Shown: positions 1 to 64,000, counted from the first letter of the stretch. The stretch is DNA of 64,000 nt from Bacillota bacterium (GCA_050951805.1 JBMNJT010000002.1:288001-352000), one strand, 5' to 3'. Numbers and translations: made by a program. Notes: generated by a model from the sequence alone, not told the origin.

Positions 1-317
1 CCACCGACATGTCAGCTAACCTTGCCCGAGCCGCACAGCCAACCACGTGACTCCAGAAAACCTCGCATCCACGACCTATAAGAAGTCTATCTATTATCCT
101 CTCCAAATCCAATCTCCCGACGCATCCTCTCGGGCATCTCCTCGATCATGAAACACGCCGCCCATATGCCTACCAGTCATGTATGGGCTCACGCTTGGAG
201 GTTTTCGCTATCTCGCAGTTGCGCTCCTTCACCATCATTTCGGCCACAGGCCACACATTCGCCTTCACCTTCGGCTGCAGACCACAGTCGCTGGCCCGAA
301 AACAAGCGCCACATCGA

Positions 318-458
318 CTCTGACCGTGCACTACATTGGGCAGAAAGTATGGGCAAGAACACTCTGGGAGGGCAGAAAGTATGGGCAAGAACACTCTGGG
401 AGCATGATTTCGCTGTTCGCTATCGATCAGCCATTCCTCTCTGACCGTGCACTACATT
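318..458. repeat. 20-bp direct repeat (CTCTGACCGTGCACTACATT) flanking the tandem duplication
   Basis: Identical copies at 318-337 and 439-458. Confidence 0.9.
338..401. repeat. Perfect tandem duplication of a 32-bp unit (GGGCAGAAAGTATGGGCAAGAACACTCTGGGA x2)
   Basis: Identical units at 338-369 and 370-401, read directly from the sequence. Confidence 0.95.
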
Positions 459-781
459 TGGTTCAGTTCGTCCCCGAGCATTCTCAAGATATACGCGAGG
501 AATCTTTGTGCCTCTCGAGCTCGCGTAATCTGTCAAAACAGATCCTCGAGCCAGTTATCACTCACGGCATCTGCCAGATCATTGTGGATTGCCGTTAGGG
601 CCTTCAGTTGTCCGTCGCTCACCTTCCATTGGGTCACGGTGACGACATCCGCTGCCACCTGAAACGTGAAGCGGGAGTCTCTGTCTGACGTAAGATAATC
701 ATCCACCTAGCTAGATGAAAATGAGCTTTCCCAAGGTGGAGAGGGGATGTCAGCCTACAGAAGGCTGCTTGCAGTGCACCG

Positions 782-833
782 AAAAAGCCTGGTATCCGTC
801 GGGTATCTACACCGATTCGGAAACCAGGCTTTT
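782..833 (-). terminator. Probable intrinsic terminator of the gcv operon, possibly bidirectional
   Basis: AAAAGCCTGGT (783-793) pairs with ACCAGGCTTTT (823-833), with further inner pairing and A/T runs on both sides; about 110 bp past the gcvPB stop. Confidence 0.7.
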
Positions 834-940
834 GCTTCCTCATGTCCATGCAACGCTTCGGGTTTCATGGCCGACTACAGCCTATACTTATCACCCGCAA
901 TTCACAAGCCCTGCATGGTGGGACAGTGCTGTTAGTTTTG

Positions 941-2410
941 CTACTCTTCCTCCGCCGTATACCTGAGGATCGGCTTTCTTGCCGCGGTCGTCTCGTCGAG
1001 CCTTCCGACCGGTGTATCATGCGGCGCTTCGCGGACGACGTCGGGATCATCCTTCGCTTCTTTGGCGATCCTGATCATCGCGTCGATGAAGGAGTCAAGC
1101 GTCTCCTTGCTCTCAGTTTCGGTGGGTTCTATCATTAGCGCCTCATCTACAATCAACGGGAAGTAGACTGTGGGCGCGTGGAACCCGAAGTCCAGCAGGC
1201 GCTTGGCGATATCCAAGGTCTTCACGTCAGCCGATTTCTTCTGGCGCGATCCTGACAGCACGCACTCGTGCATGCACGCGCGATCATACGGAAGATCGTA
1301 ATACGGTTGAAGCTTCCGCATGATGTAGTTGGCGTTGAGCACTGCGTACTCGCTCGCTGCACGCAGGCCGTCAGGCCCCATCGACCGAATGTAGGCCCAT
1401 GTTTTCACCATGACGCCGAAGTTGCCGTTGAATGAATGGACTCGGCCGATCGACTGTGGTCTGTCGCTATCCCAGAAGAACTTGCCCGTTGCCTCATTGA
1501 ACCTTACTACCGGTGCGGGCAGGAATGGGCTGAGGAACTTCTTGACGCCCACAGGCCCTGATCCCGGTCCGCCTCCGCCGTGCGGCGTGGAGAAGGTCTT
1601 GTGGAGGTTGAGGTGGATAACGTCGAATCCTATGTCGCCCGGGCGGGATTTGCCCATGATGGCGTTGGCGTTGGCACCGTCGTAATAGAGCAATGCGCCT
1701 GCGCCGTGTACTATCTCGGCGATCTCTCCGATGTGCTCGTCAAAGAGGCCTAAGGTATTTGGGTTGGTCAACATCAATGCTGCAACATCGGGGCCGGCCT
1801 TGGCCTTGAGATCCTCTATATCCACGTTGCCCCTGTCGTCCGATTTGACCTGGACGATCTTCATGCCGGCGCTTGCCGCGCTCGCAGGGTTGGTGCCGTG
1901 GGCGGAGTCGGGAACCAAGACCTTTGTCCGCTTGTCATTACGCGACTCGTGATAGGCGTTGATGATGAAGAGCCCGGTGATCTCGCCGTGCGCACCGGCT
2001 GCCGGCTGCAGGGTGAAATTGTCCATCCCGCATATCTCGCACAGGTATTCTTCGAGGGTGTACAAGAGCTCCATAGCTCCCTGAACCGTCGATTCATCCT
2101 GATCGGGATGGATTGCTGCAAAGCCTGGCCTTCGCGCGGCGTCCTCGTTCACTTTGGGGTTATACTTCATCGTACACGAACCGAGTGGATAGAAACCTGT
2201 ATCCACCGCGTGGTTGAGCTGCGAGAGATTGACAAAGTGTCTCACAACGTCAACTTCGCTCACCTCCGGAAGGGCCGGAGGATCCTTGCGAAGGTATTCT
2301 TCCGGGAAGAGTTCAGCAAGTTCACGGGCCGGAACTGCCGGCTCCGGAAGGCTGACCGCGGTCCGCCCGGGTATGCTCAATTCGAATATTAGCGGCTGCG
2401 GGCCTTTCAT
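941..2410 (-). CDS. gcvPB: Glycine dehydrogenase (decarboxylating) P-protein subunit 2
   Basis: Motifs [20 protein letters not shown] and [17 protein letters not shown] (PLP lysine). Start moved to ATG 2410 ([10 protein letters not shown]), which overlaps the gcvPA stop as ATGA. Confidence 0.97.
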
Positions 2411-3768
2411 GCTAGCACCTCCAGTTCCCGGATTAAGGTGTCGAGCTCTTGGCGGGTTCGGGTTTCCGTTGCTGCCCAGAGCGTGCACCCTGAAAGCTCG
2501 GGATAATCTGCCTCGATCATCTTGCCGCCGATGATTCCTCTTTCCAGCAGTCTGCGGTTACGCTCTGCCGGTGGCCTTCTGCCCCGAACTGCGAATTCGT
2601 TAAAGAAAGGACCGTCGAACGGGAATTCGTATTCAGGGATTTTGGCTATCTTGTCGTGGAGGTAGTGGGCGTTCCAAGTGCACAGCTCCGCGACTTTTCG
2701 AAGCCCGGACGGGCCCATGAGGCTCAGATATATCGTAGCTGCAAGGGCGCATAAGGCTTCATTTGAGCAGATGTTGCTCGTTGCGCTTTCGCGCCTTATG
2801 TGCTGTTCGCGTGCTTGCAGTGTTAGGACATAACCGCGACGTCCTTGATCGTCATGAGTCTGGCCCACAAGGCGTCCCGGCATCTTCCGCATCAGCTTCG
2901 AGGTGGTTGCGAAGAATCCAAGCAGCGGTCCGCCGAAACTGATGGGATTTCCCAGTGGCTGCCCTTCTCCTAGGGCTATATCGGCGCCGTAGCTTCCGGG
3001 CGGGGCCAGGATTCCTAAGGATATCGGGTTTACAACCGCCACAAACAGAGCCCGTGACCGGTGCGTAGCTTCGGATAGGGCGGCCATGTCCTCTACTATT
3101 CCAAAGTAATTTGGAGACTGGACGATGAAGCAGGCTGCATCGTCCAGAAGGTCCTTTGGAACGCTTTCTGGAGGCGTAGCGCCGCTTTGGGTGTCGTAAT
3201 CAACGGTCACAATCTCGATGCCGCGGGGGTGCGCATATGTGCGCAGAACCTGGCGGTATCTGGGGTTTATGGCCCTGCTTACTACGACCTTGTTGCGGCG
3301 GGTGGCTCCGCACGACATCACAGCAGCTTCTGCCACGGCTGTTCCGGCATCATACAGCGATGCGTTGGCTACGTCCATCTCGGTCAACTCGCAGATCATC
3401 GTCTGGTACTCGAAGATCGCCTGGAGCGTACCCTGGCTCACTTCTGCCTGATACGGGGTGTAAGCCGTGTAGAACTCCCCACGGGTGAGCATGTGCCGGA
3501 CTACACTGGGCACGAAGTGCTCATACAGGCCGCCGCCGAGGTATGAAGTGTATTGCATGGAATGGGCACACTTGGCAGCGACCCTGTTCAGCTCTGCCGA
3601 AAGCTCGGGCTCGGAAAGAGCTTTTGGCAGGCTCAAAGGCTCTGTTAGCCTGAATTCAGGCGGAATAACCGAAAACAAGTCGTCTATGCTGGAAACTCCG
3701 ATATCGGCCAGCATATCGGCGACATTTTGGTCGGTATTTGGAATGTACCTGTGCGGCGAGCCCATCAC
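2407..3768 (-). CDS. gcvPA: Glycine dehydrogenase P-protein subunit 1
   Basis: Motifs [22 protein letters not shown] and [18 protein letters not shown]; position in the gcv operon. Confidence 0.97.
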
Positions 3769-4148
3769 TGCTCCTCCTCTTTTAGGTACTCCTCATACTC
3801 TTCTTCATCCATTAGGTCGTCTAGCTCAGTCACATCGTCTACGTCGATGCGCACTATCCAGCCGTTGCCCATCGGATCTTCATTCACGAGACCGGGTTCA
3901 TCTTCAAGCGCGTCATTTACCTCGGTGACTGTTCCGCCGATAGGGGCGAATATGTCTGCTGCTGCCTTGACCGACTCAGCAACTGCCAGATTATCGCCCT
4001 GGGCGAATGTGTCTCCGACTGCGGGCAATTCGACGTATATCACGTCTCCAAGCTCCTCCGCTGCGTGTTCAGTTATACCGATTGTAGCGATGTTGCCTTC
4101 AAGTTCTACCCACTCATGGTCGCTGGTGAATCTCATTTTGCTGCTCAT
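3765..4148 (-). CDS. gcvH: Glycine cleavage system H protein
   Basis: Motifs DHEWV, GITEHA, lipoyl-lysine motif ESVKAAAD, and VNEDPMGNGW. Confidence 0.97.
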   Translation of the reverse strand: MSSKMRFTSDHEWVELEGNIATIGITEHAAEELGDVIYVELPAVGDTFAQGDNLAVAESVKAAADIFAPIGGTVTEVNDALEDEPGLVNEDPMGNGWIVRIDVDDVTELDDLMDEEEYEEYLKEEEQ

Positions 4149-4155
4149 ATCCCCC

Positions 4156-5265
4156 TTACTCCTTCCTGTAAGACTTCTGATAAAATGGCGTCTTTACCAC
4201 TTTTACCGGGCACGCTTTCCCTCTTATGTCTATGTCGAGTTCAGTGCCGATTTCGGTGAACTCCATAGCCACCAGAGCTAGTGCAAGCCCTTTGTTCATA
4301 GTCGGCGAAAATGCGCCTGACGTCAAGTACCCGACCTGTTTGCCGTCTGACATAACTGCGTAGCCTTCGCGCGGCACTCCGCGACCCATGAGCTCCAGAC
4401 CAACAATCTTCCGCGTCAACCCTTTTTCCTTCTGAGCGGCCAGGGCGTCTTTTCCGATGAAGTCGGGTTTCTTCAGTTTAACGAAGAAGCCTAGGCCCGC
4501 TTCGAGCGGGGTGATTTCGGGTGATAGCTCATGGCCGTAAAGGGGAAGAGCCACTTCGAACCTGAGGGTGTCTCGTGCGCCGAGGCCGGCGGGGACAATG
4601 CCCTCATCCTTGCCTTCTGCCAAAAGGGTGTCCCAAATGTGGCGGGCATCCTCAGGCCGACAGTAGATCTCGAATCCATCCTCTCCTGTATATCCTGTCC
4701 TTGATACGAGGGCCTTGCGTCCGGCGATCTCCACGTCGGGCAGGCACCAGAAGAACTTGATGGATGAAAGATCGCAAGGCGTTGTCTTCTGTAGTATTCT
4801 CTGGGCAGCGGGGCCCTGGATTGCTATCTGGGCTACTTGCGGGGATATGTTTTCCACCGTAACATCATAACCCGAGACGTTTCTTTTCACCCAATCGAAG
4901 TCCTTGTCAGTATTTGCGGCGTTTACAACGAGCCAATAATCGTCCTCGCAAAGCTTGTAGACCAAAATGTCATCCACTACCCCGCCATCCGGATAGCACA
5001 TAGGGCTGTAGACGAGCTGATGGATTTTGGCTTTGGAACAATCATTGGTGACCAGGTGGTCGATTGCGGCCTGAGCCTGGGGGCCCTTTATGTGTATCTC
5101 GCCCATGTGCGACACATCGAAAAGCCCGGCTCGTTCGCGCACTGCCCGGTGTTCATCCAAGATGCCACTGTACTGAACGGGCAGCGCCCAACCGCCGAAA
5201 TCAATTATCTTTCCGCCCAGCGATTCGTGGGCCTCGAATAGTGGGGTCTTGCGCAGTTCTGACAT
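4156..5265 (-). CDS. gcvT: Glycine cleavage system T protein (aminomethyltransferase)
   Basis: Motifs LRKTPL, GLFDVSHMG, SRTGYTGEDGFE and GLGARDTLR. Start moved to ATG 5265, after a GGAGGTG RBS. Confidence 0.97.
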   Translation of the reverse strand: MSELRKTPLFEAHESLGGKIIDFGGWALPVQYSGILDEHRAVRERAGLFDVSHMGEIHIKGPQAQAAIDHLVTNDCSKAKIHQLVYSPMCYPDGGVVDDILVYKLCEDDYWLVVNAANTDKDFDWVKRNVSGYDVTVENISPQVAQIAIQGPAAQRILQKTTPCDLSSIKFFWCLPDVEIAGRKALVSRTGYTGEDGFEIYCRPEDARHIWDTLLAEGKDEGIVPAGLGARDTLRFEVALPLYGHELSPEITPLEAGLGFFVKLKKPDFIGKDALAAQKEKGLTRKIVGLELMGRGVPREGYAVMSDGKQVGYLTSGAFSPTMNKGLALALVAMEFTEIGTELDIDIRGKACPVKVVKTPFYQKSYRKE

Positions 5266-5532
5266 TACTCCACCTCCTGCCAGATAAGTATTATGCGCCA
5301 ATTGAAGGAATGCTTGCGCCCAGCTGACGGCTATCCCAATGGCGCTGGCATATTCATGCTTGGTATTCATCACTTGCGGGCAAACTCCTTCTAGTCGAGT
5401 CGTCGGGCTGAGTCCGTTCGGACGCGCACTGGCCCGGCGGCAGGAACAGCTGCTCGGAAAAGCGAACTATACTCGGACTGCTGCTGTATTTTTCCCAATG
5501 GCGGCAGCCATGATTTAGGGAGGATTAATGGA

Positions 5533-6906
5533 ATGTACGATGTTGTGATAATTGGGGGCGGCCCCGGAGGATATGTCTGCGCAATCAGAGCGGCGCAGAA
5601 CGGCCTTTCTGTTGCTCTTGTCGAAAAAGACAAGCTCGGAGGGACTTGCCTCAACCGAGGCTGCATTCCAACTAAAGCCTTGGCCCATACGGCCGAAGTA
5701 ATGGATTCGGCACAGCGCGCGTCAGAATTGGGTCTGGTCATTCCTGAAGTGGGCGTCGACTTTCCGCGAGTTATGGCCAAAAAGGAAAAGGTCGTCGCCA
5801 AATTGCGCGGCGGGGTCAATCTCCTTATCAAGAGGCGCAAGGTGGATTTCGTGAGCGGCGTGGGGACGCTGGCTGGAACGCGAGCGGTTGAGGTTGCGGC
5901 TCCCGACGGTTCAGTATCGCGGCTTGAAGCGAGGAATATCGTTATCGCGACCGGATCAGAACCTATTACGCCCCGCATTTTCGGGTATGACGGCGTCAAC
6001 GTGCTTACTAGTGAGGATGTCCTCAAGCTTTCGGCTCTTCCGAAGAGTCTCCTTATTATAGGGGCGGGAGTCATAGGATGCGAATTTGCGAGCATCTTCC
6101 GGACTTTCGGGTGCGATGTGACTTTAGTCGATATCATGCCAAACATACTTCCCATGGTCGACGATGATGTTGCCGATGTGGTTCGCAAATCCTTCAAGAA
6201 GCGTGGCATCGATATACATACCGGTACGAAGATAGCCTCTGTCAATATCGTGAACGGGCAGGTTGAAGCGACCACTGAAGACGGAAGCGTTTTCCGGGCT
6301 GAAAAGGCTATTCTGTCGATTGGCAGGCGTCCGTCTACAGGCGGGGTGGGTGCTCCTGATGTCGGGATCGACGTGGGACCTGCTGGAGAGATCATAGTCG
6401 ACTCCAAGATGAGGACGAACGTGCCGGGCGTATGGGCCATTGGGGATGTCTCAAACAAAGCTCAGCTGGCACATGTGGCGTCTGCTCAGGGATTGGTGGT
6501 TGCTGCGAATATCGCCGGGGAGAAGTGCAATATGGAATACTTCGCGGTCCCCAATTGCATCTTTACGTCGCCGGAGGTTGCGGCTGTCGGAGTGTCGGAG
6601 CGGGGGGCGCAGGAAGCATGTATTGACTATAAAGTAGGCAAATTCCCGTTTGTCGCATCTGGCAAGGCAATGGCCATGGGCGAGACTGATGGTTTTGTCA
6701 AAGTCATCTCAGATGGGTCTGGCCGAGTCATTGGCGGACAGATTGTGGGGCCCCATGCATCTGACCTCATTGCCGAGCTGGCGCTTGCAGTCTCAAGACA
6801 GCTGACATTAGAGGATATTGCCAGCACCATACATGCTCATCCAACGTTGGCTGAGGCGGTCTGCGAGGCAGCCGAGGCGGCAATGGGACGGGCAATTCAT
6901 ATCTGA
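5533..6906 (+). CDS. lpdA: Dihydrolipoamide dehydrogenase (L protein), divergent from gcvT
   Basis: IGGGPGG FAD motif, GGTCLNRGCIP redox disulfide and C-terminal HAHPT; GGGAGG RBS. Confidence 0.95.
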   Translation: MYDVVIIGGGPGGYVCAIRAAQNGLSVALVEKDKLGGTCLNRGCIPTKALAHTAEVMDSAQRASELGLVIPEVGVDFPRVMAKKEKVVAKLRGGVNLLIKRRKVDFVSGVGTLAGTRAVEVAAPDGSVSRLEARNIVIATGSEPITPRIFGYDGVNVLTSEDVLKLSALPKSLLIIGAGVIGCEFASIFRTFGCDVTLVDIMPNILPMVDDDVADVVRKSFKKRGIDIHTGTKIASVNIVNGQVEATTEDGSVFRAEKAILSIGRRPSTGGVGAPDVGIDVGPAGEIIVDSKMRTNVPGVWAIGDVSNKAQLAHVASAQGLVVAANIAGEKCNMEYFAVPNCIFTSPEVAAVGVSERGAQEACIDYKVGKFPFVASGKAMAMGETDGFVKVISDGSGRVIGGQIVGPHASDLIAELALAVSRQLTLEDIASTIHAHPTLAEAVCEAAEAAMGRAIHI

Positions 6907-7244
6907 GCAGGTTATGAGGGAGCATTCGGCGCCATCAGTCGTCTGATATCGGAACTTCGGCCCACGTGAATTTGGGTGTGGCGCAAAGAAAAGTCAATAC
7001 ATGAGTAGTCGTGACAGGTTCTTGCGCGATCCTAAGCCTGCAGTTCGGATCTTGGCTGTCTACTGAAGGCCGTGATTCCTTTTGCATCTTGCTTGGCAGC
7101 CTAGATGCTTCTCGAAGCTTGCTCAGTTAGTATTGTTGCGGGCAGTCGCGGCACGTGGATATAGGGCTAGGAAAACGGGGCTGCAATCTGCATGTGACGG
7201 GGCGCACATCTTAGAGCGCTTTGTGAAAGGAGGCGGGAACGGTC

Positions 7245-7736
7245 ATGAGCAATAGAACACTGGCAGGAATTGCGTTGGTCATCCTGGGAACGCTTCTTCT
7301 CATGTCGAATTTTGGGATAAGGGCGCGATTTCCGGCAGCCAGCTTCTGGCCGCTCCTCTTAGCTTTGGTTGGAGCGATGTTCATCAGGGACGCTCTCAGA
7401 CCAGGCGGCGAAAGGAGCCATGTCTTTGTCGGAGTCATAATACTCGGCATCGGGATCATGTATTTTCTGAAAGCAATAGGGTTGATCAGGATTGGCATGG
7501 GGAAGCTCTGGCCGGTCTACCTGGTAATAGTGGGAATTGCGTTCTTTGCACAGGCGGCTGCGATGAATGTGCCGCATTATTCGGGGACAGGTGCTCTTTT
7601 GTGCGGAGTAGGCATCATTCTCCTCGCTTTCAACTTACGCCTGGTGGACTACGGGATATTCCGCGAGGCGGTGAAATACTGGCCTGTTCTGATAATAGCC
7701 GCGGGAGTTCTCAAACTTGTCGACAGCTACAGATGA
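7245..7736 (+). CDS. Membrane protein with LiaI/LiaF-like (DUF5668-type) transmembrane modules
   Basis: Repeated hydrophobic hairpins, each ending in a WP(L/V) motif; AAAGGAGG RBS. Confidence 0.7.
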   Translation: MSNRTLAGIALVILGTLLLMSNFGIRARFPAASFWPLLLALVGAMFIRDALRPGGERSHVFVGVIILGIGIMYFLKAIGLIRIGMGKLWPVYLVIVGIAFFAQAAAMNVPHYSGTGALLCGVGIILLAFNLRLVDYGIFREAVKYWPVLIIAAGVLKLVDSYR

Positions 7737-8596
7737 TGATATGAGCGGAAGTCTCACAGTGCGCATGTTGATGGCCTGAGACGGAAACGAAATGAATTGC
7801 GCCGACGAGTATGGGCGCAGAGTGTCGTTATAGATCCTAATCCACGCGGGGCGGGGCTTGCATGATCTCTTGTCAGAGATCGGCAGGCCTTGTTTTCATT
7901 ATCCAAGTGTAGCTTTTGACATGACGCCGGTTCTTTTGAGCGAGTATCGATAGGCTTTTCTGCCATTATCCAGTCTGCATTGCTCGTAGCTGGGGCTCTT
8001 GCGGCTCGATTGGGCCAAGATGCTTTTTGCGAGTTGCCCTCAGAGCACAGGGCTTAAGTATATTGTATTGGCAACTGTCGGCTTTATGCGAAATGCATAA
8101 TCTCGAACGACTGCGGTCCAGTAAAGGGTTGAGCGAACCTTGCGATGTCGCAATTTACACGTGGAATAGCATACCGCAGGCCCTCCAGCATGCTTCAGCC
8201 GGAATGTGCTCTTCTTTTGTTGTCATTTCTATGCAGCTTCCTGTACGGATCTACATGGTTCGCGCGATCGGCGTGCTACGATGATCTATGGGAATGCCCG
8301 CCACGGTGGTACACACGACTTTTCTCTGCGAGCCGATGCCGGGTTTGCCATGGTCTGGGTAGGACCCGAAGCGGTCAGTCGCAGGCATTGGAAAAGACCT
8401 TCCAGAGAAGCTATAATGGCGCGCTCCGATCGCCTGTGGAGCCAGCGGCCAAGGACGGCTGAACGGGCGGGATTTGCAACAGATTGTAATGGCCTGCCAG
8501 TTGCCCATTAGAGGATCGTCAATATCAGCGTGCCCAATCGACGGGTCTGCATACGAGGTGGTTCCAGTCGATAGACGGGGCCAGGAGGGTTGATAT

Positions 8597-11500
8597 ATGG
8601 TTGAAGTCCATATTGAGCCATATACGAGGGTTACGGGCGCCGGGTCTGGCGGCAGGGGGCAGACGCGAGCAGGGGGAACGTCCGGGCGGCGTGGGAGGGA
8701 TGCTTCAGAGGCTGGGCCAACTCCTAACCGTGGAAAGCGCAAACCCCGAGGGCCGAATCGACAGACTTCTTCCGCTTTGCCGCAGGGCGCAGATGCTTCG
8801 AAAAGGCCAGGCACGCGCCGACAACCTGCGAAAGAGCGAGCCCGACAGGGAAAATCGTTTCATCAGGGGTTGCCGAAATGGGGGTCCTCATGGAACAGCC
8901 GGGCTGCAAAAGGAGAATTGCGTGATGTGCGAAAACGTGGAATTCAAGATGAGATCGCGGGTGGGCAGTATTCTCCGGGCAGGCTGTGGGGGGGCGTGGC
9001 CATTGGTTTTGTGTGCGGGTCTGCTACCCTGTTTGGTGCCTATGCCCCGTTTGGCATTGTTTGTGTGACCGCAGCGCTTTTTGGATGGGATGTTGCATAT
9101 GCGATGCCCACAATTGCGGGCGCCCTAGCCGGAGCGGCCCTTGGGGCGGGCCCGCAGGCCGCGGTCGGCCTCGCCATATCCGCTGCGTTGCTAGAGGTTC
9201 TCCGGAAGCTCATCTGGCCTCAGCTGTCGCCTGGTTTCCGCCATTCCACAGGTAGCTGGGCCGTGGGCGCGATCGTCCTCTTGTGTTCGTTCATTGGATC
9301 GGCGATAGCCTACGAGGTAAGCGGATCAGGCGTCGACGTGTTAGTCGTCAGCCTTGTCGAGTCCGCCTTGGCCGGGTCGGCAGCGGCCATCGTGGTTCCT
9401 TCGGCAATCGCCTGTGCCGAGACGGGCCAGCTCAAATCGGCGGGCCGACTTGAGTCGGCTGCGCTTCTTGTTGTGGGGGCCGCGGTCTGCGCAGGCCTTG
9501 ATTCATGGTCTTTTGGCGGGTTTTCCCCCGGCGCAGCCGTTGGCCTCTATGCGTCGGCGGTTGTAGGTGCGATAGCGGGCCCGGGCGCAGGTGCGATCGT
9601 GGGAGCATCTTTGGGCGTCGGACTCGGCATCGCCAGAGCCGGACAGGGTATCCTCATTGGCATTTTGACATTGGCCGGGGCCGCCTCGGGCATAGTTGGC
9701 AGGCAGGGACGGGCAGTCACGGCGTTTTCTATATTGATCGCAGCCGCGCTCTCAGGTTACCAGCTTCGAACGACAGGCGAGTTCACAGCCAGAATGGTTG
9801 AAGCGTCAGTTGCTGCGATCGGGTTTCTTCTTACCCCTGATCGGCTTCTTTCAGAGCTTTCGTGGCGCCTTCCTGGCGGTATTGCCCCGTACGATCTTGA
9901 AAGGGAGCGGATGGACGGTGTCTATCACGTGGTTATGGGGAAGCTTTCCGTTTTGGGGCAGACCTTTCGTGAACTTGCAATAGCATATCAAGGCGGGCCT
10001 ATCGGGGATTTTCGCGACACAGATGGCGGTGAAAGGAAGGATGGAAGCGACGCCGATGGGCATGACGGGGCTGGTTCTGCTGCCGATATCGATCTTGCGG
10101 GCGGTTTGGGGCCCGCAGAGATCTGGTCATCTGACGTTCAGGAACTGGATGATCCGTTCGAAGCCGCGAGCTGCGAGAGCCCCGGGATGCGCGCAGTACG
10201 TGCGGCAGCCTTCATTCGGACACAGGCATGTACCGGTTGCCCAAGATACGATGTGTGTTGGCGCGACATGTTCTTCCGAACTTACCGGGACATTGTGGAC
10301 ATGCTTGCAGCTGTGGAGTTATTCGGGGATGGTGGCATTGAATCGCTTCCGGAAGGGCTCAAAAATAGATGCATGCGGACGGAAAAAGTGATTGGAGCCT
10401 CCTTGGTTGCTGCGGGAAGAAGAAGGAGCGCTGCCGTATGGCAGGGACAAAAGGAGCGAAATGGGCAGCAGAAGACGGAAGCGCTTCTCGACAGGTCATC
10501 GACTGTGAGCATCTTGGCATTACAGATGGCCGGTGTGGCCGACGCGATCTCGCGCGTATCTTGTCAAGCGCAGGGGATGGCCAGGTTTGACGAGGAAGCT
10601 GAAAGGTTGATCCGAAGGCGGCTGTCGGCCATGGGCATTGGCGTTGTGGATGTCAGGGTATCCTGGACCGGTCATGGGGGTTTGGAGGTGTACGTGGTCA
10701 AGGCTCCGTGCGCGCAGGACGGAGAGTGCGTCAAAACAGTGGCGCCTGCAGTCGGCGATGCGTTGGGCCGGCCGCTCTCCGTTTGGCAGGCGGATTGCTT
10801 TTGGACTGAAGGAGAAGGTTCGATGACGCTTGGGCCTGAAGGCAAGAGCCGTGTTGGAGCGGCGACAGGGTTGGAAAGCGTTCGTAGGGACCGGCGAGGA
10901 GAGCGCAAGGAGTGCTGTATCAGGCTGTTGCCTGCCCGAAAGTATGATCTTGAGAGCGAAGCTGTAACATTGCCCAGAACTTCGGGCGAGACAAGCGGCG
11001 ATTCCCACGCAGTGATCAACTTGGGAGATGGAAGGATGGCAGCCATAATAGCGGATGGCATGGGGGTTGGGGAAGAGGCTTCAGCAGAGAGCGGCGCAGC
11101 CGTGGCTATGCTGGCGAGGCTCTTGGCAGCCGGCCTTGATTTGGATTTTGCGGTCCAAAGTGTAAATGCGATGATGTTGCTCAGGTCGGAGGATGACACG
11201 TTCACCACTGTTGACCTTGCCGTGGTGGACCTTTACACCGGGCAGGCAGAGATGGTCAAAGCGGGCGCCCCGCCTAGCTTCATAAAACGCGGACACGAGG
11301 TGATAGCCGTAGGAGGCCCCTCTGTGCCGGTTGGGGTTTTGGCGCCCACGAGGGTCATGAGGTACAGGACGAATCTTGAGGAAGGGGACATGCTCATAAT
11401 GGTCACCGACGGGGTGACCGAGGCAAGGCCAGGCCCGTCCGAATCAGGTGTCGAGCTTGTCCGTGTGATGGAGCGCGCAGATTGGGATTTGCCAAGGAAG

Positions 11501-11740
11501 GTTGTTGCGGACGTGATTGACTGGGCGAGAGGGGCGGATTTTATGGACGAGGATTCTTCCGGACAAAGCCGCGGAGGGACTCGGCAGGCAACGGCGAAAC
11601 ACGGCAATCGCGCAGAAGGACGCCGAGGCAATCCCATGGGGCCCACGGGCGACAAGAAGCGGAGCGGCTCCGCCCAGAGCAGAGACGACATGACTGTGCT
11701 TGCAGTCAGGCTTACTCTGGCCAAAGGCGCTCACACATGA
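8597..11740 (+). CDS. spoIIE: Stage II sporulation protein E (membrane-bound PP2C phosphatase)
   Basis: Multi-TM N-terminal half, CxxC...C regulatory region, PP2C motifs GDS, IADGMG, TTVDL, KAGAPPSF, MVTDGV and DDMTV; canonical position upstream of tilS-ftsH. Confidence 0.88.
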   Translation: MVEVHIEPYTRVTGAGSGGRGQTRAGGTSGRRGRDASEAGPTPNRGKRKPRGPNRQTSSALPQGADASKRPGTRRQPAKERARQGKSFHQGLPKWGSSWNSRAAKGELRDVRKRGIQDEIAGGQYSPGRLWGGVAIGFVCGSATLFGAYAPFGIVCVTAALFGWDVAYAMPTIAGALAGAALGAGPQAAVGLAISAALLEVLRKLIWPQLSPGFRHSTGSWAVGAIVLLCSFIGSAIAYEVSGSGVDVLVVSLVESALAGSAAAIVVPSAIACAETGQLKSAGRLESAALLVVGAAVCAGLDSWSFGGFSPGAAVGLYASAVVGAIAGPGAGAIVGASLGVGLGIARAGQGILIGILTLAGAASGIVGRQGRAVTAFSILIAAALSGYQLRTTGEFTARMVEASVAAIGFLLTPDRLLSELSWRLPGGIAPYDLERERMDGVYHVVMGKLSVLGQTFRELAIAYQGGPIGDFRDTDGGERKDGSDADGHDGAGSAADIDLAGGLGPAEIWSSDVQELDDPFEAASCESPGMRAVRAAAFIRTQACTGCPRYDVCWRDMFFRTYRDIVDMLAAVELFGDGGIESLPEGLKNRCMRTEKVIGASLVAAGRRRSAAVWQGQKERNGQQKTEALLDRSSTVSILALQMAGVADAISRVSCQAQGMARFDEEAERLIRRRLSAMGIGVVDVRVSWTGHGGLEVYVVKAPCAQDGECVKTVAPAVGDALGRPLSVWQADCFWTEGEGSMTLGPEGKSRVGAATGLESVRRDRRGERKECCIRLLPARKYDLESEAVTLPRTSGETSGDSHAVINLGDGRMAAIIADGMGVGEEASAESGAAVAMLARLLAAGLDLDFAVQSVNAMMLLRSEDDTFTTVDLAVVDLYTGQAEMVKAGAPPSFIKRGHEVIAVGGPSVPVGVLAPTRVMRYRTNLEEGDMLIMVTDGVTEARPGPSESGVELVRVMERADWDLPRKVVADVIDWARGADFMDEDSSGQSRGGTRQATAKHGNRAEGRRGNPMGPTGDKKRSGSAQSRDDMTVLAVRLTLAKGAHT

Positions 11741-11986
11741 TGTGGGGCGTCTTCTTTGTGATATCATATGAATAAGGGTTCTATTGGTTCCGTTGGCGGG
11801 CGCCTTTGCCAACTGCGGAAATCCGATGGCCCAAAACACCACAAACCGGAGGGGGCTATCTTGCTCCTTCGGCATTGTTCTGTGCAGCTCAGATTGTCAG
11901 TTGCTGCAGGATTACAGTTGGGGATTGCCTATTATGTAATGACGCTTGATACTGAATCTGACGTGAAATGTGGGAGGCAGCGCTAA

Positions 11987-13783
11987 ATGGGCGGACATCC
12001 ATTGAATGTCACAGCCAAGAAGTGCATTGTGCGCCATTCGATGATAGACAAGGGAGACGGGATCGTGATCGGGGTCTCGGGTGGGCCTGATTCCGTGGCC
12101 CTCCTTTTTTTCCTGCTCGACATGGCAAAAGAGTACGACCTGAGGCTCCACATTGCCCACGTCAATCACATGATCCGTGGGGCAGATGCCGATGCAGACG
12201 CGGATTATGTTGAGAAGCTCGCCGAGAGCCTAAGAGTGCCAGTGACTATAGAGAGAGTAGATGTGCCTGGGGTTGCCCGCAGAAGCGGGGCAACGGTTGA
12301 AGATGCAGGCAGGTCCGTAAGGTATGGCCTGTTTTTGAGGATCGCCAAGGATTTGGGATTCAGCAAAGTGGCCGTTGGACACAATGCGGATGATCAGGCA
12401 GAGACCGTGCTTATGAGGGTGATCCGTGGCGCTGGAACTCGTGGCCTTGCCGGGATTCCGCCAACCCGCGATCTGGGGGAAGGAATCACGTTGATCAGGC
12501 CGCTTATAGGCACAAGTAGGGATTCAATAGAGGCCTACTGCAGAGCGAAGAATGTCTGTCCAAGGCAGGATGCGACGAACTTGGACACTTCCTATTTTAG
12601 AAATCGTGTGCGTCGGGAGCTGCTTCCGTTACTCGAGGCTAACTACAACTCGAATATCAGAGCATCCCTGACCAGGCTTGCCGCGACGGCTGCCGATGAT
12701 GAGGCCTATTTGAGGTCTGCCGCCGATCAGTTGCTGGAGCTTGCGATTGCTCGGGCGGGGGCCAAGGTTGTGGAGCAGGTTCGGTACGTGAGGCCTCGAG
12801 TCGAGCATGAAACAGAGTATGTGACTGAATCTCCCATCCAAACCGCGCCGCTACAGCTCGACCTCGGAGTGCTGCAAGATGCACCGCCTGCGCTCCTTGC
12901 TAGGGTGTTGACTGCCGCGTTTGCGGAGATGGCAGATGGAGAACATGATCTATACTATCCGCACGTGGCCGCGATGTGTGATTTGGTAGCTGAGGGATCT
13001 GTAGGCGACTCCGTAGACTTGCCCAGGGGCGTACGAGCATGGTTGACATATGATTGCCTACTAGTTGGGCATGCGGAAGACGGGAACCTGGGCGAAGAGG
13101 CTTGGGATAGGCGCCAACAAGGGCAGAAGGATAGGCATGACTGGGCAAGTCTGAAGGTTCCTGGTGTAACCTCCGCGCCTGCTTGCGGGGTGATCATCTA
13201 CTCGGCTATCTGCGAAGCGCCTCAGGATGGAGCAGGTTTGGCGTGTGCAGGGCATGTGGAGGCCGACGGCAACGCCCATGATGACCCTGATGGACGAACC
13301 GCCATCGCTATGTTCTCCAGATCCGAGTGGGCCGATTCTGAGGACGGCGCGGGGAAAGATGCAGGCGGTTCTGCCCGGAAGGATTCCGAGCCTAGCGGCG
13401 CAATGATAGGACCTTCAGCTCTTGCAGCAATTGGAAACATGGCTTGTGCTGCAAGTGGATTTGAGGGCGTGGATCTTGATCCATCGCTTCTCGGAATCAC
13501 CTGGGTGATTTTCGATGCTGGCAAAGTCGATACGGAGAACCTAGCGGTCCGCCCCTGGAAAGCAGGGGATAGGCTGGCCCCGTTTGGCATGGAAGGGACG
13601 AAAAAAGTTTCTGATGTATTTATAGACGAAAAGATTCCCAAGGCTGACAGGCTGCAGTGGCCTGTGATAGTCTATGGGGACGAGGTTTTTTGGGTTGTGG
13701 GTCTGCGAGCAAGCAGAATTGCTGTGGTAGATGCGAAAACCAGGAGATACGGGGTGCTTGTGGCCGAATGGGATCGGGATTGA
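11987..13783 (+). CDS. tilS: tRNA(Ile)-lysidine synthetase
   Basis: SGGPDS PP-loop, HVNHMIRG, GHNADDQAET, RNRVR, and TilS C-terminal domain (GDR..PFGM.GTKK). Confidence 0.95.
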   Translation: MGGHPLNVTAKKCIVRHSMIDKGDGIVIGVSGGPDSVALLFFLLDMAKEYDLRLHIAHVNHMIRGADADADADYVEKLAESLRVPVTIERVDVPGVARRSGATVEDAGRSVRYGLFLRIAKDLGFSKVAVGHNADDQAETVLMRVIRGAGTRGLAGIPPTRDLGEGITLIRPLIGTSRDSIEAYCRAKNVCPRQDATNLDTSYFRNRVRRELLPLLEANYNSNIRASLTRLAATAADDEAYLRSAADQLLELAIARAGAKVVEQVRYVRPRVEHETEYVTESPIQTAPLQLDLGVLQDAPPALLARVLTAAFAEMADGEHDLYYPHVAAMCDLVAEGSVGDSVDLPRGVRAWLTYDCLLVGHAEDGNLGEEAWDRRQQGQKDRHDWASLKVPGVTSAPACGVIIYSAICEAPQDGAGLACAGHVEADGNAHDDPDGRTAIAMFSRSEWADSEDGAGKDAGGSARKDSEPSGAMIGPSALAAIGNMACAASGFEGVDLDPSLLGITWVIFDAGKVDTENLAVRPWKAGDRLAPFGMEGTKKVSDVFIDEKIPKADRLQWPVIVYGDEVFWVVGLRASRIAVVDAKTRRYGVLVAEWDRD

Positions 13784-14000
13784 GAGTCCGGCGCCAATAC
13801 AGGGCTCCGCAGCCGCCTCTGTCTGGAGTGCCGAAGGGACCGCATCTGAGAGTGCTGAGTGCTTCAGGACGGACATTCTGCATTCCGTAGGAACATTGAA
13901 GGGCTCATGGTCGTTAAGGATAAAGTACAACGATACACATAGGTCATACGGGTCTTTTGGTTGTCTGTGGAATCATTTTGTCTTGGGCCTTGGGCCTTGT

Positions 14001-14030
14001 TTGTGTCGCGCAGGAGGGCTGTGCTATAAT
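14001..14030 (+). promoter_or_regulatory. Putative sigma-A promoter with extended -10 for ftsH
   Basis: TGcTATAAT at 14022-14030; weak -35 TTGTGT at 14001-14006. Confidence 0.55.
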
Positions 14031-14158
14031 TACTTCGCATATTACGAAATTTGAAACCGAATATTTCCCCGTGGCGTACTGCGCGGGATATTCTATTAAA
14101 GGAGGGAAGGCGCATTCCTCGCCATCTTTGAAGGCTGGGGCTTGTTGCGCCTAACAAG

Positions 14159-16144
14159 GTGAATAACAGGCTAATGAAAAGTCTCGCGCTGTGGTTGTTG
14201 CTTGGCCTCATTGCGATATCAATATCGAACGCGCTATTCTCAAGCAAGCCCCGCGTCGACGAGATTACAGCAAGCCAGTTCATGCAATACTGGCAAGAAC
14301 ATCGGGTTGAGAAGCTTCAGATAACGGGTGAAAATTCTATCAAGGGTACACTCGATGACGGATCTGGCTTCAAACTCTACTACCCCGACGTAAAGGGACT
14401 AGTAGAAGACTTGCGTAATGATCCGGATCTCGCCAATCAGGTGGAGCTCTCTATGGTGCCCGAAGGACAAGGGGCATGGTGGATCGCCCTTATTCCCAAC
14501 ATAATATCGATAATTCTTCTGTTTGTTGTCTTTTTCTTCATCATGAATCAGGTTCAAGGTGGAGGAAACAAGGCGATGCAGTTCGGCAAGAGCCGGGCTC
14601 AGTTGCAGACGTCCGAGAGGGGAAAGGTGACTTTCCAGGATGTCGCCGGAATAGACGAAGTCGTGGACGAGCTTGAGGAGGTAGTGGACTACCTCAAGCA
14701 CCCTAAACGCTACATTGAGCTGGGCGCCAGGATACCCCGGGGGATACTCTTGGTTGGACCTCCTGGAACAGGCAAGACGCTCTTGGCTAAGGCGGTTGCA
14801 GGAGAGGCGGACGTTCCTTTCTTCAGTGTGAGCGGTTCCGACTTTGTGGAGATGTTCGTGGGTGTCGGCGCCAGCCGAGTTCGTGACATGTTCAATGAGG
14901 CAAAACGCAACGCGCCATGCATCATCTTCATAGACGAAATCGATGCGGTGGGCCGTCAGAGAGGCGCTGGTCTTGGGGGCGGCCATGATGAACGCGAGCA
15001 GACTCTCAATCAGTTGCTTTTCGAGATGGACGGGTTTGATCCGAATTCCGGAGTGATCGTGTTGGCCGCGACTAACAGGCCCGACATTCTCGACTCTGCG
15101 CTGCTGAGGCCGGGTAGATTTGACAGGCAAATCGTAGTTGACGTGCCTGACCAGAAAGGCCGGGAGGAGATTCTCAAGGTGCATGCGCGCAATAAGCCTC
15201 TTGATCCGGAAGTTGACCTGAAGGCAGTAGCGCAGCGCACACCCGGGTTTACCGGGGCGGACCTGGCAAATCTCTTGAACGAGAGTGCTCTTCTTTCCGC
15301 AAGGAACAACAAGAAGAAAATCGGGACCGAAGAGATTTCCGAGGCTATTGAGAGACTGGTGGCGGGTCCCGCCAAAAAGGGTCGGATAATGGGGGAGAAG
15401 GAGAAGAACCTGGTGGCGTACCACGAGGCGGGCCACGCGATTCTTGGCCACATGCTCCCAGATGCTGACCCCGTGGTGAAAGTGTCCATCATAGGACGCG
15501 GCAGAGCGGGCGGCTACACACTTATGATTCCTGAGGATGATCGAAGGTACCGTTACGCCACCAAGAACGAGATGTTCAACGAGATCGTTGTTGCATTGGG
15601 CGGCAGAGTCGCTGAAGAGATCGTGTTGGGCGAGATAAGCACTGGGGCCCAAAACGATTTGGAGCGCGCTAGCAAGACTGCGCGCAAGATGGTGACGGAG
15701 TACGGCATGAGCGATCTTGGCCCCATAACCTACGGGCGAAGTCATGAAGAACAGATATTCCTCGGACGAGACATCGCCCGCGACCGGAACTACAGCGAAG
15801 AAGTGGCGTCAAGAATCGACGCGGAAGTCCATAGCATAGTAACTGAAGCTTACAACATGGCTACTGAGATGTTGACCCAGAACATGGATAAACTCCATCT
15901 GCTCGCGACTGCGCTGAAGGAGAGGGAGACTATAGAAGGCGAAGAACTCGATGCGCTCCTGAGCGATGACAATGGGGCTCAGGATTCGGACTATGGGGCT
16001 GACAAGTCCGATGCCGGGCTCGGCTCGGCGGCGACAGTCGGTGGTTCCCAGCTTGAGGAAGCCAAATCCGGAATCGCTGCAATCGAAGAACGGCTCAAGG
16101 CCGGCAAGCAGCGCGATCCGGGGCCTGAGGGTGCCCCCGCGTAA
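14159..16144 (+). CDS. ftsH: ATP-dependent zinc metalloprotease FtsH
   Basis: Two TM segments, GPPGTGKT Walker [10 protein letters not shown] Walker [13 protein letters not shown] and HEAGH zinc motif. Confidence 0.98.
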
Positions 16145-16175
16145 AAAGAGGCGGCTTTGTGGTCCGCAACATTTA

Positions 16176-16207
16176 ACTGCCCTGGCGCGGTGCAGCGTCA
16201 GGGCAGT
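16176..16207 (+). terminator. 13-bp GC-rich stem-loop after ftsH (weak terminator or mRNA stabiliser)
   Basis: ACTGCCCTGGCGC pairs with GCGTCAGGGCAGT (one G-U pair); poor U-tract. Confidence 0.5.
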
Positions 16208-16334
16208 ATTATGCGCGAGGCAGCCATTCGGAAGGTCGCACTGCGATCTACGAGTAATGCCGTCTCTGGCGAGCATAAAACCGTGGGGAAAACCGGATGT
16301 GAAAAGAGAACATGCAGCTGAGAGGATGTAGTAG

Positions 16335-17819
16335 ATGTCAGAACCGGATAGTGGTAGATTGCCCAGGGTCTACTGGGGAACGGCTATTGCAGCCGGTGCC
16401 TTTGCGGTTGCCAGATTCGTGCCATTGCCAGACGTGGTGGCCGCTTCGGGGGAGATCCTGAGTCTTACTGCAACGGGAAGGTCGGCGCTGGGGATTGTGA
16501 TGTTTACTGCGATCCTGTGGGCCCTCGAGGTTTTCCCCTTTCCAGTGACCGCCCTCCTGGGCGCCGTGATGCTTCCTTTATTCGGCGTGATGGGGTGGAC
16601 AGACGTCATCAAGTCCGGAGCCGGCTCGGATATCGTGCCCTTTCTGCTCGGCATCATGATACTCTCAACAGGTGTAGTCGAGTCCGGACTTGCCTTGCGC
16701 GTGTCGAAGAAAATTGTAAGAATGGCTGGGAGCGATCCGAAAAGGGTAGTCCTGGCTTTTCTGCTTTTTAGCGGCTTCTGTGCGGCGTGGCTGGGAAACC
16801 TTGCAGTTGCCGCGATACTTCAGCCGATAGCTGTTGCCATAATAGTCTCGAATGGCCTCGTTCCCGGACATTCTAATTTCGGCACGGCCCTCTCCATAGG
16901 GTGTGCATGGGGTGCCCTCATAGGGAGCATCGCCACGCCTGCAGGAGGTGCTTCAAATCTGATTGCCATCGGGTTTCTGCGAAACCTTGCCGGCGTTGAT
17001 CTTGGTTTCACTCAATGGATGGCTGTGGGGTTCCCGGCAGCCATGCTCATGATGGCGCCGGCATGGGCCATATTAATCATGGCCTTCCCTCCCGAAATCG
17101 AGGAGCTGCGTGTAGACAGCGCGGATGCTGATGACGGTGAATGCGGGAGCGAGGGCAAGAGCAGAGGCGCCATCGTGGCAAACGGCAGCCCGTTGACGGC
17201 CCATGAGATTTGGGCTCTCGTCGGATTGGGAGTCATGCTCACGCTCTGGTTTCTCAGTGATTGGCTGAAGAAGGCATTCGGCATGGACATGCCTATGTCG
17301 CTGGGCGCGATCATAGGCGCTGTCGCATATCTTCTGCCCGTTAACGGAACTAGTTCATGGGATGTCCTGGAACACAAGATCAACTGGGGCAATCTGGTTC
17401 TCGTGGCTGTGGGCATGTCATTGGGAGCCGGAGTATATGATTCAGGGGCTGCGGCATGGCTTGCAAACGCAGTGTTTGGGAGAATGGCAGCTTTGCAGCC
17501 GTTTCCCAGGGCGCTCCTGCTTTCCACTGCGATAATGCTCTTCAAACTCATGTTCTCGAGCAACACTGCAACGGCTTCGATAGTGATGCCGGTAGTTCTC
17601 GCAGCTATCAACGGAGCAGCCGTTGATCCCTGGACGTTTCTTGCCCCGGCGGCGCTGGCTTCGCCGCTTGCGTTCATACTGGTGACGTCTGCCCCGGCGA
17701 ACCTGGTATTCCACGACTCGGAGTGCTTCAGCGTACGCGACATGGCTGTAGTAGGAATCCCAATGACTATTGTTGCGGCTATCTGCATCGCCTTCGTATG
17801 TACACTTGTGCTTGGTTGA
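16335..17819 (+). CDS. DASS/SLC13-family anion (di/tricarboxylate or sulfate) transporter
   Basis: Many TM segments, ATPAGGASN, FSSNTAT (SNT motif), INWG and APAN motifs typical of the family. Confidence 0.85.
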   Translation: MSEPDSGRLPRVYWGTAIAAGAFAVARFVPLPDVVAASGEILSLTATGRSALGIVMFTAILWALEVFPFPVTALLGAVMLPLFGVMGWTDVIKSGAGSDIVPFLLGIMILSTGVVESGLALRVSKKIVRMAGSDPKRVVLAFLLFSGFCAAWLGNLAVAAILQPIAVAIIVSNGLVPGHSNFGTALSIGCAWGALIGSIATPAGGASNLIAIGFLRNLAGVDLGFTQWMAVGFPAAMLMMAPAWAILIMAFPPEIEELRVDSADADDGECGSEGKSRGAIVANGSPLTAHEIWALVGLGVMLTLWFLSDWLKKAFGMDMPMSLGAIIGAVAYLLPVNGTSSWDVLEHKINWGNLVLVAVGMSLGAGVYDSGAAAWLANAVFGRMAALQPFPRALLLSTAIMLFKLMFSSNTATASIVMPVVLAAINGAAVDPWTFLAPAALASPLAFILVTSAPANLVFHDSECFSVRDMAVVGIPMTIVAAICIAFVCTLVLG

Positions 17820-18078
17820 AATTAGGGCGTAGGTGGGATTGGCCCGCTTGCCGCCGCAAATGGGAAAGGCGAGATGTGTCTTCATGTACCGGGCTCTGAA
17901 AATCTCCGCTCCCTACAGCATCTGGGCCGAAACAGGCCCTGTCATGCATGACATTGTTTTCCGGAGATAACGGAGCGCTTGCGGGCTCGCGATACCAATG
18001 CCCAATCGGGAATGCGGGTGCAGGAGTGAAGCATTAATAGTCCTTCTTAGCCGGGGCGCCCTGGCAGGAAAACGCGTG

Positions 18079-18106
18079 CTCGACGACAAAATTTATATGG
18101 TATGGT
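18079..18106 (+). promoter_or_regulatory. Putative sigma-A promoter for hutH-hutU
   Basis: Extended -10-like TGgTATGGT ending at 18106 in an AT-rich patch; weak -35 (CTCGAC/TCGACG) near 18079-18085. Confidence 0.45.
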
Positions 18107-18110
18107 TATT

Positions 18111-18153
18111 GCGGTTCACATCAATCCCGCCCGATCGCAGCTTGGGCTTTTTT
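18111..18153 (+). terminator. Leader terminator or attenuator upstream of hutH, with an overlapping alternative hairpin
   Basis: GCCCGA-N7-TTGGGC followed by T6 (18129-18153). The upstream hairpin GCGG...CCGC (18111-18130) overlaps its 5' arm. Confidence 0.6.
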
Positions 18154-18262
18154 ATAAGTTGTAAATCCGCTGCCCAACTGTGGATAATTGCCCTGTGGTT
18201 TGCCGCCGTTCTGAGGTTGTGATGTTTCAGCTGTAAGGTATTGGCGAAAGGAAGGGACCATT

Positions 18263-19789
18263 GTGCATGTAGCCGTTAAAGGGAAAGACCTGACAGTGCG
18301 CGAGGTTGTGGCTGTTGCGCGTGAGGGGGCTACCGTATCACTCTCCTCTGAAGCCCGCTTTAGGATTGCTGAGGCGAGCGGTTTCGTAGAATCGCTCCTC
18401 GAGCGTGACAGGCCTGTATATGGCGTGACGACTGGTTTTGGAAAGTTTGCAGATGTGGTTATATCCCCCCAAGACGCCGAGGAATTGCAGCGCAACCTCC
18501 TTCTTTCGCATGCAAGCGGAGTAGGTGAGACGCTGCCCCGGGAAGTTGTCAGGGGGATTTTGCTGCTCAGGGCTAATGCGCTCGCATGCGGATATTCGGG
18601 AGTCAGAGTTGAAGTTGTGGAGACTCTGCTTTCCATGTTGAACGCCGGGATTCATCCCGTAGTCCCGTCACAGGGATCTGTGGGGTCCAGTGGCGACTTG
18701 GCCCCTCTTGCCCATACCATGTTGGTCATGATCGGCGAGGGCGAGGCAGAATACGAAGGGCAAGTTATGGATGGGGCCAGTGCGATGTCGAAAGCCCGGA
18801 TACCCATTGTAGCTTTGAGGGCCAAGGAAGGGCTTGCTCTCATCAACGGTACGCAAGTGATGACGTCTATAGGCGCTCTTGCTGTGTGGGACGTTGCTCG
18901 GCTTGCCAAGGTTGCCGACATTGCGGCCGCCATGAGCGCCGAGGCTCTCCGCGGCACTACAGCGGCGTATGATAGCAGAGTTCATGCAGTTCGCCCCCAC
19001 CCCGGGCAGGCTGCATCAGCCAGGAACCTGCTGCGCCTCATGGAAGGAAGCGGTATCAGGGCATCACACATGGATTGCCCCAAGGTTCAGGACGCATATT
19101 CATTGAGATGCGCACCCCAGGTTCACGGAGCGGCTCGCGATGCTATAGACTATGCCCTTCGCGCTGTGGAAACAGAGATGAACTCGGTGACAGACAATCC
19201 CATCATCTTCGCCGATGACGGCGACGTAATATCCGGGGGCAATTTCCATGGAGAGCCGATGGCCATGGCTATGGACTTCTTGGGAATAGCCGCATCTGAG
19301 CTTGCAAGCATCTCGGAGCGGCGCACTGAGCGGATGGTCAACCCGCAGCTTTCGGAATTGCCTCCGTTCCTCACTGAACATGGCGGACTCAATTCTGGGA
19401 TGATGATAGCCCAGTATACGGCCGCGGCCCTTGTCTCGGAGAATAAGATATTGGCGTCTCCGGCTGTGGTCGACTCCATTCCAACATCAGGCAACCAAGA
19501 GGATCATGTGAGCATGGGGACGATCGCGGCGCGCAAGGCTAGGCAGATTGCGACAAACGTCGCTAATGTACTGGCCATAGAGATCGTCTGTGCGGCCCAG
19601 GGCATTGATTTTCTGGCACCTTTAGAGCCTGGCGCGGGAACTAGGGCAGCCCATCGTGCGGTGCGGGAAAGGGTTGCACATCTTGACGCCGATAGAATTC
19701 TCGCGGTCGACATTGCGCGGGTGCGGGAGATGATAGAGTCGGGCGATCTGTTGCGCGAGGTGGAAAAGGCAGTCGGCGAACTGGAGTGA
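18263..19789 (+). CDS. hutH: Histidine ammonia-lyase
   Basis: VYGVTTGFG, LLLSHA (HAL specificity SH), GSVGSSGDL (MIO), KEGLALING, QDAYSLRC, SGGNFHG and NQEDHVSM. Confidence 0.97.
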   Translation: MHVAVKGKDLTVREVVAVAREGATVSLSSEARFRIAEASGFVESLLERDRPVYGVTTGFGKFADVVISPQDAEELQRNLLLSHASGVGETLPREVVRGILLLRANALACGYSGVRVEVVETLLSMLNAGIHPVVPSQGSVGSSGDLAPLAHTMLVMIGEGEAEYEGQVMDGASAMSKARIPIVALRAKEGLALINGTQVMTSIGALAVWDVARLAKVADIAAAMSAEALRGTTAAYDSRVHAVRPHPGQAASARNLLRLMEGSGIRASHMDCPKVQDAYSLRCAPQVHGAARDAIDYALRAVETEMNSVTDNPIIFADDGDVISGGNFHGEPMAMAMDFLGIAASELASISERRTERMVNPQLSELPPFLTEHGGLNSGMMIAQYTAAALVSENKILASPAVVDSIPTSGNQEDHVSMGTIAARKARQIATNVANVLAIEIVCAAQGIDFLAPLEPGAGTRAAHRAVRERVAHLDADRILAVDIARVREMIESGDLLREVEKAVGELE

Positions 19790-19862
19790 TTGATTGGGAG
19801 AGGCTTGTGCGAGGCATAAGGCACAAGGTTGCACAAATATGCAGGGCTGGAGGGATAGTGTA

Positions 19863-21512
19863 ATGGCAAGAGTAATAAGAGCCCCGCGTGGGACCGAGCT
19901 GTCCTGCAAAGGGTGGCAGCAGGAAGCTGCCATGCGAATGCTCATGAACAACCTTGACCCGGAAGTGGCTGAGCGCCCCGAAGATCTGATCGTATACGGC
20001 GGAGCTGGAAAGGCCGCACGCAACTGGGAGTGCTTCGATGCCATAGTGGACTCATTGAAAGAGTTAGAAGGAGACGAGACGCTTCTTGTCCAGTCGGGCA
20101 AACCGGTAGGCGTATTCAGGACTCACCCCGATGCTCCGCGGGTCCTGATTTCCAACGCCATGTTGGTTCCTCACTGGGCCACATGGGAAAACTTCTGGGA
20201 ACTGGAGGCCAAGGGCCTCACCATGTACGGACAGATGACCGCCGGAAGCTGGATCTACATAGGCACCCAGGGCATACTTCAGGGGACCTATGAGACATTT
20301 GCCGCCGCTGCGAAGAAGCATTTTGGTGGGAGCCTCAAGGGCAGGCTGATTCTCACTGCTGGGCTCGGAGGAATGGGCGGCGCGCAACCGTTGGCCGCTA
20401 CCTTCAACGATGCAGTCGTGATTGCGGTCGAAGTGGACCGGGAGAGGATAGAGCGCAGACTCAAGACTGACTACTGCGAGATGGTGACCGACAGCATAGA
20501 CGAGGCCATCGCCCTTGCCCGGGAAGCCCAGGAGAAAGGGATTCCGCGCTCCATCGCCCTTCTGGGCAATGCTGCAGAAACACACCCCGAATTCGTGAGG
20601 CGCGGGATCATACCTGATCTCGTAACAGACCAGACGTCTGCCCATGATCCTCTTAACGGATACATACCTGCGGGCCTCACTCTTGAGGAGGCTGGCGAGC
20701 TTCGGAAGTCGAATCCAGAGGAGTACAAGAGACGGGCGATGGAGTCCATGGCGATCCAGGTCAGGGCCATGCTCGACATGAAAGATCGCGGTTCAGTCGT
20801 TTTTGACTACGGAAACAACATTCGCCAGCGCGCGTTCGATGCTGGCGTAAAGGATGCCTTTGATTTCCCTGGCTTCGTTCCCGCCTACGTAAGGCCCCTC
20901 TTTTGCGAGGGAAAGGGCCCCTTCAGGTGGGTGGCGCTTTCAGGCGATCCGGAGGACATCTACGTAACTGACGAGGTGATTATGGAGCATTTTGCCTACG
21001 ATGAACACCTGGTCAAGTGGATTCAGATGGCCCATGACAAGGTGGCGTTCCAGGGCTTGCCCTCGCGAATTTGTTGGCTGGGCTACGGAGAACGCGCCAG
21101 ATTCGGGTTGATGATCAACGATCTCGTGGCCCAGGGCAAGATCAAGGCACCTATTGTGATCGGCCGCGACCATCTGGATTGCGGATCAGTTGCATCGCCC
21201 AATCGCGAGACCGAAGGGATGAAAGACGGGTCTGATGCGATTGCAGACTGGCCTGTGCTCAATGCACTGCTTAACGCGGTAAACGGTGCCACGTGGGTTT
21301 CATTTCACCATGGCGGTGGTGTCGGCATAGGCTACTCTCTCCATGCCGGAATGGTAGTGGTGGCGGATGGAACCCCGGAGGCCGCAGTCAGGCTGGAACG
21401 CGTGCTTACCGGAGACCCGGGGACCGGGGTCATGCGTCATGCAGATGCAGGTTATGAAAAGGCCCAGGCTTTCGCCGCCGGTCACGGGATCAAGATTCCT
21501 AAGATCGGTTGA
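19863..21512 (+). CDS. hutU: Urocanate hydratase
   Basis: [44 protein letters not shown] and HHGGGVG. Start moved to ATG 19863. Confidence 0.98.
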
Positions 21513-21607
21513 GCAAGCTTCGCAGTATCCTGCGCGATCCTCCATTGCGACTTGCTCAAGTTAGGACAGCCAGGAAATGGCGCTTGCCGCACTGCAAGGC
21601 CGTGCGG

Positions 21608-22447
21608 TCAACGCACTCTGGCATAGTCCAGCTCCTCGAGGGCTTGATCTACAGTGAGTGGGACGGAAACGTCCCACCCTCTTTTTTTCAGGGATTCGAA
21701 GAGATCTGCCAGGACAGGGGGCTCGATCCCTGCATCCCTTAGCGCGTCGGTCTGGGCAAAAACCTCTTCTGGCGTGCCGGAAAGGGCCATCTTGCCTTGC
21801 CCTGCCAGCACATATACCCAGTCTGCTATTGCTGGAACGTAGTCGATCTCGTGGGTGGAGACGATGTATGTTATTCCGCTTTCCGCATGAAGCTGGGCGA
21901 GGAGCGAGGCCAGCTCTGTGCGGGAACGCGGATCAAGCCCAGTGAAAGGCTCGTCCATTATGAGAAGCTTAGGCTCGGTGATTAGCGCTCCGGCCAGGGC
22001 AACCTTCCTTTTTTCGCCTCCGCTCAGGTAGTGTGGCACTTTCCTCCTCAGATGCCATATCCCCAGCCTGTTGAGGATAGCCTTGCCCTTGGCCTCTATC
22101 TCATCTCGCGGCCACCCCAGTGCCCGCGGGGTAAACGTTACATCATCCCATACTGTAGGTCCGATGATTTGGTCGTCGACGTTTTGCAGAACTACGCCCA
22201 CTCGGTTGCGCATCTCCTTGAACTGCTTTGACGGGCTGAGCCCGAAGACGCTGACTTTGCCGTCGACTGGCGCAAGCAAGCCGAGGAGGTGGAATATGAG
22301 GGTTGACTTGCCGCTCCCGTTTGCCCCGAGAACTGCGACTCTCTGGCCCCTGCGGACGGAAAAGTCGAGTCCGCACAGGTCCACCTCTGTTTGGTCGGGA
22401 TAGACGTGTCTTAAGCACTTTATCTCGGCAATAATCTTATCGCTCAT
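21608..22447 (-). CDS. cbiO: ECF transporter ATPase (CbiO/NikO type)
   Basis: GANGSGKS Walker A, LQNVDDQI (ECF Q-helix), LSGGEK signature, DEPFTGLDP and STH. Confidence 0.88.
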   Translation of the reverse strand: MSDKIIAEIKCLRHVYPDQTEVDLCGLDFSVRRGQRVAVLGANGSGKSTLIFHLLGLLAPVDGKVSVFGLSPSKQFKEMRNRVGVVLQNVDDQIIGPTVWDDVTFTPRALGWPRDEIEAKGKAILNRLGIWHLRRKVPHYLSGGEKRKVALAGALITEPKLLIMDEPFTGLDPRSRTELASLLAQLHAESGITYIVSTHEIDYVPAIADWVYVLAGQGKMALSGTPEEVFAQTDALRDAGIEPPVLADLFESLKKRGWDVSVPLTVDQALEELDYARVR

Positions 22448-23148
22448 CTGTAAAGGAACACCCCCACTAGAGTAAGTGCGGAATATGCGAGCAAGGCAAA
22501 GTCCATCGCATTGGGAGGCCGATGCTCGCTTGTGGCGGAAATGCGCTGTGAATAGCCTCTAACCTGCATTACTCGGTACATTCGCTCAGTCATGTCGGCT
22601 GAATGGATCACTAGAACTCCAAGCATTTGGCCGTATGTACGAAGCTGCTGTGGAAGGGTTCCGCTGACCCCGCCCCGCAGTCGAACGGCGACCATGAGTC
22701 CTTGCAGTTCATCTACGAGGATGAAGAAAGCCCGGTAGCCCATGAATAACGCATCTGCCACGAGGCTCGGCAGGACATGGGAAATAATGGAGAAGACATC
22801 CACAAACGATGTGGTGGTGATGAGAGTCGCGGCTGTCAACCCCGCTGTGAAAGCCTTAGTCACTATGGTAATGGCGTACAACGGATTCGACCATACTGAT
22901 CCTATGGCGAAAAGTGCGGCAAAGACTACCGGGTAAATAGCAATGCGCGCCGTGTACCAGAGCGGCTGCTTTGTAGCGCATGCTAGCAGAACGACCGCCC
23001 CTGCCACGAGGCCTGCCATGGCGGGCGATGATGACGCTATTGTTGATGTGAGGAGTAAGGCCGATGCAAGAACCTTCGCCCACGGCAGGGCTGCGTGCAA
23101 AGGAGTGCGACCATTCGCTGCCAGCTCGTCGATGAATCGGATATCCAA
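22444..23148 (-). CDS. cbiQ: ECF transporter T component (CbiQ/NikQ type)
   Basis: PLH...PWAK N-terminus, TM helices, YRAF, and the AVRLRG and MQVRGY Arg motifs. Confidence 0.85.
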   Translation of the reverse strand: MDIRFIDELAANGRTPLHAALPWAKVLASALLLTSTIASSSPAMAGLVAGAVVLLACATKQPLWYTARIAIYPVVFAALFAIGSVWSNPLYAITIVTKAFTAGLTAATLITTTSFVDVFSIISHVLPSLVADALFMGYRAFFILVDELQGLMVAVRLRGGVSGTLPQQLRTYGQMLGVLVIHSADMTERMYRVMQVRGYSQRISATSEHRPPNAMDFALLAYSALTLVGVFLYR

Positions 23149-23150
23149 GT

Positions 23151-23957
23151 CTAGGCCTCCCCTGTGTGTCTGGGTTCTTCTTCGTCATCGTCGTCCCCGG
23201 GTACTGGGAGGGTGTCCATGCCGATAAGGTCTGGACGGGACTCCGAGATGAACTGGACGACAGACCCTGTAATCACTGCTTCTATGGCCCAGCCTACTAT
23301 CCCGGCTGTGTAGACGATTGTGGCAAATGTCTTGAAAGAGGCAAGACGGGTATCGCTATCTGGGCCATGCTCGTGGGAATCGTGATCTGGAAGGAGATGG
23401 TCGGCTTCATCGAATGGCTCCTCTTCTTCATGGACTGTATGGGTGTGATGGTGGTGCATCACAAGCGACGGATTGATCTCGGTGCCGGCAACTATTCCTA
23501 GCATGGCTGTGGTGGACACGGCCAAGACGATAATGGTGATGATGGCGGTTTTCACAAATGGACGGCCTTTTCGGGAACCAAACAGGCTCCATAGGAGCCA
23601 GCCGAGGGTGATCTCCAGGCCCGTTATTAGAGTATTGAGTCCGATTACTGTGATTCCGCCATGGGCACCCAATGCCAAAATCAAGTTTGTGATAAATCCT
23701 GCTATGAATCCCTCAGCGGGCCCTGCCATCATGCCAGTCAGCACCGTGAAGTTAACATGGTAGTGGAGAACTGGTATGGGAAGGCTCATCGCCAGCAACA
23801 TGACGGCGGAGAGTATCGCGATCCGGGGAACGGTGCGTGCCCGGTCTTGGCGCCTTATGGAGGACACGGCGAAAAGAAGCAGGATTGCTGTTGCCCCAAA
23901 CCCGGCCAATATCCATGGCAGTGGAAGAACCCCATCTGGAATATGTAGATGTGACAT
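23151..23957 (-). CDS. ECF S component, CbiM/NikM family, with an atypical N-terminus and a His-rich loop
   Basis: HIPDG motif, LHYHVN, AHGGITVIGLN, EAVITG...RPDL; insertion HHHHTHTVHEEEE...HDSHEH. Confidence 0.85.
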   Translation of the reverse strand: MSHLHIPDGVLPLPWILAGFGATAILLLFAVSSIRRQDRARTVPRIAILSAVMLLAMSLPIPVLHYHVNFTVLTGMMAGPAEGFIAGFITNLILALGAHGGITVIGLNTLITGLEITLGWLLWSLFGSRKGRPFVKTAIITIIVLAVSTTAMLGIVAGTEINPSLVMHHHHTHTVHEEEEPFDEADHLLPDHDSHEHGPDSDTRLASFKTFATIVYTAGIVGWAIEAVITGSVVQFISESRPDLIGMDTLPVPGDDDDEEEPRHTGEA

Positions 23958-23960
23958 CTT

Positions 23961-24536
23961 TTACTCCTCCTTGTTTGTGCCGGGTGTGGAAGCTGGAGCC
24001 GCCAGCCGGCAGGTGGCGCATTGTCCGGTCAATTTGAGCCAATGGCTGTCTATGGTGAAGCCGGTGGCTTGTTCGAGCTTGCGCGCTAACGACGAAATCT
24101 CACAGTCGCCGAACTCAACCACTCTGCCGCATCCGGTGCATATGAGGTGATGATGGTGCCCGGCGTTGCCAAGGTTCCGTTCATATCGGTCGGCGCCATC
24201 ATTGAAGTTGATCTTGCTCAGAACTCCCACATCCTTAAGAAGCTCGAGGGTGCGGTAGACTGTGACAAGGCTTATATCCGGTTGAGACCGCGTTACCGAC
24301 TCGAACACTTGTTGTGCCGTCAGATGTCCGGGGCCGTGCTCAAAGAGAAGAAGGATCAGCCTTCGTTGTTCGGTCAGCTTGCATCCGGAGTTTCGGAGTA
24401 TGCAGATGGCATTTTCATACCAGTTTTGGGCCACTGGGGTTGCAGAAAACTCTATAGGACTTTGCACAGCGGCTGCTGCCGCAGCTCCGGATGGAGCAGG
24501 TTTGACGGGTTCATCTGACCCATTCTGCGGTGCCAT
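23961..24536 (-). CDS. Fur-family metalloregulator (Zur/Nur-like)
   Basis: KLTEQR, HLTA, SLVTVYRTL, HHHHLICTGC and C-terminal GQCATC. Start set at ATG 24536 (GTG 24554 is possible). Confidence 0.9.
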   Translation of the reverse strand: MAPQNGSDEPVKPAPSGAAAAAAVQSPIEFSATPVAQNWYENAICILRNSGCKLTEQRRLILLLFEHGPGHLTAQQVFESVTRSQPDISLVTVYRTLELLKDVGVLSKINFNDGADRYERNLGNAGHHHHLICTGCGRVVEFGDCEISSLARKLEQATGFTIDSHWLKLTGQCATCRLAAPASTPGTNKEE

Positions 24537-24560
24537 CTCATCACATCCACACAAGAATCT

Positions 24561-24596
24561 AAATGAAAGTCATTTGCAATTATCTCTCACATTATA
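24561..24596 (-). promoter_or_regulatory. Fur/Zur-box-like operator and -10 element of the fur-ECF operon
   Basis: AAATGAAAGTCATTTGCAATT (24561-24581), an imperfect 7-1-7 inverted repeat, lies just downstream of a minus-strand TATAAT (24591-24596). Confidence 0.65.
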
Positions 24597-25186
24597 CTCT
24601 TCTCCCCCTGCCAAGCGCAATAGAAGATAAGCCAAGTGCAATGTCTCACCTTTGTGGTGAGTGTGCATTGATATGTAAATCCCGCAGAGCTGTTGTATTG
24701 ATACTGCGGGCAGAGGGTGCAGACGGCGCGTCGGATGCTATTGAGAATTGCTTATTGCTTCAGGAGGTATGTCTCGCGGTTGAGGTCGCTTTATCGTTGA
24801 GCCCTAAGCAGCTTATTGGCACGCGTTGAACTGCCTTTTTCGGGTGAGAGCCGGTTTATGCATTGAGCATGTCCAGGAAAACATCCGCTGGTTCGCCTCA
24901 ATGGGAGGCGACTAACGTCAGCTGCGTCTTCCGCCGGGTTTGCATGATTGTTCAATCGCGATTGCTATCCGGCGCAAGGGCTTCAGCTGTTCCGGGGAGC
25001 GCTCGAATCGCCGTTTCTCGGAGTGCGCGGGCTAGAAGGAATTGCCGGGCTCACGGAGAAAGCGTATGCGGTAACATACAGGTCTTTGTTCCCCAGAAGG
25101 TAGAATGCAACGCCTCGTGAGGGGTCGCTCCTCGCGCAGGGGTGTGGATTGGAATTGTAGGTTTTTCATGCAGGAGGTGCCATAAG

Positions 25187-26098
25187 TTGAGTGATAGAAC
25201 TGTGCAGCAAGTAGTGGAGTGTGTCCCGAATTTCTCGGAAGGCAGGCGGCCTGAGGTTGTTCGGGAGATCGTTGCGGCCATAGAGGCGGTTTCAGGGATC
25301 CGTGTGCTGGACTATTCGTCAGATACCAGCCACAATAGGACTGTTGTTACATTCGTTGGAACGCCTGAAGCCTGCGAAGAGGCGGCTTTTGCAGGCATTG
25401 CCCGCGCGTGCGACCTGATCGACATGGAAAAACATCACGGAGAACACCCCCGGCTCGGGGCGACCGATGTGGTGCCGTTCATACCTATTTCAGGTGTGAC
25501 CATGGAAGAGTGTGTCGAGATCGCGCGCCGCGTCGGACAGCGTGTTGGCGAGGAACTTGAGATACCGGTCTATCTGTATGAAGAAGCGGCCACGCGGCCC
25601 GAAAGGCGCAATTTGGCTGACGTGAGGCGCGGGGAATATGAGGGGCTCAAGGAGAGCATAGGGACTCCTGAACGCGCGCCGGATTTCGGCCCTGCGAGGG
25701 TGCACCCCACTGCAGGTGCCACTATAATCGGCGCTAGGATGCCGCTCGTAGCTTTCAACGTGAACCTGGGCACCAGCGACATAGGGATCGCGAAGAAGAT
25801 TGCCCGCGCCGTCCGCGAATCCAGCGGCGGTCTCGCCAATGTTAAGGCGCTCGGTGTTATGCTCGAGGACAGGCAGATAGCGCAAGTCTCAATGAACTTG
25901 GTGAACTACGTGAAAACTCCCATCCCCCGCGTTATGGAAATGGTGAGACGCGAGGCGGATAGATACGGGGTTTCGGTGGTCGAGAGCGAGCTCATAGGCT
26001 TAATGCCCATGGATGCTGTTCTGGATACTGCCGCCTACTATCTGCAGCTGCCTAAATTGGAGCAGAGCCAGATAATCGAGGCGCGGGTTTGGGAGTAG
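25187..26098 (+). CDS. ftcd: Glutamate formiminotransferase
   Basis: VECVPNFSEGR, HNRTV, HPRLGATDVVPF and GARMPLVAFN. Start moved to TTG 25187, after an AGGAGGTG RBS. Confidence 0.95.
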   Translation: MSDRTVQQVVECVPNFSEGRRPEVVREIVAAIEAVSGIRVLDYSSDTSHNRTVVTFVGTPEACEEAAFAGIARACDLIDMEKHHGEHPRLGATDVVPFIPISGVTMEECVEIARRVGQRVGEELEIPVYLYEEAATRPERRNLADVRRGEYEGLKESIGTPERAPDFGPARVHPTAGATIIGARMPLVAFNVNLGTSDIGIAKKIARAVRESSGGLANVKALGVMLEDRQIAQVSMNLVNYVKTPIPRVMEMVRREADRYGVSVVESELIGLMPMDAVLDTAAYYLQLPKLEQSQIIEARVWE

Positions 26099-26193
26099 GG
26101 GCGGCAGGCTTCGACTGCGCGGCCGCAAGATACGGCAGAGACTGAGTGTGCTTGGCGAACAAGGCATTGCTGAGGCAAGGAGGGCTCTTTATC

Positions 26194-27588
26194 ATGGGCA
26201 AGATGGGGGCGGGCTTTCGCCCTAGGACTGAACCATCGGACTTGTTGATCATACACGCAGCTGAACTCGGAACATGTAGGGCACGGGCTGCTTGGGACAA
26301 TGGCCGGCCGGAGCCCGGGCCTAGATTAGGCGCAGATCTTGGCTGCGCAGGAATTATAGAGGATGGAGCGATTGCTGTAAGAGACGGCGTGATTGTGGAC
26401 ATCGGTGCCACTGAAGAGGTGCTGTCGCGTGAACCGGAATGGCTAGCCCGAAGACCAAATGGAGCCGGGCAGGTGGCGGACTTTCCGGAGGCTATCCGTT
26501 CAGTGACCGAGGTTTTCGATGCAAGCGGCAGGACGGTGGTTCCTGGATTTGTGGATGCGCATACCCATCTTGTTTATGCCGGGAGTCGCTACAGGGAACA
26601 CCTGATGCGTCTTGAAGGGGCCGAGTACTTGGACATCCTTAAGGCTGGCGGCGGGATCCTTGCGACTTTGGAGGCGACTCGGAGAGCGTCCTTTGACGAA
26701 CTGCTTGAGCTTGCTTTGAAGCGGCTTGATGTAATGCTGCTCCACGGGACTACGACGGTCGAGGCAAAAAGCGGTTACGGCCTCGATCTCGACACAGAAC
26801 TGAAGCAACTGAGGGTTGCCCGTGCCGCTTGCGACGATCATCCGATAGAGATAGTCAGCACATTCATGGGGGCTCACGCCGTTCCCCCTGAGTTCACAGG
26901 CGACCCAGACGGTTACATCGATTTCATGATCGCCGAGGTCCTTCCGCAAGTTGCCGAGGGAGGGTTGGCAGAGTTCTGTGATGTCTTCTGCGAGGAAGGG
27001 GTTTTCTCAGTAGAACAGTCGAGGCGGGTGCTAATGGCAGGCCTTGCCCATGGACTCTGTCCCAAAATGCATGCTGACGAGATATACCCCATAGGCGGAG
27101 CAGAGCTTGCGGGAGAGCTTGGGGCGGCATCAGCTGACCACCTTGCCGCTGCGTCCAAAGCTGGCATGGAAAGCCTGGCTCATGCAGGGGTGGTGGCGGT
27201 GTTGTTGCCGGGCACAATGTTCACGTTGATGTCCGAGAGATACGCTAACGCCAGGGAAATGATAAACCTGGGAGTTCCTGTTGCGCTCGCCACTGACTAC
27301 AATCCCGGGACATCGCCTGTAATGTCAATGCAGTTTGTGATGACCCTTGCCTGTCTCAAGATGGGCATGACTCCCCAGGAAGCGCTATGCGCCGCCACGG
27401 CCAATGCAGCCTACGCAGTGGGAAGGGGAGGAGACGCAGGCGTCCTCCGGGTAGGGGCAGCCGCCGACTTCATAGTCTGTGATGTTCCTGCCGTAGATGC
27501 CTTGCCGTTTTCGGTTGGAGTCAACCCCGTTACTGATGTGTTCGTAGGGGGCGTGCGTGTCGTATCCGACCGTGTGCTTTCCTATTGA
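26194..27588 (+). CDS. hutI: Imidazolonepropionase
   Basis: PGFVDAHTH, GGGI, EAKSGYG, GAHA, DVFCE, HADE, ADHL and ATDYNPG. Start ATG 26194 after AAGGAGG. Confidence 0.96.
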   Translation: MGKMGAGFRPRTEPSDLLIIHAAELGTCRARAAWDNGRPEPGPRLGADLGCAGIIEDGAIAVRDGVIVDIGATEEVLSREPEWLARRPNGAGQVADFPEAIRSVTEVFDASGRTVVPGFVDAHTHLVYAGSRYREHLMRLEGAEYLDILKAGGGILATLEATRRASFDELLELALKRLDVMLLHGTTTVEAKSGYGLDLDTELKQLRVARAACDDHPIEIVSTFMGAHAVPPEFTGDPDGYIDFMIAEVLPQVAEGGLAEFCDVFCEEGVFSVEQSRRVLMAGLAHGLCPKMHADEIYPIGGAELAGELGAASADHLAAASKAGMESLAHAGVVAVLLPGTMFTLMSERYANAREMINLGVPVALATDYNPGTSPVMSMQFVMTLACLKMGMTPQEALCAATANAAYAVGRGGDAGVLRVGAAADFIVCDVPAVDALPFSVGVNPVTDVFVGGVRVVSDRVLSY

Positions 27589-27608
27589 CTTTTCTAGGAG
27601 GATGCTTT

Positions 27609-28244
27609 ATGCCATTTGGTGAGATGACTGTCCAAAGCTTTCTTGATGAACTCGCTTCGAATAGTCCTGCTCCCGGCGGAGGAAGCGCTGCCGCGGTGGC
27701 TGGGGCTATGGGCGCCGGTTTGGTGTCGATGGTTGCAGGCCTTACCGAAACCGCAGAAATGTCGGAGGAGGATGCTGAAAAGGTCAGACAGGCTGGTGCC
27801 AGAGCTCAAAAGCTTCGGACAGAGCTTTTGAGGTGCGCTGATGAAGATACTAGAGCGTTCAACGAGGTAATGGCGGCGTACAGGATGCCGCGGGGGACTG
27901 ACGAGGAAAAGCAAACTAGGCGTGAAGCGATTCAGCAGGGACTCAAGGGCGCCGTCGCTGTCCCGATGAGAACTTTGGAACTGGCAATGGAGGGTTTGGG
28001 GCTGGCAACTTACATGGCGTTTGAGGGAAACAAGAACGCTGTGAGCGATGCAGGAGTTTCGGCCCAGCTTTTCAATGCAGCTGTCCGTGGCGCCATCTTC
28101 AATGTAGAGATCAACCTATCGGGCATCAAGGATGCGGATTTTGTCTCTGAGGCCCGAGCCAAAGTCGCCTCGTACGACCTCGAACGGGAAAGATTGAGGA
28201 AAGAGTCTTTAGACGCTGTTTTAGGCAGACTTGGGGGGAACTGA
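27609..28244 (+). CDS. Formiminotetrahydrofolate cyclodeaminase/cyclohydrolase family protein
   Basis: FLDELASNSPAPGGGS, EDTRAF, GNKNAVSD and NVEINL; lies in the hut cluster. Confidence 0.92.
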   Translation: MPFGEMTVQSFLDELASNSPAPGGGSAAAVAGAMGAGLVSMVAGLTETAEMSEEDAEKVRQAGARAQKLRTELLRCADEDTRAFNEVMAAYRMPRGTDEEKQTRREAIQQGLKGAVAVPMRTLELAMEGLGLATYMAFEGNKNAVSDAGVSAQLFNAAVRGAIFNVEINLSGIKDADFVSEARAKVASYDLERERLRKESLDAVLGRLGGN

Positions 28245-28458
28245 AAACCACTCAAGGACGTCGATGTAGAGAGGGGCTGTGGCTAGGCGAGGATCGGCCT
28301 TGCCTGAATGGATAAGTTTTACAGGCTAAAGCCGAAGCGTGGGGCGGGAGCAAGTTGGCAAGGCATATGGATCAGCCTGTGATTAGTTTGGCATGGTGGC
28401 GCTTGCCTTGTAGCTTGGATCGGGCGAGCACATTTATGACTATGGAGGACTGCAGCTG

Positions 28459-29766
28459 ATGAACACAGACATGGACAACGTAGATAACGAGCAGAATTGT
28501 GGATCGGATTGGCCTGTCCGGTGCGGGACCGGGTGCAATCATGATGTGCGGGTGGCTGTGCTGCCCTGTAAGGAAGATGTGGAAGCGGAGCTTCTTAAGA
28601 TGGGTGCAAGCCCGGCCGGCATCGAGATCATGGCCGAAAAAGGCGTTTTTCGGACGGTGATATTGCGTAACGTGCCGATCAAGGCTGCTCTGATAATCAA
28701 GCAAGAAATGTTGGCTAAGGGCGGCGAAGCTGCACTCCCGCATTCCGCCATAGGTTTGTGTGCCGACTCATGCGATATTCTTTTGATGGGCACATTGAGG
28801 CAGTATGAGCGCGTTATTCATACCCTAGCTCTGCAGCCGTTTGGGCTTTTAGGCATTGCACGGGAGATCCAGTGCGCGTTGGCGAGCTATGATGGGAGGC
28901 CAGAATCTATCTGCATCGGAGGAAGGACATTCCTTTACGGAGAAAGAACATACATAATGGGCATCCTTAACGTCACTCCCGACTCTTTCTCTGATGGCGG
29001 AGCGTACACTACAGCCGATTCCGCATTCGAACATGCTATGGAGATGCTTGAGGCCGGCGCCGACATAATCGACATCGGCGGAGAGTCGACCAAGCCGGGC
29101 GTAGATCCCCTGCCCCTGGACGAGGAACTTGAAAGGGTGCTTCCTATCGTAAAGAGGCTTGCATCCCAAACAGATGCAGTTATTTCGATTGATACATACA
29201 AGGCCGAAGTGGCAGAGCGCTGCCTAGACCTCGGCGCGCACATCATCAACGACGTGTCCGCTCTCCGAGGAGAGGGTGACATGGCGTCGGTAGTCTCGCG
29301 TTATAATGCCCCTGTAGTGCTGATGCACTCAAAGGGGCGTCCCACACATATGCAGGCAGATCCCACGTATGAGTGCGTGGTCCGCGAAGTATACAGTTTC
29401 CTTGCCGAGCGGATGGAGTACGCGTGTGAACGTGGCGTTTCGCCCTGTAACATAATTCTAGATCCCGGAATAGGCTTTGGTAAGACCCCGCAGCATAATC
29501 TCGAGTTAATGCGACGTCTGGCGGAATTTAAGAGTCTGGGCAGACCCATTTTGGTGGGCACATCCAGAAAGTCCACCATAGGAAAGGTGTTGCACAAGCC
29601 TGTGTCAGATAGGGTTTGGGGCACGGCTGCCACAGTCGCCACGGCCATTATGTCCGGAGCGGATATTGTGAGAGTCCATGATGTGAGGGAGATGGCTATG
29701 GTTGCGCAGATGACTGACGCAATATGCAGGGGATGGCGCGGAGAGGAGGACGGCCATGAGAGCTGA
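28459..29766 (+). CDS. folP: Dihydropteroate synthase with an N-terminal extra domain
   Basis: MGILNVTPDSFSDGG, IDIGGEST, SIDTYK, DPGIGFGK, GTSRKS and RVHDV; N-terminal domain with KQEMLAKGGEAA and QPFGL. Confidence 0.95.
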   Translation: MNTDMDNVDNEQNCGSDWPVRCGTGCNHDVRVAVLPCKEDVEAELLKMGASPAGIEIMAEKGVFRTVILRNVPIKAALIIKQEMLAKGGEAALPHSAIGLCADSCDILLMGTLRQYERVIHTLALQPFGLLGIAREIQCALASYDGRPESICIGGRTFLYGERTYIMGILNVTPDSFSDGGAYTTADSAFEHAMEMLEAGADIIDIGGESTKPGVDPLPLDEELERVLPIVKRLASQTDAVISIDTYKAEVAERCLDLGAHIINDVSALRGEGDMASVVSRYNAPVVLMHSKGRPTHMQADPTYECVVREVYSFLAERMEYACERGVSPCNIILDPGIGFGKTPQHNLELMRRLAEFKSLGRPILVGTSRKSTIGKVLHKPVSDRVWGTAATVATAIMSGADIVRVHDVREMAMVAQMTDAICRGWRGEEDGHES

Positions 29767-30172
29767 TAGGATTACCCTGAAGAACCTGGTGTTCTATGCT
29801 TACCATGGTGTTTTCGCGGCAGAGAAGGAGCTGGGACAGAAATTCGAGGTAGACGTGGATATGAGAGGGGATTTCCAGGCAGCTGCTCGTGTTGACGACA
29901 TTGACATGGCTGTGAACTATGCGGACGTGTACGCTACAGTGAAAGACCTCGTGGAGGAACGGGATTTCGACCTCATCGAGGCGCTTGCCCTGAACATCGC
30001 AGATGAGGTGTTGTCAGGCTATGAGGTTGAAGAGGTAACAGTAAGAGTACGCAAGCCGAGTGCCCCGATAGGCGGCCCAGCCGACTATGTGGAGTGTGAA
30101 ATCACCAGATCTAGGTCAGACATGGCGCCGCTCGGAGAGGAAGATGATGGCCTGGATGATCCCGCACTTTAG
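29756..30172 (+). CDS. folB: Dihydroneopterin aldolase
   Basis: AYHGV..AEK.LGQ.F, VNYADV, LIEALA and KPSAPI. Confidence 0.95.
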   Translation: MRADRITLKNLVFYAYHGVFAAEKELGQKFEVDVDMRGDFQAAARVDDIDMAVNYADVYATVKDLVEERDFDLIEALALNIADEVLSGYEVEEVTVRVRKPSAPIGGPADYVECEITRSRSDMAPLGEEDDGLDDPAL

Positions 30173-30950
30173 GATCGAGCGGCTCGATGAGGTTGATTCC
30201 ACAAACTCGTATGCAAGGGCACTGGCTGAAGCCGGAGCGCCCGACGGAACAGTCGTGGTTGCCGAAAGGCAGACGGCCGGCAGGGGAAGGCTGGGAAGAG
30301 AGTGGCATTCATCGGGCGACTTCGGCCTGTGGTTTTCTTTGCTTCTGAGGCCCGAATTTGAACCCCAATTTGCGGGAATGCTTGGAATCGCCGCAGGAGT
30401 GGCTGTTGTGCAGAGCATGCGCTCGCTGGTAGGCGCTAGAGCCGTCTTGAAATGGCCGAATGACGTCCTCATAGACGGCCGCAAAGTATGCGGAATACTC
30501 TCCGAAGGTCGCACGGTTGGGCAGAAGCTCGAGTGGGCATTGATTGGAGTTGGGATCAATGTTACTGCTCCGGAGGGCGGGTTTCCATCCGAGCTAGAGG
30601 ATGTTGCTACTTCATTGGCCCAGCATTGCGCCGCTGATATCGGTGCTCCAGCACCGGACAAGGAAGCGCTTCTCGACTCTGTCCTCAGCCAGTTCGGGGC
30701 GAGGTATGCCATGTTAAGCAGCGGAAACGTTCGTGCAGTCCGCGATGAAGCGGAAGAGCTAATGAGATCTTTTTTGAACCGCAGGGTCACCATAAGGGGT
30801 CAGTCCGGCACCATGGAAGTCAGAACGTTGGATCTTTCTGAGGATGGCGCGCTCCTGGTTGAACTGGACGGGGGAGAAGTTGCGAAGATAACGGCGGCGG
30901 ATGTGTCGATCGGAACCCGCGCCTGTGCCCGAGGTGAACTCGATGCATAA
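30144..30950 (+). CDS. birA: Biotin protein ligase without a DNA-binding HTH (group I BirA)
   Basis: DSTN, QTAGRGRLGREW, KWPND, KVCGIL and GVGIN; no N-terminal HTH. Confidence 0.93.
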   Translation: MMAWMIPHFRIERLDEVDSTNSYARALAEAGAPDGTVVVAERQTAGRGRLGREWHSSGDFGLWFSLLLRPEFEPQFAGMLGIAAGVAVVQSMRSLVGARAVLKWPNDVLIDGRKVCGILSEGRTVGQKLEWALIGVGINVTAPEGGFPSELEDVATSLAQHCAADIGAPAPDKEALLDSVLSQFGARYAMLSSGNVRAVRDEAEELMRSFLNRRVTIRGQSGTMEVRTLDLSEDGALLVELDGGEVAKITAADVSIGTRACARGELDA

Positions 30951-31566
30951 TGCGATTGCCTTGGCTATTGCAGCCCTCATGGTAGGCATGTCCTGCAATT
31001 CACCTGCGACGGCAGGCATTTCCGGCCAAGAGGGTATCCAGGTGGTGTCCCCCGTGTCTGTTTCGGCAGGCGGAGCGGGCACATCTGCGCTGGACTGGAC
31101 TGCGCTCTTGAGGGCCGTCACTTTGCTGGGCGGGCCAGAGGGGACGTTGGTCCTCAGCGCTGCTCTTCTCACCGCTGATCCGCCTACTGGCGAGATGGTG
31201 ATCGACGCTTCGGTATCCACCGCCTTGGTTGTGGAGGTGCTCAAAGTAGGGTTTGGGCGCGCAAGGCCATATGTTCCGGGAGAGAACGGACGTTTCACCG
31301 GGCCCAACTTGTCAGGAAAATACCATTCAATGCCTTCTGGCCATAGCGCCAACGCATTTGCAATTGCGACGGTACTCGCCCATAGATACCCGGAGCAAGC
31401 GGCGCTTGCGTATGGCCTTGCATTGGCAGTGGGACTCAGCAGAATTCAGCTCGGGGTCCATTGGCCATCAGACGTGGTGGCAGGAGCGGCGATAGGGCTA
31501 GTCATGGGAAACCAGGTTGTTGAGGGACGTTTGCACCTGCTCGAGCTGGACGGAGCAACGGATTGA
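30943..31566 (+). CDS. PAP2-family phosphatase
   Basis: KxxxGRARP, PSGH and SRIQLGVHWPSD motifs. Confidence 0.9.
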   Translation: MHNAIALAIAALMVGMSCNSPATAGISGQEGIQVVSPVSVSAGGAGTSALDWTALLRAVTLLGGPEGTLVLSAALLTADPPTGEMVIDASVSTALVVEVLKVGFGRARPYVPGENGRFTGPNLSGKYHSMPSGHSANAFAIATVLAHRYPEQAALAYGLALAVGLSRIQLGVHWPSDVVAGAAIGLVMGNQVVEGRLHLLELDGATD

Positions 31567-31638
31567 CGGGCATACGAATGGGGCAGGTGTGCGCCGTCGC
31601 ATCCTGTAGGATGACCTCGAGCGATGGGACGAGATAGG

Positions 31639-31673
31639 GACAGCCGGGCCGCTTCGCAAAGCGCCCGGCTGTC
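31639..31673. terminator. Strong hairpin between convergent genes (likely terminator)
   Basis: GACAGCCGGG(C)CGCTT-CGCA-AAGCGCCCGGCTGTC. Confidence 0.6.
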
Positions 31674-31867
31674 TTCGTCATTTCCTGCCTGTTTTTAGTT
31701 GCCCTGCCCCTCTGCATTGAGCCGGCTTCATCCCTGCTCTTTCGTTTGGACGTCGCTCTTGCATTGATTTTCGGACACTGGCTATCGCTTTTGCCATCAT
31801 CCCGAGCCCGTTACTCTCGCAGAATTATTCATCTGGTGCTCCCAATCGGTTAGTGGTGATAGCAGAT

Positions 31868-32581
31868 CTACTCGTCCGCGTTCTCTGGCATACAACCGAG
31901 ACATGGTCCCTTAGGCGGCATTGGGGGCGGCTCAGGGAATTCCGGCACCGGTGGAATTGGTCCCGGACCCGGTGTCGACGGGACATGTGGTTGTGGAGGA
32001 GTGTAGTACGGCGGACACGGCATTCCCGGAGTCTCGGGTGGAGGCGCTATTGGTCCGGGCATTGTAGGTGTTCCCGGAATAGGTATTTGGGGCCAAGGCA
32101 TCGGGCTAGGCATTGGCATACCCGGACATGGCATGGTCGGCATCCCATACCAAGGGTGTGCAGGCATGCCAGGGCACGGAATAGGACTGGGCATTGGCGC
32201 CCCGGGGCATGGCATTGTAGGCCATCCTGGCGTTGGCATGCCAGGGTACGGAATTTCCGGTGAGGGCATTATCGGCTCCGGGGCCGGCGCGGGCCATGGC
32301 TCCGCCACAGGCGGACACGGTATCCAAGGTCCGGGCTCGGGCACAACCGGAGCAGGCATGCGAACCCCTGGACAAGATATGTTCTCAGGGGGACGTATCA
32401 ACGAGAGCACTGAATCGAAGAAGAAAGCGTGCCGCAACTCATCTCTGCTTATTTGAAGTACCCCGCGGCGAATTGCTTCGGTTGGAGCGATTTGTGCCAT
32501 CCTTGTATAGCGATCTACGGTTTCAACTTCATCGTTGTACGCTTCCTGCACCATGTTAAAAAACTCTCTGGAAGGCAGCAC
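31868..32581 (-). CDS. Ferritin/rubrerythrin-like half domain fused to a Pro/Met/Cys-rich repeat tail (spore-coat-like)
   Basis: DEVETVDRY...DELRH helix pair, then repeated PGMP / TMPCPG / PMPSP units; GAGGTGA RBS before GTG. Confidence 0.75.
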   Translation of the reverse strand: MLPSREFFNMVQEAYNDEVETVDRYTRMAQIAPTEAIRRGVLQISRDELRHAFFFDSVLSLIRPPENISCPGVRMPAPVVPEPGPWIPCPPVAEPWPAPAPEPIMPSPEIPYPGMPTPGWPTMPCPGAPMPSPIPCPGMPAHPWYGMPTMPCPGMPMPSPMPWPQIPIPGTPTMPGPIAPPPETPGMPCPPYYTPPQPHVPSTPGPGPIPPVPEFPEPPPMPPKGPCLGCMPENADE

Positions 32582-32835
32582 GTGATATCACCTCAATCAT
32601 CTCAGTCAGGTTCGATTTTGGATCGTCCAGTCGTCCAGTGGCAGTATATTGCTGATGAGTGCAGCTAGTTCCGGTGCCTTATGCACTATGTGAAATGGCA
32701 GCAGGCCATAATGCCCACATGCCGGGCTGATTTGGGGAAGAGGCTCTTGCAGAGGATCTGTTGACTCTTTGTAATGACGAATGTAGCATGGTGGCGAAAA
32801 CGCCTGTGAACTGAGACCAGATGGGGGTGATAGAT

Positions 32836-35655
32836 GTGAAGGCAAATGGCGGCAGAACGGATCGAATGGATATAATACTGCACGGCAAGGTGGAGAGCGT
32901 GGGCTCGGATACGGGGTTGGGGCCGGAGAGGCGCGGAAAGAAAAAAGGGCAACCCGGGCGGGGGGATGTAGGGGGCACGCCTGATAAGAAGGTAAGAGGC
33001 CTGCGCCAGGTAGACTTCGCCATAACGGGGATGACGTGTGCCGCATGTGCCGCTCGAGTCGAGCGTGCGCTGGCAAATGAGGCCGGGGTGGCACATGCCG
33101 CCGTTAATCTGGCGGCCGAGACTGCAAGGGTGCAGTATGATCCTGATCAGACGAGCCCGGATCGGCTCGTTAAGGCGATAGAGGCTGCGGGATATGGTGC
33201 GAGGGAGGCAGCACGCGATGCTGAAGAGGATGCTAGGCGCACAGAGGAAAGAAAGCAACAGGAGATCAACAACTGGCGACTGTTCTACATAGGCGCTGCA
33301 TTCAGCATTCCGTTGGTTGTGGGGATGATAGCCGACATTTTCGGGATAGAGGCGTTGATGTTTCTCATCGACCCCTTCGTGGGCTTCGTCTTGGCCACGC
33401 CAGTGGTGTTCGTGCCTGGATCCCGCTTCTATATCAGCGCCGCGAGGACAGTTGCCCATGGCGGAGCCAACATGGACGTTCTTGTAGCCTTAGGCACGGG
33501 CGCTGCTTACATCCTCAGCGTGGTCCACACCTTCATCGTTTCAGGCCCCGTCTATTACGAGGCCGCTGCAGTAGTCATCACCTTGGTGCTGCTCGGAAAG
33601 AACCTGGAGCATGTGGCGAAGGGCAAGACGAGCGAGGCCATACGGAAACTCGCCGCTTTGTCTCCTAAGACCGCCTCGGTGCTGCAGGCTGACGGGACCG
33701 AAATTCAGGTTCCCGTGGATGAAGTGGAAGTCGGCGACATCCTGATAGTCAGGCCGGGTGAACGCGTGCCCGTAGACGGCGTGATAATCGAAGGCTTTTC
33801 TGCTATAGACGAGTCGATGCTCACAGGCGAGAGCATCCCCGTGGACAGGCAGGCGGGCGACGCCATAACAGGAGGCACCGTCAACGGCCACGGGATGCTC
33901 AAGATGCGGGCGACCCGGGTGGGCTCGGAGACTGCGCTTGCTCAGATTATCCGCATGGTGGAAGAAGCGCAGGGAAGTAAGGCGCCCATACAGCGTTTGG
34001 CGGATGTGGTGTCATACTATTTCGTCCCCGCGGTTCTGGTTGTGGCTGTGGTTACGTTTGCAGGATGGATGGCTGCAGGAATAGGCGCGTCTCAGGCATT
34101 GGTGAACGCCACGGCTGTGCTGGTCATCGCGTGTCCTTGTGCGCTCGGGCTCGCGACCCCGACGGCTATCATGGTAGCCACTGGGCGTGGCGCCGAGCTG
34201 GGTATCTTGATACGTGGGGGAGAGCATCTGGAAAGGCTTAGCTCAGTGAAGGCAGTAGTCCTCGACAAGACTGGGACGATTACAGCGGGCGTGCCGTCGC
34301 TTGAAGAAGTCGAAGTCTTTGCACCTCACGGGCGTGAAGAGGCGCTTCGACTCGCCGCTTCTGCTGAACGGGCTTCAGAGCATCCGCTCGGCAGGGCGAT
34401 AGTAGAAGCGGCTGAGCAGGCAGGGATAGATATTCCGATGCCCGACGAGTTTAGGACGGTTCCGGGGCGCGGCATCGTCGCAACTGTGGAAGGAAGACAG
34501 GTTGCCGTCGGAACGCTTCGATTTTTAGATGAACTTGGCGTATCCGTGGACCGTGAAGGGCTTGCAGCCGAGCGCAGGTTCGGGAGCGGGCTGGTGGCGG
34601 GGACGGCTGAGGAGACGAATGGGGCTGGTTCAGAAGTCCCGGTTACGAGTTTGATTGCCGCAGGCGCTGTGGGGGCCTCTGTTGCCAGAATGCAAGATGA
34701 GGGGCGGACCGCCGTAGTTCAGGCGGTGGACGGAGCGGTCGCTGCGGTCTATGGAATCGCCGATCAAGTACGGCCGGGTTCGGTGGAGGCCATCAAGGGG
34801 ATTCAGGACCTCGGCATAGACGTATATATGATTACCGGTGACAACGCGCGCACAGCGGCAGCTATCGCCGAACGTGTTGGAATACCCAAACCCAACGTCC
34901 TGGCTGAGGTTCTTCCTGAGGACAAGGCGCGCGAGGTTGAACGGCTGCAGGAGGCTGGGCTTGCCGTTGCCATGGTGGGTGATGGGATAAATGATGCCCC
35001 TGCCCTTGCCACTGCGGATGTAGGGGTTGCCATGAGTACAGGGACTGATGTTGCCATGGAAGCTGCGGATATTACCATTGTGGGTAATTTGGGCAAGCTC
35101 CTCGATGCCATTAAGCTGGCCAAGAAGACTATTACCATAATTAAGGAGAATCTTTTCTGGGCCTTTGTCTACAATACCATTGGGATCCCTCTTGCGGCTT
35201 TCGGAGTTCTTCCGCCAGTGTATGCCGGGGCTGCGATGTCGTTGAGCTCGGTATCGGTAGTTTCGAATTCATTGCGATTGAGAGGGTTCGGAAAAGAGAG
35301 GCCTCGAGGGATCTCCAGGACAGAGGTGAAAGGGGTAGATAATATGCCCTATGGCAGGAAGAGCACGTCAGATAGCAAGGAGAACATGGTGGCCGGACCG
35401 GGATCCACGGAGAAATCCGCTGCCGCTGCCGGAATGGTAGGCGATTACAGTGAGGCTCTGCTCAACGTGGCTGGAATGAGTTGCGGGCATTGCAAAGCCG
35501 CTGTGGAGGGTGCTCTTATGGGTGTAGTAGGAGTCGAGTCGGCAGAGGTTGATCTTGAGGCTAAGTCCGCCAGGGTCGTATACGACAGGAACGCGGCAAA
35601 GCCTGCAGACTTGGTTCGTGCGGTGGAGGATGCCGGGTACGAGGTGCTGAGGTAG
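32836..35655 (+). CDS. copA: Cu(I)-translocating P1B-1 ATPase with N- and C-terminal HMA domains
   Basis: GMTCAAC, TGES, CPC, DKTGT, SEHP, GDGIND, YN and MxxSS; C-terminal GMSCGHC. Start uncertain (32821, 32836 or 32866). Confidence 0.93.
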   Translation: MKANGGRTDRMDIILHGKVESVGSDTGLGPERRGKKKGQPGRGDVGGTPDKKVRGLRQVDFAITGMTCAACAARVERALANEAGVAHAAVNLAAETARVQYDPDQTSPDRLVKAIEAAGYGAREAARDAEEDARRTEERKQQEINNWRLFYIGAAFSIPLVVGMIADIFGIEALMFLIDPFVGFVLATPVVFVPGSRFYISAARTVAHGGANMDVLVALGTGAAYILSVVHTFIVSGPVYYEAAAVVITLVLLGKNLEHVAKGKTSEAIRKLAALSPKTASVLQADGTEIQVPVDEVEVGDILIVRPGERVPVDGVIIEGFSAIDESMLTGESIPVDRQAGDAITGGTVNGHGMLKMRATRVGSETALAQIIRMVEEAQGSKAPIQRLADVVSYYFVPAVLVVAVVTFAGWMAAGIGASQALVNATAVLVIACPCALGLATPTAIMVATGRGAELGILIRGGEHLERLSSVKAVVLDKTGTITAGVPSLEEVEVFAPHGREEALRLAASAERASEHPLGRAIVEAAEQAGIDIPMPDEFRTVPGRGIVATVEGRQVAVGTLRFLDELGVSVDREGLAAERRFGSGLVAGTAEETNGAGSEVPVTSLIAAGAVGASVARMQDEGRTAVVQAVDGAVAAVYGIADQVRPGSVEAIKGIQDLGIDVYMITGDNARTAAAIAERVGIPKPNVLAEVLPEDKAREVERLQEAGLAVAMVGDGINDAPALATADVGVAMSTGTDVAMEAADITIVGNLGKLLDAIKLAKKTITIIKENLFWAFVYNTIGIPLAAFGVLPPVYAGAAMSLSSVSVVSNSLRLRGFGKERPRGISRTEVKGVDNMPYGRKSTSDSKENMVAGPGSTEKSAAAAGMVGDYSEALLNVAGMSCGHCKAAVEGALMGVVGVESAEVDLEAKSARVVYDRNAAKPADLVRAVEDAGYEVLR

Positions 35656-35720
35656 CTCTGTCCCGGACAGCTTGGATGCACGATGGGGTATGGCGGGGAG
35701 CCATGCAGGGAGCATGCGGC

Positions 35721-35754
35721 AAACAAAAAGGAAGGCCGCCGCGGATGCGGCGGC
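35721..35754 (-). terminator. Intrinsic terminator between the convergent copA and PPC-protein genes
   Basis: GCCGCCGC-GGAT-GCGGCGGC with an adjacent A-rich run (the U-tract on the minus strand). Confidence 0.7.
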
Positions 35755-35791
35755 TTCATCGTTCATCTCATCTTCTTCTGTTGACAGCTGA

Positions 35792-37909
35792 CTAGATAGC
35801 TGAGCCTACAATGAGTTGATAAGCTTCAAACATGTTATAGCAACTGCTGCTGTATGGCTGCACAACTACGTAATACCTTGTCAGTGGTGTGAGCTGCAAC
35901 GTGAGGTCCATGAGAGTTCCCTTGTTGCCCAGGTCCTGATTGGTTATCTCCTTTCCTGTTGCATCCACGACTCTGAGTCTGAAGTCGGCCGTCTGTGTGC
36001 AGGTTATCCGCACCTTGCCCAAGAGGGGTGCAGTGAACTGCCACCAATCCTCATCAGTGCCTGTTGCGATCACCCCGGTTACCGGCTGTCCTAGCTGAAT
36101 GCTCTTGGCCTCATTGGCGGAATTATTGGGTTCTGCGGGGTCGTACAGTGCAGGCTTGACTGTGATCTTCATGTTGTAAGGGGTGTGCATGCTGTATATG
36201 TTGGTGTTATATCCCCGCATCAATACGTAATACGTTCCAGGCTGGAATATGTCATGGGTCAGGACCATCTTGTTCCCTGGATGGCCGTAGTCGTCGCCGA
36301 GGAGTACTGTCTTGCCGTCGCGGTCAATGAGGGAGAGATGCAAGTCAACTGGTTGGTCAGATTCTGCCACAACCTGAGATGGTCCAGCGATGTCCACTTT
36401 GTAGTAATCTAGGTCGCCCGGGCGGGATATGAACGCTGCGAAGGTTTGCCCAAGAGGCGGCACTGCGGCCTGCCCAGGCGTGTCGTTCGGCTCGAATCTG
36501 TCAGTACCTCCGTGCGTAACGGTTATGGTCATGCTGTAGGGAGTGTGCATTTCGTATATGTCCTTGTTGTACCCGCGCATCACTACGTAGTAGGTTCCCG
36601 GGTCGTATACGTCCCCTTCAAGAAGCATGTTAGTTCCTTTGCTTCCTAAGTCGCCGCCGTAGAGCTCCTTTGTGCCGGAACTGTCCACGATGGAGAGGTA
36701 GTAGTCGGCCGGCTGTGTAGACGTCACTTTGATGGTGGCGGGTCCAGAAACACTGACGCTGTAGTAATCGATGTCCCCGGGCCTATAGATGAAGGAATCG
36801 AACTGCCTTCCGGAGACGACTGCCGATGCCAGGTTAACGTTGTCGTTGGGCTCGAAGGCATCACGGGCTTCCCGAAACTCTGCCCTAAGGGTGTAAGGGG
36901 TATCAGACTTGATGTTGCCTGAGTATCCGCGTACGAGTATATAGTAGTTGCCTGGTTCAAAAACGTCGGCATTGAGCACCATTGTTGTCCCGCTGCTTCC
37001 CAGATCACCTCCGGCGATCTGACTTCCCGCTTCATTCAGTATTGCCATGAAGAAATCTGCGGGCTGTGTACATGTCACGTGGAAAGTTCCATGTGTGGTC
37101 ACCGTAACCTTGTACATGTCAATATCACCATCTGTGGAGATGGCGCCTGTGACATTTGTATTAACGGCTATTGGATTTGCGGTTGCGATATTATAGTTGG
37201 GTTCACGTTCTGCTTGCAAGTAGCTTGGCTCGAGCGCTGGCGGGACTGCGGGTTGGCTTGGCTGTGTTGTCGGAAGCTGAGCCGATGGCGACCCCGCGGA
37301 AGGCTTCGTCAACACTGCATGCCAGGGAAGACCTTTTCCGCCTGTGATATTGCAGTCGAAGGTTCCTTCCATGATCAAGTTTCCTGATGCATCCCGCGAG
37401 ACCGTGCCACGATACACCTGATTGCCGCTGCCGACTATTCGTTCGAAGGCGACTAAGCCGTCAGGTGACACTCTGCCGTTTGCCAAGGTGTCTCCGAAGA
37501 CGCTACCAGAGAGTGTTGTACCGCTCTGTTCGATCCTGATCTCACCGCCGAATCCGTTGAGGTCAGCGCTCCATATGCCGGAGAGTTCGAACAATGGACC
37601 CGATATTGGCGTCGAAGGGATGGCAATAGCTGGGGGCGGTACCTGCTGTCCAACCTGGGTGCTGCCCATGGATGATTGGCTCACTTGTATCAGCATCACG
37701 TCAGATCGAGGACAGGCCATGAGATATCCGTCGGTCAGTCGGAAGACGAAATGGTCCACTCCATCAAAGGTGAAGAAACCTACTAGATCTGCATCGTACG
37801 TGGTTCCATCTAGCAAAGTAACGGATGAGCCTAGAGCGCCAGCGGATACTGCCAACAAGCACAGCGTTGCCAGCGCTGTGGCAAGGTGAGTGCGTAGTTG
37901 GTGTTTCAC
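35792..37909 (-). CDS. Secreted modular protein with four PPC (pre-peptidase C-terminal / collagen-binding-like) domains
   Basis: Signal peptide, Pro-rich linkers, and four ~118-aa repeats starting EREPNY, FEPND, FEPND and AEPNN, each with DxD(Y/W) and (G)xYYv motifs. Confidence 0.85.
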   Translation of the reverse strand: MKHQLRTHLATALATLCLLAVSAGALGSSVTLLDGTTYDADLVGFFTFDGVDHFVFRLTDGYLMACPRSDVMLIQVSQSSMGSTQVGQQVPPPAIAIPSTPISGPLFELSGIWSADLNGFGGEIRIEQSGTTLSGSVFGDTLANGRVSPDGLVAFERIVGSGNQVYRGTVSRDASGNLIMEGTFDCNITGGKGLPWHAVLTKPSAGSPSAQLPTTQPSQPAVPPALEPSYLQAEREPNYNIATANPIAVNTNVTGAISTDGDIDMYKVTVTTHGTFHVTCTQPADFFMAILNEAGSQIAGGDLGSSGTTMVLNADVFEPGNYYILVRGYSGNIKSDTPYTLRAEFREARDAFEPNDNVNLASAVVSGRQFDSFIYRPGDIDYYSVSVSGPATIKVTSTQPADYYLSIVDSSGTKELYGGDLGSKGTNMLLEGDVYDPGTYYVVMRGYNKDIYEMHTPYSMTITVTHGGTDRFEPNDTPGQAAVPPLGQTFAAFISRPGDLDYYKVDIAGPSQVVAESDQPVDLHLSLIDRDGKTVLLGDDYGHPGNKMVLTHDIFQPGTYYVLMRGYNTNIYSMHTPYNMKITVKPALYDPAEPNNSANEAKSIQLGQPVTGVIATGTDEDWWQFTAPLLGKVRITCTQTADFRLRVVDATGKEITNQDLGNKGTLMDLTLQLTPLTRYYVVVQPYSSSCYNMFEAYQLIVGSAI

Positions 37910-38159
37910 GGATAAGCCCCCCCTCTTGCAATTGATAGAATAGTAGTTCTGCTACAAAATGCACTTTCCTGCATAGGTAATAGCCTGTTTGGGACGGAAA
38001 TTCTCGAGCGCTATTTGGGCCGGTGGCCTGGCAAGATGTTGCACAATTCGGGACTCGAGTATGCATGTTCCATCTTGACTGCGGTGCGCTTTCGCGTCTA
38101 TGCCGCAGTCCAATACGGGGTCTGAATCTGCGCATCGACAATGTATGTTTCCTTGAAGG

Positions 38160-38450
38160 GTTTGGGTCACAGGCACAACTGCCCTCGACACTCAGCCGAG
38201 CCGGGATATGATCCCCGGGCAAGGGACAAGACGAGTGCTATAAGCACAGTCCTCAGCTCGCCGGCGGCAGGCAACCATGTTCTTTATGATTATGATGACG
38301 AAGGCGGCGTGCGTATGTTCCCGATTCTAAGATCCATGTGGATGCTGCGCGACAAGCAGGTGTGGATTCCGATGCCCGGCACGAACCAGAAGATGAGCGT
38401 AGTCGGGGCGATGGACATCCGCACTGGCGCATATGCCTGCTTTACGGTCG
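38160..38450 (+). pseudogene. IS630-family transposase remnant (boundaries approximate)
   Basis: Fragment VLYDYDDEGGVRMFPILRSMWMLRDKQVWIPMPGTNQKMSVVGAMDIRTG matches the first-Asp region of IS630 DDE domains; the rest is missing. Confidence 0.7.
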
Positions 38451-39211
38451 TCTCGCCTTTGTTGCTCTTCTTTCGTTATCACGAAATGCTGTGGCCCTTG
38501 AAACTCGAAAGCAACAGGTGGATTTCTTTAGTGTCTATCAAACTCCATGCGCCGCCCTGATTCGATGTTCCGAACCCAGCTGGGCCTTGCATTGTCGAGG
38601 TAGTCTAATGAGTTGACCAAGGCATCGAGCCAGCATTGCATCAGCCAAAGCCTAAACTGCACTCGAGGATCACTCAGGAAGTTGTTGAGACTTACTTAGG
38701 TGATCCTGGCCTCTGACAATGCAAACTATCCAACAACTCAGCAACCTCAATGCTCGCGGAGGCGATACGCGATCGTCTATTGCGTCATTCGACAATGACA
38801 AACACCTGCGCGCACTGGTATGGATTATGCGAGAAGAGCAGGCTGGCTTTGCCAGCCAAGGGGCCGGCATACGCGGCAACTTCAACTTGGCAACTCCAAC
38901 ACTCATGCGAAAGAAGCTAATGCCATTGTTGGGGGATGGTTTGTAACTGGCATGGAAGCGTCAAAGCGAAAGCGATGCACAATGCAAAAGGGACAACACG
39001 ACGGGGTAGGATGGAGCAGGATCTCCTGACGAAATATTGCATTTCTGAACTGTGCTTTATTCACATTCTTACTCTGGTCTTGACACTCCAACCCTGTCAT
39101 AGTCTAGCAGGTGAATGAGGGATGATGTGGAATATAAAACAAGGGTACGTCTCTTTAGCTATGCAGCGATTGAGGCGGCTCGTGCATGTATATGTTGGAG
39201 GGATAGTTGAA

Positions 39212-40879
39212 TTGAACCAAAGCAATCTCAAGGGCGAGCTGGATCGTTGGAAGAGCACGACCTACGGCAAAACCTGCGCCAGGTTCCCTGAACGACGGGA
39301 GAAGTTCGAAGGGACTTCTGGCATCGAGGTCCAGCCTGTTTACACACCGTTGGATACTGAGGGCATCGACTATCTTGAGGACCTTGGATTTCCGGGAGAA
39401 TACCCATACACGCGTGGAGTTCAACCCACGATGTATCGGGGGCGCTTGTGGACAATGCGGCAATATGCCGGCTTTGCCACGGCGGAGGAATCGAACGAAC
39501 GCTACAGGTACCTGCTGGAACAAGGGCAGACCGGGCTTTCAGTTGCGTTCGACCTCCCGACTCAGATAGGATACGATTCCGACCACGAGCTGGCATTGGG
39601 GGAAGTTGGGAAAGTTGGGGTGGCGATAGATTCTCTTGCGGATATGGAGATTCTTTTCAACGAGATACCGCTAGACAAGGTTTCCACCTCCATGACCATC
39701 AACGCGCCGGCTGCAGTCCTTTTGGCCATGTATATCGCAGTCGCGGAAAAACAGGGCGTGTCGCCGGAGAAGCTTAACGGAACTATTCAGAATGACATCC
39801 TCAAGGAATATGCCGCCCGCGGCACCTACATTTTCCCACCGAAACCGTCAATGCGCCTCATAACCAACACATTCGAGTATTGTTCTGCAAACGTTCCAAA
39901 CTGGAACACCATCAGCATAAGTGGCTACCATATCAGAGAGGCAGGGGCCACAGCAGTACAGGAACTCGCCTTCACGCTCGCTGACGGAATCGCCTATGTT
40001 CAGGCGGCTATAGACGCGGGTCTTGATGTGGACGAATTCGCTCCTAGGTTGTCGTTCTTCTTTGCAGCCCATAACGACCTTTTCGAGGAAGTTGCCAAGT
40101 TCAGAGCGGCGAGAAGGCTGTGGGCGAGGATCATGAAGGAAAGGTTCGGAGCCAAGAAGGAAAAGTCTATGAGGCTCCGGTTCCATACCCAGACGGGCGG
40201 GTCCACTCTAACGGCGCAGCAGCCTGACAACAACATTGTCAGGGTGGCATTGCAGGCGCTTGCAGCTGTTCTCGGAGGCACTCAGTCGCTGCACACCAAC
40301 TCCCGAGATGAAGCCCTAGCGCTTCCAAGCCAGGAATCGGTGATGATTGCCTTGCGCACGCAGCAGATCATCGCATACGAGAGCGGTGTCGCCGACACCA
40401 TTGATCCCCTTGCAGGCTCTTACTATGTAGAGGCTCTTACCACTCAGATTGAGGAGGCAGCCGCCGATTACATCCGCCGGATCGACGAGATGGGCGGAGC
40501 GCCTATGGCAATCGAGCGAGGGTTCATCCAGAGCGAGATAGAAGAGAGCGCTTATCGGTACCAGATGGAGATAGAGTCGGGAGACCGGATTGTTGTCGGC
40601 GTCAACGAATTCTACATAGAGGAGGAGCCGCCGAAGGGCCTTCTCAAGGTAGACCCCGCCGTTGCCGATCTGCAGTGCAAAAAACTGGCGGATGTGAAAG
40701 CTTCAAGGAATGGCGAGGCTGTGGAAAAGAGCCTTGAAGCGCTCAAGGCAGCGGCCGAAGGAACTGACAATCTCGTGCCGTATATTCTTGACGCAGTCAG
40801 AGAATACGCCACATTGGGAGAGATATGCGACACTTTGCGCGAAGTATTCGGAGAATACAAGCCCTCAGGGGCCTACTAG
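39212..40879 (+). CDS. mcmA: Methylmalonyl-CoA mutase, substrate-binding large subunit
   Basis: PYTRG, MRQYAGF (Tyr = methylmalonyl specificity), [22 protein letters not shown] and GGTQSLHTN. Start TTG 39212 after GGAGG. Confidence 0.95.
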
Positions 40880-40891
40880 CAGGAAGGGAGA

Positions 40892-41317
40892 ATGGGCGAC
40901 AGCATGGGTACTGATACTGGCAGGAAGATTAGGGTTTTGGTCGCAAAGCCAGGTCTCGATGGGCATGACAGAGGTGCCAAAGTTGTGGCACGTGCCCTTC
41001 GTGACGCAGGCATGGAAGTGATATACACAGGGCTCAGGCAGACGCCGGAGCAGATCGTGGCGGCTGCTATTCAGGAAGACGTCGATGTGATCGCCATGTC
41101 GATACTTTCGGGTGCACACAATGTCCTTTTCCCGAAGGTCATGGACCTGCTGCGTGAGAAGGGTGTCGACGATATTCTCGTCGTGGGCGGGGGCATCATC
41201 CCGGATGAGGACATCCCTGCCCTCAAAGAATGTGGCATAGCGGACATATTCACTCCTGGCACAAGTACATCGGAAACGGTTAAGTTCATAGAAGAGAACG
41301 TGAAGAGGCGGTCGTAA
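40892..41317 (+). CDS. Methylmalonyl-CoA mutase, cobalamin-binding small subunit
   Basis: [10 protein letters not shown] (DxHxxG), SILSGAH and GGIIP. Confidence 0.95.
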
Positions 41318-41319
41318 GC

Positions 41320-42384
41320 ATGGGCCGAACGGAAGTGGTGAGCCGGGCCCTTAGCGGGGATATCCGGGCCGTGTCCCGGCTCATATCCCTCATTGAAGAT
41401 TGTGTTCCAGGATTCGAGGGCCTGTATTCGGAGATCTACCCGTTTACAGGGAAGGCGCACGTAATAGGGATTACCGGTCCGCCCGGATCCGGAAAGAGCA
41501 CACTCGTCGACAAGATGGCGGCGGTGTGCAGGGAACGCGGAAAAACTGTGGGAATAGTGGCGGTCGACCCTACTAGCCCGTTCACAGGCGGGGCGCTTTT
41601 GGGCGATCGTCTTCGAATGCAGCGCCATGCCTTAGATGATGGAGTGTTCATCAGAAGCATGGGCACCAGGGGCCAGCTTGGCGGTATATCGCGTGCTACG
41701 TCTGGCGCGGTGGACGTGCTGGATGCTGCCGGGTATGATTACGTAATCATCGAGACTGTGGGTGTGGGCCAATCCGAGGTGGAGATAGCCTCGATCGCTG
41801 ACACCGTCGTGCTGGTGCAAGTGCCTGGGTTGGGCGATGATATTCAGGTCATAAAGGCCGGCGTAATGGAGATCGGTGATCTGTTCGCCGTGAACAAAAA
41901 AGACCGCCCGGGTGTGGAAAGAGTGGTAGCTGAGATTCGGATAGCTCTGGAGCTCAGTTCCGTTGCGTCTAGGGGAGGCGGCGGAACGAGCAGAATCGCC
42001 GGATCCGCGGGGCATCACGGAGTTTCGGCGCTCGGAGCGGCGGGCTCTGAAAGAGAAGAGACAGTGGACGAGGAGGCAGCGAGGCCCTGTTGGCATCCTC
42101 CGATCCTCCAGACATTGGCTGAGACGGGTGAAGGGGTAGGCGAACTTTTCGACGCCTGCGATGAGCATATGCGTTATCTGGCCGGAACCGGTGAGTTGGA
42201 CGATCGGAGATACAGGCGTGCACGTTCGGAGACGATGCAGATTGCATCGGGAAGGATTTGGCGCGGGCTCACAGACGATCGCGGTGCATTCGCTGCTGCA
42301 GAGGAACTGGCGTGGAAGGTTGCCCGAAGGGAGATCGACCCTTATTCAGCAGGCAATGAGCTTTATGAGATGATCGTCAAATAG
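41320..42384 (+). CDS. meaB: Methylmalonyl-CoA mutase-associated GTPase
   Basis: GPPGSGKS, VDPTSP..GGALLGDRLRM, ETVGVGQSE and NKKD. Confidence 0.95.
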   Translation: MGRTEVVSRALSGDIRAVSRLISLIEDCVPGFEGLYSEIYPFTGKAHVIGITGPPGSGKSTLVDKMAAVCRERGKTVGIVAVDPTSPFTGGALLGDRLRMQRHALDDGVFIRSMGTRGQLGGISRATSGAVDVLDAAGYDYVIIETVGVGQSEVEIASIADTVVLVQVPGLGDDIQVIKAGVMEIGDLFAVNKKDRPGVERVVAEIRIALELSSVASRGGGGTSRIAGSAGHHGVSALGAAGSEREETVDEEAARPCWHPPILQTLAETGEGVGELFDACDEHMRYLAGTGELDDRRYRRARSETMQIASGRIWRGLTDDRGAFAAAEELAWKVARREIDPYSAGNELYEMIVK

Positions 42385-42404
42385 ATTCGCGGGAGGGGAC
42401 TGAT

Positions 42405-42806
42405 TTGGTCAAATCGGTGGACCATATAGGAATTGCGGTGGCAGATCTTGAAGAGGCCCTCAAACTGTATACCGAAACGTTCGGACTTGAGCTCCAAGGA
42501 ACTGAAGTGGTGGAAGAGCAGAAGGTCAAAGTTGCTTTTCTACCTATAGGCGATACGGAGATAGAACTTCTTGAGTCGACCGATCCTGAGGGTCCGATCG
42601 CCAAGTTCATAGAAAAACGGGGACAGGGAATTCAGCACATAGCCTTGAGAGTGGACGACATCGACGCTGCGCTCGATAAGATGCGGGCTGAAGGGATCAG
42701 GCTCATCGACGAGAAGCCTCGCTATGGAGCAGGCGGAGCGCGGATCGCTTTCCTGCATCCGAAAGCTACAGGTGGAGTCCTTATAGAGCTCTGCGAACGC
42801 AAGTAA
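42405..42806 (+). CDS. mce: Methylmalonyl-CoA epimerase
   Basis: DHIGIAV, EIELLES, HIALRVDDI and FLHPKATGGVLIEL. Confidence 0.96.
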   Translation: MVKSVDHIGIAVADLEEALKLYTETFGLELQGTEVVEEQKVKVAFLPIGDTEIELLESTDPEGPIAKFIEKRGQGIQHIALRVDDIDAALDKMRAEGIRLIDEKPRYGAGGARIAFLHPKATGGVLIELCERK

Positions 42807-42821
42807 AGTGAGGTAGACGCT

Positions 42822-43529
42822 ATGCAAGCAAAGAGGCTTCGAAAACTGACCGTATCTATGATTGTTGCCGTAACCCTGGTCGTTGTGACTGCGGGTGCCT
42901 GTTCTGCGCAGGTGGGCGGCGGTGGGAACTCAGTCGGATGGGTTTTCCTCAGGGTTGATGATCTCAATGAATCTCTGGTTGATGCCGAATTCAACCAGCT
43001 TCCCGGCGGCATGCTCACGTGGGGCGGCTATGGAACAGTTGGTGTCGGAAACGGAAAATGGTCCATAGGCGGATGGTATGGTGGAGGCGAGGCCATTTCG
43101 AAGCCTACTGCCGGAGCAGAGCCGAAGATAGCTACTCTTGCGCTCAATTACGGGGGAATCTTGGTTGAATACAGTGCCGTGGATTCTCCGAAAGCCCATG
43201 TCGGATTAGGTACAGTGCTTGGAGGGGGAATGGCGTCGCTTACTACAAAGCGCGGCATGATCTCCGACTTTGACGAGGCGCTGGGCGCGGCCAGCTCTGC
43301 TTCGGTCTGGCGGCCTTATCTTCTGGCGCAGCCCCAGGCATCCATAGCTTTCCCGCTGTCGGCGCTAATCGATATTACGATCACTGGAGGATACTCTCTC
43401 TTGTACAGCCCGACCGGATGGATGGATGGGATGACCTTCAAGGATTCATTCGATGGCCCTATGAAGAGCGCGGGACTGCCCTTTGTGCAGCTATCCTTCA
43501 GCTTCGGGCCGCCGCCTCTGGGAATATAG
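42822..43529 (+). CDS. Exported protein, probable outer-membrane beta-barrel
   Basis: Signal peptide; Gly/aromatic alternating strands (YGGILVEY, ITGGYS) and terminal strand VQLSFSFG. Confidence 0.6.
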   Translation: MQAKRLRKLTVSMIVAVTLVVVTAGACSAQVGGGGNSVGWVFLRVDDLNESLVDAEFNQLPGGMLTWGGYGTVGVGNGKWSIGGWYGGGEAISKPTAGAEPKIATLALNYGGILVEYSAVDSPKAHVGLGTVLGGGMASLTTKRGMISDFDEALGAASSASVWRPYLLAQPQASIAFPLSALIDITITGGYSLLYSPTGWMDGMTFKDSFDGPMKSAGLPFVQLSFSFGPPPLGI

Positions 43530-43579
43530 CGGCAAAGCCTGCGATTTCCAAGTGAATCGAGCGCGGCTGGAGCAGTTGC

Positions 43580-43627
43580 AGTCCCCTGCCCTGGTGATGC
43601 ATCACGAGGCAGGGGACTTGCTTTTTT
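43580..43627 (+). terminator. Intrinsic terminator of the mutase operon
   Basis: AGTCCCCTGCC pairs with GGCAGGGGACT, followed by TGCTTTTTT. Confidence 0.8.
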
Positions 43628-43952
43628 GCGAAAGGCGCTCGGGTGGATGGATCTAGCCTTCCAGAGTGTTGCTGCAGCTGCTCGCATTCGCAAATGCCTG
43701 AGGCTGCGGTGATTTGGGCAAAGCGATGTTCTCCCACAAACCTGGCATAGTAGCGGCAACGTTACGTATCTCGTCGCAGGATACGTGGGCGTAATCTCTG
43801 CGAGGCCGCTTTTCGATGCAGAAATTGCTTCGATGGTGGGGACAACTTGCTTGCGGGAGCACGGATTTGGCTGAGTGGGCGTGAGTGGAGTGCTTCCGCA
43901 GTTTGCGCCACAGCTTGTGGATGAACTACAGCTTTTGTTGGGGGGTGTGACC

Positions 43953-44220
43953 ATGGTCGATGACGGCATTCATGGATGGAATGTGCCTGAAATAAGGGAG
44001 GCGGTATTTTGGTGGTCGGAGGAACGCGCCGAGCTTGTTATGGCTGATGCAATGGAAAGGGCGCGTCGTATTGCTGATCTTCTAGGAACTCGCTATTCGG
44101 CCCCTGCGGTCACGCTGTATGGATCCCTCGCAGAAGGTTGCATCCTAGTTGAAGGGTTCAGGGGCGATTACTGGGAAATGTACGTCATGGCTGACGAGAT
44201 AGCCGACCCTTTGAGCATGC
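43953..44220 (+). pseudogene. Decayed minimal nucleotidyltransferase (MNT antitoxin)
   Basis: ARRIADLL...VTLYGSLAEG is present, but the following SDxD catalytic segment is deleted (GSLAEGCILVEG). Confidence 0.65.
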
Positions 44221-44239
44221 GCGGGAAAGGGGGATCTGC

Positions 44240-44660
44240 ATTTCAGACCAGAGGACTACCTGGTGATTCAGGCCCGAATAGCCAAGGAACGAGAGAATCT
44301 TAGTCACCTCATCTATCCTGTGGCGGTTTCCGCTTGTAGGCATTGCGCATACTCGGATCGATGCTCCACGATTTCTACACGTTCGTGGAGAACATCGCCA
44401 AGACCGTGGCTATGAGGATTGATGGGCATGACTGGCACAGAGAAGTTGCTGGAGCAGATGAATCCCCGGACTCTGTCCGCCGCTCTTGTCCAGCGGCACA
44501 GCTGCGCTCCTCGACAGGTTCCGTGCGTGTTCAGGAACATCTACGGATTTCAACCGGATGCAGATCGGACGCTAGAGTTGGTCTGCGATATGCACAAGAC
44601 TGTGTCGGCGCTCAACTCTGACCTGGACTGTCACGTACGTGAGATCGACCGCATAACACG
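44240..44660 (+). pseudogene. Frameshifted HEPN (HepT-like) toxin
   Basis: Pieces in different frames: YLVIQARIAKERENL, LHDFYTFVENI..TVA.RIDG.DWHR, LLEQM, VFRNIYGF. Confidence 0.7.
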
Positions 44661-44836
44661 GTGGAAGCCAGAAGAGCCTTTGGCCACCTCCGGAGAGAGA
44701 AGAGAACATCCCCCGTCCGTCTGGCCTTGTATTGGCCGGGAGGAACGGGGGATGACGAGTTCTGTCTGCCCATCTGAACATTGGCACATGCCGGTGCGAT
44801 TATCCAATCACCTGCTCATCACGGATGTCAACTCGT

Positions 44837-45967
44837 CTATCCAAACCTAGACAGCAGAACTCCCGCGACTATTGCAGAACCTATGACTCCTGCTACGTTG
44901 GGCCCCATGGCGTGCATTAGCAGGAAGTTGCCTGGGTTTTCATCTTGGGCCACTGTCTGCACAACGCGGGCCGCCATGGGAACGGCTGATACGCCGGCTG
45001 CTCCGATAAGCGGGTTGACCTTGCCCTTAGTAAGTCGGCACATAAGGTTTCCCAGCAACACTCCGCCTGCTGTGCCCCCTGAGAACGCCACAAGCCCCAA
45101 GAGAATTATGCTTATAGTCTGCCATGTCAAAAAGCTTTCGGCACTGGCTGTTGCTCCTACAGTGAGCCCCAAGAAGATGGTGACTATGTTGATCAGCTCG
45201 TTCTGGGCCGTCTTTGAAAGCCTGTCTACAACGCCGGATTCGCGGAACAGGTTGCCCAGCATGAGCATTCCCACCAAGGCTGCAGCCGATGGCAGCATCA
45301 GTCCTACAACGACAGTCACTATGATTGGGAAGAGTATCTTCTCCTTCTTGGATACGGGACGAAGCTGCTCCATCACGATTTGACGGTCCTCTTTGCGTGT
45401 AAGGGCACGCATAATAGGAGGCTGGATTATCGGCACTAAGGCCATGTAGGAGTAGGCAGCTATTGCTATCGGGCCCAGAAGTTCCGGTGCTAGCCTGCTC
45501 GTGACGAATATAGCTGTTGGGCCGTCTGCGCCGCCGATGATGCCGATCGACCCCGCTTGCGCCGGCGAAAACCCTAGGAGCAGTGCGCCGAGAAACGTGA
45601 TGAATATTCCGAACTGAGCGGCGGCTCCCAGGAAGATCGTAGACGGATTGGCAAGCAGGGGACCGAAGTCGGTCATTGCGCCTACGCCCAGAAATATGAG
45701 TGGCGGGTATATGCCTAACTTGACGCCTTGGTAAAGATAGTAGAGCAATCCTCCAACAATGCCGTCTTGCGGACCCTCCATGAGCCCAGCAGCCGGCAGG
45801 TTTGCTAAGAGCATTCCAAAAGAGATCGGAAGAAGGAGCAGCGGCTCAAACTTCTTTACTATCGCCAGGTACATGAGGCAGCCCGCGATAGCGAACATGA
45901 CGAGTTCTTTCCATGTCAGGACAGCAAAGCCCGTACTGTATAGGAACTCGACGACTGCTTCTTGCAC
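44837..45967 (-). CDS. mmdB: Na+-translocating decarboxylase beta subunit
   Basis: [45 protein letters not shown] and HAMGPN. Confidence 0.95.
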
Positions 45968-45983
45968 TGAAAGTCGCCCTCCT

Positions 45984-46382
45984 TTAGGCCGGGTCTATGG
46001 ATACTAGGAGATCTCCGGTGTTGACCGAGGCCCCCTTCTCTACTGCTATATGCGTTACGACGCCTGATCTGCCCGCAAAAATCTCATTTTCCATCTTCAT
46101 AGCTTCCAGCATCGCCACAACAGTCCGCGGTTCGACTTTGTCGCCCACCTTGACCTTGATGTCGATTATCGTGCCTGGCATGGGTGCGGTGACTGATGTG
46201 CCGCGACCTGATGCCGCCGGTTTTTTGGAAGCTGCAGGCTTTGCAGGGCCCGCGGACACAGGGGCGCTGGGAGTCGGCGCTGCTGGAGCGGGTTGGGCGG
46301 CCGCCGGCGTTCCCATTCCGCCGATCTCTTCTACTTCGACTTCATAAGTGGTTCCGTTGACTTGAACCCGAAACCTTCTCAC
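45984..46382 (-). CDS. mmdC: Biotin carboxyl carrier subunit of the decarboxylase
   Basis: Ala/Pro linker, APMPG and EAMKM biotinylation motif. Confidence 0.95.
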
Positions 46383-46431
46383 TTGAACAATCCCCCTCGA
46401 AATCGGATTGAACTTGGTATTTAGATCCCCG

Positions 46432-46848
46432 TTATGCCCTGGATCGTCCGGACATCAGATCTTGCCTGCCGGCAAGCCCCCAGAGGTTCGCGGCGACTGG
46501 GCCTACCTGTGTAACGGATTTTACACGGACCGGGGCTGCTCCTTCTTCCATCAGTATCGCCATTACAGCCGCGATCGCGGCAACCTGCTCTTCTGAATAG
46601 TCTTCTGCGCGCCCTTCAAATTCGGAACCGCGATGTGTTAGCTCCTCATCGTCTGACGCTGTGATTTCGTCGCGTATCTCGGTTTCAGCCCTGTCCCCGA
46701 CTGCGTATCCCGCGGGTGCGCGCTTGCGATCTGAGGCGCGTCCCATTAGGATCATTATGACCTGAAGGATGGCCAGACCGATGAAGGTGACCACCATTCC
46801 CAGAACCAGGGTTTGCAGGCCGAGGATTAGTTCTTCACCTACAGTCAT
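46432..46848 (-). CDS. mmdD: OadG/MmdD-family anchor subunit
   Basis: Single N-terminal TM (LGMVVTF), VAAIAA segment and C-terminal W...GR. Confidence 0.85.
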   Translation of the reverse strand: MTVGEELILGLQTLVLGMVVTFIGLAILQVIMILMGRASDRKRAPAGYAVGDRAETEIRDEITASDDEELTHRGSEFEGRAEDYSEEQVAAIAAVMAILMEEGAAPVRVKSVTQVGPVAANLWGLAGRQDLMSGRSRA

Positions 46849-46863
46849 AGAATCTTCCCCCAA

Positions 46864-48414
46864 TCATACAGGAATGTTCCCGTGCTTCTTGGGAGGTCGA
46901 GTCTCCCGCTTAGTTGAGAGCATGTCCAATGCATCCATAAGCCGTCGGCGGGTTTCTGCCGGATCGATCACATCATCCACATATCCACGTTTGGCCGCGG
47001 CATACGGGTTGGCAAACTTCGACCTGTACTCGGCTATTTTTTCGGCCCTGGCAGCCTCAGGATCTTGGGCTGCTGTAATCTCCTTGCGGAAGATGATGTT
47101 TGCTGCCCCGTCTGGGCCCATAACAGCTATTTCAGCATCAGGCCACGCGTAGACCACATCTGCCCCGAGGTCGCGGCTGCACATGGCGAGATATGCTCCG
47201 CCGTAGGCCTTGCGGACTATCAATGTGATCTTGGGAACTGTGGCTTCGGAGTAAGCATAGAGAAGCTTGGCTCCGTGACGTATGATTCCCCCGGTCTCCT
47301 GGTTGACTCCAGGGAGGAACCCGGGAACGTCAACTAGGTTGATTATGGGGATGTTGAATGCGTCGCAGAACCTGATAAACCGCGCCGCTTTGTCGGACGC
47401 ATTGATGTCAAGGCAGCCTGCAGCTACTTGCGGCTGATTCGCGATGATGCCGATGGGCCGCCCTCCTAGGCGTGCGAAACCCACGATTATGTTCCTGGCA
47501 TAATGCTGGTGAACCTCGAAGAAGTCGCCATCGTCAACAAAGCGGAGTATCACATCGTGCATGCTATAAGGTCTGTTTGACTCTTCAGGCACAATCTCCC
47601 TGAGTTCAGGTATGATCTCGGCTGACGATGCATTTTCCAGGGCTTGAACGGGGGGATCTTCCAGATTGTTCGACGGCAGATAGGAGACGAGTTTTCGGAT
47701 AGCCAAGAAGCAGTCATCTTCAGTGTCATACATAAAATGCGCCACGCCGCTCACGGTATTGTGAGTAGTGGGGCCGCCAAGTTCGTCTGCGCTAACCTCT
47801 TCTCCCGTCACTGTCTTGATTACCTGTGGACCGGTGATAAACATGTTTGCGCCTTGAACCATGAATATGAAGTCTGTCAGAGCGGGGGAGTAAACTGCAC
47901 CGCCGGCGCACGGACCCATGATCACGGATATCTGAGGTACAACGCCTGAGGCTATGGTGTTTCTGTAGAAGATCTGCCCATACCCTGACAGGGCGTCGAC
48001 GCCCTCCTGGATCCTCGCTCCTCCCGAATCGTTGATGCCGATGACCGGTGCTCCGACTTTCATTGCCAGATCCATGACTTTGCAGATTTTCTTTGCGTGC
48101 ATCTCCCCGAGGGATCCGCCCATTACCGTGAAGTCTTGAGCGAAAATGAAGACTTTGCGACCGTCTATAGTTCCATAGCCGGTTACAACCCCTTCGCCCG
48201 GCAGTTCTTGCTCAGGCATTCCAAATTCCTGGCACCTGTGCTCCACGAACATGTCCAGTTCAGTGAAACTGCCCGGATCCAGAAGCCGCTCAATTCGCTC
48301 CCTTGCGGTCAATTTGCCGCTAGCATGCTGCTTCTCGATCCTCTTTGGACCGCCTCCCTGAATGACTTTTTCTCTTTGGGCCTTCAACTCGCGGAGCCTG
48401 TCGTTATCGCCCAC
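46864..48414 (-). CDS. mmdA: Acyl-CoA carboxyltransferase, methylmalonyl-CoA decarboxylase alpha subunit
   Basis: [43 protein letters not shown] and KKHGNIP. Confidence 0.93.
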
Positions 48415-48710
48415 ATAAACTCACCTCGCATCATTGTTCAAACAGGCCATTGTATCTCGGCGTGATACAGCTGATACATGAGAAGCCACCGCGCATGTGC
48501 GCGGCGACATATGGATACCGCTTACATTATACACTTAGATGGCGTTTGGGGCTAGGAGCTGGGTGGGTTGGATGGAAAATCCGATGTAATATTGGCACCC
48601 TCTAAAACATAAAAGATGGGAATTGACTTTCGAGTGTAATAGAGGAATGGGACGGCGTATGAAGTATCATTCCAGGTAAATGAAGAGCTTTGTAAGACGC
48701 TATATGAAGG

Positions 48711-49781
48711 GTGGCACGGAAGATGGAATGGATTGAGCTTAGGAGCGACACTCTTACGCTCCCAACTGAAGAGATGAGAGACGCTATGCGCAATGCCAAG
48801 GTCGGAGATGATGTTTGGGGTGAGGATCCCACCGTAATCCGCCTTGAAGAGCTGGCTGCGAAGAAGGTGGGAAAGGAGGCGGCCCTGTTCTTGCCGTCTG
48901 GGACGATGGGTAATCTCGTGGCTGTCATGACACATTGCAGCAGGGGGGATGAGATCATTCTCGAGGCGGAAAGCCACATCTACTACTATGAAGTGGGGGG
49001 CTTGTCGGCTGTGGCCGGAGCGGTGCCTCGGCTTGTCTTGGGTAATAGCGGTGTGCTCGATCCAGACGATGTAAGGGCTGCGATCCGCGAATCGAATATC
49101 CATTACGCTCCAACAACGTGCCTTGCCATTGAGAATACACACAATCGCGGAGGAGGGACTGTGACTGATCTAACCATCCTTGCAGCTCTCCACGATGTTG
49201 CGAAGGATCGCGGGCTTTCGATACACATGGACGGTGCCAGGATTTTCAATGCCGCTATCGCGCTTGGGGTAGATGCATCCCAGATCGCCTGTCACGTGGA
49301 TTCGGTCATGTTCTGCCTTTCCAAAGGCTTGTCGGCGCCTGTAGGCTCCATGCTTGCGGGGGACGCTGACTTCATTGCCCGAGCGAGGAAGAACCGGAAG
49401 ATGGTTGGCGGAGGGATGAGGCAAGCCGGTGTGCTTGCGGCAGCCGGGATAGTGGCGCTAGAGAAGATGGTGGACAGGCTTGCCGAGGATCATGCAAATG
49501 CCCGCGCGTTGGCGGAAGCTTTGGTGGACGTGCCGGGGATTGAAATCGATCTTTCGACTGTAGAGACTAATATGGTGGTCTTCGATCTTTCGCGCCTGGG
49601 GATCGGATCTAACGAGTTCGCTGCCGAACTGAGCGCGGAGGGGGTCCGCGTCAGCACCAGGCCGCCCCATGGTCTGAGGGCCGTGACCAACAGGCATTTC
49701 ACAGCTGACGATGTTGAGCGGGCTGCTCAGGCAGTAAGGACTGTCTGCTGCAGGCATGCCGCTCCGTGCAGCGGCGCATAG
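48711..49781 (+). CDS. ltaE: Low-specificity L-threonine aldolase
   Basis: LRSDT, GDDV.GEDPT, SGTMGN, ENTHN, HMDGAR, CLSKGL and GGGMRQAG. Confidence 0.95.
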   Translation: MARKMEWIELRSDTLTLPTEEMRDAMRNAKVGDDVWGEDPTVIRLEELAAKKVGKEAALFLPSGTMGNLVAVMTHCSRGDEIILEAESHIYYYEVGGLSAVAGAVPRLVLGNSGVLDPDDVRAAIRESNIHYAPTTCLAIENTHNRGGGTVTDLTILAALHDVAKDRGLSIHMDGARIFNAAIALGVDASQIACHVDSVMFCLSKGLSAPVGSMLAGDADFIARARKNRKMVGGGMRQAGVLAAAGIVALEKMVDRLAEDHANARALAEALVDVPGIEIDLSTVETNMVVFDLSRLGIGSNEFAAELSAEGVRVSTRPPHGLRAVTNRHFTADDVERAAQAVRTVCCRHAAPCSGA

Positions 49782-49891
49782 CCCGTTTGAGTCTGCTTTC
49801 GGGCAGTCCGCAGCGAAGGATGGGTCATGATATGCAAGACGCCCGGCGAATAGAATGTGGTGATCATTCTGGCCTGGGGAGGGACATCGAG

Positions 49892-50398
49892 ATGATCGGG
49901 CTTGTATCCATCATCATTTTCTGGGCTGCTATAGTGCCGCTGATCACCCTCATCCATAATCTTGGCCATGCTGCAGCCGCCTTGGCTCTCGTCCCTGAAC
50001 ATGGTGTTGTGGTCCGTTTGGGGTCGGATCCCAAGATTTCGCTGGTCAGGCGGGGGAGGCTGGAGGTGTTGCTTCAGCCTTGGAGCGGATGGGTCGGGCG
50101 CTGGGGATGGACTGCAGGTGTTGTGGAGGCTAGGCGGGCGCACTTTGTTTGGATCATGTTGGCCGGTCCTTTGGCATCGATCCTTGCGGCATTGCTTTTT
50201 GGCGTAGTGAAGAGCATGTTCGCTGCGGGGCCCCTGTTCATGCGCGACCTGGCGCAGGCCGGGATGGTTGCGGCGATAATACAGTTCGCTGCTTCGATAT
50301 TGCCCGTGACGTATCCGTCTTGGCTCATAGGGTATTCTGACATGTGGAGTGACGGCCTTCGCCTATGGCGTTGCCTTGCAGGGAAGACAACTGAATAG
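49892..50398 (+). CDS. M50-like membrane protein with HNLGH in place of HExxH
   Basis: LIHNLGH, LAGP and SDG motifs in M50 order; GGGAGG RBS before ATG 49892. Confidence 0.7.
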   Translation: MIGLVSIIIFWAAIVPLITLIHNLGHAAAALALVPEHGVVVRLGSDPKISLVRRGRLEVLLQPWSGWVGRWGWTAGVVEARRAHFVWIMLAGPLASILAALLFGVVKSMFAAGPLFMRDLAQAGMVAAIIQFAASILPVTYPSWLIGYSDMWSDGLRLWRCLAGKTTE

Positions 50399-50889
50399 CC
50401 GCGGCGCCTCCAGCCTGGCAGGAGATGGAGGCGGCTGAGGGGAACGAGCGGCGGTGACGATCCTGATTTGGAGGAAGAGATCGCAAATGGCCGGGTCGGT
50501 GTGAATCGTTCTTGTTGCGGTTGCTGCGCACTTTTCACGCTCATCCATGAAGTTGCTCTTGCGTTCGTGTTGCAACATGATGCTTCCACATGGTTTTAGT
50601 GCGGCTGCTAGGTGCATGGGAAGGACGAATCAGCCTCCGATTGACTCCTGCGCCGGCACGGATCAGGCAGCGCCGAAGGCCTTTATGGGACCTCAGGTTT
50701 GAACTTCAGATAGTGCAGCGCAGCCCCCTCACATTGGCACTGCTCAAATGCTGGTTGAGAGTTGCTCTTGTTGCGAGGGAGCCGAAATGGGCCTGTGGCT
50801 ATTGTTTCTATAAAAGGACATCATTTTCTCTGCATAAGGTCATTAACTGAGGCCGTTAGCTGAAGAAGCTGTCCGTCTTATGCTACTTC

Positions 50890-51468
50890 TCAGATATAGC
50901 AGACGTTTGTGGTATTCTCGCGGCGTGCCTGAACATACTCGTCTTTCGTGATGCCCATGAGAATCATGTCCCAGTAGTGCCCGTCGTAGTAGCGTTGCTG
51001 GCGTACGCGGCCTTCGTCCCGGAACCCGCACTTGAGGTAGCACCGATGGGCACGTTCGTTGTATTCGAATACAGTGAGGTTGACTTTGTGCATGTTGAGG
51101 AAGTCGAAGGCGAAACCGAGGGCAAGATCGATGGCTTCACCGCCTAAGCCCTGTCCCAACATTTCTTCCCGGCCTATTACAATTCCAAGCTCGCAGTTGC
51201 GGTTTCGCCAGTCTATTTGGTGCAAGCCCACTGCGCCTACGTACTCCAGCTGGGGGTCATCGGTGAGGGCTATCACAAACTGGCCCTCGCTCGGCACGTG
51301 CTCCTTGCGGAGCTGCTGCTCGATGTAGGCTTCGGTCTCTTCCAATGTTTGCGGGAACATCATGAATCCCAGATACTTCGTTATGTTCTCATTACCTATC
51401 CATTCCTGGATGCGCCCTGCATCCTCTTTGCGAAATTCGCGAAGAACGACTCTGTTGCCACGGAGCAT
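50890..51468 (-). CDS. GNAT N-acetyltransferase (RimJ/RimL type)
   Basis: ELGIVIG...GQGLGG, LNMHKVNL.V...NERA...Y.KCGF. Confidence 0.9.
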   Translation of the reverse strand: MLRGNRVVLREFRKEDAGRIQEWIGNENITKYLGFMMFPQTLEETEAYIEQQLRKEHVPSEGQFVIALTDDPQLEYVGAVGLHQIDWRNRNCELGIVIGREEMLGQGLGGEAIDLALGFAFDFLNMHKVNLTVFEYNERAHRCYLKCGFRDEGRVRQQRYYDGHYWDMILMGITKDEYVQARRENTTNVCYI

Positions 51469-51746
51469 CGATTTCGCCTCCTAGCTGTGCTTGCTGAAGG
51501 GGGGTGCGTTTCGTACACCGCGTCTGTCTCGATATTGATTGTGCGGTCGGCCTAGCTGCGGGCTGCTTTGGCAGAGAAAGTATGGGCTGTCAGACTCGAA
51601 AAGAGACGGATCCTATACGACCTGATCCTGCACCGACCAGTAGTTTGTCAACATCGCTTACGATGCCGAGGCCTGCCTTGTCTGATTGATGCTCAGTTCT
51701 TTGGAGCCGTCAGGCGCTCCATCACAGCTTGCCTTAAGGGAACGCT

Positions 51747-53045
51747 TCAGGCAGGCGTTCTAACAACCAGTGGCGTATTCGCCAGTCGGCAGCGCCCGTG
51801 TTCTTGCGCCTTTTCCCTTCTGCCTAAGCACACCTCTGCGTGGCATTCCTTCAGTTCATCAAGGCAGACTTCTCCATACTTGCCTGCCAGATTGATCAGG
51901 GCGACGTAGGAAGAACCGCTTCCACGCCAGACTATCTTGACTACCCCGTCCACGAGCTGGGAGACGGAAAAATGTGTGCAGGTGCCTTTGATCTTCTTGG
52001 ACAGCTCAAGTGCGTTTTCCATGAAGGCCGTGAATTCGTAGTCGCCGTTTGTCCAGTCTATTGGATCAGCTCCGAAAAGGTCGGGATAGTGTGCGGAAGC
52101 TATTTCCTGCCCGGCGTAAACCAGGGTTGCGCCGGGAAGCAGCGTATAGAAGACTGTCCAGTTCATTAAGGATCCCTTGTCCCTGATCATCTCCGCGGCT
52201 CGCGGGTTGTCGTGGTTCTCGATGAATCGCATTTTGACTGCGTGTGCCGGGTATAAGGTTTCCTGGATGTAAAGATGGTTGAGGTAGGCGTCGAGTCGAC
52301 ACTGGCCTTGGATGTACCCCTTGAGATAATCAAATCCGTCATAGTCGTATGTGAGATCGAATGCAGCATGAAGCTCGGGGTCGGAATGGGCCGTCCATCC
52401 GGTATCGCGCAGGATCTTGATGAAGGACTTGTCGACGCTTTCTGCAAGCCATATCAGGTTCTCCTTCCGCCCGCGCGAAAGCTCTTTGCGGGCCGTGAGC
52501 CAGAAATCGAGGGGCACCAGTGACGCTACATCGCAGCGGAAACCATCCACGCCCATCTGCACCCACTTGCGGAGTGTCTCTATTTGGTAATCCCAAAGGC
52601 CCTGTTGGCTGTAGTCAAGATCGTATACATCCCACCAATCCGGGACCTTGGTGGCCGGGTTCCCATGGTCATCCTGGAGAAACCACTCAGGATGTTGAGC
52701 GAGGAGAACGCTATCGCGGGAGGTATGGTTGAAAACAACATCAATTATTACCTTCATGCCCAAGGCATGTGCTTTGTTGATGAGTTCGTGAAAGGACTGC
52801 TCATCACCGAGGTCGGGGTTGATGGCGCGGTAGTCCCTGATCGCATAAGGACTGCCTAGGCTCCCCTTTCGGTTGGCTGCGCCTATGGGATGGATGGGCA
52901 TTAGCCAGAGAACGTCAGCATGTAGGCGTGATATTCTCTCGAGGTCGTGACAGAGTCCGGCGAATGTTCCGCTTTTCGAGTGGTTTCGAGGAAATGCCTC
53001 GTATATGACTGAGCTCTTGATCCAATTCGGAGTATCAATGGCCAT
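51747..53045 (-). CDS. GH13 alpha-amylase-family glycosidase (no signal peptide)
   Basis: LMPIHP, GSPYAIRDY, DVVFNH, DGFRCDVA, LAE and ENHD catalytic regions. Confidence 0.92.
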   Translation of the reverse strand: MAIDTPNWIKSSVIYEAFPRNHSKSGTFAGLCHDLERISRLHADVLWLMPIHPIGAANRKGSLGSPYAIRDYRAINPDLGDEQSFHELINKAHALGMKVIIDVVFNHTSRDSVLLAQHPEWFLQDDHGNPATKVPDWWDVYDLDYSQQGLWDYQIETLRKWVQMGVDGFRCDVASLVPLDFWLTARKELSRGRKENLIWLAESVDKSFIKILRDTGWTAHSDPELHAAFDLTYDYDGFDYLKGYIQGQCRLDAYLNHLYIQETLYPAHAVKMRFIENHDNPRAAEMIRDKGSLMNWTVFYTLLPGATLVYAGQEIASAHYPDLFGADPIDWTNGDYEFTAFMENALELSKKIKGTCTHFSVSQLVDGVVKIVWRGSGSSYVALINLAGKYGEVCLDELKECHAEVCLGRREKAQEHGRCRLANTPLVVRTPA

Positions 53046-53285
53046 TGATGCGACCTCCTGTGTGGTAATCTCTCAGCTGAGCTGGTTGGGCCGTCAGGCA
53101 TGCGAATCATGGCTTCGCGTTGGCCTTTGCCTGAGGAACTAGTGCATATCATTTCGCCTGGCATGACTGCAATCCTTCTTAGGCCCATTTCCTTGTTGCA
53201 CCTGGCATGTGCCGGTTACATGAAGGTCATATCATGTTCACAGATGAAAGAGCAACGTTATGGCTAACGATTATCAAAAGAGATA

Positions 53286-53314
53286 TTGACATTGTCCATA
53301 AGTACCTTTATGAT
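53286..53314 (+). promoter_or_regulatory. Near-consensus sigma-A promoter
   Basis: TTGACA-17 bp-TATGAT in an AT-rich region. Confidence 0.8.
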
Positions 53315-53372
53315 ATTAATAACAGTATGAATAAGATTGATAAATGTGGTGCTCAGAGTTGGAGGGGCAGAG

Positions 53373-53531
53373 ATGATACTCATGATCGGTGATGTGAAGA
53401 TTGAGATCACACGTAAAGAGAGTAATAATCTGGAAGAAACGGTCAGACGCGATTCAGTAGCTAAGGGCGCCTGGGAGGCTCGGCGGGCTTATGAGAGCGC
53501 GGCCATCAGTTATATTGCAGGATTTAGGTAA
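53373..53531 (+). CDS. 52-aa small protein, possibly YrzI-like
   Basis: GGAGGGG RBS downstream of the strong promoter; MILMIGDVKIEITRKE... pattern resembles Bacillota YrzI small proteins. Confidence 0.6.
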   Translation: MILMIGDVKIEITRKESNNLEETVRRDSVAKGAWEARRAYESAAISYIAGFR

Positions 53532-53606
53532 TGAGAGGCGCTCTGCAGAATACGTGGCGCCCGCCGCACTGTTTCCCCGATTATGCTCGGTGTGCCGCCT
53601 TCTAAC

Positions 53607-53636
53607 GCATAAACCACTCTTGCCTGTGCAAAACTG
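53607..53636 (+). promoter_or_regulatory. Putative sporulation (sigma-G-type) promoter
   Basis: GCATA-17 bp-CAAAACT immediately upstream of a coat-type gene. Confidence 0.55.
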
Positions 53637-53654
53637 GTGGGTGAGGTGGTGTAT

Positions 53655-54182
53655 TTGAAGAACAAGCTCACGCAAAAGGAGCAATCTTTGCTCAGTGACC
53701 AGTTAAACCACGAGAAACTGTGCATCCAGAAATACAACAACTACGCTCAGCAGGCTGAGGATCCACAGCTTAAGCAATTGTTCAGCCAGTATGCGTCCCA
53801 GGAGCAGGAGCACTATGACACCATAAACCAGTTGCTCCAGGGGAACCAGATGATTATCAGCGCAGGCGAGGGCCGGACAGAGATGATTCAGGGCGGTCCG
53901 GGAGTGGGCCGGTATTCAATGGAAGTCGGGACTATTGGCCAACATGCGAGTCAAACTGCCAACCATGGAATGACGGGCCTGCGGAACCAGAATGATGCCA
54001 CATTGGTCATGGACATGTTGGCTACGGAGAAATTCGTTTCGAGTACGTATGATACGGGGGTCTTCGAGTCCGCAAACTCCAACGTACGCCAGGCTCTCCA
54101 ACATATCCAGCAAGAAGAACAGCAACATGGCGAAGGACTCTTCAACTATTTGAGTGAGCACGGAGTGTACAATCCGCAATAG
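53655..54182 (+). CDS. Spore coat protein, ferritin-like / Coat F domain
   Basis: HEKLCIQKY...DPQLK.LF...EQEH and DMLATEK...Y...FES...RQAL.HIQ.EEQ.HG..LF.Y...G.Y; likely TTG start after GAGGTG. Confidence 0.85.
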   Translation: MKNKLTQKEQSLLSDQLNHEKLCIQKYNNYAQQAEDPQLKQLFSQYASQEQEHYDTINQLLQGNQMIISAGEGRTEMIQGGPGVGRYSMEVGTIGQHASQTANHGMTGLRNQNDATLVMDMLATEKFVSSTYDTGVFESANSNVRQALQHIQQEEQQHGEGLFNYLSEHGVYNPQ

Positions 54183-54323
54183 GGTGAACGCCGGATTGCC
54201 GAACGCGGCCACAGACGTTGCCATGCGCAACCAAGGACAACGATGCCTTTGGGAGGAGGGCAGACGAAGCGAGGACCGAGAGGCTGGGTCGGGTGCGCGT
54301 TGCGGGCAACAGGCCTGGGGGGG

Positions 54324-54377
54324 CGCAATCAGGGGGAGGGCGTTGGTTGGGCGACCGGCGCCCTCCCCTTGATTGCG
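54324..54377 (+). other. 25-bp RNA hairpin whose only non-Watson-Crick pairs are G-U
   Basis: 54324-54348 pairs fully with 54353-54377, with a 4-nt loop and four G-U pairs; no U-tract. Confidence 0.8.
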
Positions 54378-54386
54378 TGTGGGAGG

Positions 54387-56051
54387 TTACACGTTGTTAC
54401 TTCTATTTGTCCAGGGTGCGATCCCGGCCTTGTCCTCACGGCGTATGTTTTTTGGTTGCTCCGGCTCCTCTGGCCCTAGAGACCACCTAACGCCTTGGTC
54501 TTGCCAGGTTGGGAGCCACGGCAGCGGTCCTAGGTTCTCGTAGCGGATCATCTTGCCAAGGGCAATGCCTGCTTGAGCCTGGTTAGGATATTGAGCAATT
54601 AATGATCCAAGTCCTTTAGGCACAGACACGGGCGTTGCTCCACTCGACTTGACCGACAGGATTGAGGTGAGTATGTGTCTTGCCGACTCAACCTGAACCG
54701 CTGTGAACTGGGTCAGTGTGCAACTAGTGCCTTGGGAGGGAGCTGCATAGTACACCAGTGGATTGGCGGTCAGATCGAGCGCGGCGATATAGGCGAGAGC
54801 CGCCGCGAATTGAGAGGCATCATCAGATTCCATGATATAGATGAATGCCGGCAGATTGATTATGTCCCTTTCTATTCGCTGATAAGTCTCGCGGCTTGCC
54901 ACGATCACCGGAACCATCCTGTTCACTAGGGGCACAGCCACTTTGTGCTGAAGTTCCTTGCTGTTTTCGGCAATCTGAACTTTAAGGTCAACCCACAGGC
55001 GGTTGCTGCCTGCAACGGGGGGTTGGACTTTTTCGATGAATCTATAACCCGGGCTAGCTACAAGGACTGATCCGGGCGGAGTATCCCCATACGATTTGGG
55101 CATGTGCGATGCCAGGAATGAGGCTGTGAGATATTCGCCAGCATAGGCCGGATAATAGTGGCTCCCATTGGTCCAGATCTGTTCTGCTTTGCCCAAAGTG
55201 TTATAGAGACGAAGCGCTTCAGCCGGAGTTATGATCGCATCCGATGTCCCGTTCATCATCAGCACTGGCCTGGGATACAGGTCGGGGATGTTTATGGGAT
55301 CCACTATCTGGAGGGTGTCGATGAACTTCTGGGGATTCAAAAGCTTCACACTGGCTGCCTGGCGGAAGGCTGAGACGACTGACAGGTCGCTGTTGTCGAC
55401 GATGCCGTCCACACCCGATCCAGCGACAACGAAAACGCCGTTGCGAATTCTCGGCTCTATCTTGTAAGTGAGGGAACCGACTATTCCGCCCATGCTGACC
55501 CCCGCGATGGAGATTGCCGATGGATTGATCTCCGGACGCATGCTGAGCCAGTCCACCGCGCGCCGCTGGTCGACCACTGCTTGCCTCAGGTTGTCCCGGA
55601 TGGTTTCCGGAGTCCCTACTACGAATCTTTGGCCGGATACGAACTGTTTTCCCTTGGCTCTCCTATGGTGCTGTGGCAGACTGGGTGCGAGGGCCGCGAT
55701 GCCCCGCTTTGCCAGGAAGTCCGCCATCATCCAAAACTGCTCTTCGGAATCGGAGAAGACCCCGTGTAGCCCTATGCTACATGGACAAGGCTGGGATTTA
55801 GCGGTTACTGGAACGAAATAGTGGGCGTATACTGTGTCGCCTTCGCTCTTGTACGACACATCGTAATGGAGATACCATTGATTGTCGTTGAGCAATGTGA
55901 AGGAGATTTCAAAGGGCTGTGCTGTATCGTACGCGTAGAATTCTGTGATCTTCTTGCGCCAGGCGTCGTCTTCAGAATTTGCCCAGACGGAGCTTGCCAC
56001 AAAGATCAGCAAAGTTGATACTATAATCGTGGTGATCCGTTTTCTTTTCAT
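54387..56051 (-). CDS. Exported alpha/beta hydrolase with a C-terminal domain of unknown function
   Basis: Signal peptide, LHG, GVSMGG nucleophile elbow, NGTSD and GSH. Confidence 0.8.
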   Translation of the reverse strand: MKRKRITTIIVSTLLIFVASSVWANSEDDAWRKKITEFYAYDTAQPFEISFTLLNDNQWYLHYDVSYKSEGDTVYAHYFVPVTAKSQPCPCSIGLHGVFSDSEEQFWMMADFLAKRGIAALAPSLPQHHRRAKGKQFVSGQRFVVGTPETIRDNLRQAVVDQRRAVDWLSMRPEINPSAISIAGVSMGGIVGSLTYKIEPRIRNGVFVVAGSGVDGIVDNSDLSVVSAFRQAASVKLLNPQKFIDTLQIVDPINIPDLYPRPVLMMNGTSDAIITPAEALRLYNTLGKAEQIWTNGSHYYPAYAGEYLTASFLASHMPKSYGDTPPGSVLVASPGYRFIEKVQPPVAGSNRLWVDLKVQIAENSKELQHKVAVPLVNRMVPVIVASRETYQRIERDIINLPAFIYIMESDDASQFAAALAYIAALDLTANPLVYYAAPSQGTSCTLTQFTAVQVESARHILTSILSVKSSGATPVSVPKGLGSLIAQYPNQAQAGIALGKMIRYENLGPLPWLPTWQDQGVRWSLGPEEPEQPKNIRREDKAGIAPWTNRSNNV

Positions 56052-56186
56052 TGCAGGACTCTACCCTTTCGTTAGGTTTGAGGGGTTTGTTCTATTATAA
56101 TACAACTCCGCCCTGACGAGGAGTAAAGGCCATCTGTACGAAGAATATCTTGGCGTTGCCCGTAATGGAAACGAGGAGGTGCGCAC

Positions 56187-57119
56187 GTGTCGCTTAAGAA
56201 GACGATGCCTGATAGAGCATGTAGCGTCACTGGGGTCAGGGAGATCGCAAGTCCTACAGATCCCCAGCTGGGGCTGGCCTACGTTCATCTCGGAATGGTC
56301 AGTGTGGAGGCTGGTGAGGACAGGGCCTTCAATTTCGGTCCTCTCGAAACTGTAGCGGTCATCTTGTGCGGTGTTGCCGAGGTGGCCTGGGAAGACGAGG
56401 ATGGTGTCGAGCGGCGTGAGACGATTGGCGGCAGAAGGGATGTCTTCGACGGCCCTCCGTGGGCATTCTTTGCCCATCCGTTCACAACGTTCGAAGTGAA
56501 GGGATTATCTCCGTTTGTGGAGATGGCGCTTGTGAGGGCGGAGCAGCCTGAGCCTGGGCCTGACTGTCTGTACGAATGCGGATGTGTTGAGGGTGGTTGT
56601 GAAACCATGGAGATGCGAGCGGGAGCTGAGGAAACTGTCTGCGGACGAGAGCTCAGGTTAGACTGTGGCGTGGAGATAATCTCGCCTGACGAGGTTGTCT
56701 GCAGGAAGCTGGGGGAGCGGACTGTCAGCACCATTGTGGGTGCAAAGACTTCTGCAGGGGCACGACGGCTGATTGTGGGGGAATCTATGGCATGCCGGGG
56801 CAACTGGCTTGCATATCCAGGGCACAAGCATGATGAGGATGTTCTTGGCGAGGAGACGAGGCTGGAGGAGGTTTGCCACTTTCGCTTCAGGCCCGAGAGG
56901 GGATTCGGTATGGGCCGGGTCTACTCTCCGAAGCGTCGGTTCGACCAGTCGTACACGATTGAAAACGGAGATACGTTGGCTATTCCATTTGGATACCACA
57001 CTTTTGCTGTGGCACCGGGATATGATGCGTACTGTTTGTGGGCGCTTGGCGGCGAGAGGCGGCAGCTCTTGTTGCGAGAGGACGAGCGACATGCATGGGT
57101 CCGTCATATCGGAAGATAG
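56187..57119 (+). CDS. KduI/IolB-family isomerase (5-deoxy-glucuronate isomerase-like), divergent
   Basis: GGRRDVF, GNWLAYPGHKHD, LEE and IPFGYH...APGY. Confidence 0.8.
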   Translation: MSLKKTMPDRACSVTGVREIASPTDPQLGLAYVHLGMVSVEAGEDRAFNFGPLETVAVILCGVAEVAWEDEDGVERRETIGGRRDVFDGPPWAFFAHPFTTFEVKGLSPFVEMALVRAEQPEPGPDCLYECGCVEGGCETMEMRAGAEETVCGRELRLDCGVEIISPDEVVCRKLGERTVSTIVGAKTSAGARRLIVGESMACRGNWLAYPGHKHDEDVLGEETRLEEVCHFRFRPERGFGMGRVYSPKRRFDQSYTIENGDTLAIPFGYHTFAVAPGYDAYCLWALGGERRQLLLREDERHAWVRHIGR

Positions 57120-57249
57120 CGTACTGGATTGGCAGGGGCGCCCTGCCGAGCTGAGAGTCATCGATGTTTAGTGGATGGGCACGGATGAGATGGTTCGGGT
57201 CTGCACCCGGTAATAGGATTGTTTTTATGGGGTGGCTGCGGTAAACAGA

Positions 57250-57801
57250 CTATATTCTGTAGGTTGCCAGACGGTTTCCCAATGTGCCTGCGAAGGCCGC
57301 CTTTAGCAGGTCGCCTGGGAGGTATGGAAGCGCGCCGACGACGAAGGCACGCGGCAGAGGCATTTGTGTTGCCAGGCTCAGCTGGACGACTCCGAAGATG
57401 TAGACGACTGCCACACCGCCGATTGCTGAGGCGATGGCACATTTTTGCCATGTCAGCCCGTTCCCTTTTGAAATGTGCATCTTAACAATCCACGAGGAGA
57501 CATAGGCGCCTGCCGCCATTCCCCAAAGGTACCCTCCTGTGGGCCCTAGAAGCACCCCGATGCCTGCGTGGCCTCCTGCATAGACGGGCAGCCCCACTGC
57601 GCCTGCGAGCAAGTAAACGAGCTGGCTTGCTGCCGCGGCTTTGGGTGAAAGCAGCAGGCCGGCCAACATTGCTCCGAAGGATTGTCCCGAGACCGGAACA
57701 GGGCTGAATGGGACTGGAAAGGAGATGTGGGCCAGTACTGCTGTGATGGCGCCGAACATAGCGCCTCTGGCCAATGATTTTATCTCATAGCTTTTCCCCA
57801 T
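57250..57801 (-). CDS. bioY: Biotin transporter S component
   Basis: PVPVSGQ, YLLAGAVGLPVYAGG, GPTGGYL.G and PYLPGDLLK. Confidence 0.93.
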   Translation of the reverse strand: MGKSYEIKSLARGAMFGAITAVLAHISFPVPFSPVPVSGQSFGAMLAGLLLSPKAAAASQLVYLLAGAVGLPVYAGGHAGIGVLLGPTGGYLWGMAAGAYVSSWIVKMHISKGNGLTWQKCAIASAIGGVAVVYIFGVVQLSLATQMPLPRAFVVGALPYLPGDLLKAAFAGTLGNRLATYRI

Positions 57802-57921
57802 AGATTGCATAGATCTATCACATGCCTTGATGAGTAGTGCAATAAGGTGGTGAGGGACGAGCCTGCCCCCGTTTCCCATTCTATCCCGATGCGACTAGCT
57901 GAATCAACCGAGCGCTACTGC

Positions 57922-58467
57922 TTACATCTCTTTTAAAAGAGATTTTGCCTGCCTGAACAGAGGCGTTCCCGCGGCCCCCACTATTTCGAACGCCGCTGCT
58001 TGTGCTGTAGATATCACAGCACCCGCGTGGCGCATCCGTTCGATTGCGGTCTTCCTGTCGAATGATTTTACTGAGGATGAGGCATCTGCTAGGACGTACA
58101 CCTCGTATCCGATGGCCATTGCGTCGAGAGCGGTCTGAGCCACGCAGATATGGGTCTCCACACCAAGAAGGATCAATTGCTCAGCTTGACTTTGGCGGAC
58201 AGCTGATTCGATCTCAGGGGATCTGAGAGCGCTAAAGGTCATCTTTGGAAAGACAGGTGAATCCCCAAGAGCATCCCGCATGAGATCGGTGGTGGTGCCC
58301 AAACGATCGGGATTCTGCTCCAAGCGCAGAACGGGCATGCCGGCTAGGCGGGCCACTTTCACAAAACTGGTAGCCTGGGCAATGATCTCATCGCGGTCTT
58401 CGACTGTGGCCAGAATTTTGTCCTGGAAGTCGATGGAGATTGCCAAAGCTCTACCGGGTTCTATCAT
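57922..58467 (-). CDS. Isochorismatase-family hydrolase
   Basis: IDFQ, EQNP..LG, KMTFS and GVETHICVAQTALD. Start moved to ATG 58467 after GGAGG. Confidence 0.9.
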   Translation of the reverse strand: MIEPGRALAISIDFQDKILATVEDRDEIIAQATSFVKVARLAGMPVLRLEQNPDRLGTTTDLMRDALGDSPVFPKMTFSALRSPEIESAVRQSQAEQLILLGVETHICVAQTALDAMAIGYEVYVLADASSSVKSFDRKTAIERMRHAGAVISTAQAAAFEIVGAAGTPLFRQAKSLLKEM

Positions 58468-58902
58468 TCGAGGCCTCCATTTCAAATCCAACTCTAACAC
58501 CCCCGTGCACAGGTATTCGGCGCCGAGGATTCCTCTCCTTCGAAGGAGTGCGTTGGAATCGCCAATGGACTGGTTAGAAGTGAGCGGGATTCGGGGGTAC
58601 ACATAAGATAGTAAGGAGGAGAAAGATCGCAAAGGATAAAATTGAGTCATGTGGAACCATTACGGGTGCATAATGGGATGAGAAGCCAGCGGTAGCGGGC
58701 ACTTGGCGGTCATACGAGGCTTGCGATTTCGCTGCCCATTCGGCTAAGGGGTCGGCGGCTGATATTGGGGATCTTCGATTCTGGGCTGGGCCGGGTGTGT
58801 TTATGGAGACAGGCATGGCGGCACCTGGTTGTCTTTGGGCGTTGCCGGTCGATATGTGGATGGATGAGGTTTTGCCGTATAGATCCACGGGAGGGGTAAA
58901 AA

Positions 58903-59391
58903 ATGCAGACGGAGAATCGCGAAAAACCTATGCCGGGGCCCCGAAGGGGCAAAGCAGGGTCTGTGTTGGGCTGGACGGTGTTGCTGATAGTACTCGTTAT
59001 TGCAGTCTTTGCGGTCGCAGGCGAGCTGATCTTCCGGCATGGAGCGGTTCCGTTGCCCGCTGGTGCAAAGCTACAGCACATATCATCTGTGAGGCTGCGG
59101 GATCTCGATGGGGATTTTGAAGTCGTAGCTATTGATGTCGGCAAGGTGCACGGGGTGCAGCCCGCTCTCGAGATTAGTATCAGTTTTTGGTCTATGATGG
59201 CGGATTTCGAGATCTCCCTCGTTGGGCCAAATGACGATGTGATGTGGCGGGAGGAATACAATGCGAAGATGGCCAGGGTGAGCACCCCAAAGATATCGTT
59301 TGAGACAGCTGCCCGCGGCCAGTGGCGTCTGATCCTCTCCGGACGGGCAAGGAACCTCATGCTGAGCGTGACGTGGAAGATCGATGAGTGA
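58903..59391 (+). CDS. Hypothetical single-TM protein with a beta-sandwich-like ectodomain
   Basis: GGAGGGG RBS, N-terminal TM segment, and GP.D...GQWRLIL beta pattern. Confidence 0.65.
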   Translation: MQTENREKPMPGPRRGKAGSVLGWTVLLIVLVIAVFAVAGELIFRHGAVPLPAGAKLQHISSVRLRDLDGDFEVVAIDVGKVHGVQPALEISISFWSMMADFEISLVGPNDDVMWREEYNAKMARVSTPKISFETAARGQWRLILSGRARNLMLSVTWKIDE

Positions 59392-60132
59392 CTTCGGAAA
59401 GATATTGTGAAGGCGTTATTTCCGCGAAGGACTATGCCCAATACAGGAGAGGCCCGTCTGCAGCAAAAAAGCAGAATCGGGCGGGCTCAATACGGCCTCG
59501 AAAAGGGGTGCAGGAGTTGACATATGACTACAGCGAGATCAGGACTAAACTCGTCCGTGACAGGTTTAGGGAGACAAGTTTTGAGAATCGAGATTACATC
59601 GATGCACTGACTGGCGGTAATTTGCTATCCTCTCCCGCAGGTTTACGATGGAGCATCAGTGCATCGAGAAGGAGACGTGGGAGAAGGAGAAAAAACGCGG
59701 GTAAAAGCGATTGCGGAATCAACGGAAGGAGCTTGGCGGATTGTGCTGTGGGCAAATGGCGAGGACCTCTCACCTCACTCCAAAAGGCGTATGATATCCA
59801 TTCAATCACCTCACTTCATCTGTCCTGTCTGAACCGTAACTTTCATCATTGATGCTGCTTCAGTTTGTAGGCGCGAGACCCTGGGCAATCGGCAAATGGC
59901 GTTTCGGCCCAATCAAGTGGTCAAGCTCTCAATTGCGGGCAATGCAAACTCGGGGATCGCGCAGGAACTTATCGAGACTTGCTTGCAAACAAAACCTCGT
60001 GTGGTAAAGCAGGCCGGATGGCACCCGGCGAGGCTGGTCGATCGCTGACTGGCCGTTGCGAATCTATGGAGGTATGGGCGCTTAGGTGGGTAATATGTAA
60101 CATAGGCATATAAATGGACGCGGAGGGGATCG

Positions 60133-60510
60133 TTTGAAGCCTCGTAGGTGCCTGGAACAGACTGTGCGGCAATTGTTGTCGGAGTAATGCTTGTGTGTTC
60201 AACTTTGTCGTGGGCGGCGCAGGGAGTAGCCGACGAAGAGAAGTTAGGAGAGCTCATGGCGGAGCTAATCGAGCTCACGTTCGATTTTGAGGATGCTATT
60301 GGCAATGTGAATAACCTCGTGGAGGCGCAAAACGTATCCCGGGCAGAGTGGGTGCGGGAGTCAATAGACGGGCAGTCCGACAGGGCTTGGGGTTTGGCGG
60401 CGCTTTCGGATCAGTACACCGACGACGGGGACATCATGGAGGGGCAGGTATTCGGGTTTCTCGGAGCGTGGGCGCGGAGCACTCTGTCAGGGCTGCGTGC
60501 CCTGGATTAG
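60133..60510 (+). pseudogene. Possible degraded exported protein
   Basis: The RBS-linked TTG near 60134 is out of frame with the signal-peptide-like ORF 60148-60510. Confidence 0.35.
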
Positions 60511-60766
60511 GCAGCCTCATTGGTGCTGGATACGCGGACATTGCAACGCCTGGAATGTGGGCTCTTACGGCCCTGCTGACGAGCGCTGAGACATGTGACA
60601 CTCTCTAAGAGTGGCCACTGGATTCAGGTTCATGATAGATAGCATTTGGGAATAGTTCCGGACGCCTTGCGGTGTTGCCGGGCTGAGGGATGGTTTCAAG
60701 AGACAAGTGTGGAGGGCTGACGACGGGCAGGCCAATGCCATTGCGTTATCTGAGGAGGTGCGTGAA

Positions 60767-61711
60767 ATGAAGGAGAAGCTCAGGGTGAGGGCTGTTGCCA
60801 TGGTTGTTTTGGTGGCGGCAATAGTCTTTGGCTCCACGGTTTGCATCGGGGCGGCGGAGGTGCCTGCTAGCGGCCGCCTGAGGGTGGGGATTATCAGTTT
60901 CACGGGTTCTTTCAATTATCAGTTCGTTCAGTATGCATCGAATTGTCTGTCCGACACGCTGGTGGGCATCAAGAGGTTCGAGGTTGTTGAGAGGGAGCAC
61001 ATAGAGCGCATACTCTCCGAACAAAGGTTTCAGGTGTCAGGTGCTGTAAATCCTGATACTGCGGTCCGGCTCGGCGAGTTGCTCGGCATTGATTATGCAT
61101 TCGTCGGGTCGCTCGACAGATGCGAATGCAAGAGCGAGTTTTGGACGGATAAGGACGGCAAGAGGCATTACTATTACGCTGGATCTGCAGAGGCTTCCAT
61201 CAGGATCATCGACATGTCTACAGGGGCCATTCTTTCGAGTTTTCGGGTGACTGGCACAGGCAGCGATAATTCATCTACGTCGGCTGCGTGTATGAATGCG
61301 ATAAGGTCGTGTTTTGGCTCTTCCTTGCAGACGAAGATCGCTTCCGCTTTTCCCGTTGTCGGGAGGGTGCTCGAGTTCCGGAGCAAGAAAGAGGTCTATA
61401 TTTACACGGACGAGGAGGGTGTGCTTACCCGAGGAAGTGACTTTCGGATATTCCGCCCCAATGTGATTTCCGTAGGCGATCCGGGAATGCAGCATCAGTT
61501 CATGTCCGCTGACGAGGTGGGCGTGGTGAGAATTGAGGCCGTTCACGGGACTGTAGGCAGGGGCAAGGTTGTGGAGTCGTCAGGGGAGATAATGGCTGGC
61601 GACTACGCCGTCGAGATTCAGGGATACATGACTGCAGGAGAGGCGATAACGGGGATTTTAGGGGTGGTGGCTCTGATAGCCATGTTGGCGCTGCTTTCAA
61701 GCCTTCAGTGA
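60767..61711 (+). CDS. CsgG/HfaB-family envelope protein with a C-terminal beta domain and TM anchor
   Basis: Signal peptide, RFEVVERE.I..IL.EQ.FQ.SG.V.P.TA..LG.L.G.D, IRIIDM.TG.I; GAGGAGG RBS. Confidence 0.8.
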   Translation: MKEKLRVRAVAMVVLVAAIVFGSTVCIGAAEVPASGRLRVGIISFTGSFNYQFVQYASNCLSDTLVGIKRFEVVEREHIERILSEQRFQVSGAVNPDTAVRLGELLGIDYAFVGSLDRCECKSEFWTDKDGKRHYYYAGSAEASIRIIDMSTGAILSSFRVTGTGSDNSSTSAACMNAIRSCFGSSLQTKIASAFPVVGRVLEFRSKKEVYIYTDEEGVLTRGSDFRIFRPNVISVGDPGMQHQFMSADEVGVVRIEAVHGTVGRGKVVESSGEIMAGDYAVEIQGYMTAGEAITGILGVVALIAMLALLSSLQ

Positions 61712-61889
61712 CGGACCTTGGCGGTCCTGCTGACAAAGGCAAAAGGGCCTCTTCTGCCAACTCATCCTTGAAACCAGCCGACTTGTCCGCAGTCGGCGTA
61801 ACCTTCTCCGAGCTGCCGGAATCGGGGAAGTACAGAGGTTATGTGGGGATGCTGGCGAATAGTAGGAGCAGAATATCAGAGGCGGTGCA

Positions 61890-64000
61890 GTGGAATTGAG
61901 GACATGTCCTTGTTCATCGAATTACCTGGGCCAAGCGGTTGATGCCGTCAAGGCGGGCCGATTTGGAAGATTTGCGCTTGTTCTCCGGGGGTCGCAGGAA
62001 GCCGCGGGGGCTCGGCGAGCGATTCTTACGCAGGTAGACGCCGGGGCGGTTTTCGCCGTACCCGTCTACACCTTCGATCAACTGGCAACAGTCCTCATGC
62101 GTCGGCTCGATATTGAACCGAAGGGCAGTGTCAGCGAGATCCAACGTGAACTTTTGGTCTCGGCGGCGCTTGCTCAATGCAAGATCGCAGGCGAGTTGGG
62201 ACCGTTGGCACAGGGGGCGGAGAGGGATGGGGTGGCCCGATCCCTGGCAGAACTTTTCGCTGTGATGGACGGCGCTGGGCTCGATCCTGAAAGACTGGAA
62301 AAAGCTCTCATCACCGGCTCCGGCGGGGGGATGGAGATGGTCTCCAACTTTGGCCATGATGCCGTCGACAATCTCAGTCCGTGCATCGATTCGAACCGGA
62401 TCCCGAGTGCGCATGCTGCCGACGTTCTAAGCGTCTGGAGAAGGTATTGCGAGCTTCTTGATTTCACGGGCCGAGCTGAGCGAGGCCGCCTGTACTCCGC
62501 TATTGCCCAGTCTCTTCGCTCTGCCGAAGGCAGGAGCCGACATGGCCTTGAGTCTGTCCGAGTGGCCGGGTACGCGTGGATCGGGGGGCTGGAGGCGGTT
62601 CTCCTCTCTGCCCTGGCCGAGGCGAGCGTCGACGTCGAGATAGAGCTGCGTTGTCCACCAGGTCATGGCGGGTATGCTCTCGATGCCATGGAGGAGGCGG
62701 TGAGCCCTGCCCGAGTGGTCGGTGTGGAGCTTCCCGCTAGGCAGACGCCGCCGCGTCTCATTGCTGCTGCGGGGCCGAGGCGTGAGGCGTGTGCGGTTGC
62801 GCGGGAGATTAAAAGGCTCATAGTGGACGAAGGAGTCCGCCCTGCACAAGTATGTGTGGCGAGCGCGGATTCCGAGGGCTTTGTGCCCATGTTCCTTGAG
62901 GCCCTCGATGAATTCCAGGTGCCGGCCACTGTCTCGCGCAAACGTTTGATGATCGAGTCCAGCCTGGTACTGGACTGTCTTGAAGTCGCCCGGCTGCTCG
63001 GTGCGATCGGGCGCCCGTTCGATATTATGCCGCTTGTGGCCAGCCCCTACCTAGGGCTCGGTCCGCGCAGGGCCGGGCAGATTGCCCGCGCTATTAACCT
63101 CAAAGGATTGGAACTGCCCCTTGCAGGCTGGGAGGCAAAGCTCGAAAAATGTGATCCTTCGGGAGATTGCGATGGGCAGCGGTACGCGGCGCTTTTGGCG
63201 GAGGCTGCAGAGCAAGCTGAAGATGTGAGAAGGGCGAGCGGAAGCTCGGGACTGGCCGGTTATGTTGATGGCTTTAGGGCTGCCCTTGCGCGTTTGGGCA
63301 TGCCGGACCGGATCTTTGCGTTGCCTGGTGATCCAATGCTTGGGGCTGAAGAATGGATGGCATGGGCTACGTTCCATTCGTTGCTTTTGGAGATATCCAA
63401 TGCCCGGGATGTTTGGGATGCATCACGTGAACCGACTGCGAGTTCTATGGCCGGTTGGACCGATTTCTACTCCCTCCTTTCTTTCGCTGCAGGCAGAAGA
63501 TCGTTCGCCCTCAACAGGCCTTCGCCTAATGGGGTAGAGGTGATGGGCCTGGACCGCGCGGCTTCGTGTGATCGGGAGTTTTTGTTTGTATCAGGTTTGG
63601 GTGAGCAGATGCTGCCTCGGCGCAGGCGCAGGCCGTGGATGCTTCAGGAGAGCGATGTTCAGGCTTTGGTAAGGGCGGGCGTGTCCCTTGAGCCGATGGG
63701 CAACGGAGCAGAGGCCGACAGGCATGTATTCAACACGCTGGTGCACTCGCGAGCGGAGAGGATCTACTTGAGCTATGCTACGGCCAAGGAGGATGGTTCG
63801 CTGGCCCGACGCTCGTTCTTTGTAGACGAGCACCTGAGAAGCCTCGGCGTTTCAGATGCCGATGAGCACGAAATAACCCAGACGGTGCCTGCCAGTTCGG
63901 TTTTTCCCATGCGATGGGACGATGTGGCGAGCAAGCGGGAGGCGAGGATGAGGTCTCTTTGGAGTATGGGGCGGGCGAATGCTGCCGGGATGGGGTCGAT
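61890..64000 (+). CDS. addB: AddB/RexB-like helicase-nuclease subunit, running off the window end (absent from the ORF track)
   Basis: Manual translation from GTG 61890 gives YTFDQLA, REACAVAREIKRLIVDEGVRP, GVEVMG...FVSGLGEQMLP and ERIYLSY...SFFV, typical of the AddB degenerate helicase domains. Confidence 0.8.
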   Translation, partial: MELRTCPCSSNYLGQAVDAVKAGRFGRFALVLRGSQEAAGARRAILTQVDAGAVFAVPVYTFDQLATVLMRRLDIEPKGSVSEIQRELLVSAALAQCKIAGELGPLAQGAERDGVARSLAELFAVMDGAGLDPERLEKALITGSGGGMEMVSNFGHDAVDNLSPCIDSNRIPSAHAADVLSVWRRYCELLDFTGRAERGRLYSAIAQSLRSAEGRSRHGLESVRVAGYAWIGGLEAVLLSALAEASVDVEIELRCPPGHGGYALDAMEEAVSPARVVGVELPARQTPPRLIAAAGPRREACAVAREIKRLIVDEGVRPAQVCVASADSEGFVPMFLEALDEFQVPATVSRKRLMIESSLVLDCLEVARLLGAIGRPFDIMPLVASPYLGLGPRRAGQIARAINLKGLELPLAGWEAKLEKCDPSGDCDGQRYAALLAEAAEQAEDVRRASGSSGLAGYVDGFRAALARLGMPDRIFALPGDPMLGAEEWMAWATFHSLLLEISNARDVWDASREPTASSMAGWTDFYSLLSFAAGRRSFALNRPSPNGVEVMGLDRAASCDREFLFVSGLGEQMLPRRRRRPWMLQESDVQALVRAGVSLEPMGNGAEADRHVFNTLVHSRAERIYLSYATAKEDGSLARRSFFVDEHLRSLGVSDADEHEITQTVPASSVFPMRWDDVASKREARMRSLWSMGRANAAGMGS

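What the first reader, a model, noticed from the sequence alone, without database searches (positions are those of the whole stretch)
21608..24596. Atypical Zur-like regulator plus CbiMQO module inserted in the hut cluster: candidate new ECF metal (Zn or metal-His) importer
Seen: a fur-M-Q-O operon on the opposite strand splits hutH-hutU from ftcd-hutI. It has no cbiN/nikN/nikL partner and no B12 riboswitch. The S component starts MSHLHIPDG, carries a long His/acidic loop (HHHHTHTVHEEEEPFDEADHLLPDHDSHEH) before the last TM, and has an acidic tail. The regulator has HHHHLICxxC...EFGDC, and a Fur/Zur-type palindrome lies just past its -10. Known: CbiM/NikM bind Co/Ni through the free N-terminal Met1-His2 and tolerate N-terminal additions poorly. 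His-rich loops typify ZnuA-type Zn binders, and B. subtilis Zur has a Cys at the corresponding position (EIESC). In Acinetobacter, histidine acts as a labile Zn pool linked to HutH. Inference: an ECF subclass with a remodelled metal site (Ser-His-Leu-His after Met removal), possibly Zn-specific or importing metal-histidine complexes, and tied to histidine catabolism. Cobalt supply for the nearby B12 mutase is the alternative.
Basis: partly seen in the sequence, partly recalled or inferred. Interest (0 to 1): 0.78.

Follow-up and report, generated by a model that had tools for sequence, protein, structure and literature searches.

The report
Likely zinc importer of ECF type
A four-gene operon inside the histidine-degradation genes encodes a zinc-sensor-like repressor and an unusual relative of the nickel/cobalt ECF importers whose rebuilt, histidine-rich metal site suggests that it imports zinc, a kind of zinc transporter that I could not find described.

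Summary
A minus-strand operon (Fur-family regulator, CbiM-like S component, CbiQ, CbiO; 21608-24554) splits hutHU from ftcD-hutI. It has no CbiN/NikN/NikL partner and no riboswitch. The S component starts MSHLHIPDG, and no alternative start gives MHIPDG.

It belongs to a deep clade found in many phyla, separated from canonical MH-start CbiM/NikM with 100/100 support. The clade has conserved His67 and His99; His3 and His5 were used to pick the rows. Its loop before the last helix is His-rich.

The regulator is Zur-type by four lines of evidence:
- It carries a Cys 9-10 residues after the first CxxC, as do the four ZnuABC-linked Bacillota regulators seen; 19 other Fur-family regulators, three beside FeoB, lack it.
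- Its operator resembles published Zur boxes, including the Clostridium thermocellum DAP-seq site.
- In Thermodesulfobacteriota and Dadabacteria the same operon includes a three-His ZnuABC.
- Among 41 relatives, ZnuA was found in 0 of 13 genomes with this clade and in 20 of 28 without it.

The genome shows no corrin-synthesis marker (CbiC) and none of the nickel enzyme families searched.

Best reading, at about 0.65: a Zur-repressed ECF zinc importer. The hut linkage is lineage-specific synteny. Nothing has been tested experimentally.

The parts
24591..24596 (-). TATAAT hexamer, the presumed -10 of the operon promoter
   Evidence: Read. The hexamer is conserved at the same distance from the operator in L002-L006 and L034. 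The consensus promoter scan did not call it, because no acceptable -35 is present.
24560..24582 (-). Operator: a 23-bp imperfect palindrome, TAATTGCAAATGACTTTCATTTA, presumed binding site of the operon's own Fur-family (Zur-type) repressor
   Evidence: It is unique in the window, with 0.03 matches expected by chance. It is conserved in position and sequence in 6 related loci. A related perfect palindrome sits at the same place in 10 of 12 Thermodesulfobacteriota/Dadabacteria loci; in L015 and L036 the 170 bases shown lack it. It is the only strong site in the whole genome: 32 bits against 23 for the next.
23961..24536 (-). Fur-family regulator of Zur type, 191 aa from ATG 24536 (the ORF list gives TTG 24554, 197 aa)
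   Evidence: Pfam FUR scores 117.6 bits. It is the only Fur-family gene in the 97%-complete genome. It has CxxC...CxxC plus HHHH, and a Cys 9 residues after the first CxxC that ZnuABC-linked regulators share.
23151..23957 (-). ECF S component of the divergent CbiM/NikM-fold clade (X-H-x-H N-terminus)
   Evidence: Pfam CbiM scores 108.5 bits, and every NCBIfam CbiM model falls far below its cut-off. The AF2 model has pLDDT 86.3; its best fold matches are TtNikM2 and RcCbiM, with TM 0.70-0.80 normalised to the target. Clade separation is supported 100/100.
23931..23957 (-). N-terminal metal-binding finger MSHLHIPDG (residues 1-9)
   Evidence: 116 of the 120 best homologues start the same way. 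L4-H5-IPDG aligns with M1-H2-IPEG of TtNikM2.
23346..23480 (-). His/Asp/Glu-rich loop (residues 160-204) before the last transmembrane helix, inferred to face outwards
   Evidence: The loop has 10 His in 45 residues. Across 231 clade members His makes up 11.6% of this loop against 2.4% elsewhere. The model is low-confidence and non-helical here. The outward side is inferred from the cytoplasmic C-terminus of TtNikM2.
22444..23148 (-). ECF T component (CbiQ)
   Evidence: Pfam CbiQ scores 72.2 bits; TIGR02454 scores 71.8 bits, below its cut-off of 111.8. The gene overlaps the end of the S-component gene.
21608..22447 (-). ECF A component (CbiO-type ATPase, single gene)
   Evidence: ABC_tran scores 100.6 bits. 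The best NCBIfam models are cobalt/ECF ATPases at 240 and 225 bits, all below their equivalog cut-offs.

Best explanation
This is a self-repressed operon for a high-affinity zinc importer of the ECF type.

When zinc is sufficient, the Zur-type Fur-family repressor binds the 23-bp palindrome that starts right after the -10 hexamer. This shuts off its own gene and the three transporter genes. When zinc is scarce the operon is expressed.

The S component has the CbiM/NikM fold: an extra N-terminal helix puts the N-terminus outside and feeds it back into the protein core. Its metal site is rebuilt, however. After removal of Met1 the mature chain would begin Ser-His-Leu-His, two residues longer than the canonical Met-His. 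Four histidines (His3, His5, His67, His99) replace the planar four-nitrogen Ni/Co site.

A His/acidic loop on the outer face would collect metal. CbiQ and a CbiO dimer would drive uptake by ATP hydrolysis, with no CbiN/NikN/NikKL helper.

Status of the steps:
- **Shown here:** gene content, clade separation, conserved residues, operator conservation, the regulator's kinship with ZnuABC-linked regulators, and the complementary distribution with ZnuA.
- **Inferred:** zinc as ligand, Met1 removal, which residues bind the metal, which side the loop faces, and repression.
For: **1. A distinct clade**
- 116 of the 120 best homologues start x-[S/T/G]-H-x-H-[ILV]-PDG.
- In 231 aligned members, His67 is kept in 224, His99 in 226, Asn69 in 209, Glu115 in 222 and Glu226 in 227. 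His3 and His5 were part of the selection pattern, so their conservation is partly by construction.
- The canonical MH group (14 rows) and this clade (49 rows) split with 100/100 support.
- Pfam CbiM scores are bimodal: 181-218 bits for canonical copies against 100-115 bits for this clade.

**2. These positions form one site**
- Five sequences change together: His5 to Met, His67 to Glu, Asn69 to His, His99 to Asp. They are monophyletic at 100/99.
- Variants that start MHIH give the same mature register, X-H-x-H.

**3. The regulator is Zur-type**
- All ECF-adjacent regulators but one carry a Cys 9-10 residues after the first CxxC. So do 25 of 25 full-length ones in the metagenome loci.
- Among the best Bacillota relatives, the 4 other regulators with that Cys sit beside ZnuABC whose ZnuA has the three-His pattern (two complete ZnuA sequences were seen). 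The 19 without it never do, and 3 of those sit beside FeoB.
- ECF-linked and Znu-linked regulators intermix on the tree.

**4. The operator resembles Zur boxes**
- It fits the actinobacterial Zur box taaTGaNAANNNTTNtCANta (PMC5472717).
- It fits the C. thermocellum Fur_1691 DAP-seq site TGCAAATcATTTGCA, which lies upstream of a zinc ABC transporter (PMC8457756).
- The Thermodesulfobacteriota version fits the 15-bp core of the actinobacterial box at every specified position.

**5. Shared operon with ZnuABC**
- In 7 Thermodesulfobacteriota/Dadabacteria loci, one operon holds regulator, M, Q, O, a small His/Cys protein, an outer-membrane barrel candidate, ZnuA (His rather than Glu at the third ligand), ZnuC and ZnuB.

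**6. Complementary distribution**
- ZnuA was found in 0 of 13 genomes that carry the clade and in 20 of 28 that lack it.
- Two same-family genomes carry both the clade and a canonical copy. In G004 the canonical copy is an MH-start gene with a fused NikN-like tail.

**7. The window's own genome**
- Not found: ZnuA, NiCoT, NiFe hydrogenase, LarA, CODH/Prismane and CbiC. No clear HypB/UreG either.
- One ZIP gene is present.

**8. His-rich loop**
- His enrichment of the loop holds across the clade.

**9. Regulator linkage**
- A Fur-family gene lies directly upstream in 24 of 36 assessable genome loci and 26 of 32 assessable metagenome loci.
Against: - No experiment exists. Zinc-responsiveness is inferred throughout, and even the C. 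thermocellum regulator was not tested with zinc.
- By sequence the regulator looks more like Fur than Zur. Its best solved relatives are called Fur (9ire at 97.6 bits; MtZur 2o03 at 73.7; ScNur 3eyy at 71.3; EcZur 4mtd at 31.9). NCBIfam gives Bacillus Fur 118.8 bits against E. coli-type Zur 45.2, all below cut-off.
- The operators of the window, L002 and L034 also fit the Nur box tTGCaa-N5-ttGCAA, and Nur binds a nikM promoter in Streptomyces.
- Some contexts point to other metals: LarA directly upstream in L042 and L043, with a flavodiiron gene downstream; flavodoxin upstream in L037; FeoAB with a Cys-less Fur near the operon in L008 and L023.
- 12 of 36 genome loci and 6 of 32 metagenome loci have no adjacent regulator.
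- In Thermodesulfobacteriota the ECF module coexists with ZnuABC in one operon, and further ZnuA-family genes lie elsewhere in those genomes. Replacement is therefore not general.
- The complementary distribution rests on about two independent lineages (f1+f2, and G028).
- The regulator tree is a quick search on a short protein, with support of only 86-92 at the key forks.
- I could not read the model's coordinates, so ligand geometry was not measured.
- The loci were found with N-terminal peptide patterns, which biases the sample towards this motif.
Confidence: 0.65

Rival explanations
1. It is an ordinary nickel and/or cobalt ECF importer. The regulator is a Nur-like nickel sensor, and the longer N-terminus still offers an amino group plus His to a planar site.
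For: - The protein belongs to the CbiM Pfam family and has the NikM/CbiM fold.
- His67 is kept.
- If Met1 is removed the new N-terminus again reads X-His.
- The operators of the window, L002 and L034 fit the 6-5-6 Nur box, and Nur binds a nikM promoter.
- LarA, a nickel-pincer enzyme family, lies directly upstream in L042 and L043.
Against: - In canonical proteins, adding a residue at the N-terminus or between Met1 and His2 abolishes transport (PMC3945884, passages read).
- The clade is separated from canonical proteins at 100/100 and coexists with a canonical copy in G004 and G009.
- No N, K or L partner is present: CbiQ follows within 27 nt in 26 of the 30 loci where it is the next gene.
- In the own genome I found no NiFe hydrogenase, LarA, CODH, clear HypB/UreG or CbiC.
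- Regulators of this type sit beside three-His ZnuABC systems.
- No B12 riboswitch or NikR-type signal was seen in the window.
Confidence: 0.15
2. It is a ferrous iron or manganese importer under a Fur- or Mur-type regulator, since this is the only Fur-family protein of the genome.
For: - It is the sole Fur-family gene in a 97%-complete genome.
- Its best matches are Fur proteins, and the usual Fur ligand positions are present in the alignment.
- FeoAB, flavodoxin and flavodiiron genes lie near some homologues.
Against: - The genome scan finds no second strong operator. Nothing turned up at the two FeoB genes or elsewhere; the next site scores 23 bits and lies in a mobile-looking region.
- FeoB-linked regulators lack the hallmark Cys and form a separate group.
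- An all-nitrogen His site is a poor fit for Mn or Fe (general coordination chemistry, recalled).
- The covarying Met/Glu/His/Asp variant, which would suit harder metals better, goes with a different, Cys-less regulator or an ArsR-family gene.
Confidence: 0.08
3. It imports zinc-histidine or other metal-histidine complexes, or is otherwise functionally coupled to histidine catabolism, which would explain its place inside the hut cluster.
For: - The hutHU | O-Q-M-regulator | ftcD-hutI arrangement is kept in the window, L002, L003, L004, L006 and L034, and in G001, G005, G007 and G012. S-component identity among these falls to about 51-56%.
- HutI is a metal-dependent amidohydrolase (Pfam families only).
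Against: - No hut genes lie next to the clade in any other phylum sampled, except a lone hutU in L007 with unrelated neighbours.
- G004, of the same family, shows no recognised hut gene upstream in L138.
- In TtNikM2 the N-terminal loop fills the pocket that vitamin-type S components use for their ligands, and the fold is shared here.
- The operator lies about 560 bp from ftcD.
Confidence: 0.05

Closest known systems
NikM/CbiM S components of group I ECF transporters (TtNikM2, PDB 4m58/4m5b; Rhodobacter capsulatus CbiMQO, PDB 5x3x)
   Same: - Same Pfam family and same fold, with TM 0.70-0.80 normalised to the target.
- The extra N-terminal helix with an IPDG loop is present, as is the beta-hairpin between helices 2 and 3.
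- His67 and the Glu of the last helix are conserved.
- Dedicated CbiQ and CbiO genes lie in the same operon.
   Different: - Identity is 18-22%, and phmmer against 4m5b gives only E = 0.35.
- The gene encodes three extra residues before the position of Met1, which is two after Met removal.
- A second N-terminal His is present, and His99 stands where canonical proteins have the Asp of GDGG.
- The equivalent of NikM2 Thr65 varies.
- There is no N, K or L partner.
- Control is by a Fur-family regulator rather than a B12 riboswitch or NikR.
- The outer loop is His-rich.
Zur regulators and their ZnuABC operons (C. thermocellum Fur_1691, PMC8457756; Streptomyces coelicolor Zur, PMC5472717; delta-proteobacterial zur-znuABC, PMC545781)
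   Same: - A Fur-family repressor encoded in the operon of the uptake system it controls.
- A palindromic box of the same layout, overlapping the promoter.
- The hallmark Cys is shared with ZnuABC-linked Bacillota regulators.
   Different: - The controlled transporter is an ECF system, not a binding-protein-dependent ABC importer.
- The regulon seems to be this one operon only.
- The window regulator lacks the Cys upstream of HHHH that many clade-linked regulators have.
- It has an N-terminal extension of about 45 residues.
Nur of Streptomyces coelicolor (PDB 3eyy), a nickel-sensing Fur homologue that binds nikA and nikM promoters
   Same: - A Fur-family regulator of a NikM-family ECF gene.
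- The 6-5-6 box tTGCaa-N5-ttGCAA closely resembles the operators of the window, L002 and L034.
   Different: - Most clade operators read TGA...TCA rather than TGC...GCA.
- The regulator has the Cys4 motifs, and its nearest typed relatives are ZnuABC-linked.
- Whether Nur's Ni-site histidines have equivalents was not tested by alignment.

Membership tests
CbiM/NikM (Pfam PF01891) S components | Match to the family model above the curated cut-off | tested here: met
   108.5 bits against a cut-off of 23.1. Canonical copies in relatives score 181-218 bits; this clade scores 100-115.
CbiM/NikM (Pfam PF01891) S components | Seven-helix NikM/CbiM fold with an extra N-terminal helix and an inserted N-terminal loop | tested here: met
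   The AF2 model has pLDDT 86.3 and pTM 0.83. The best Foldseek hits are 4m58, 4m5b and 5x3x_M, with TM 0.70-0.80 normalised to the target. The exact helix count was not resolved from the secondary-structure string.
Canonical Ni/Co-specific NikM/CbiM | Mature N-terminus Met1-His2 directly before I-P-[DE]-G, giving the planar four-nitrogen site with His67 (PMC3945884) | tested here: not met
   The gene reads M-S-H-L-H-I-P-D-G, with no alternative start. L4-H5 aligns with M1-H2. His67 itself is kept.
Canonical Ni/Co-specific NikM/CbiM | NCBIfam equivalog models for CbiM above cut-off | tested here: not met
   The best is NF004907 at 66.1 bits against 200; TIGR00123 gives 22.8 against 184.
CbiMNQO / NikMNQO / NikKMLQO systems | An N, or K plus L, membrane partner encoded with M | tested here: not met
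   M and Q overlap in the window. CbiQ is the next gene in 30 of 39 loci, and within 27 nt in 26 of those 30.
CbiMNQO / NikMNQO systems | Control by a cobalamin riboswitch (Co) or NikR (Ni) | tested here: not met
   No Rfam match in the window. The five cobalamin riboswitches of the genome lie elsewhere. NikR was not searched for.
Group I ECF transporter (dedicated T and A components) | CbiQ-type T and CbiO-type ATPase genes in the same operon as the S gene | tested here: met
   Pfam CbiQ 72.2 bits and ABC_tran 100.6 bits, with overlapping or adjacent genes. The NCBIfam equivalog cut-offs are not reached.
Fur family | FUR domain with two CxxC pairs | tested here: met
   Pfam FUR 117.6 bits. 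CTGC and CATC are seen in the sequence.
Zur (zinc-sensing Fur-family repressors) | Kinship with regulators encoded beside zinc-type ZnuABC systems | tested here: met
   The hallmark Cys is shared with L143, L158, L160 and L162, which sit beside ZnuABC. The ZnuA sequences seen (L158 and L160, plus L156 where the regulator lay off the contig) have His at the third ligand. The Cys is absent from 19 other Fur-like regulators. Tree support is moderate.
Zur (zinc-sensing Fur-family repressors) | Operator of Zur-box type overlapping the promoter of zinc-uptake genes | tested here: inconclusive
   The operator resembles the Zur boxes quoted in PMC5472717, PMC8457756 and PMC545781. Three of the seven close operators fit the Nur box equally well.
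Zur (zinc-sensing Fur-family repressors) | Match to the NCBIfam Zur model (PRK11639, E. coli type) | tested here: not met
   45.2 bits against a cut-off of 167. The Bacillus-type Fur model scores higher, at 118.8 against 220.
Zur (zinc-sensing Fur-family repressors) | Zinc-dependent DNA binding and repression | not testable with these tools
   This needs EMSA or reporter assays.
Nur (nickel-sensing Fur homologues) | Ni-site histidines His70, His72 and His126 (PMC2691836) | not tested
   No residue-level alignment to 3eyy was obtained; that chain scores 71.3 bits. By eye, the hairpin segment of the window regulator has no His.

The most novel reading that the evidence does not exclude
The X-H-x-H clade is a previously unrecognised class of zinc-specific ECF importers that spans many phyla. 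It would have a four-histidine site built on a lengthened N-terminal finger, work without any N, K or L helper, be controlled by Zur, and have replaced ZnuABC in some lineages. Its small sister group, with a coordinated His/His/Asn/His to Met/Glu/His/Asp switch and a different regulator, would then show that the CbiM/NikM N-terminal finger is a tunable selectivity filter reaching well beyond nickel and cobalt.
Probability: 0.55. Interest if true: 0.8.

Novelty: new variant of a known kind. Interest (0 to 1): 0.72.

Why it matters
ECF transporters are known for vitamins and, among metals, for nickel and cobalt. Bacterial high-affinity zinc uptake is usually ascribed to ZnuABC-type systems, ZIP proteins and a few specialised systems. 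A zinc-specific ECF class would have three consequences.

- **Unexplained genomes.** It would add a new entry to the list of zinc importers. It would also explain how genomes without ZnuABC, such as this family (0 of 12 with ZnuA), acquire zinc.
- **Annotation.** A large set of genes now named "cobalt transporter" or "ECF permease" would need new names.
- **Selectivity.** It offers a natural experiment in how two extra residues and one Asp-to-His change convert a planar Ni/Co site into another metal site.

All of this can be tested in E. coli with standard mutants.

Tried and rejected
**Hypotheses tested and dropped**
- **Hidden canonical start.** Rejected, because Leu4 is CTA and a stop lies three bases before the ATG.
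- **Global iron regulator.** Considered because this is the only Fur-family gene and its best matches are Fur. Rejected because a position-weight scan of the whole genome finds only the operon's own site at 32 bits. The next site scores 23 bits, in front of a 463-aa ORF in a mobile-looking region, and the rest score 17 or less. The regulator's Cys hallmark also goes with ZnuABC and not with FeoB.
- **Cobalt for B12.** No CbiC was found. The ORFs after the five riboswitches look like B12 uptake or salvage genes and B12-independent alternatives, but that reading rests on ORF starts alone and was not checked with Pfam.
- **Nickel demand.** None of the nickel enzyme families searched was found. 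Urease itself was not searched.

**Searches that gave nothing decisive**
- **Further regulon members in six Thermodesulfobacteriota/Dadabacteria genomes.** There is one perfect operator each; weaker matches are about as many as in the reversed-pattern control, more only in G042 (10 against 3).
- **Neighbour annotation.** Mostly housekeeping or unrelated genes: DEAD helicase, glycosylase, PsiE, holin-like, Dus, PrmA, RsmE and others.
- **phmmer of the S component against the PDB.** Only marginal, at E = 0.35.
- **ESM Atlas.** Only generic cobalt/ECF names.
- **Rfam on the canonical copies in G004 and G009.** Nothing.
- **Literature.** Eight searches found no paper in the held library that describes a zinc ECF transporter or a Zur-controlled CbiM homologue. 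Subscription journals are largely missing from that library, and supplements were closed.

**Not done**
- A tree with characterised Fur, Zur, Nur and PerR proteins, because no reference sequences were available to me.

Full report
**What is there**

On the minus strand lie four tightly packed genes:
- 23961-24554: Fur-family regulator. The likelier start is the ATG at 24536.
- 23151-23957: CbiM-like S component, 268 aa.
- 22444-23148: CbiQ.
- 21608-22447: CbiO.

Pfam confirms the four families and the flanking hutH, hutU, ftcD, hutI and an FTCD_C/FchA-like gene. The NCBIfam models for CbiM, CbiQ, the ECF ATPases, Fur and Zur all stay below their curated cut-offs.

The S gene starts ATG TCA CAT CTA CAT ATT CCA GAT GGG behind AAGGAGG. 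The Leu codon is CTA and the regulator's stop lies three bases upstream, so MSHLHIPDG is the encoded N-terminus. M and Q overlap, which leaves no room for an N-type gene. No Rfam family is matched in the window. It follows a TATAAT hexamer, although the simple promoter scan calls no promoter there.

**The S component belongs to a distinct, widespread clade**

- Of the 120 best database relatives, 116 begin x-[S/T/G]-H-x-H-[ILV]-P-D-G. They come from Bacillota, Chloroflexota, Actinomycetota, Nitrospirota, Thermodesulfobacteriota, Dadabacteria and others.
- Among 149 further cluster representatives, 110 carry the motif. Some start M-H-I-H, which gives the same register if Met is kept there and removed after Ser, Thr or Gly. 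The methionine aminopeptidase rule is recalled knowledge, not tested here.
- I aligned the 231 sequences, out of 269, that passed a motif and length filter. Beyond the motif used for selection, His67 (224), Asn69 (209), His99 (226), Glu115 (222) and Glu226 (227) are nearly invariant.
- Against TtNikM2, L4-H5-IPDG aligns with M1-H2-IPEG and His67 with His67. His99 stands in the G-x-G-G turn where NikM2 has Asp.
- Five sequences switch His5 to Met, His67 to Glu, Asn69 to His and His99 to Asp together. They form one branch at 100/99. This is good evidence that these positions make up one site.
- A tree of 63 rows separates 14 canonical MH-start proteins from 49 clade members at 100/100.
- Pfam scores are bimodal in 41 related genomes. 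Two same-family genomes hold both kinds, and in G004 the canonical one is an MH-start gene with a fused NikN-like tail.
- The predicted structure (pLDDT 86.3, pTM 0.83) matches TtNikM2 and RcCbiM best, with TM 0.70-0.80 normalised to the target and 18-22% identity.
- The defining features of the canonical site, and the fact that N-terminal additions abolish transport, come from passages and one section of PMC3945884.
- CbiQ is the next gene in 30 of 39 loci, mostly within 27 nt. Lack of an N, K or L partner is therefore a clade trait.
- The loop before the last helix is His-rich throughout the clade: 11.6% His against 2.4% elsewhere, and at least 3 His in 133 of 231 members.
- The C-terminus of NikM2 is cytoplasmic and the last helix carries the conserved Glu. 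From this I infer that the loop faces outwards.

**The regulator**

My first reading was iron. This is the only Fur-family gene in the 97%-complete genome, and its nearest solved or curated relatives are Fur. Three results changed that reading.

1. *A hallmark Cys.*
   - Every regulator directly upstream of a clade S gene, bar one, has a Cys 9-10 residues after the first CxxC. The two Fur genes that sit beside FeoAB near such operons lack it.
   - In 62 metagenome loci fetched with a different query, 25 of 25 full-length upstream regulators have it.
   - I examined the 30 best-matching places among 401 Bacillota genomes. The four regulators with this Cys outside ECF loci all sit beside ZnuABC genes (L143, L158, L160, L162). 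The ZnuA sequences seen there have His, not Glu, at the third ligand position.
   - The 19 regulators without the Cys never sit beside ZnuABC, and three of them sit beside FeoB.
   - On a quick tree the ECF-linked and Znu-linked regulators intermix, apart from the Cys-less group. Support is 86-92, so this is only moderate.

2. *The operator.*
   - It is conserved right after the TATAAT in the six closest loci. It recurs as a perfect palindrome, AATTGAGAAAnTTTCTCAATT, at the same place in 10 of the 12 Thermodesulfobacteriota/Dadabacteria loci examined.
   - These sites fit the actinobacterial Zur box taaTGaNAANNNTTNtCANta and the ChIP motif quoted in PMC5472717 (passages).
   - They fit the DAP-seq site TGCAAATcATTTGCA of C. 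thermocellum Fur_1691, upstream of a zinc ABC transporter (PMC8457756, section 28 read).
   - They share the general layout of the Zur sites listed in PMC545781 (passages).
   - The TGC...GCA variants also fit the Nur box (PMC2691836, passages). The operator alone therefore does not decide between zinc and nickel.

3. *The regulon is local.*
   - There is one strong site in the own genome.
   - There is one perfect site in each of six Thermodesulfobacteriota/Dadabacteria genomes.

**Which metal**

*For zinc*
- In seven Thermodesulfobacteriota/Dadabacteria loci the regulator heads one operon with M, Q, O, a small His/Cys-bearing membrane protein, a possible outer-membrane barrel, and ZnuA, ZnuC and ZnuB. 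That ZnuA has His at the third ligand and no Asp at the fourth.
- Those genomes have 3-6 Fur paralogues, and the operon's regulator is the one encoded beside a ZnuA-family gene.
- Among 41 relatives of the window's genome, ZnuA was found in none of the 13 with the clade and in 20 of the 28 without it. This includes 7 of 7 in a sister family that lacks the clade. These are kin, so the pattern amounts to about two independent events.
- The own genome has no ZnuA and one ZIP.

*Against nickel or cobalt here*
- Not found: NiCoT, NiFe hydrogenase, LarA, CODH, CbiC. No clear HypB/UreG either.
- The cobalamin riboswitches lie in front of other genes.

*Against zinc*
- LarA next to the operon in L042 and L043.
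- Flavodoxin or flavodiiron genes in L037, L042 and L043.
- FeoAB in L008 and L023.
- Coexistence with ZnuABC in the Thermodesulfobacteriota group.
- The complete lack of experiments.

**The hut linkage**

The arrangement is kept in the window's family and one sister family, down to about 51-56% S-component identity. It is absent in other phyla, where one lone hutU in L007 has unrelated neighbours. In G004 no recognised hut gene lies upstream. I read it as inherited synteny. A physiological link through zinc-dependent HutI or a histidine-zinc pool remains speculation.

**Verdict**

This is a new variant of a known kind: an ECF metal importer with a rebuilt N-terminal site and Zur-type control, most likely for zinc (0.65). 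I found no description of such a system in eight literature searches of the held library. Supplements and most subscription journals were not visible.

Noticed in passing
proteins P0182, P0187, P0198, P0213, P0268; loci L165, L168-L171, L214, L217-L219: This is a small monophyletic sister group of the clade. Its N-terminus reads M-T/N-H-I/V-M-V-PDG, with coordinated changes His67 to Glu, Asn69 to His and His99 to Asp. It is linked to a divergently transcribed Fur-family gene without the hallmark Cys, or in L169 to an ArsR-family gene. It probably has a different metal specificity.
   Followed up: partly
L012:8389-8718 (P0270) and its counterparts at offset +3 in L013, L014, L016-L018, L022, L025: This is a conserved protein of about 110 aa with no Pfam match. 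It has one hydrophobic segment and several His and Cys residues, and it is encoded between cbiO and an outer-membrane barrel candidate in the regulator-ECF-ZnuABC operon. It may be a periplasmic metal-handling protein.
   Followed up: no
window 32821-35655 (+): This is a CopA-like copper P-type ATPase of 944 aa, with an N-terminal HMA domain and a CopZ-like domain fused at the C-terminus (residues about 880-942).
   Followed up: partly
window 39122-40879, 41320-42384, 44837-45967, 46864-48414: These are methylmalonyl-CoA mutase, MeaB, and the beta and carboxyltransferase subunits of a sodium-pumping decarboxylase, together a B12-dependent succinate-to-propionate type module. The genome has five cobalamin riboswitches and no CbiC match, which suggests that B12 is taken up rather than made.
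   Followed up: partly
window 31868-32581 (-): This 237-aa ORF has no Pfam or NCBIfam match. Its C-terminal two thirds consist of proline-rich repeats (P-G-M-P and similar).
   Followed up: no
window 27585-30172: The formimino branch of histidine degradation (ftcD, hutI and a cyclodeaminase/FchA-like gene) is followed directly by folate genes: a pterin-binding FolP-type protein with an N-terminal extension of about 165 residues, then a short ORF that overlaps the end of that gene and was not checked with Pfam.
   Followed up: no
G000 C8:322842 (outside the window): This is the second-best operator-like site of the genome, at 23 bits. It lies 2 bases before a 463-aa ORF in a region with phage- or mobile-looking small ORFs. 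It is probably chance.
   Followed up: partly
L042 and L043, positions about 4600-9400: In two uncultured Eubacteriales genomes the clade's M-Q-O genes have no adjacent regulator. They are flanked by a LarA-family gene upstream and a flavodiiron-type gene downstream. This is the one context that points to nickel.
   Followed up: partly
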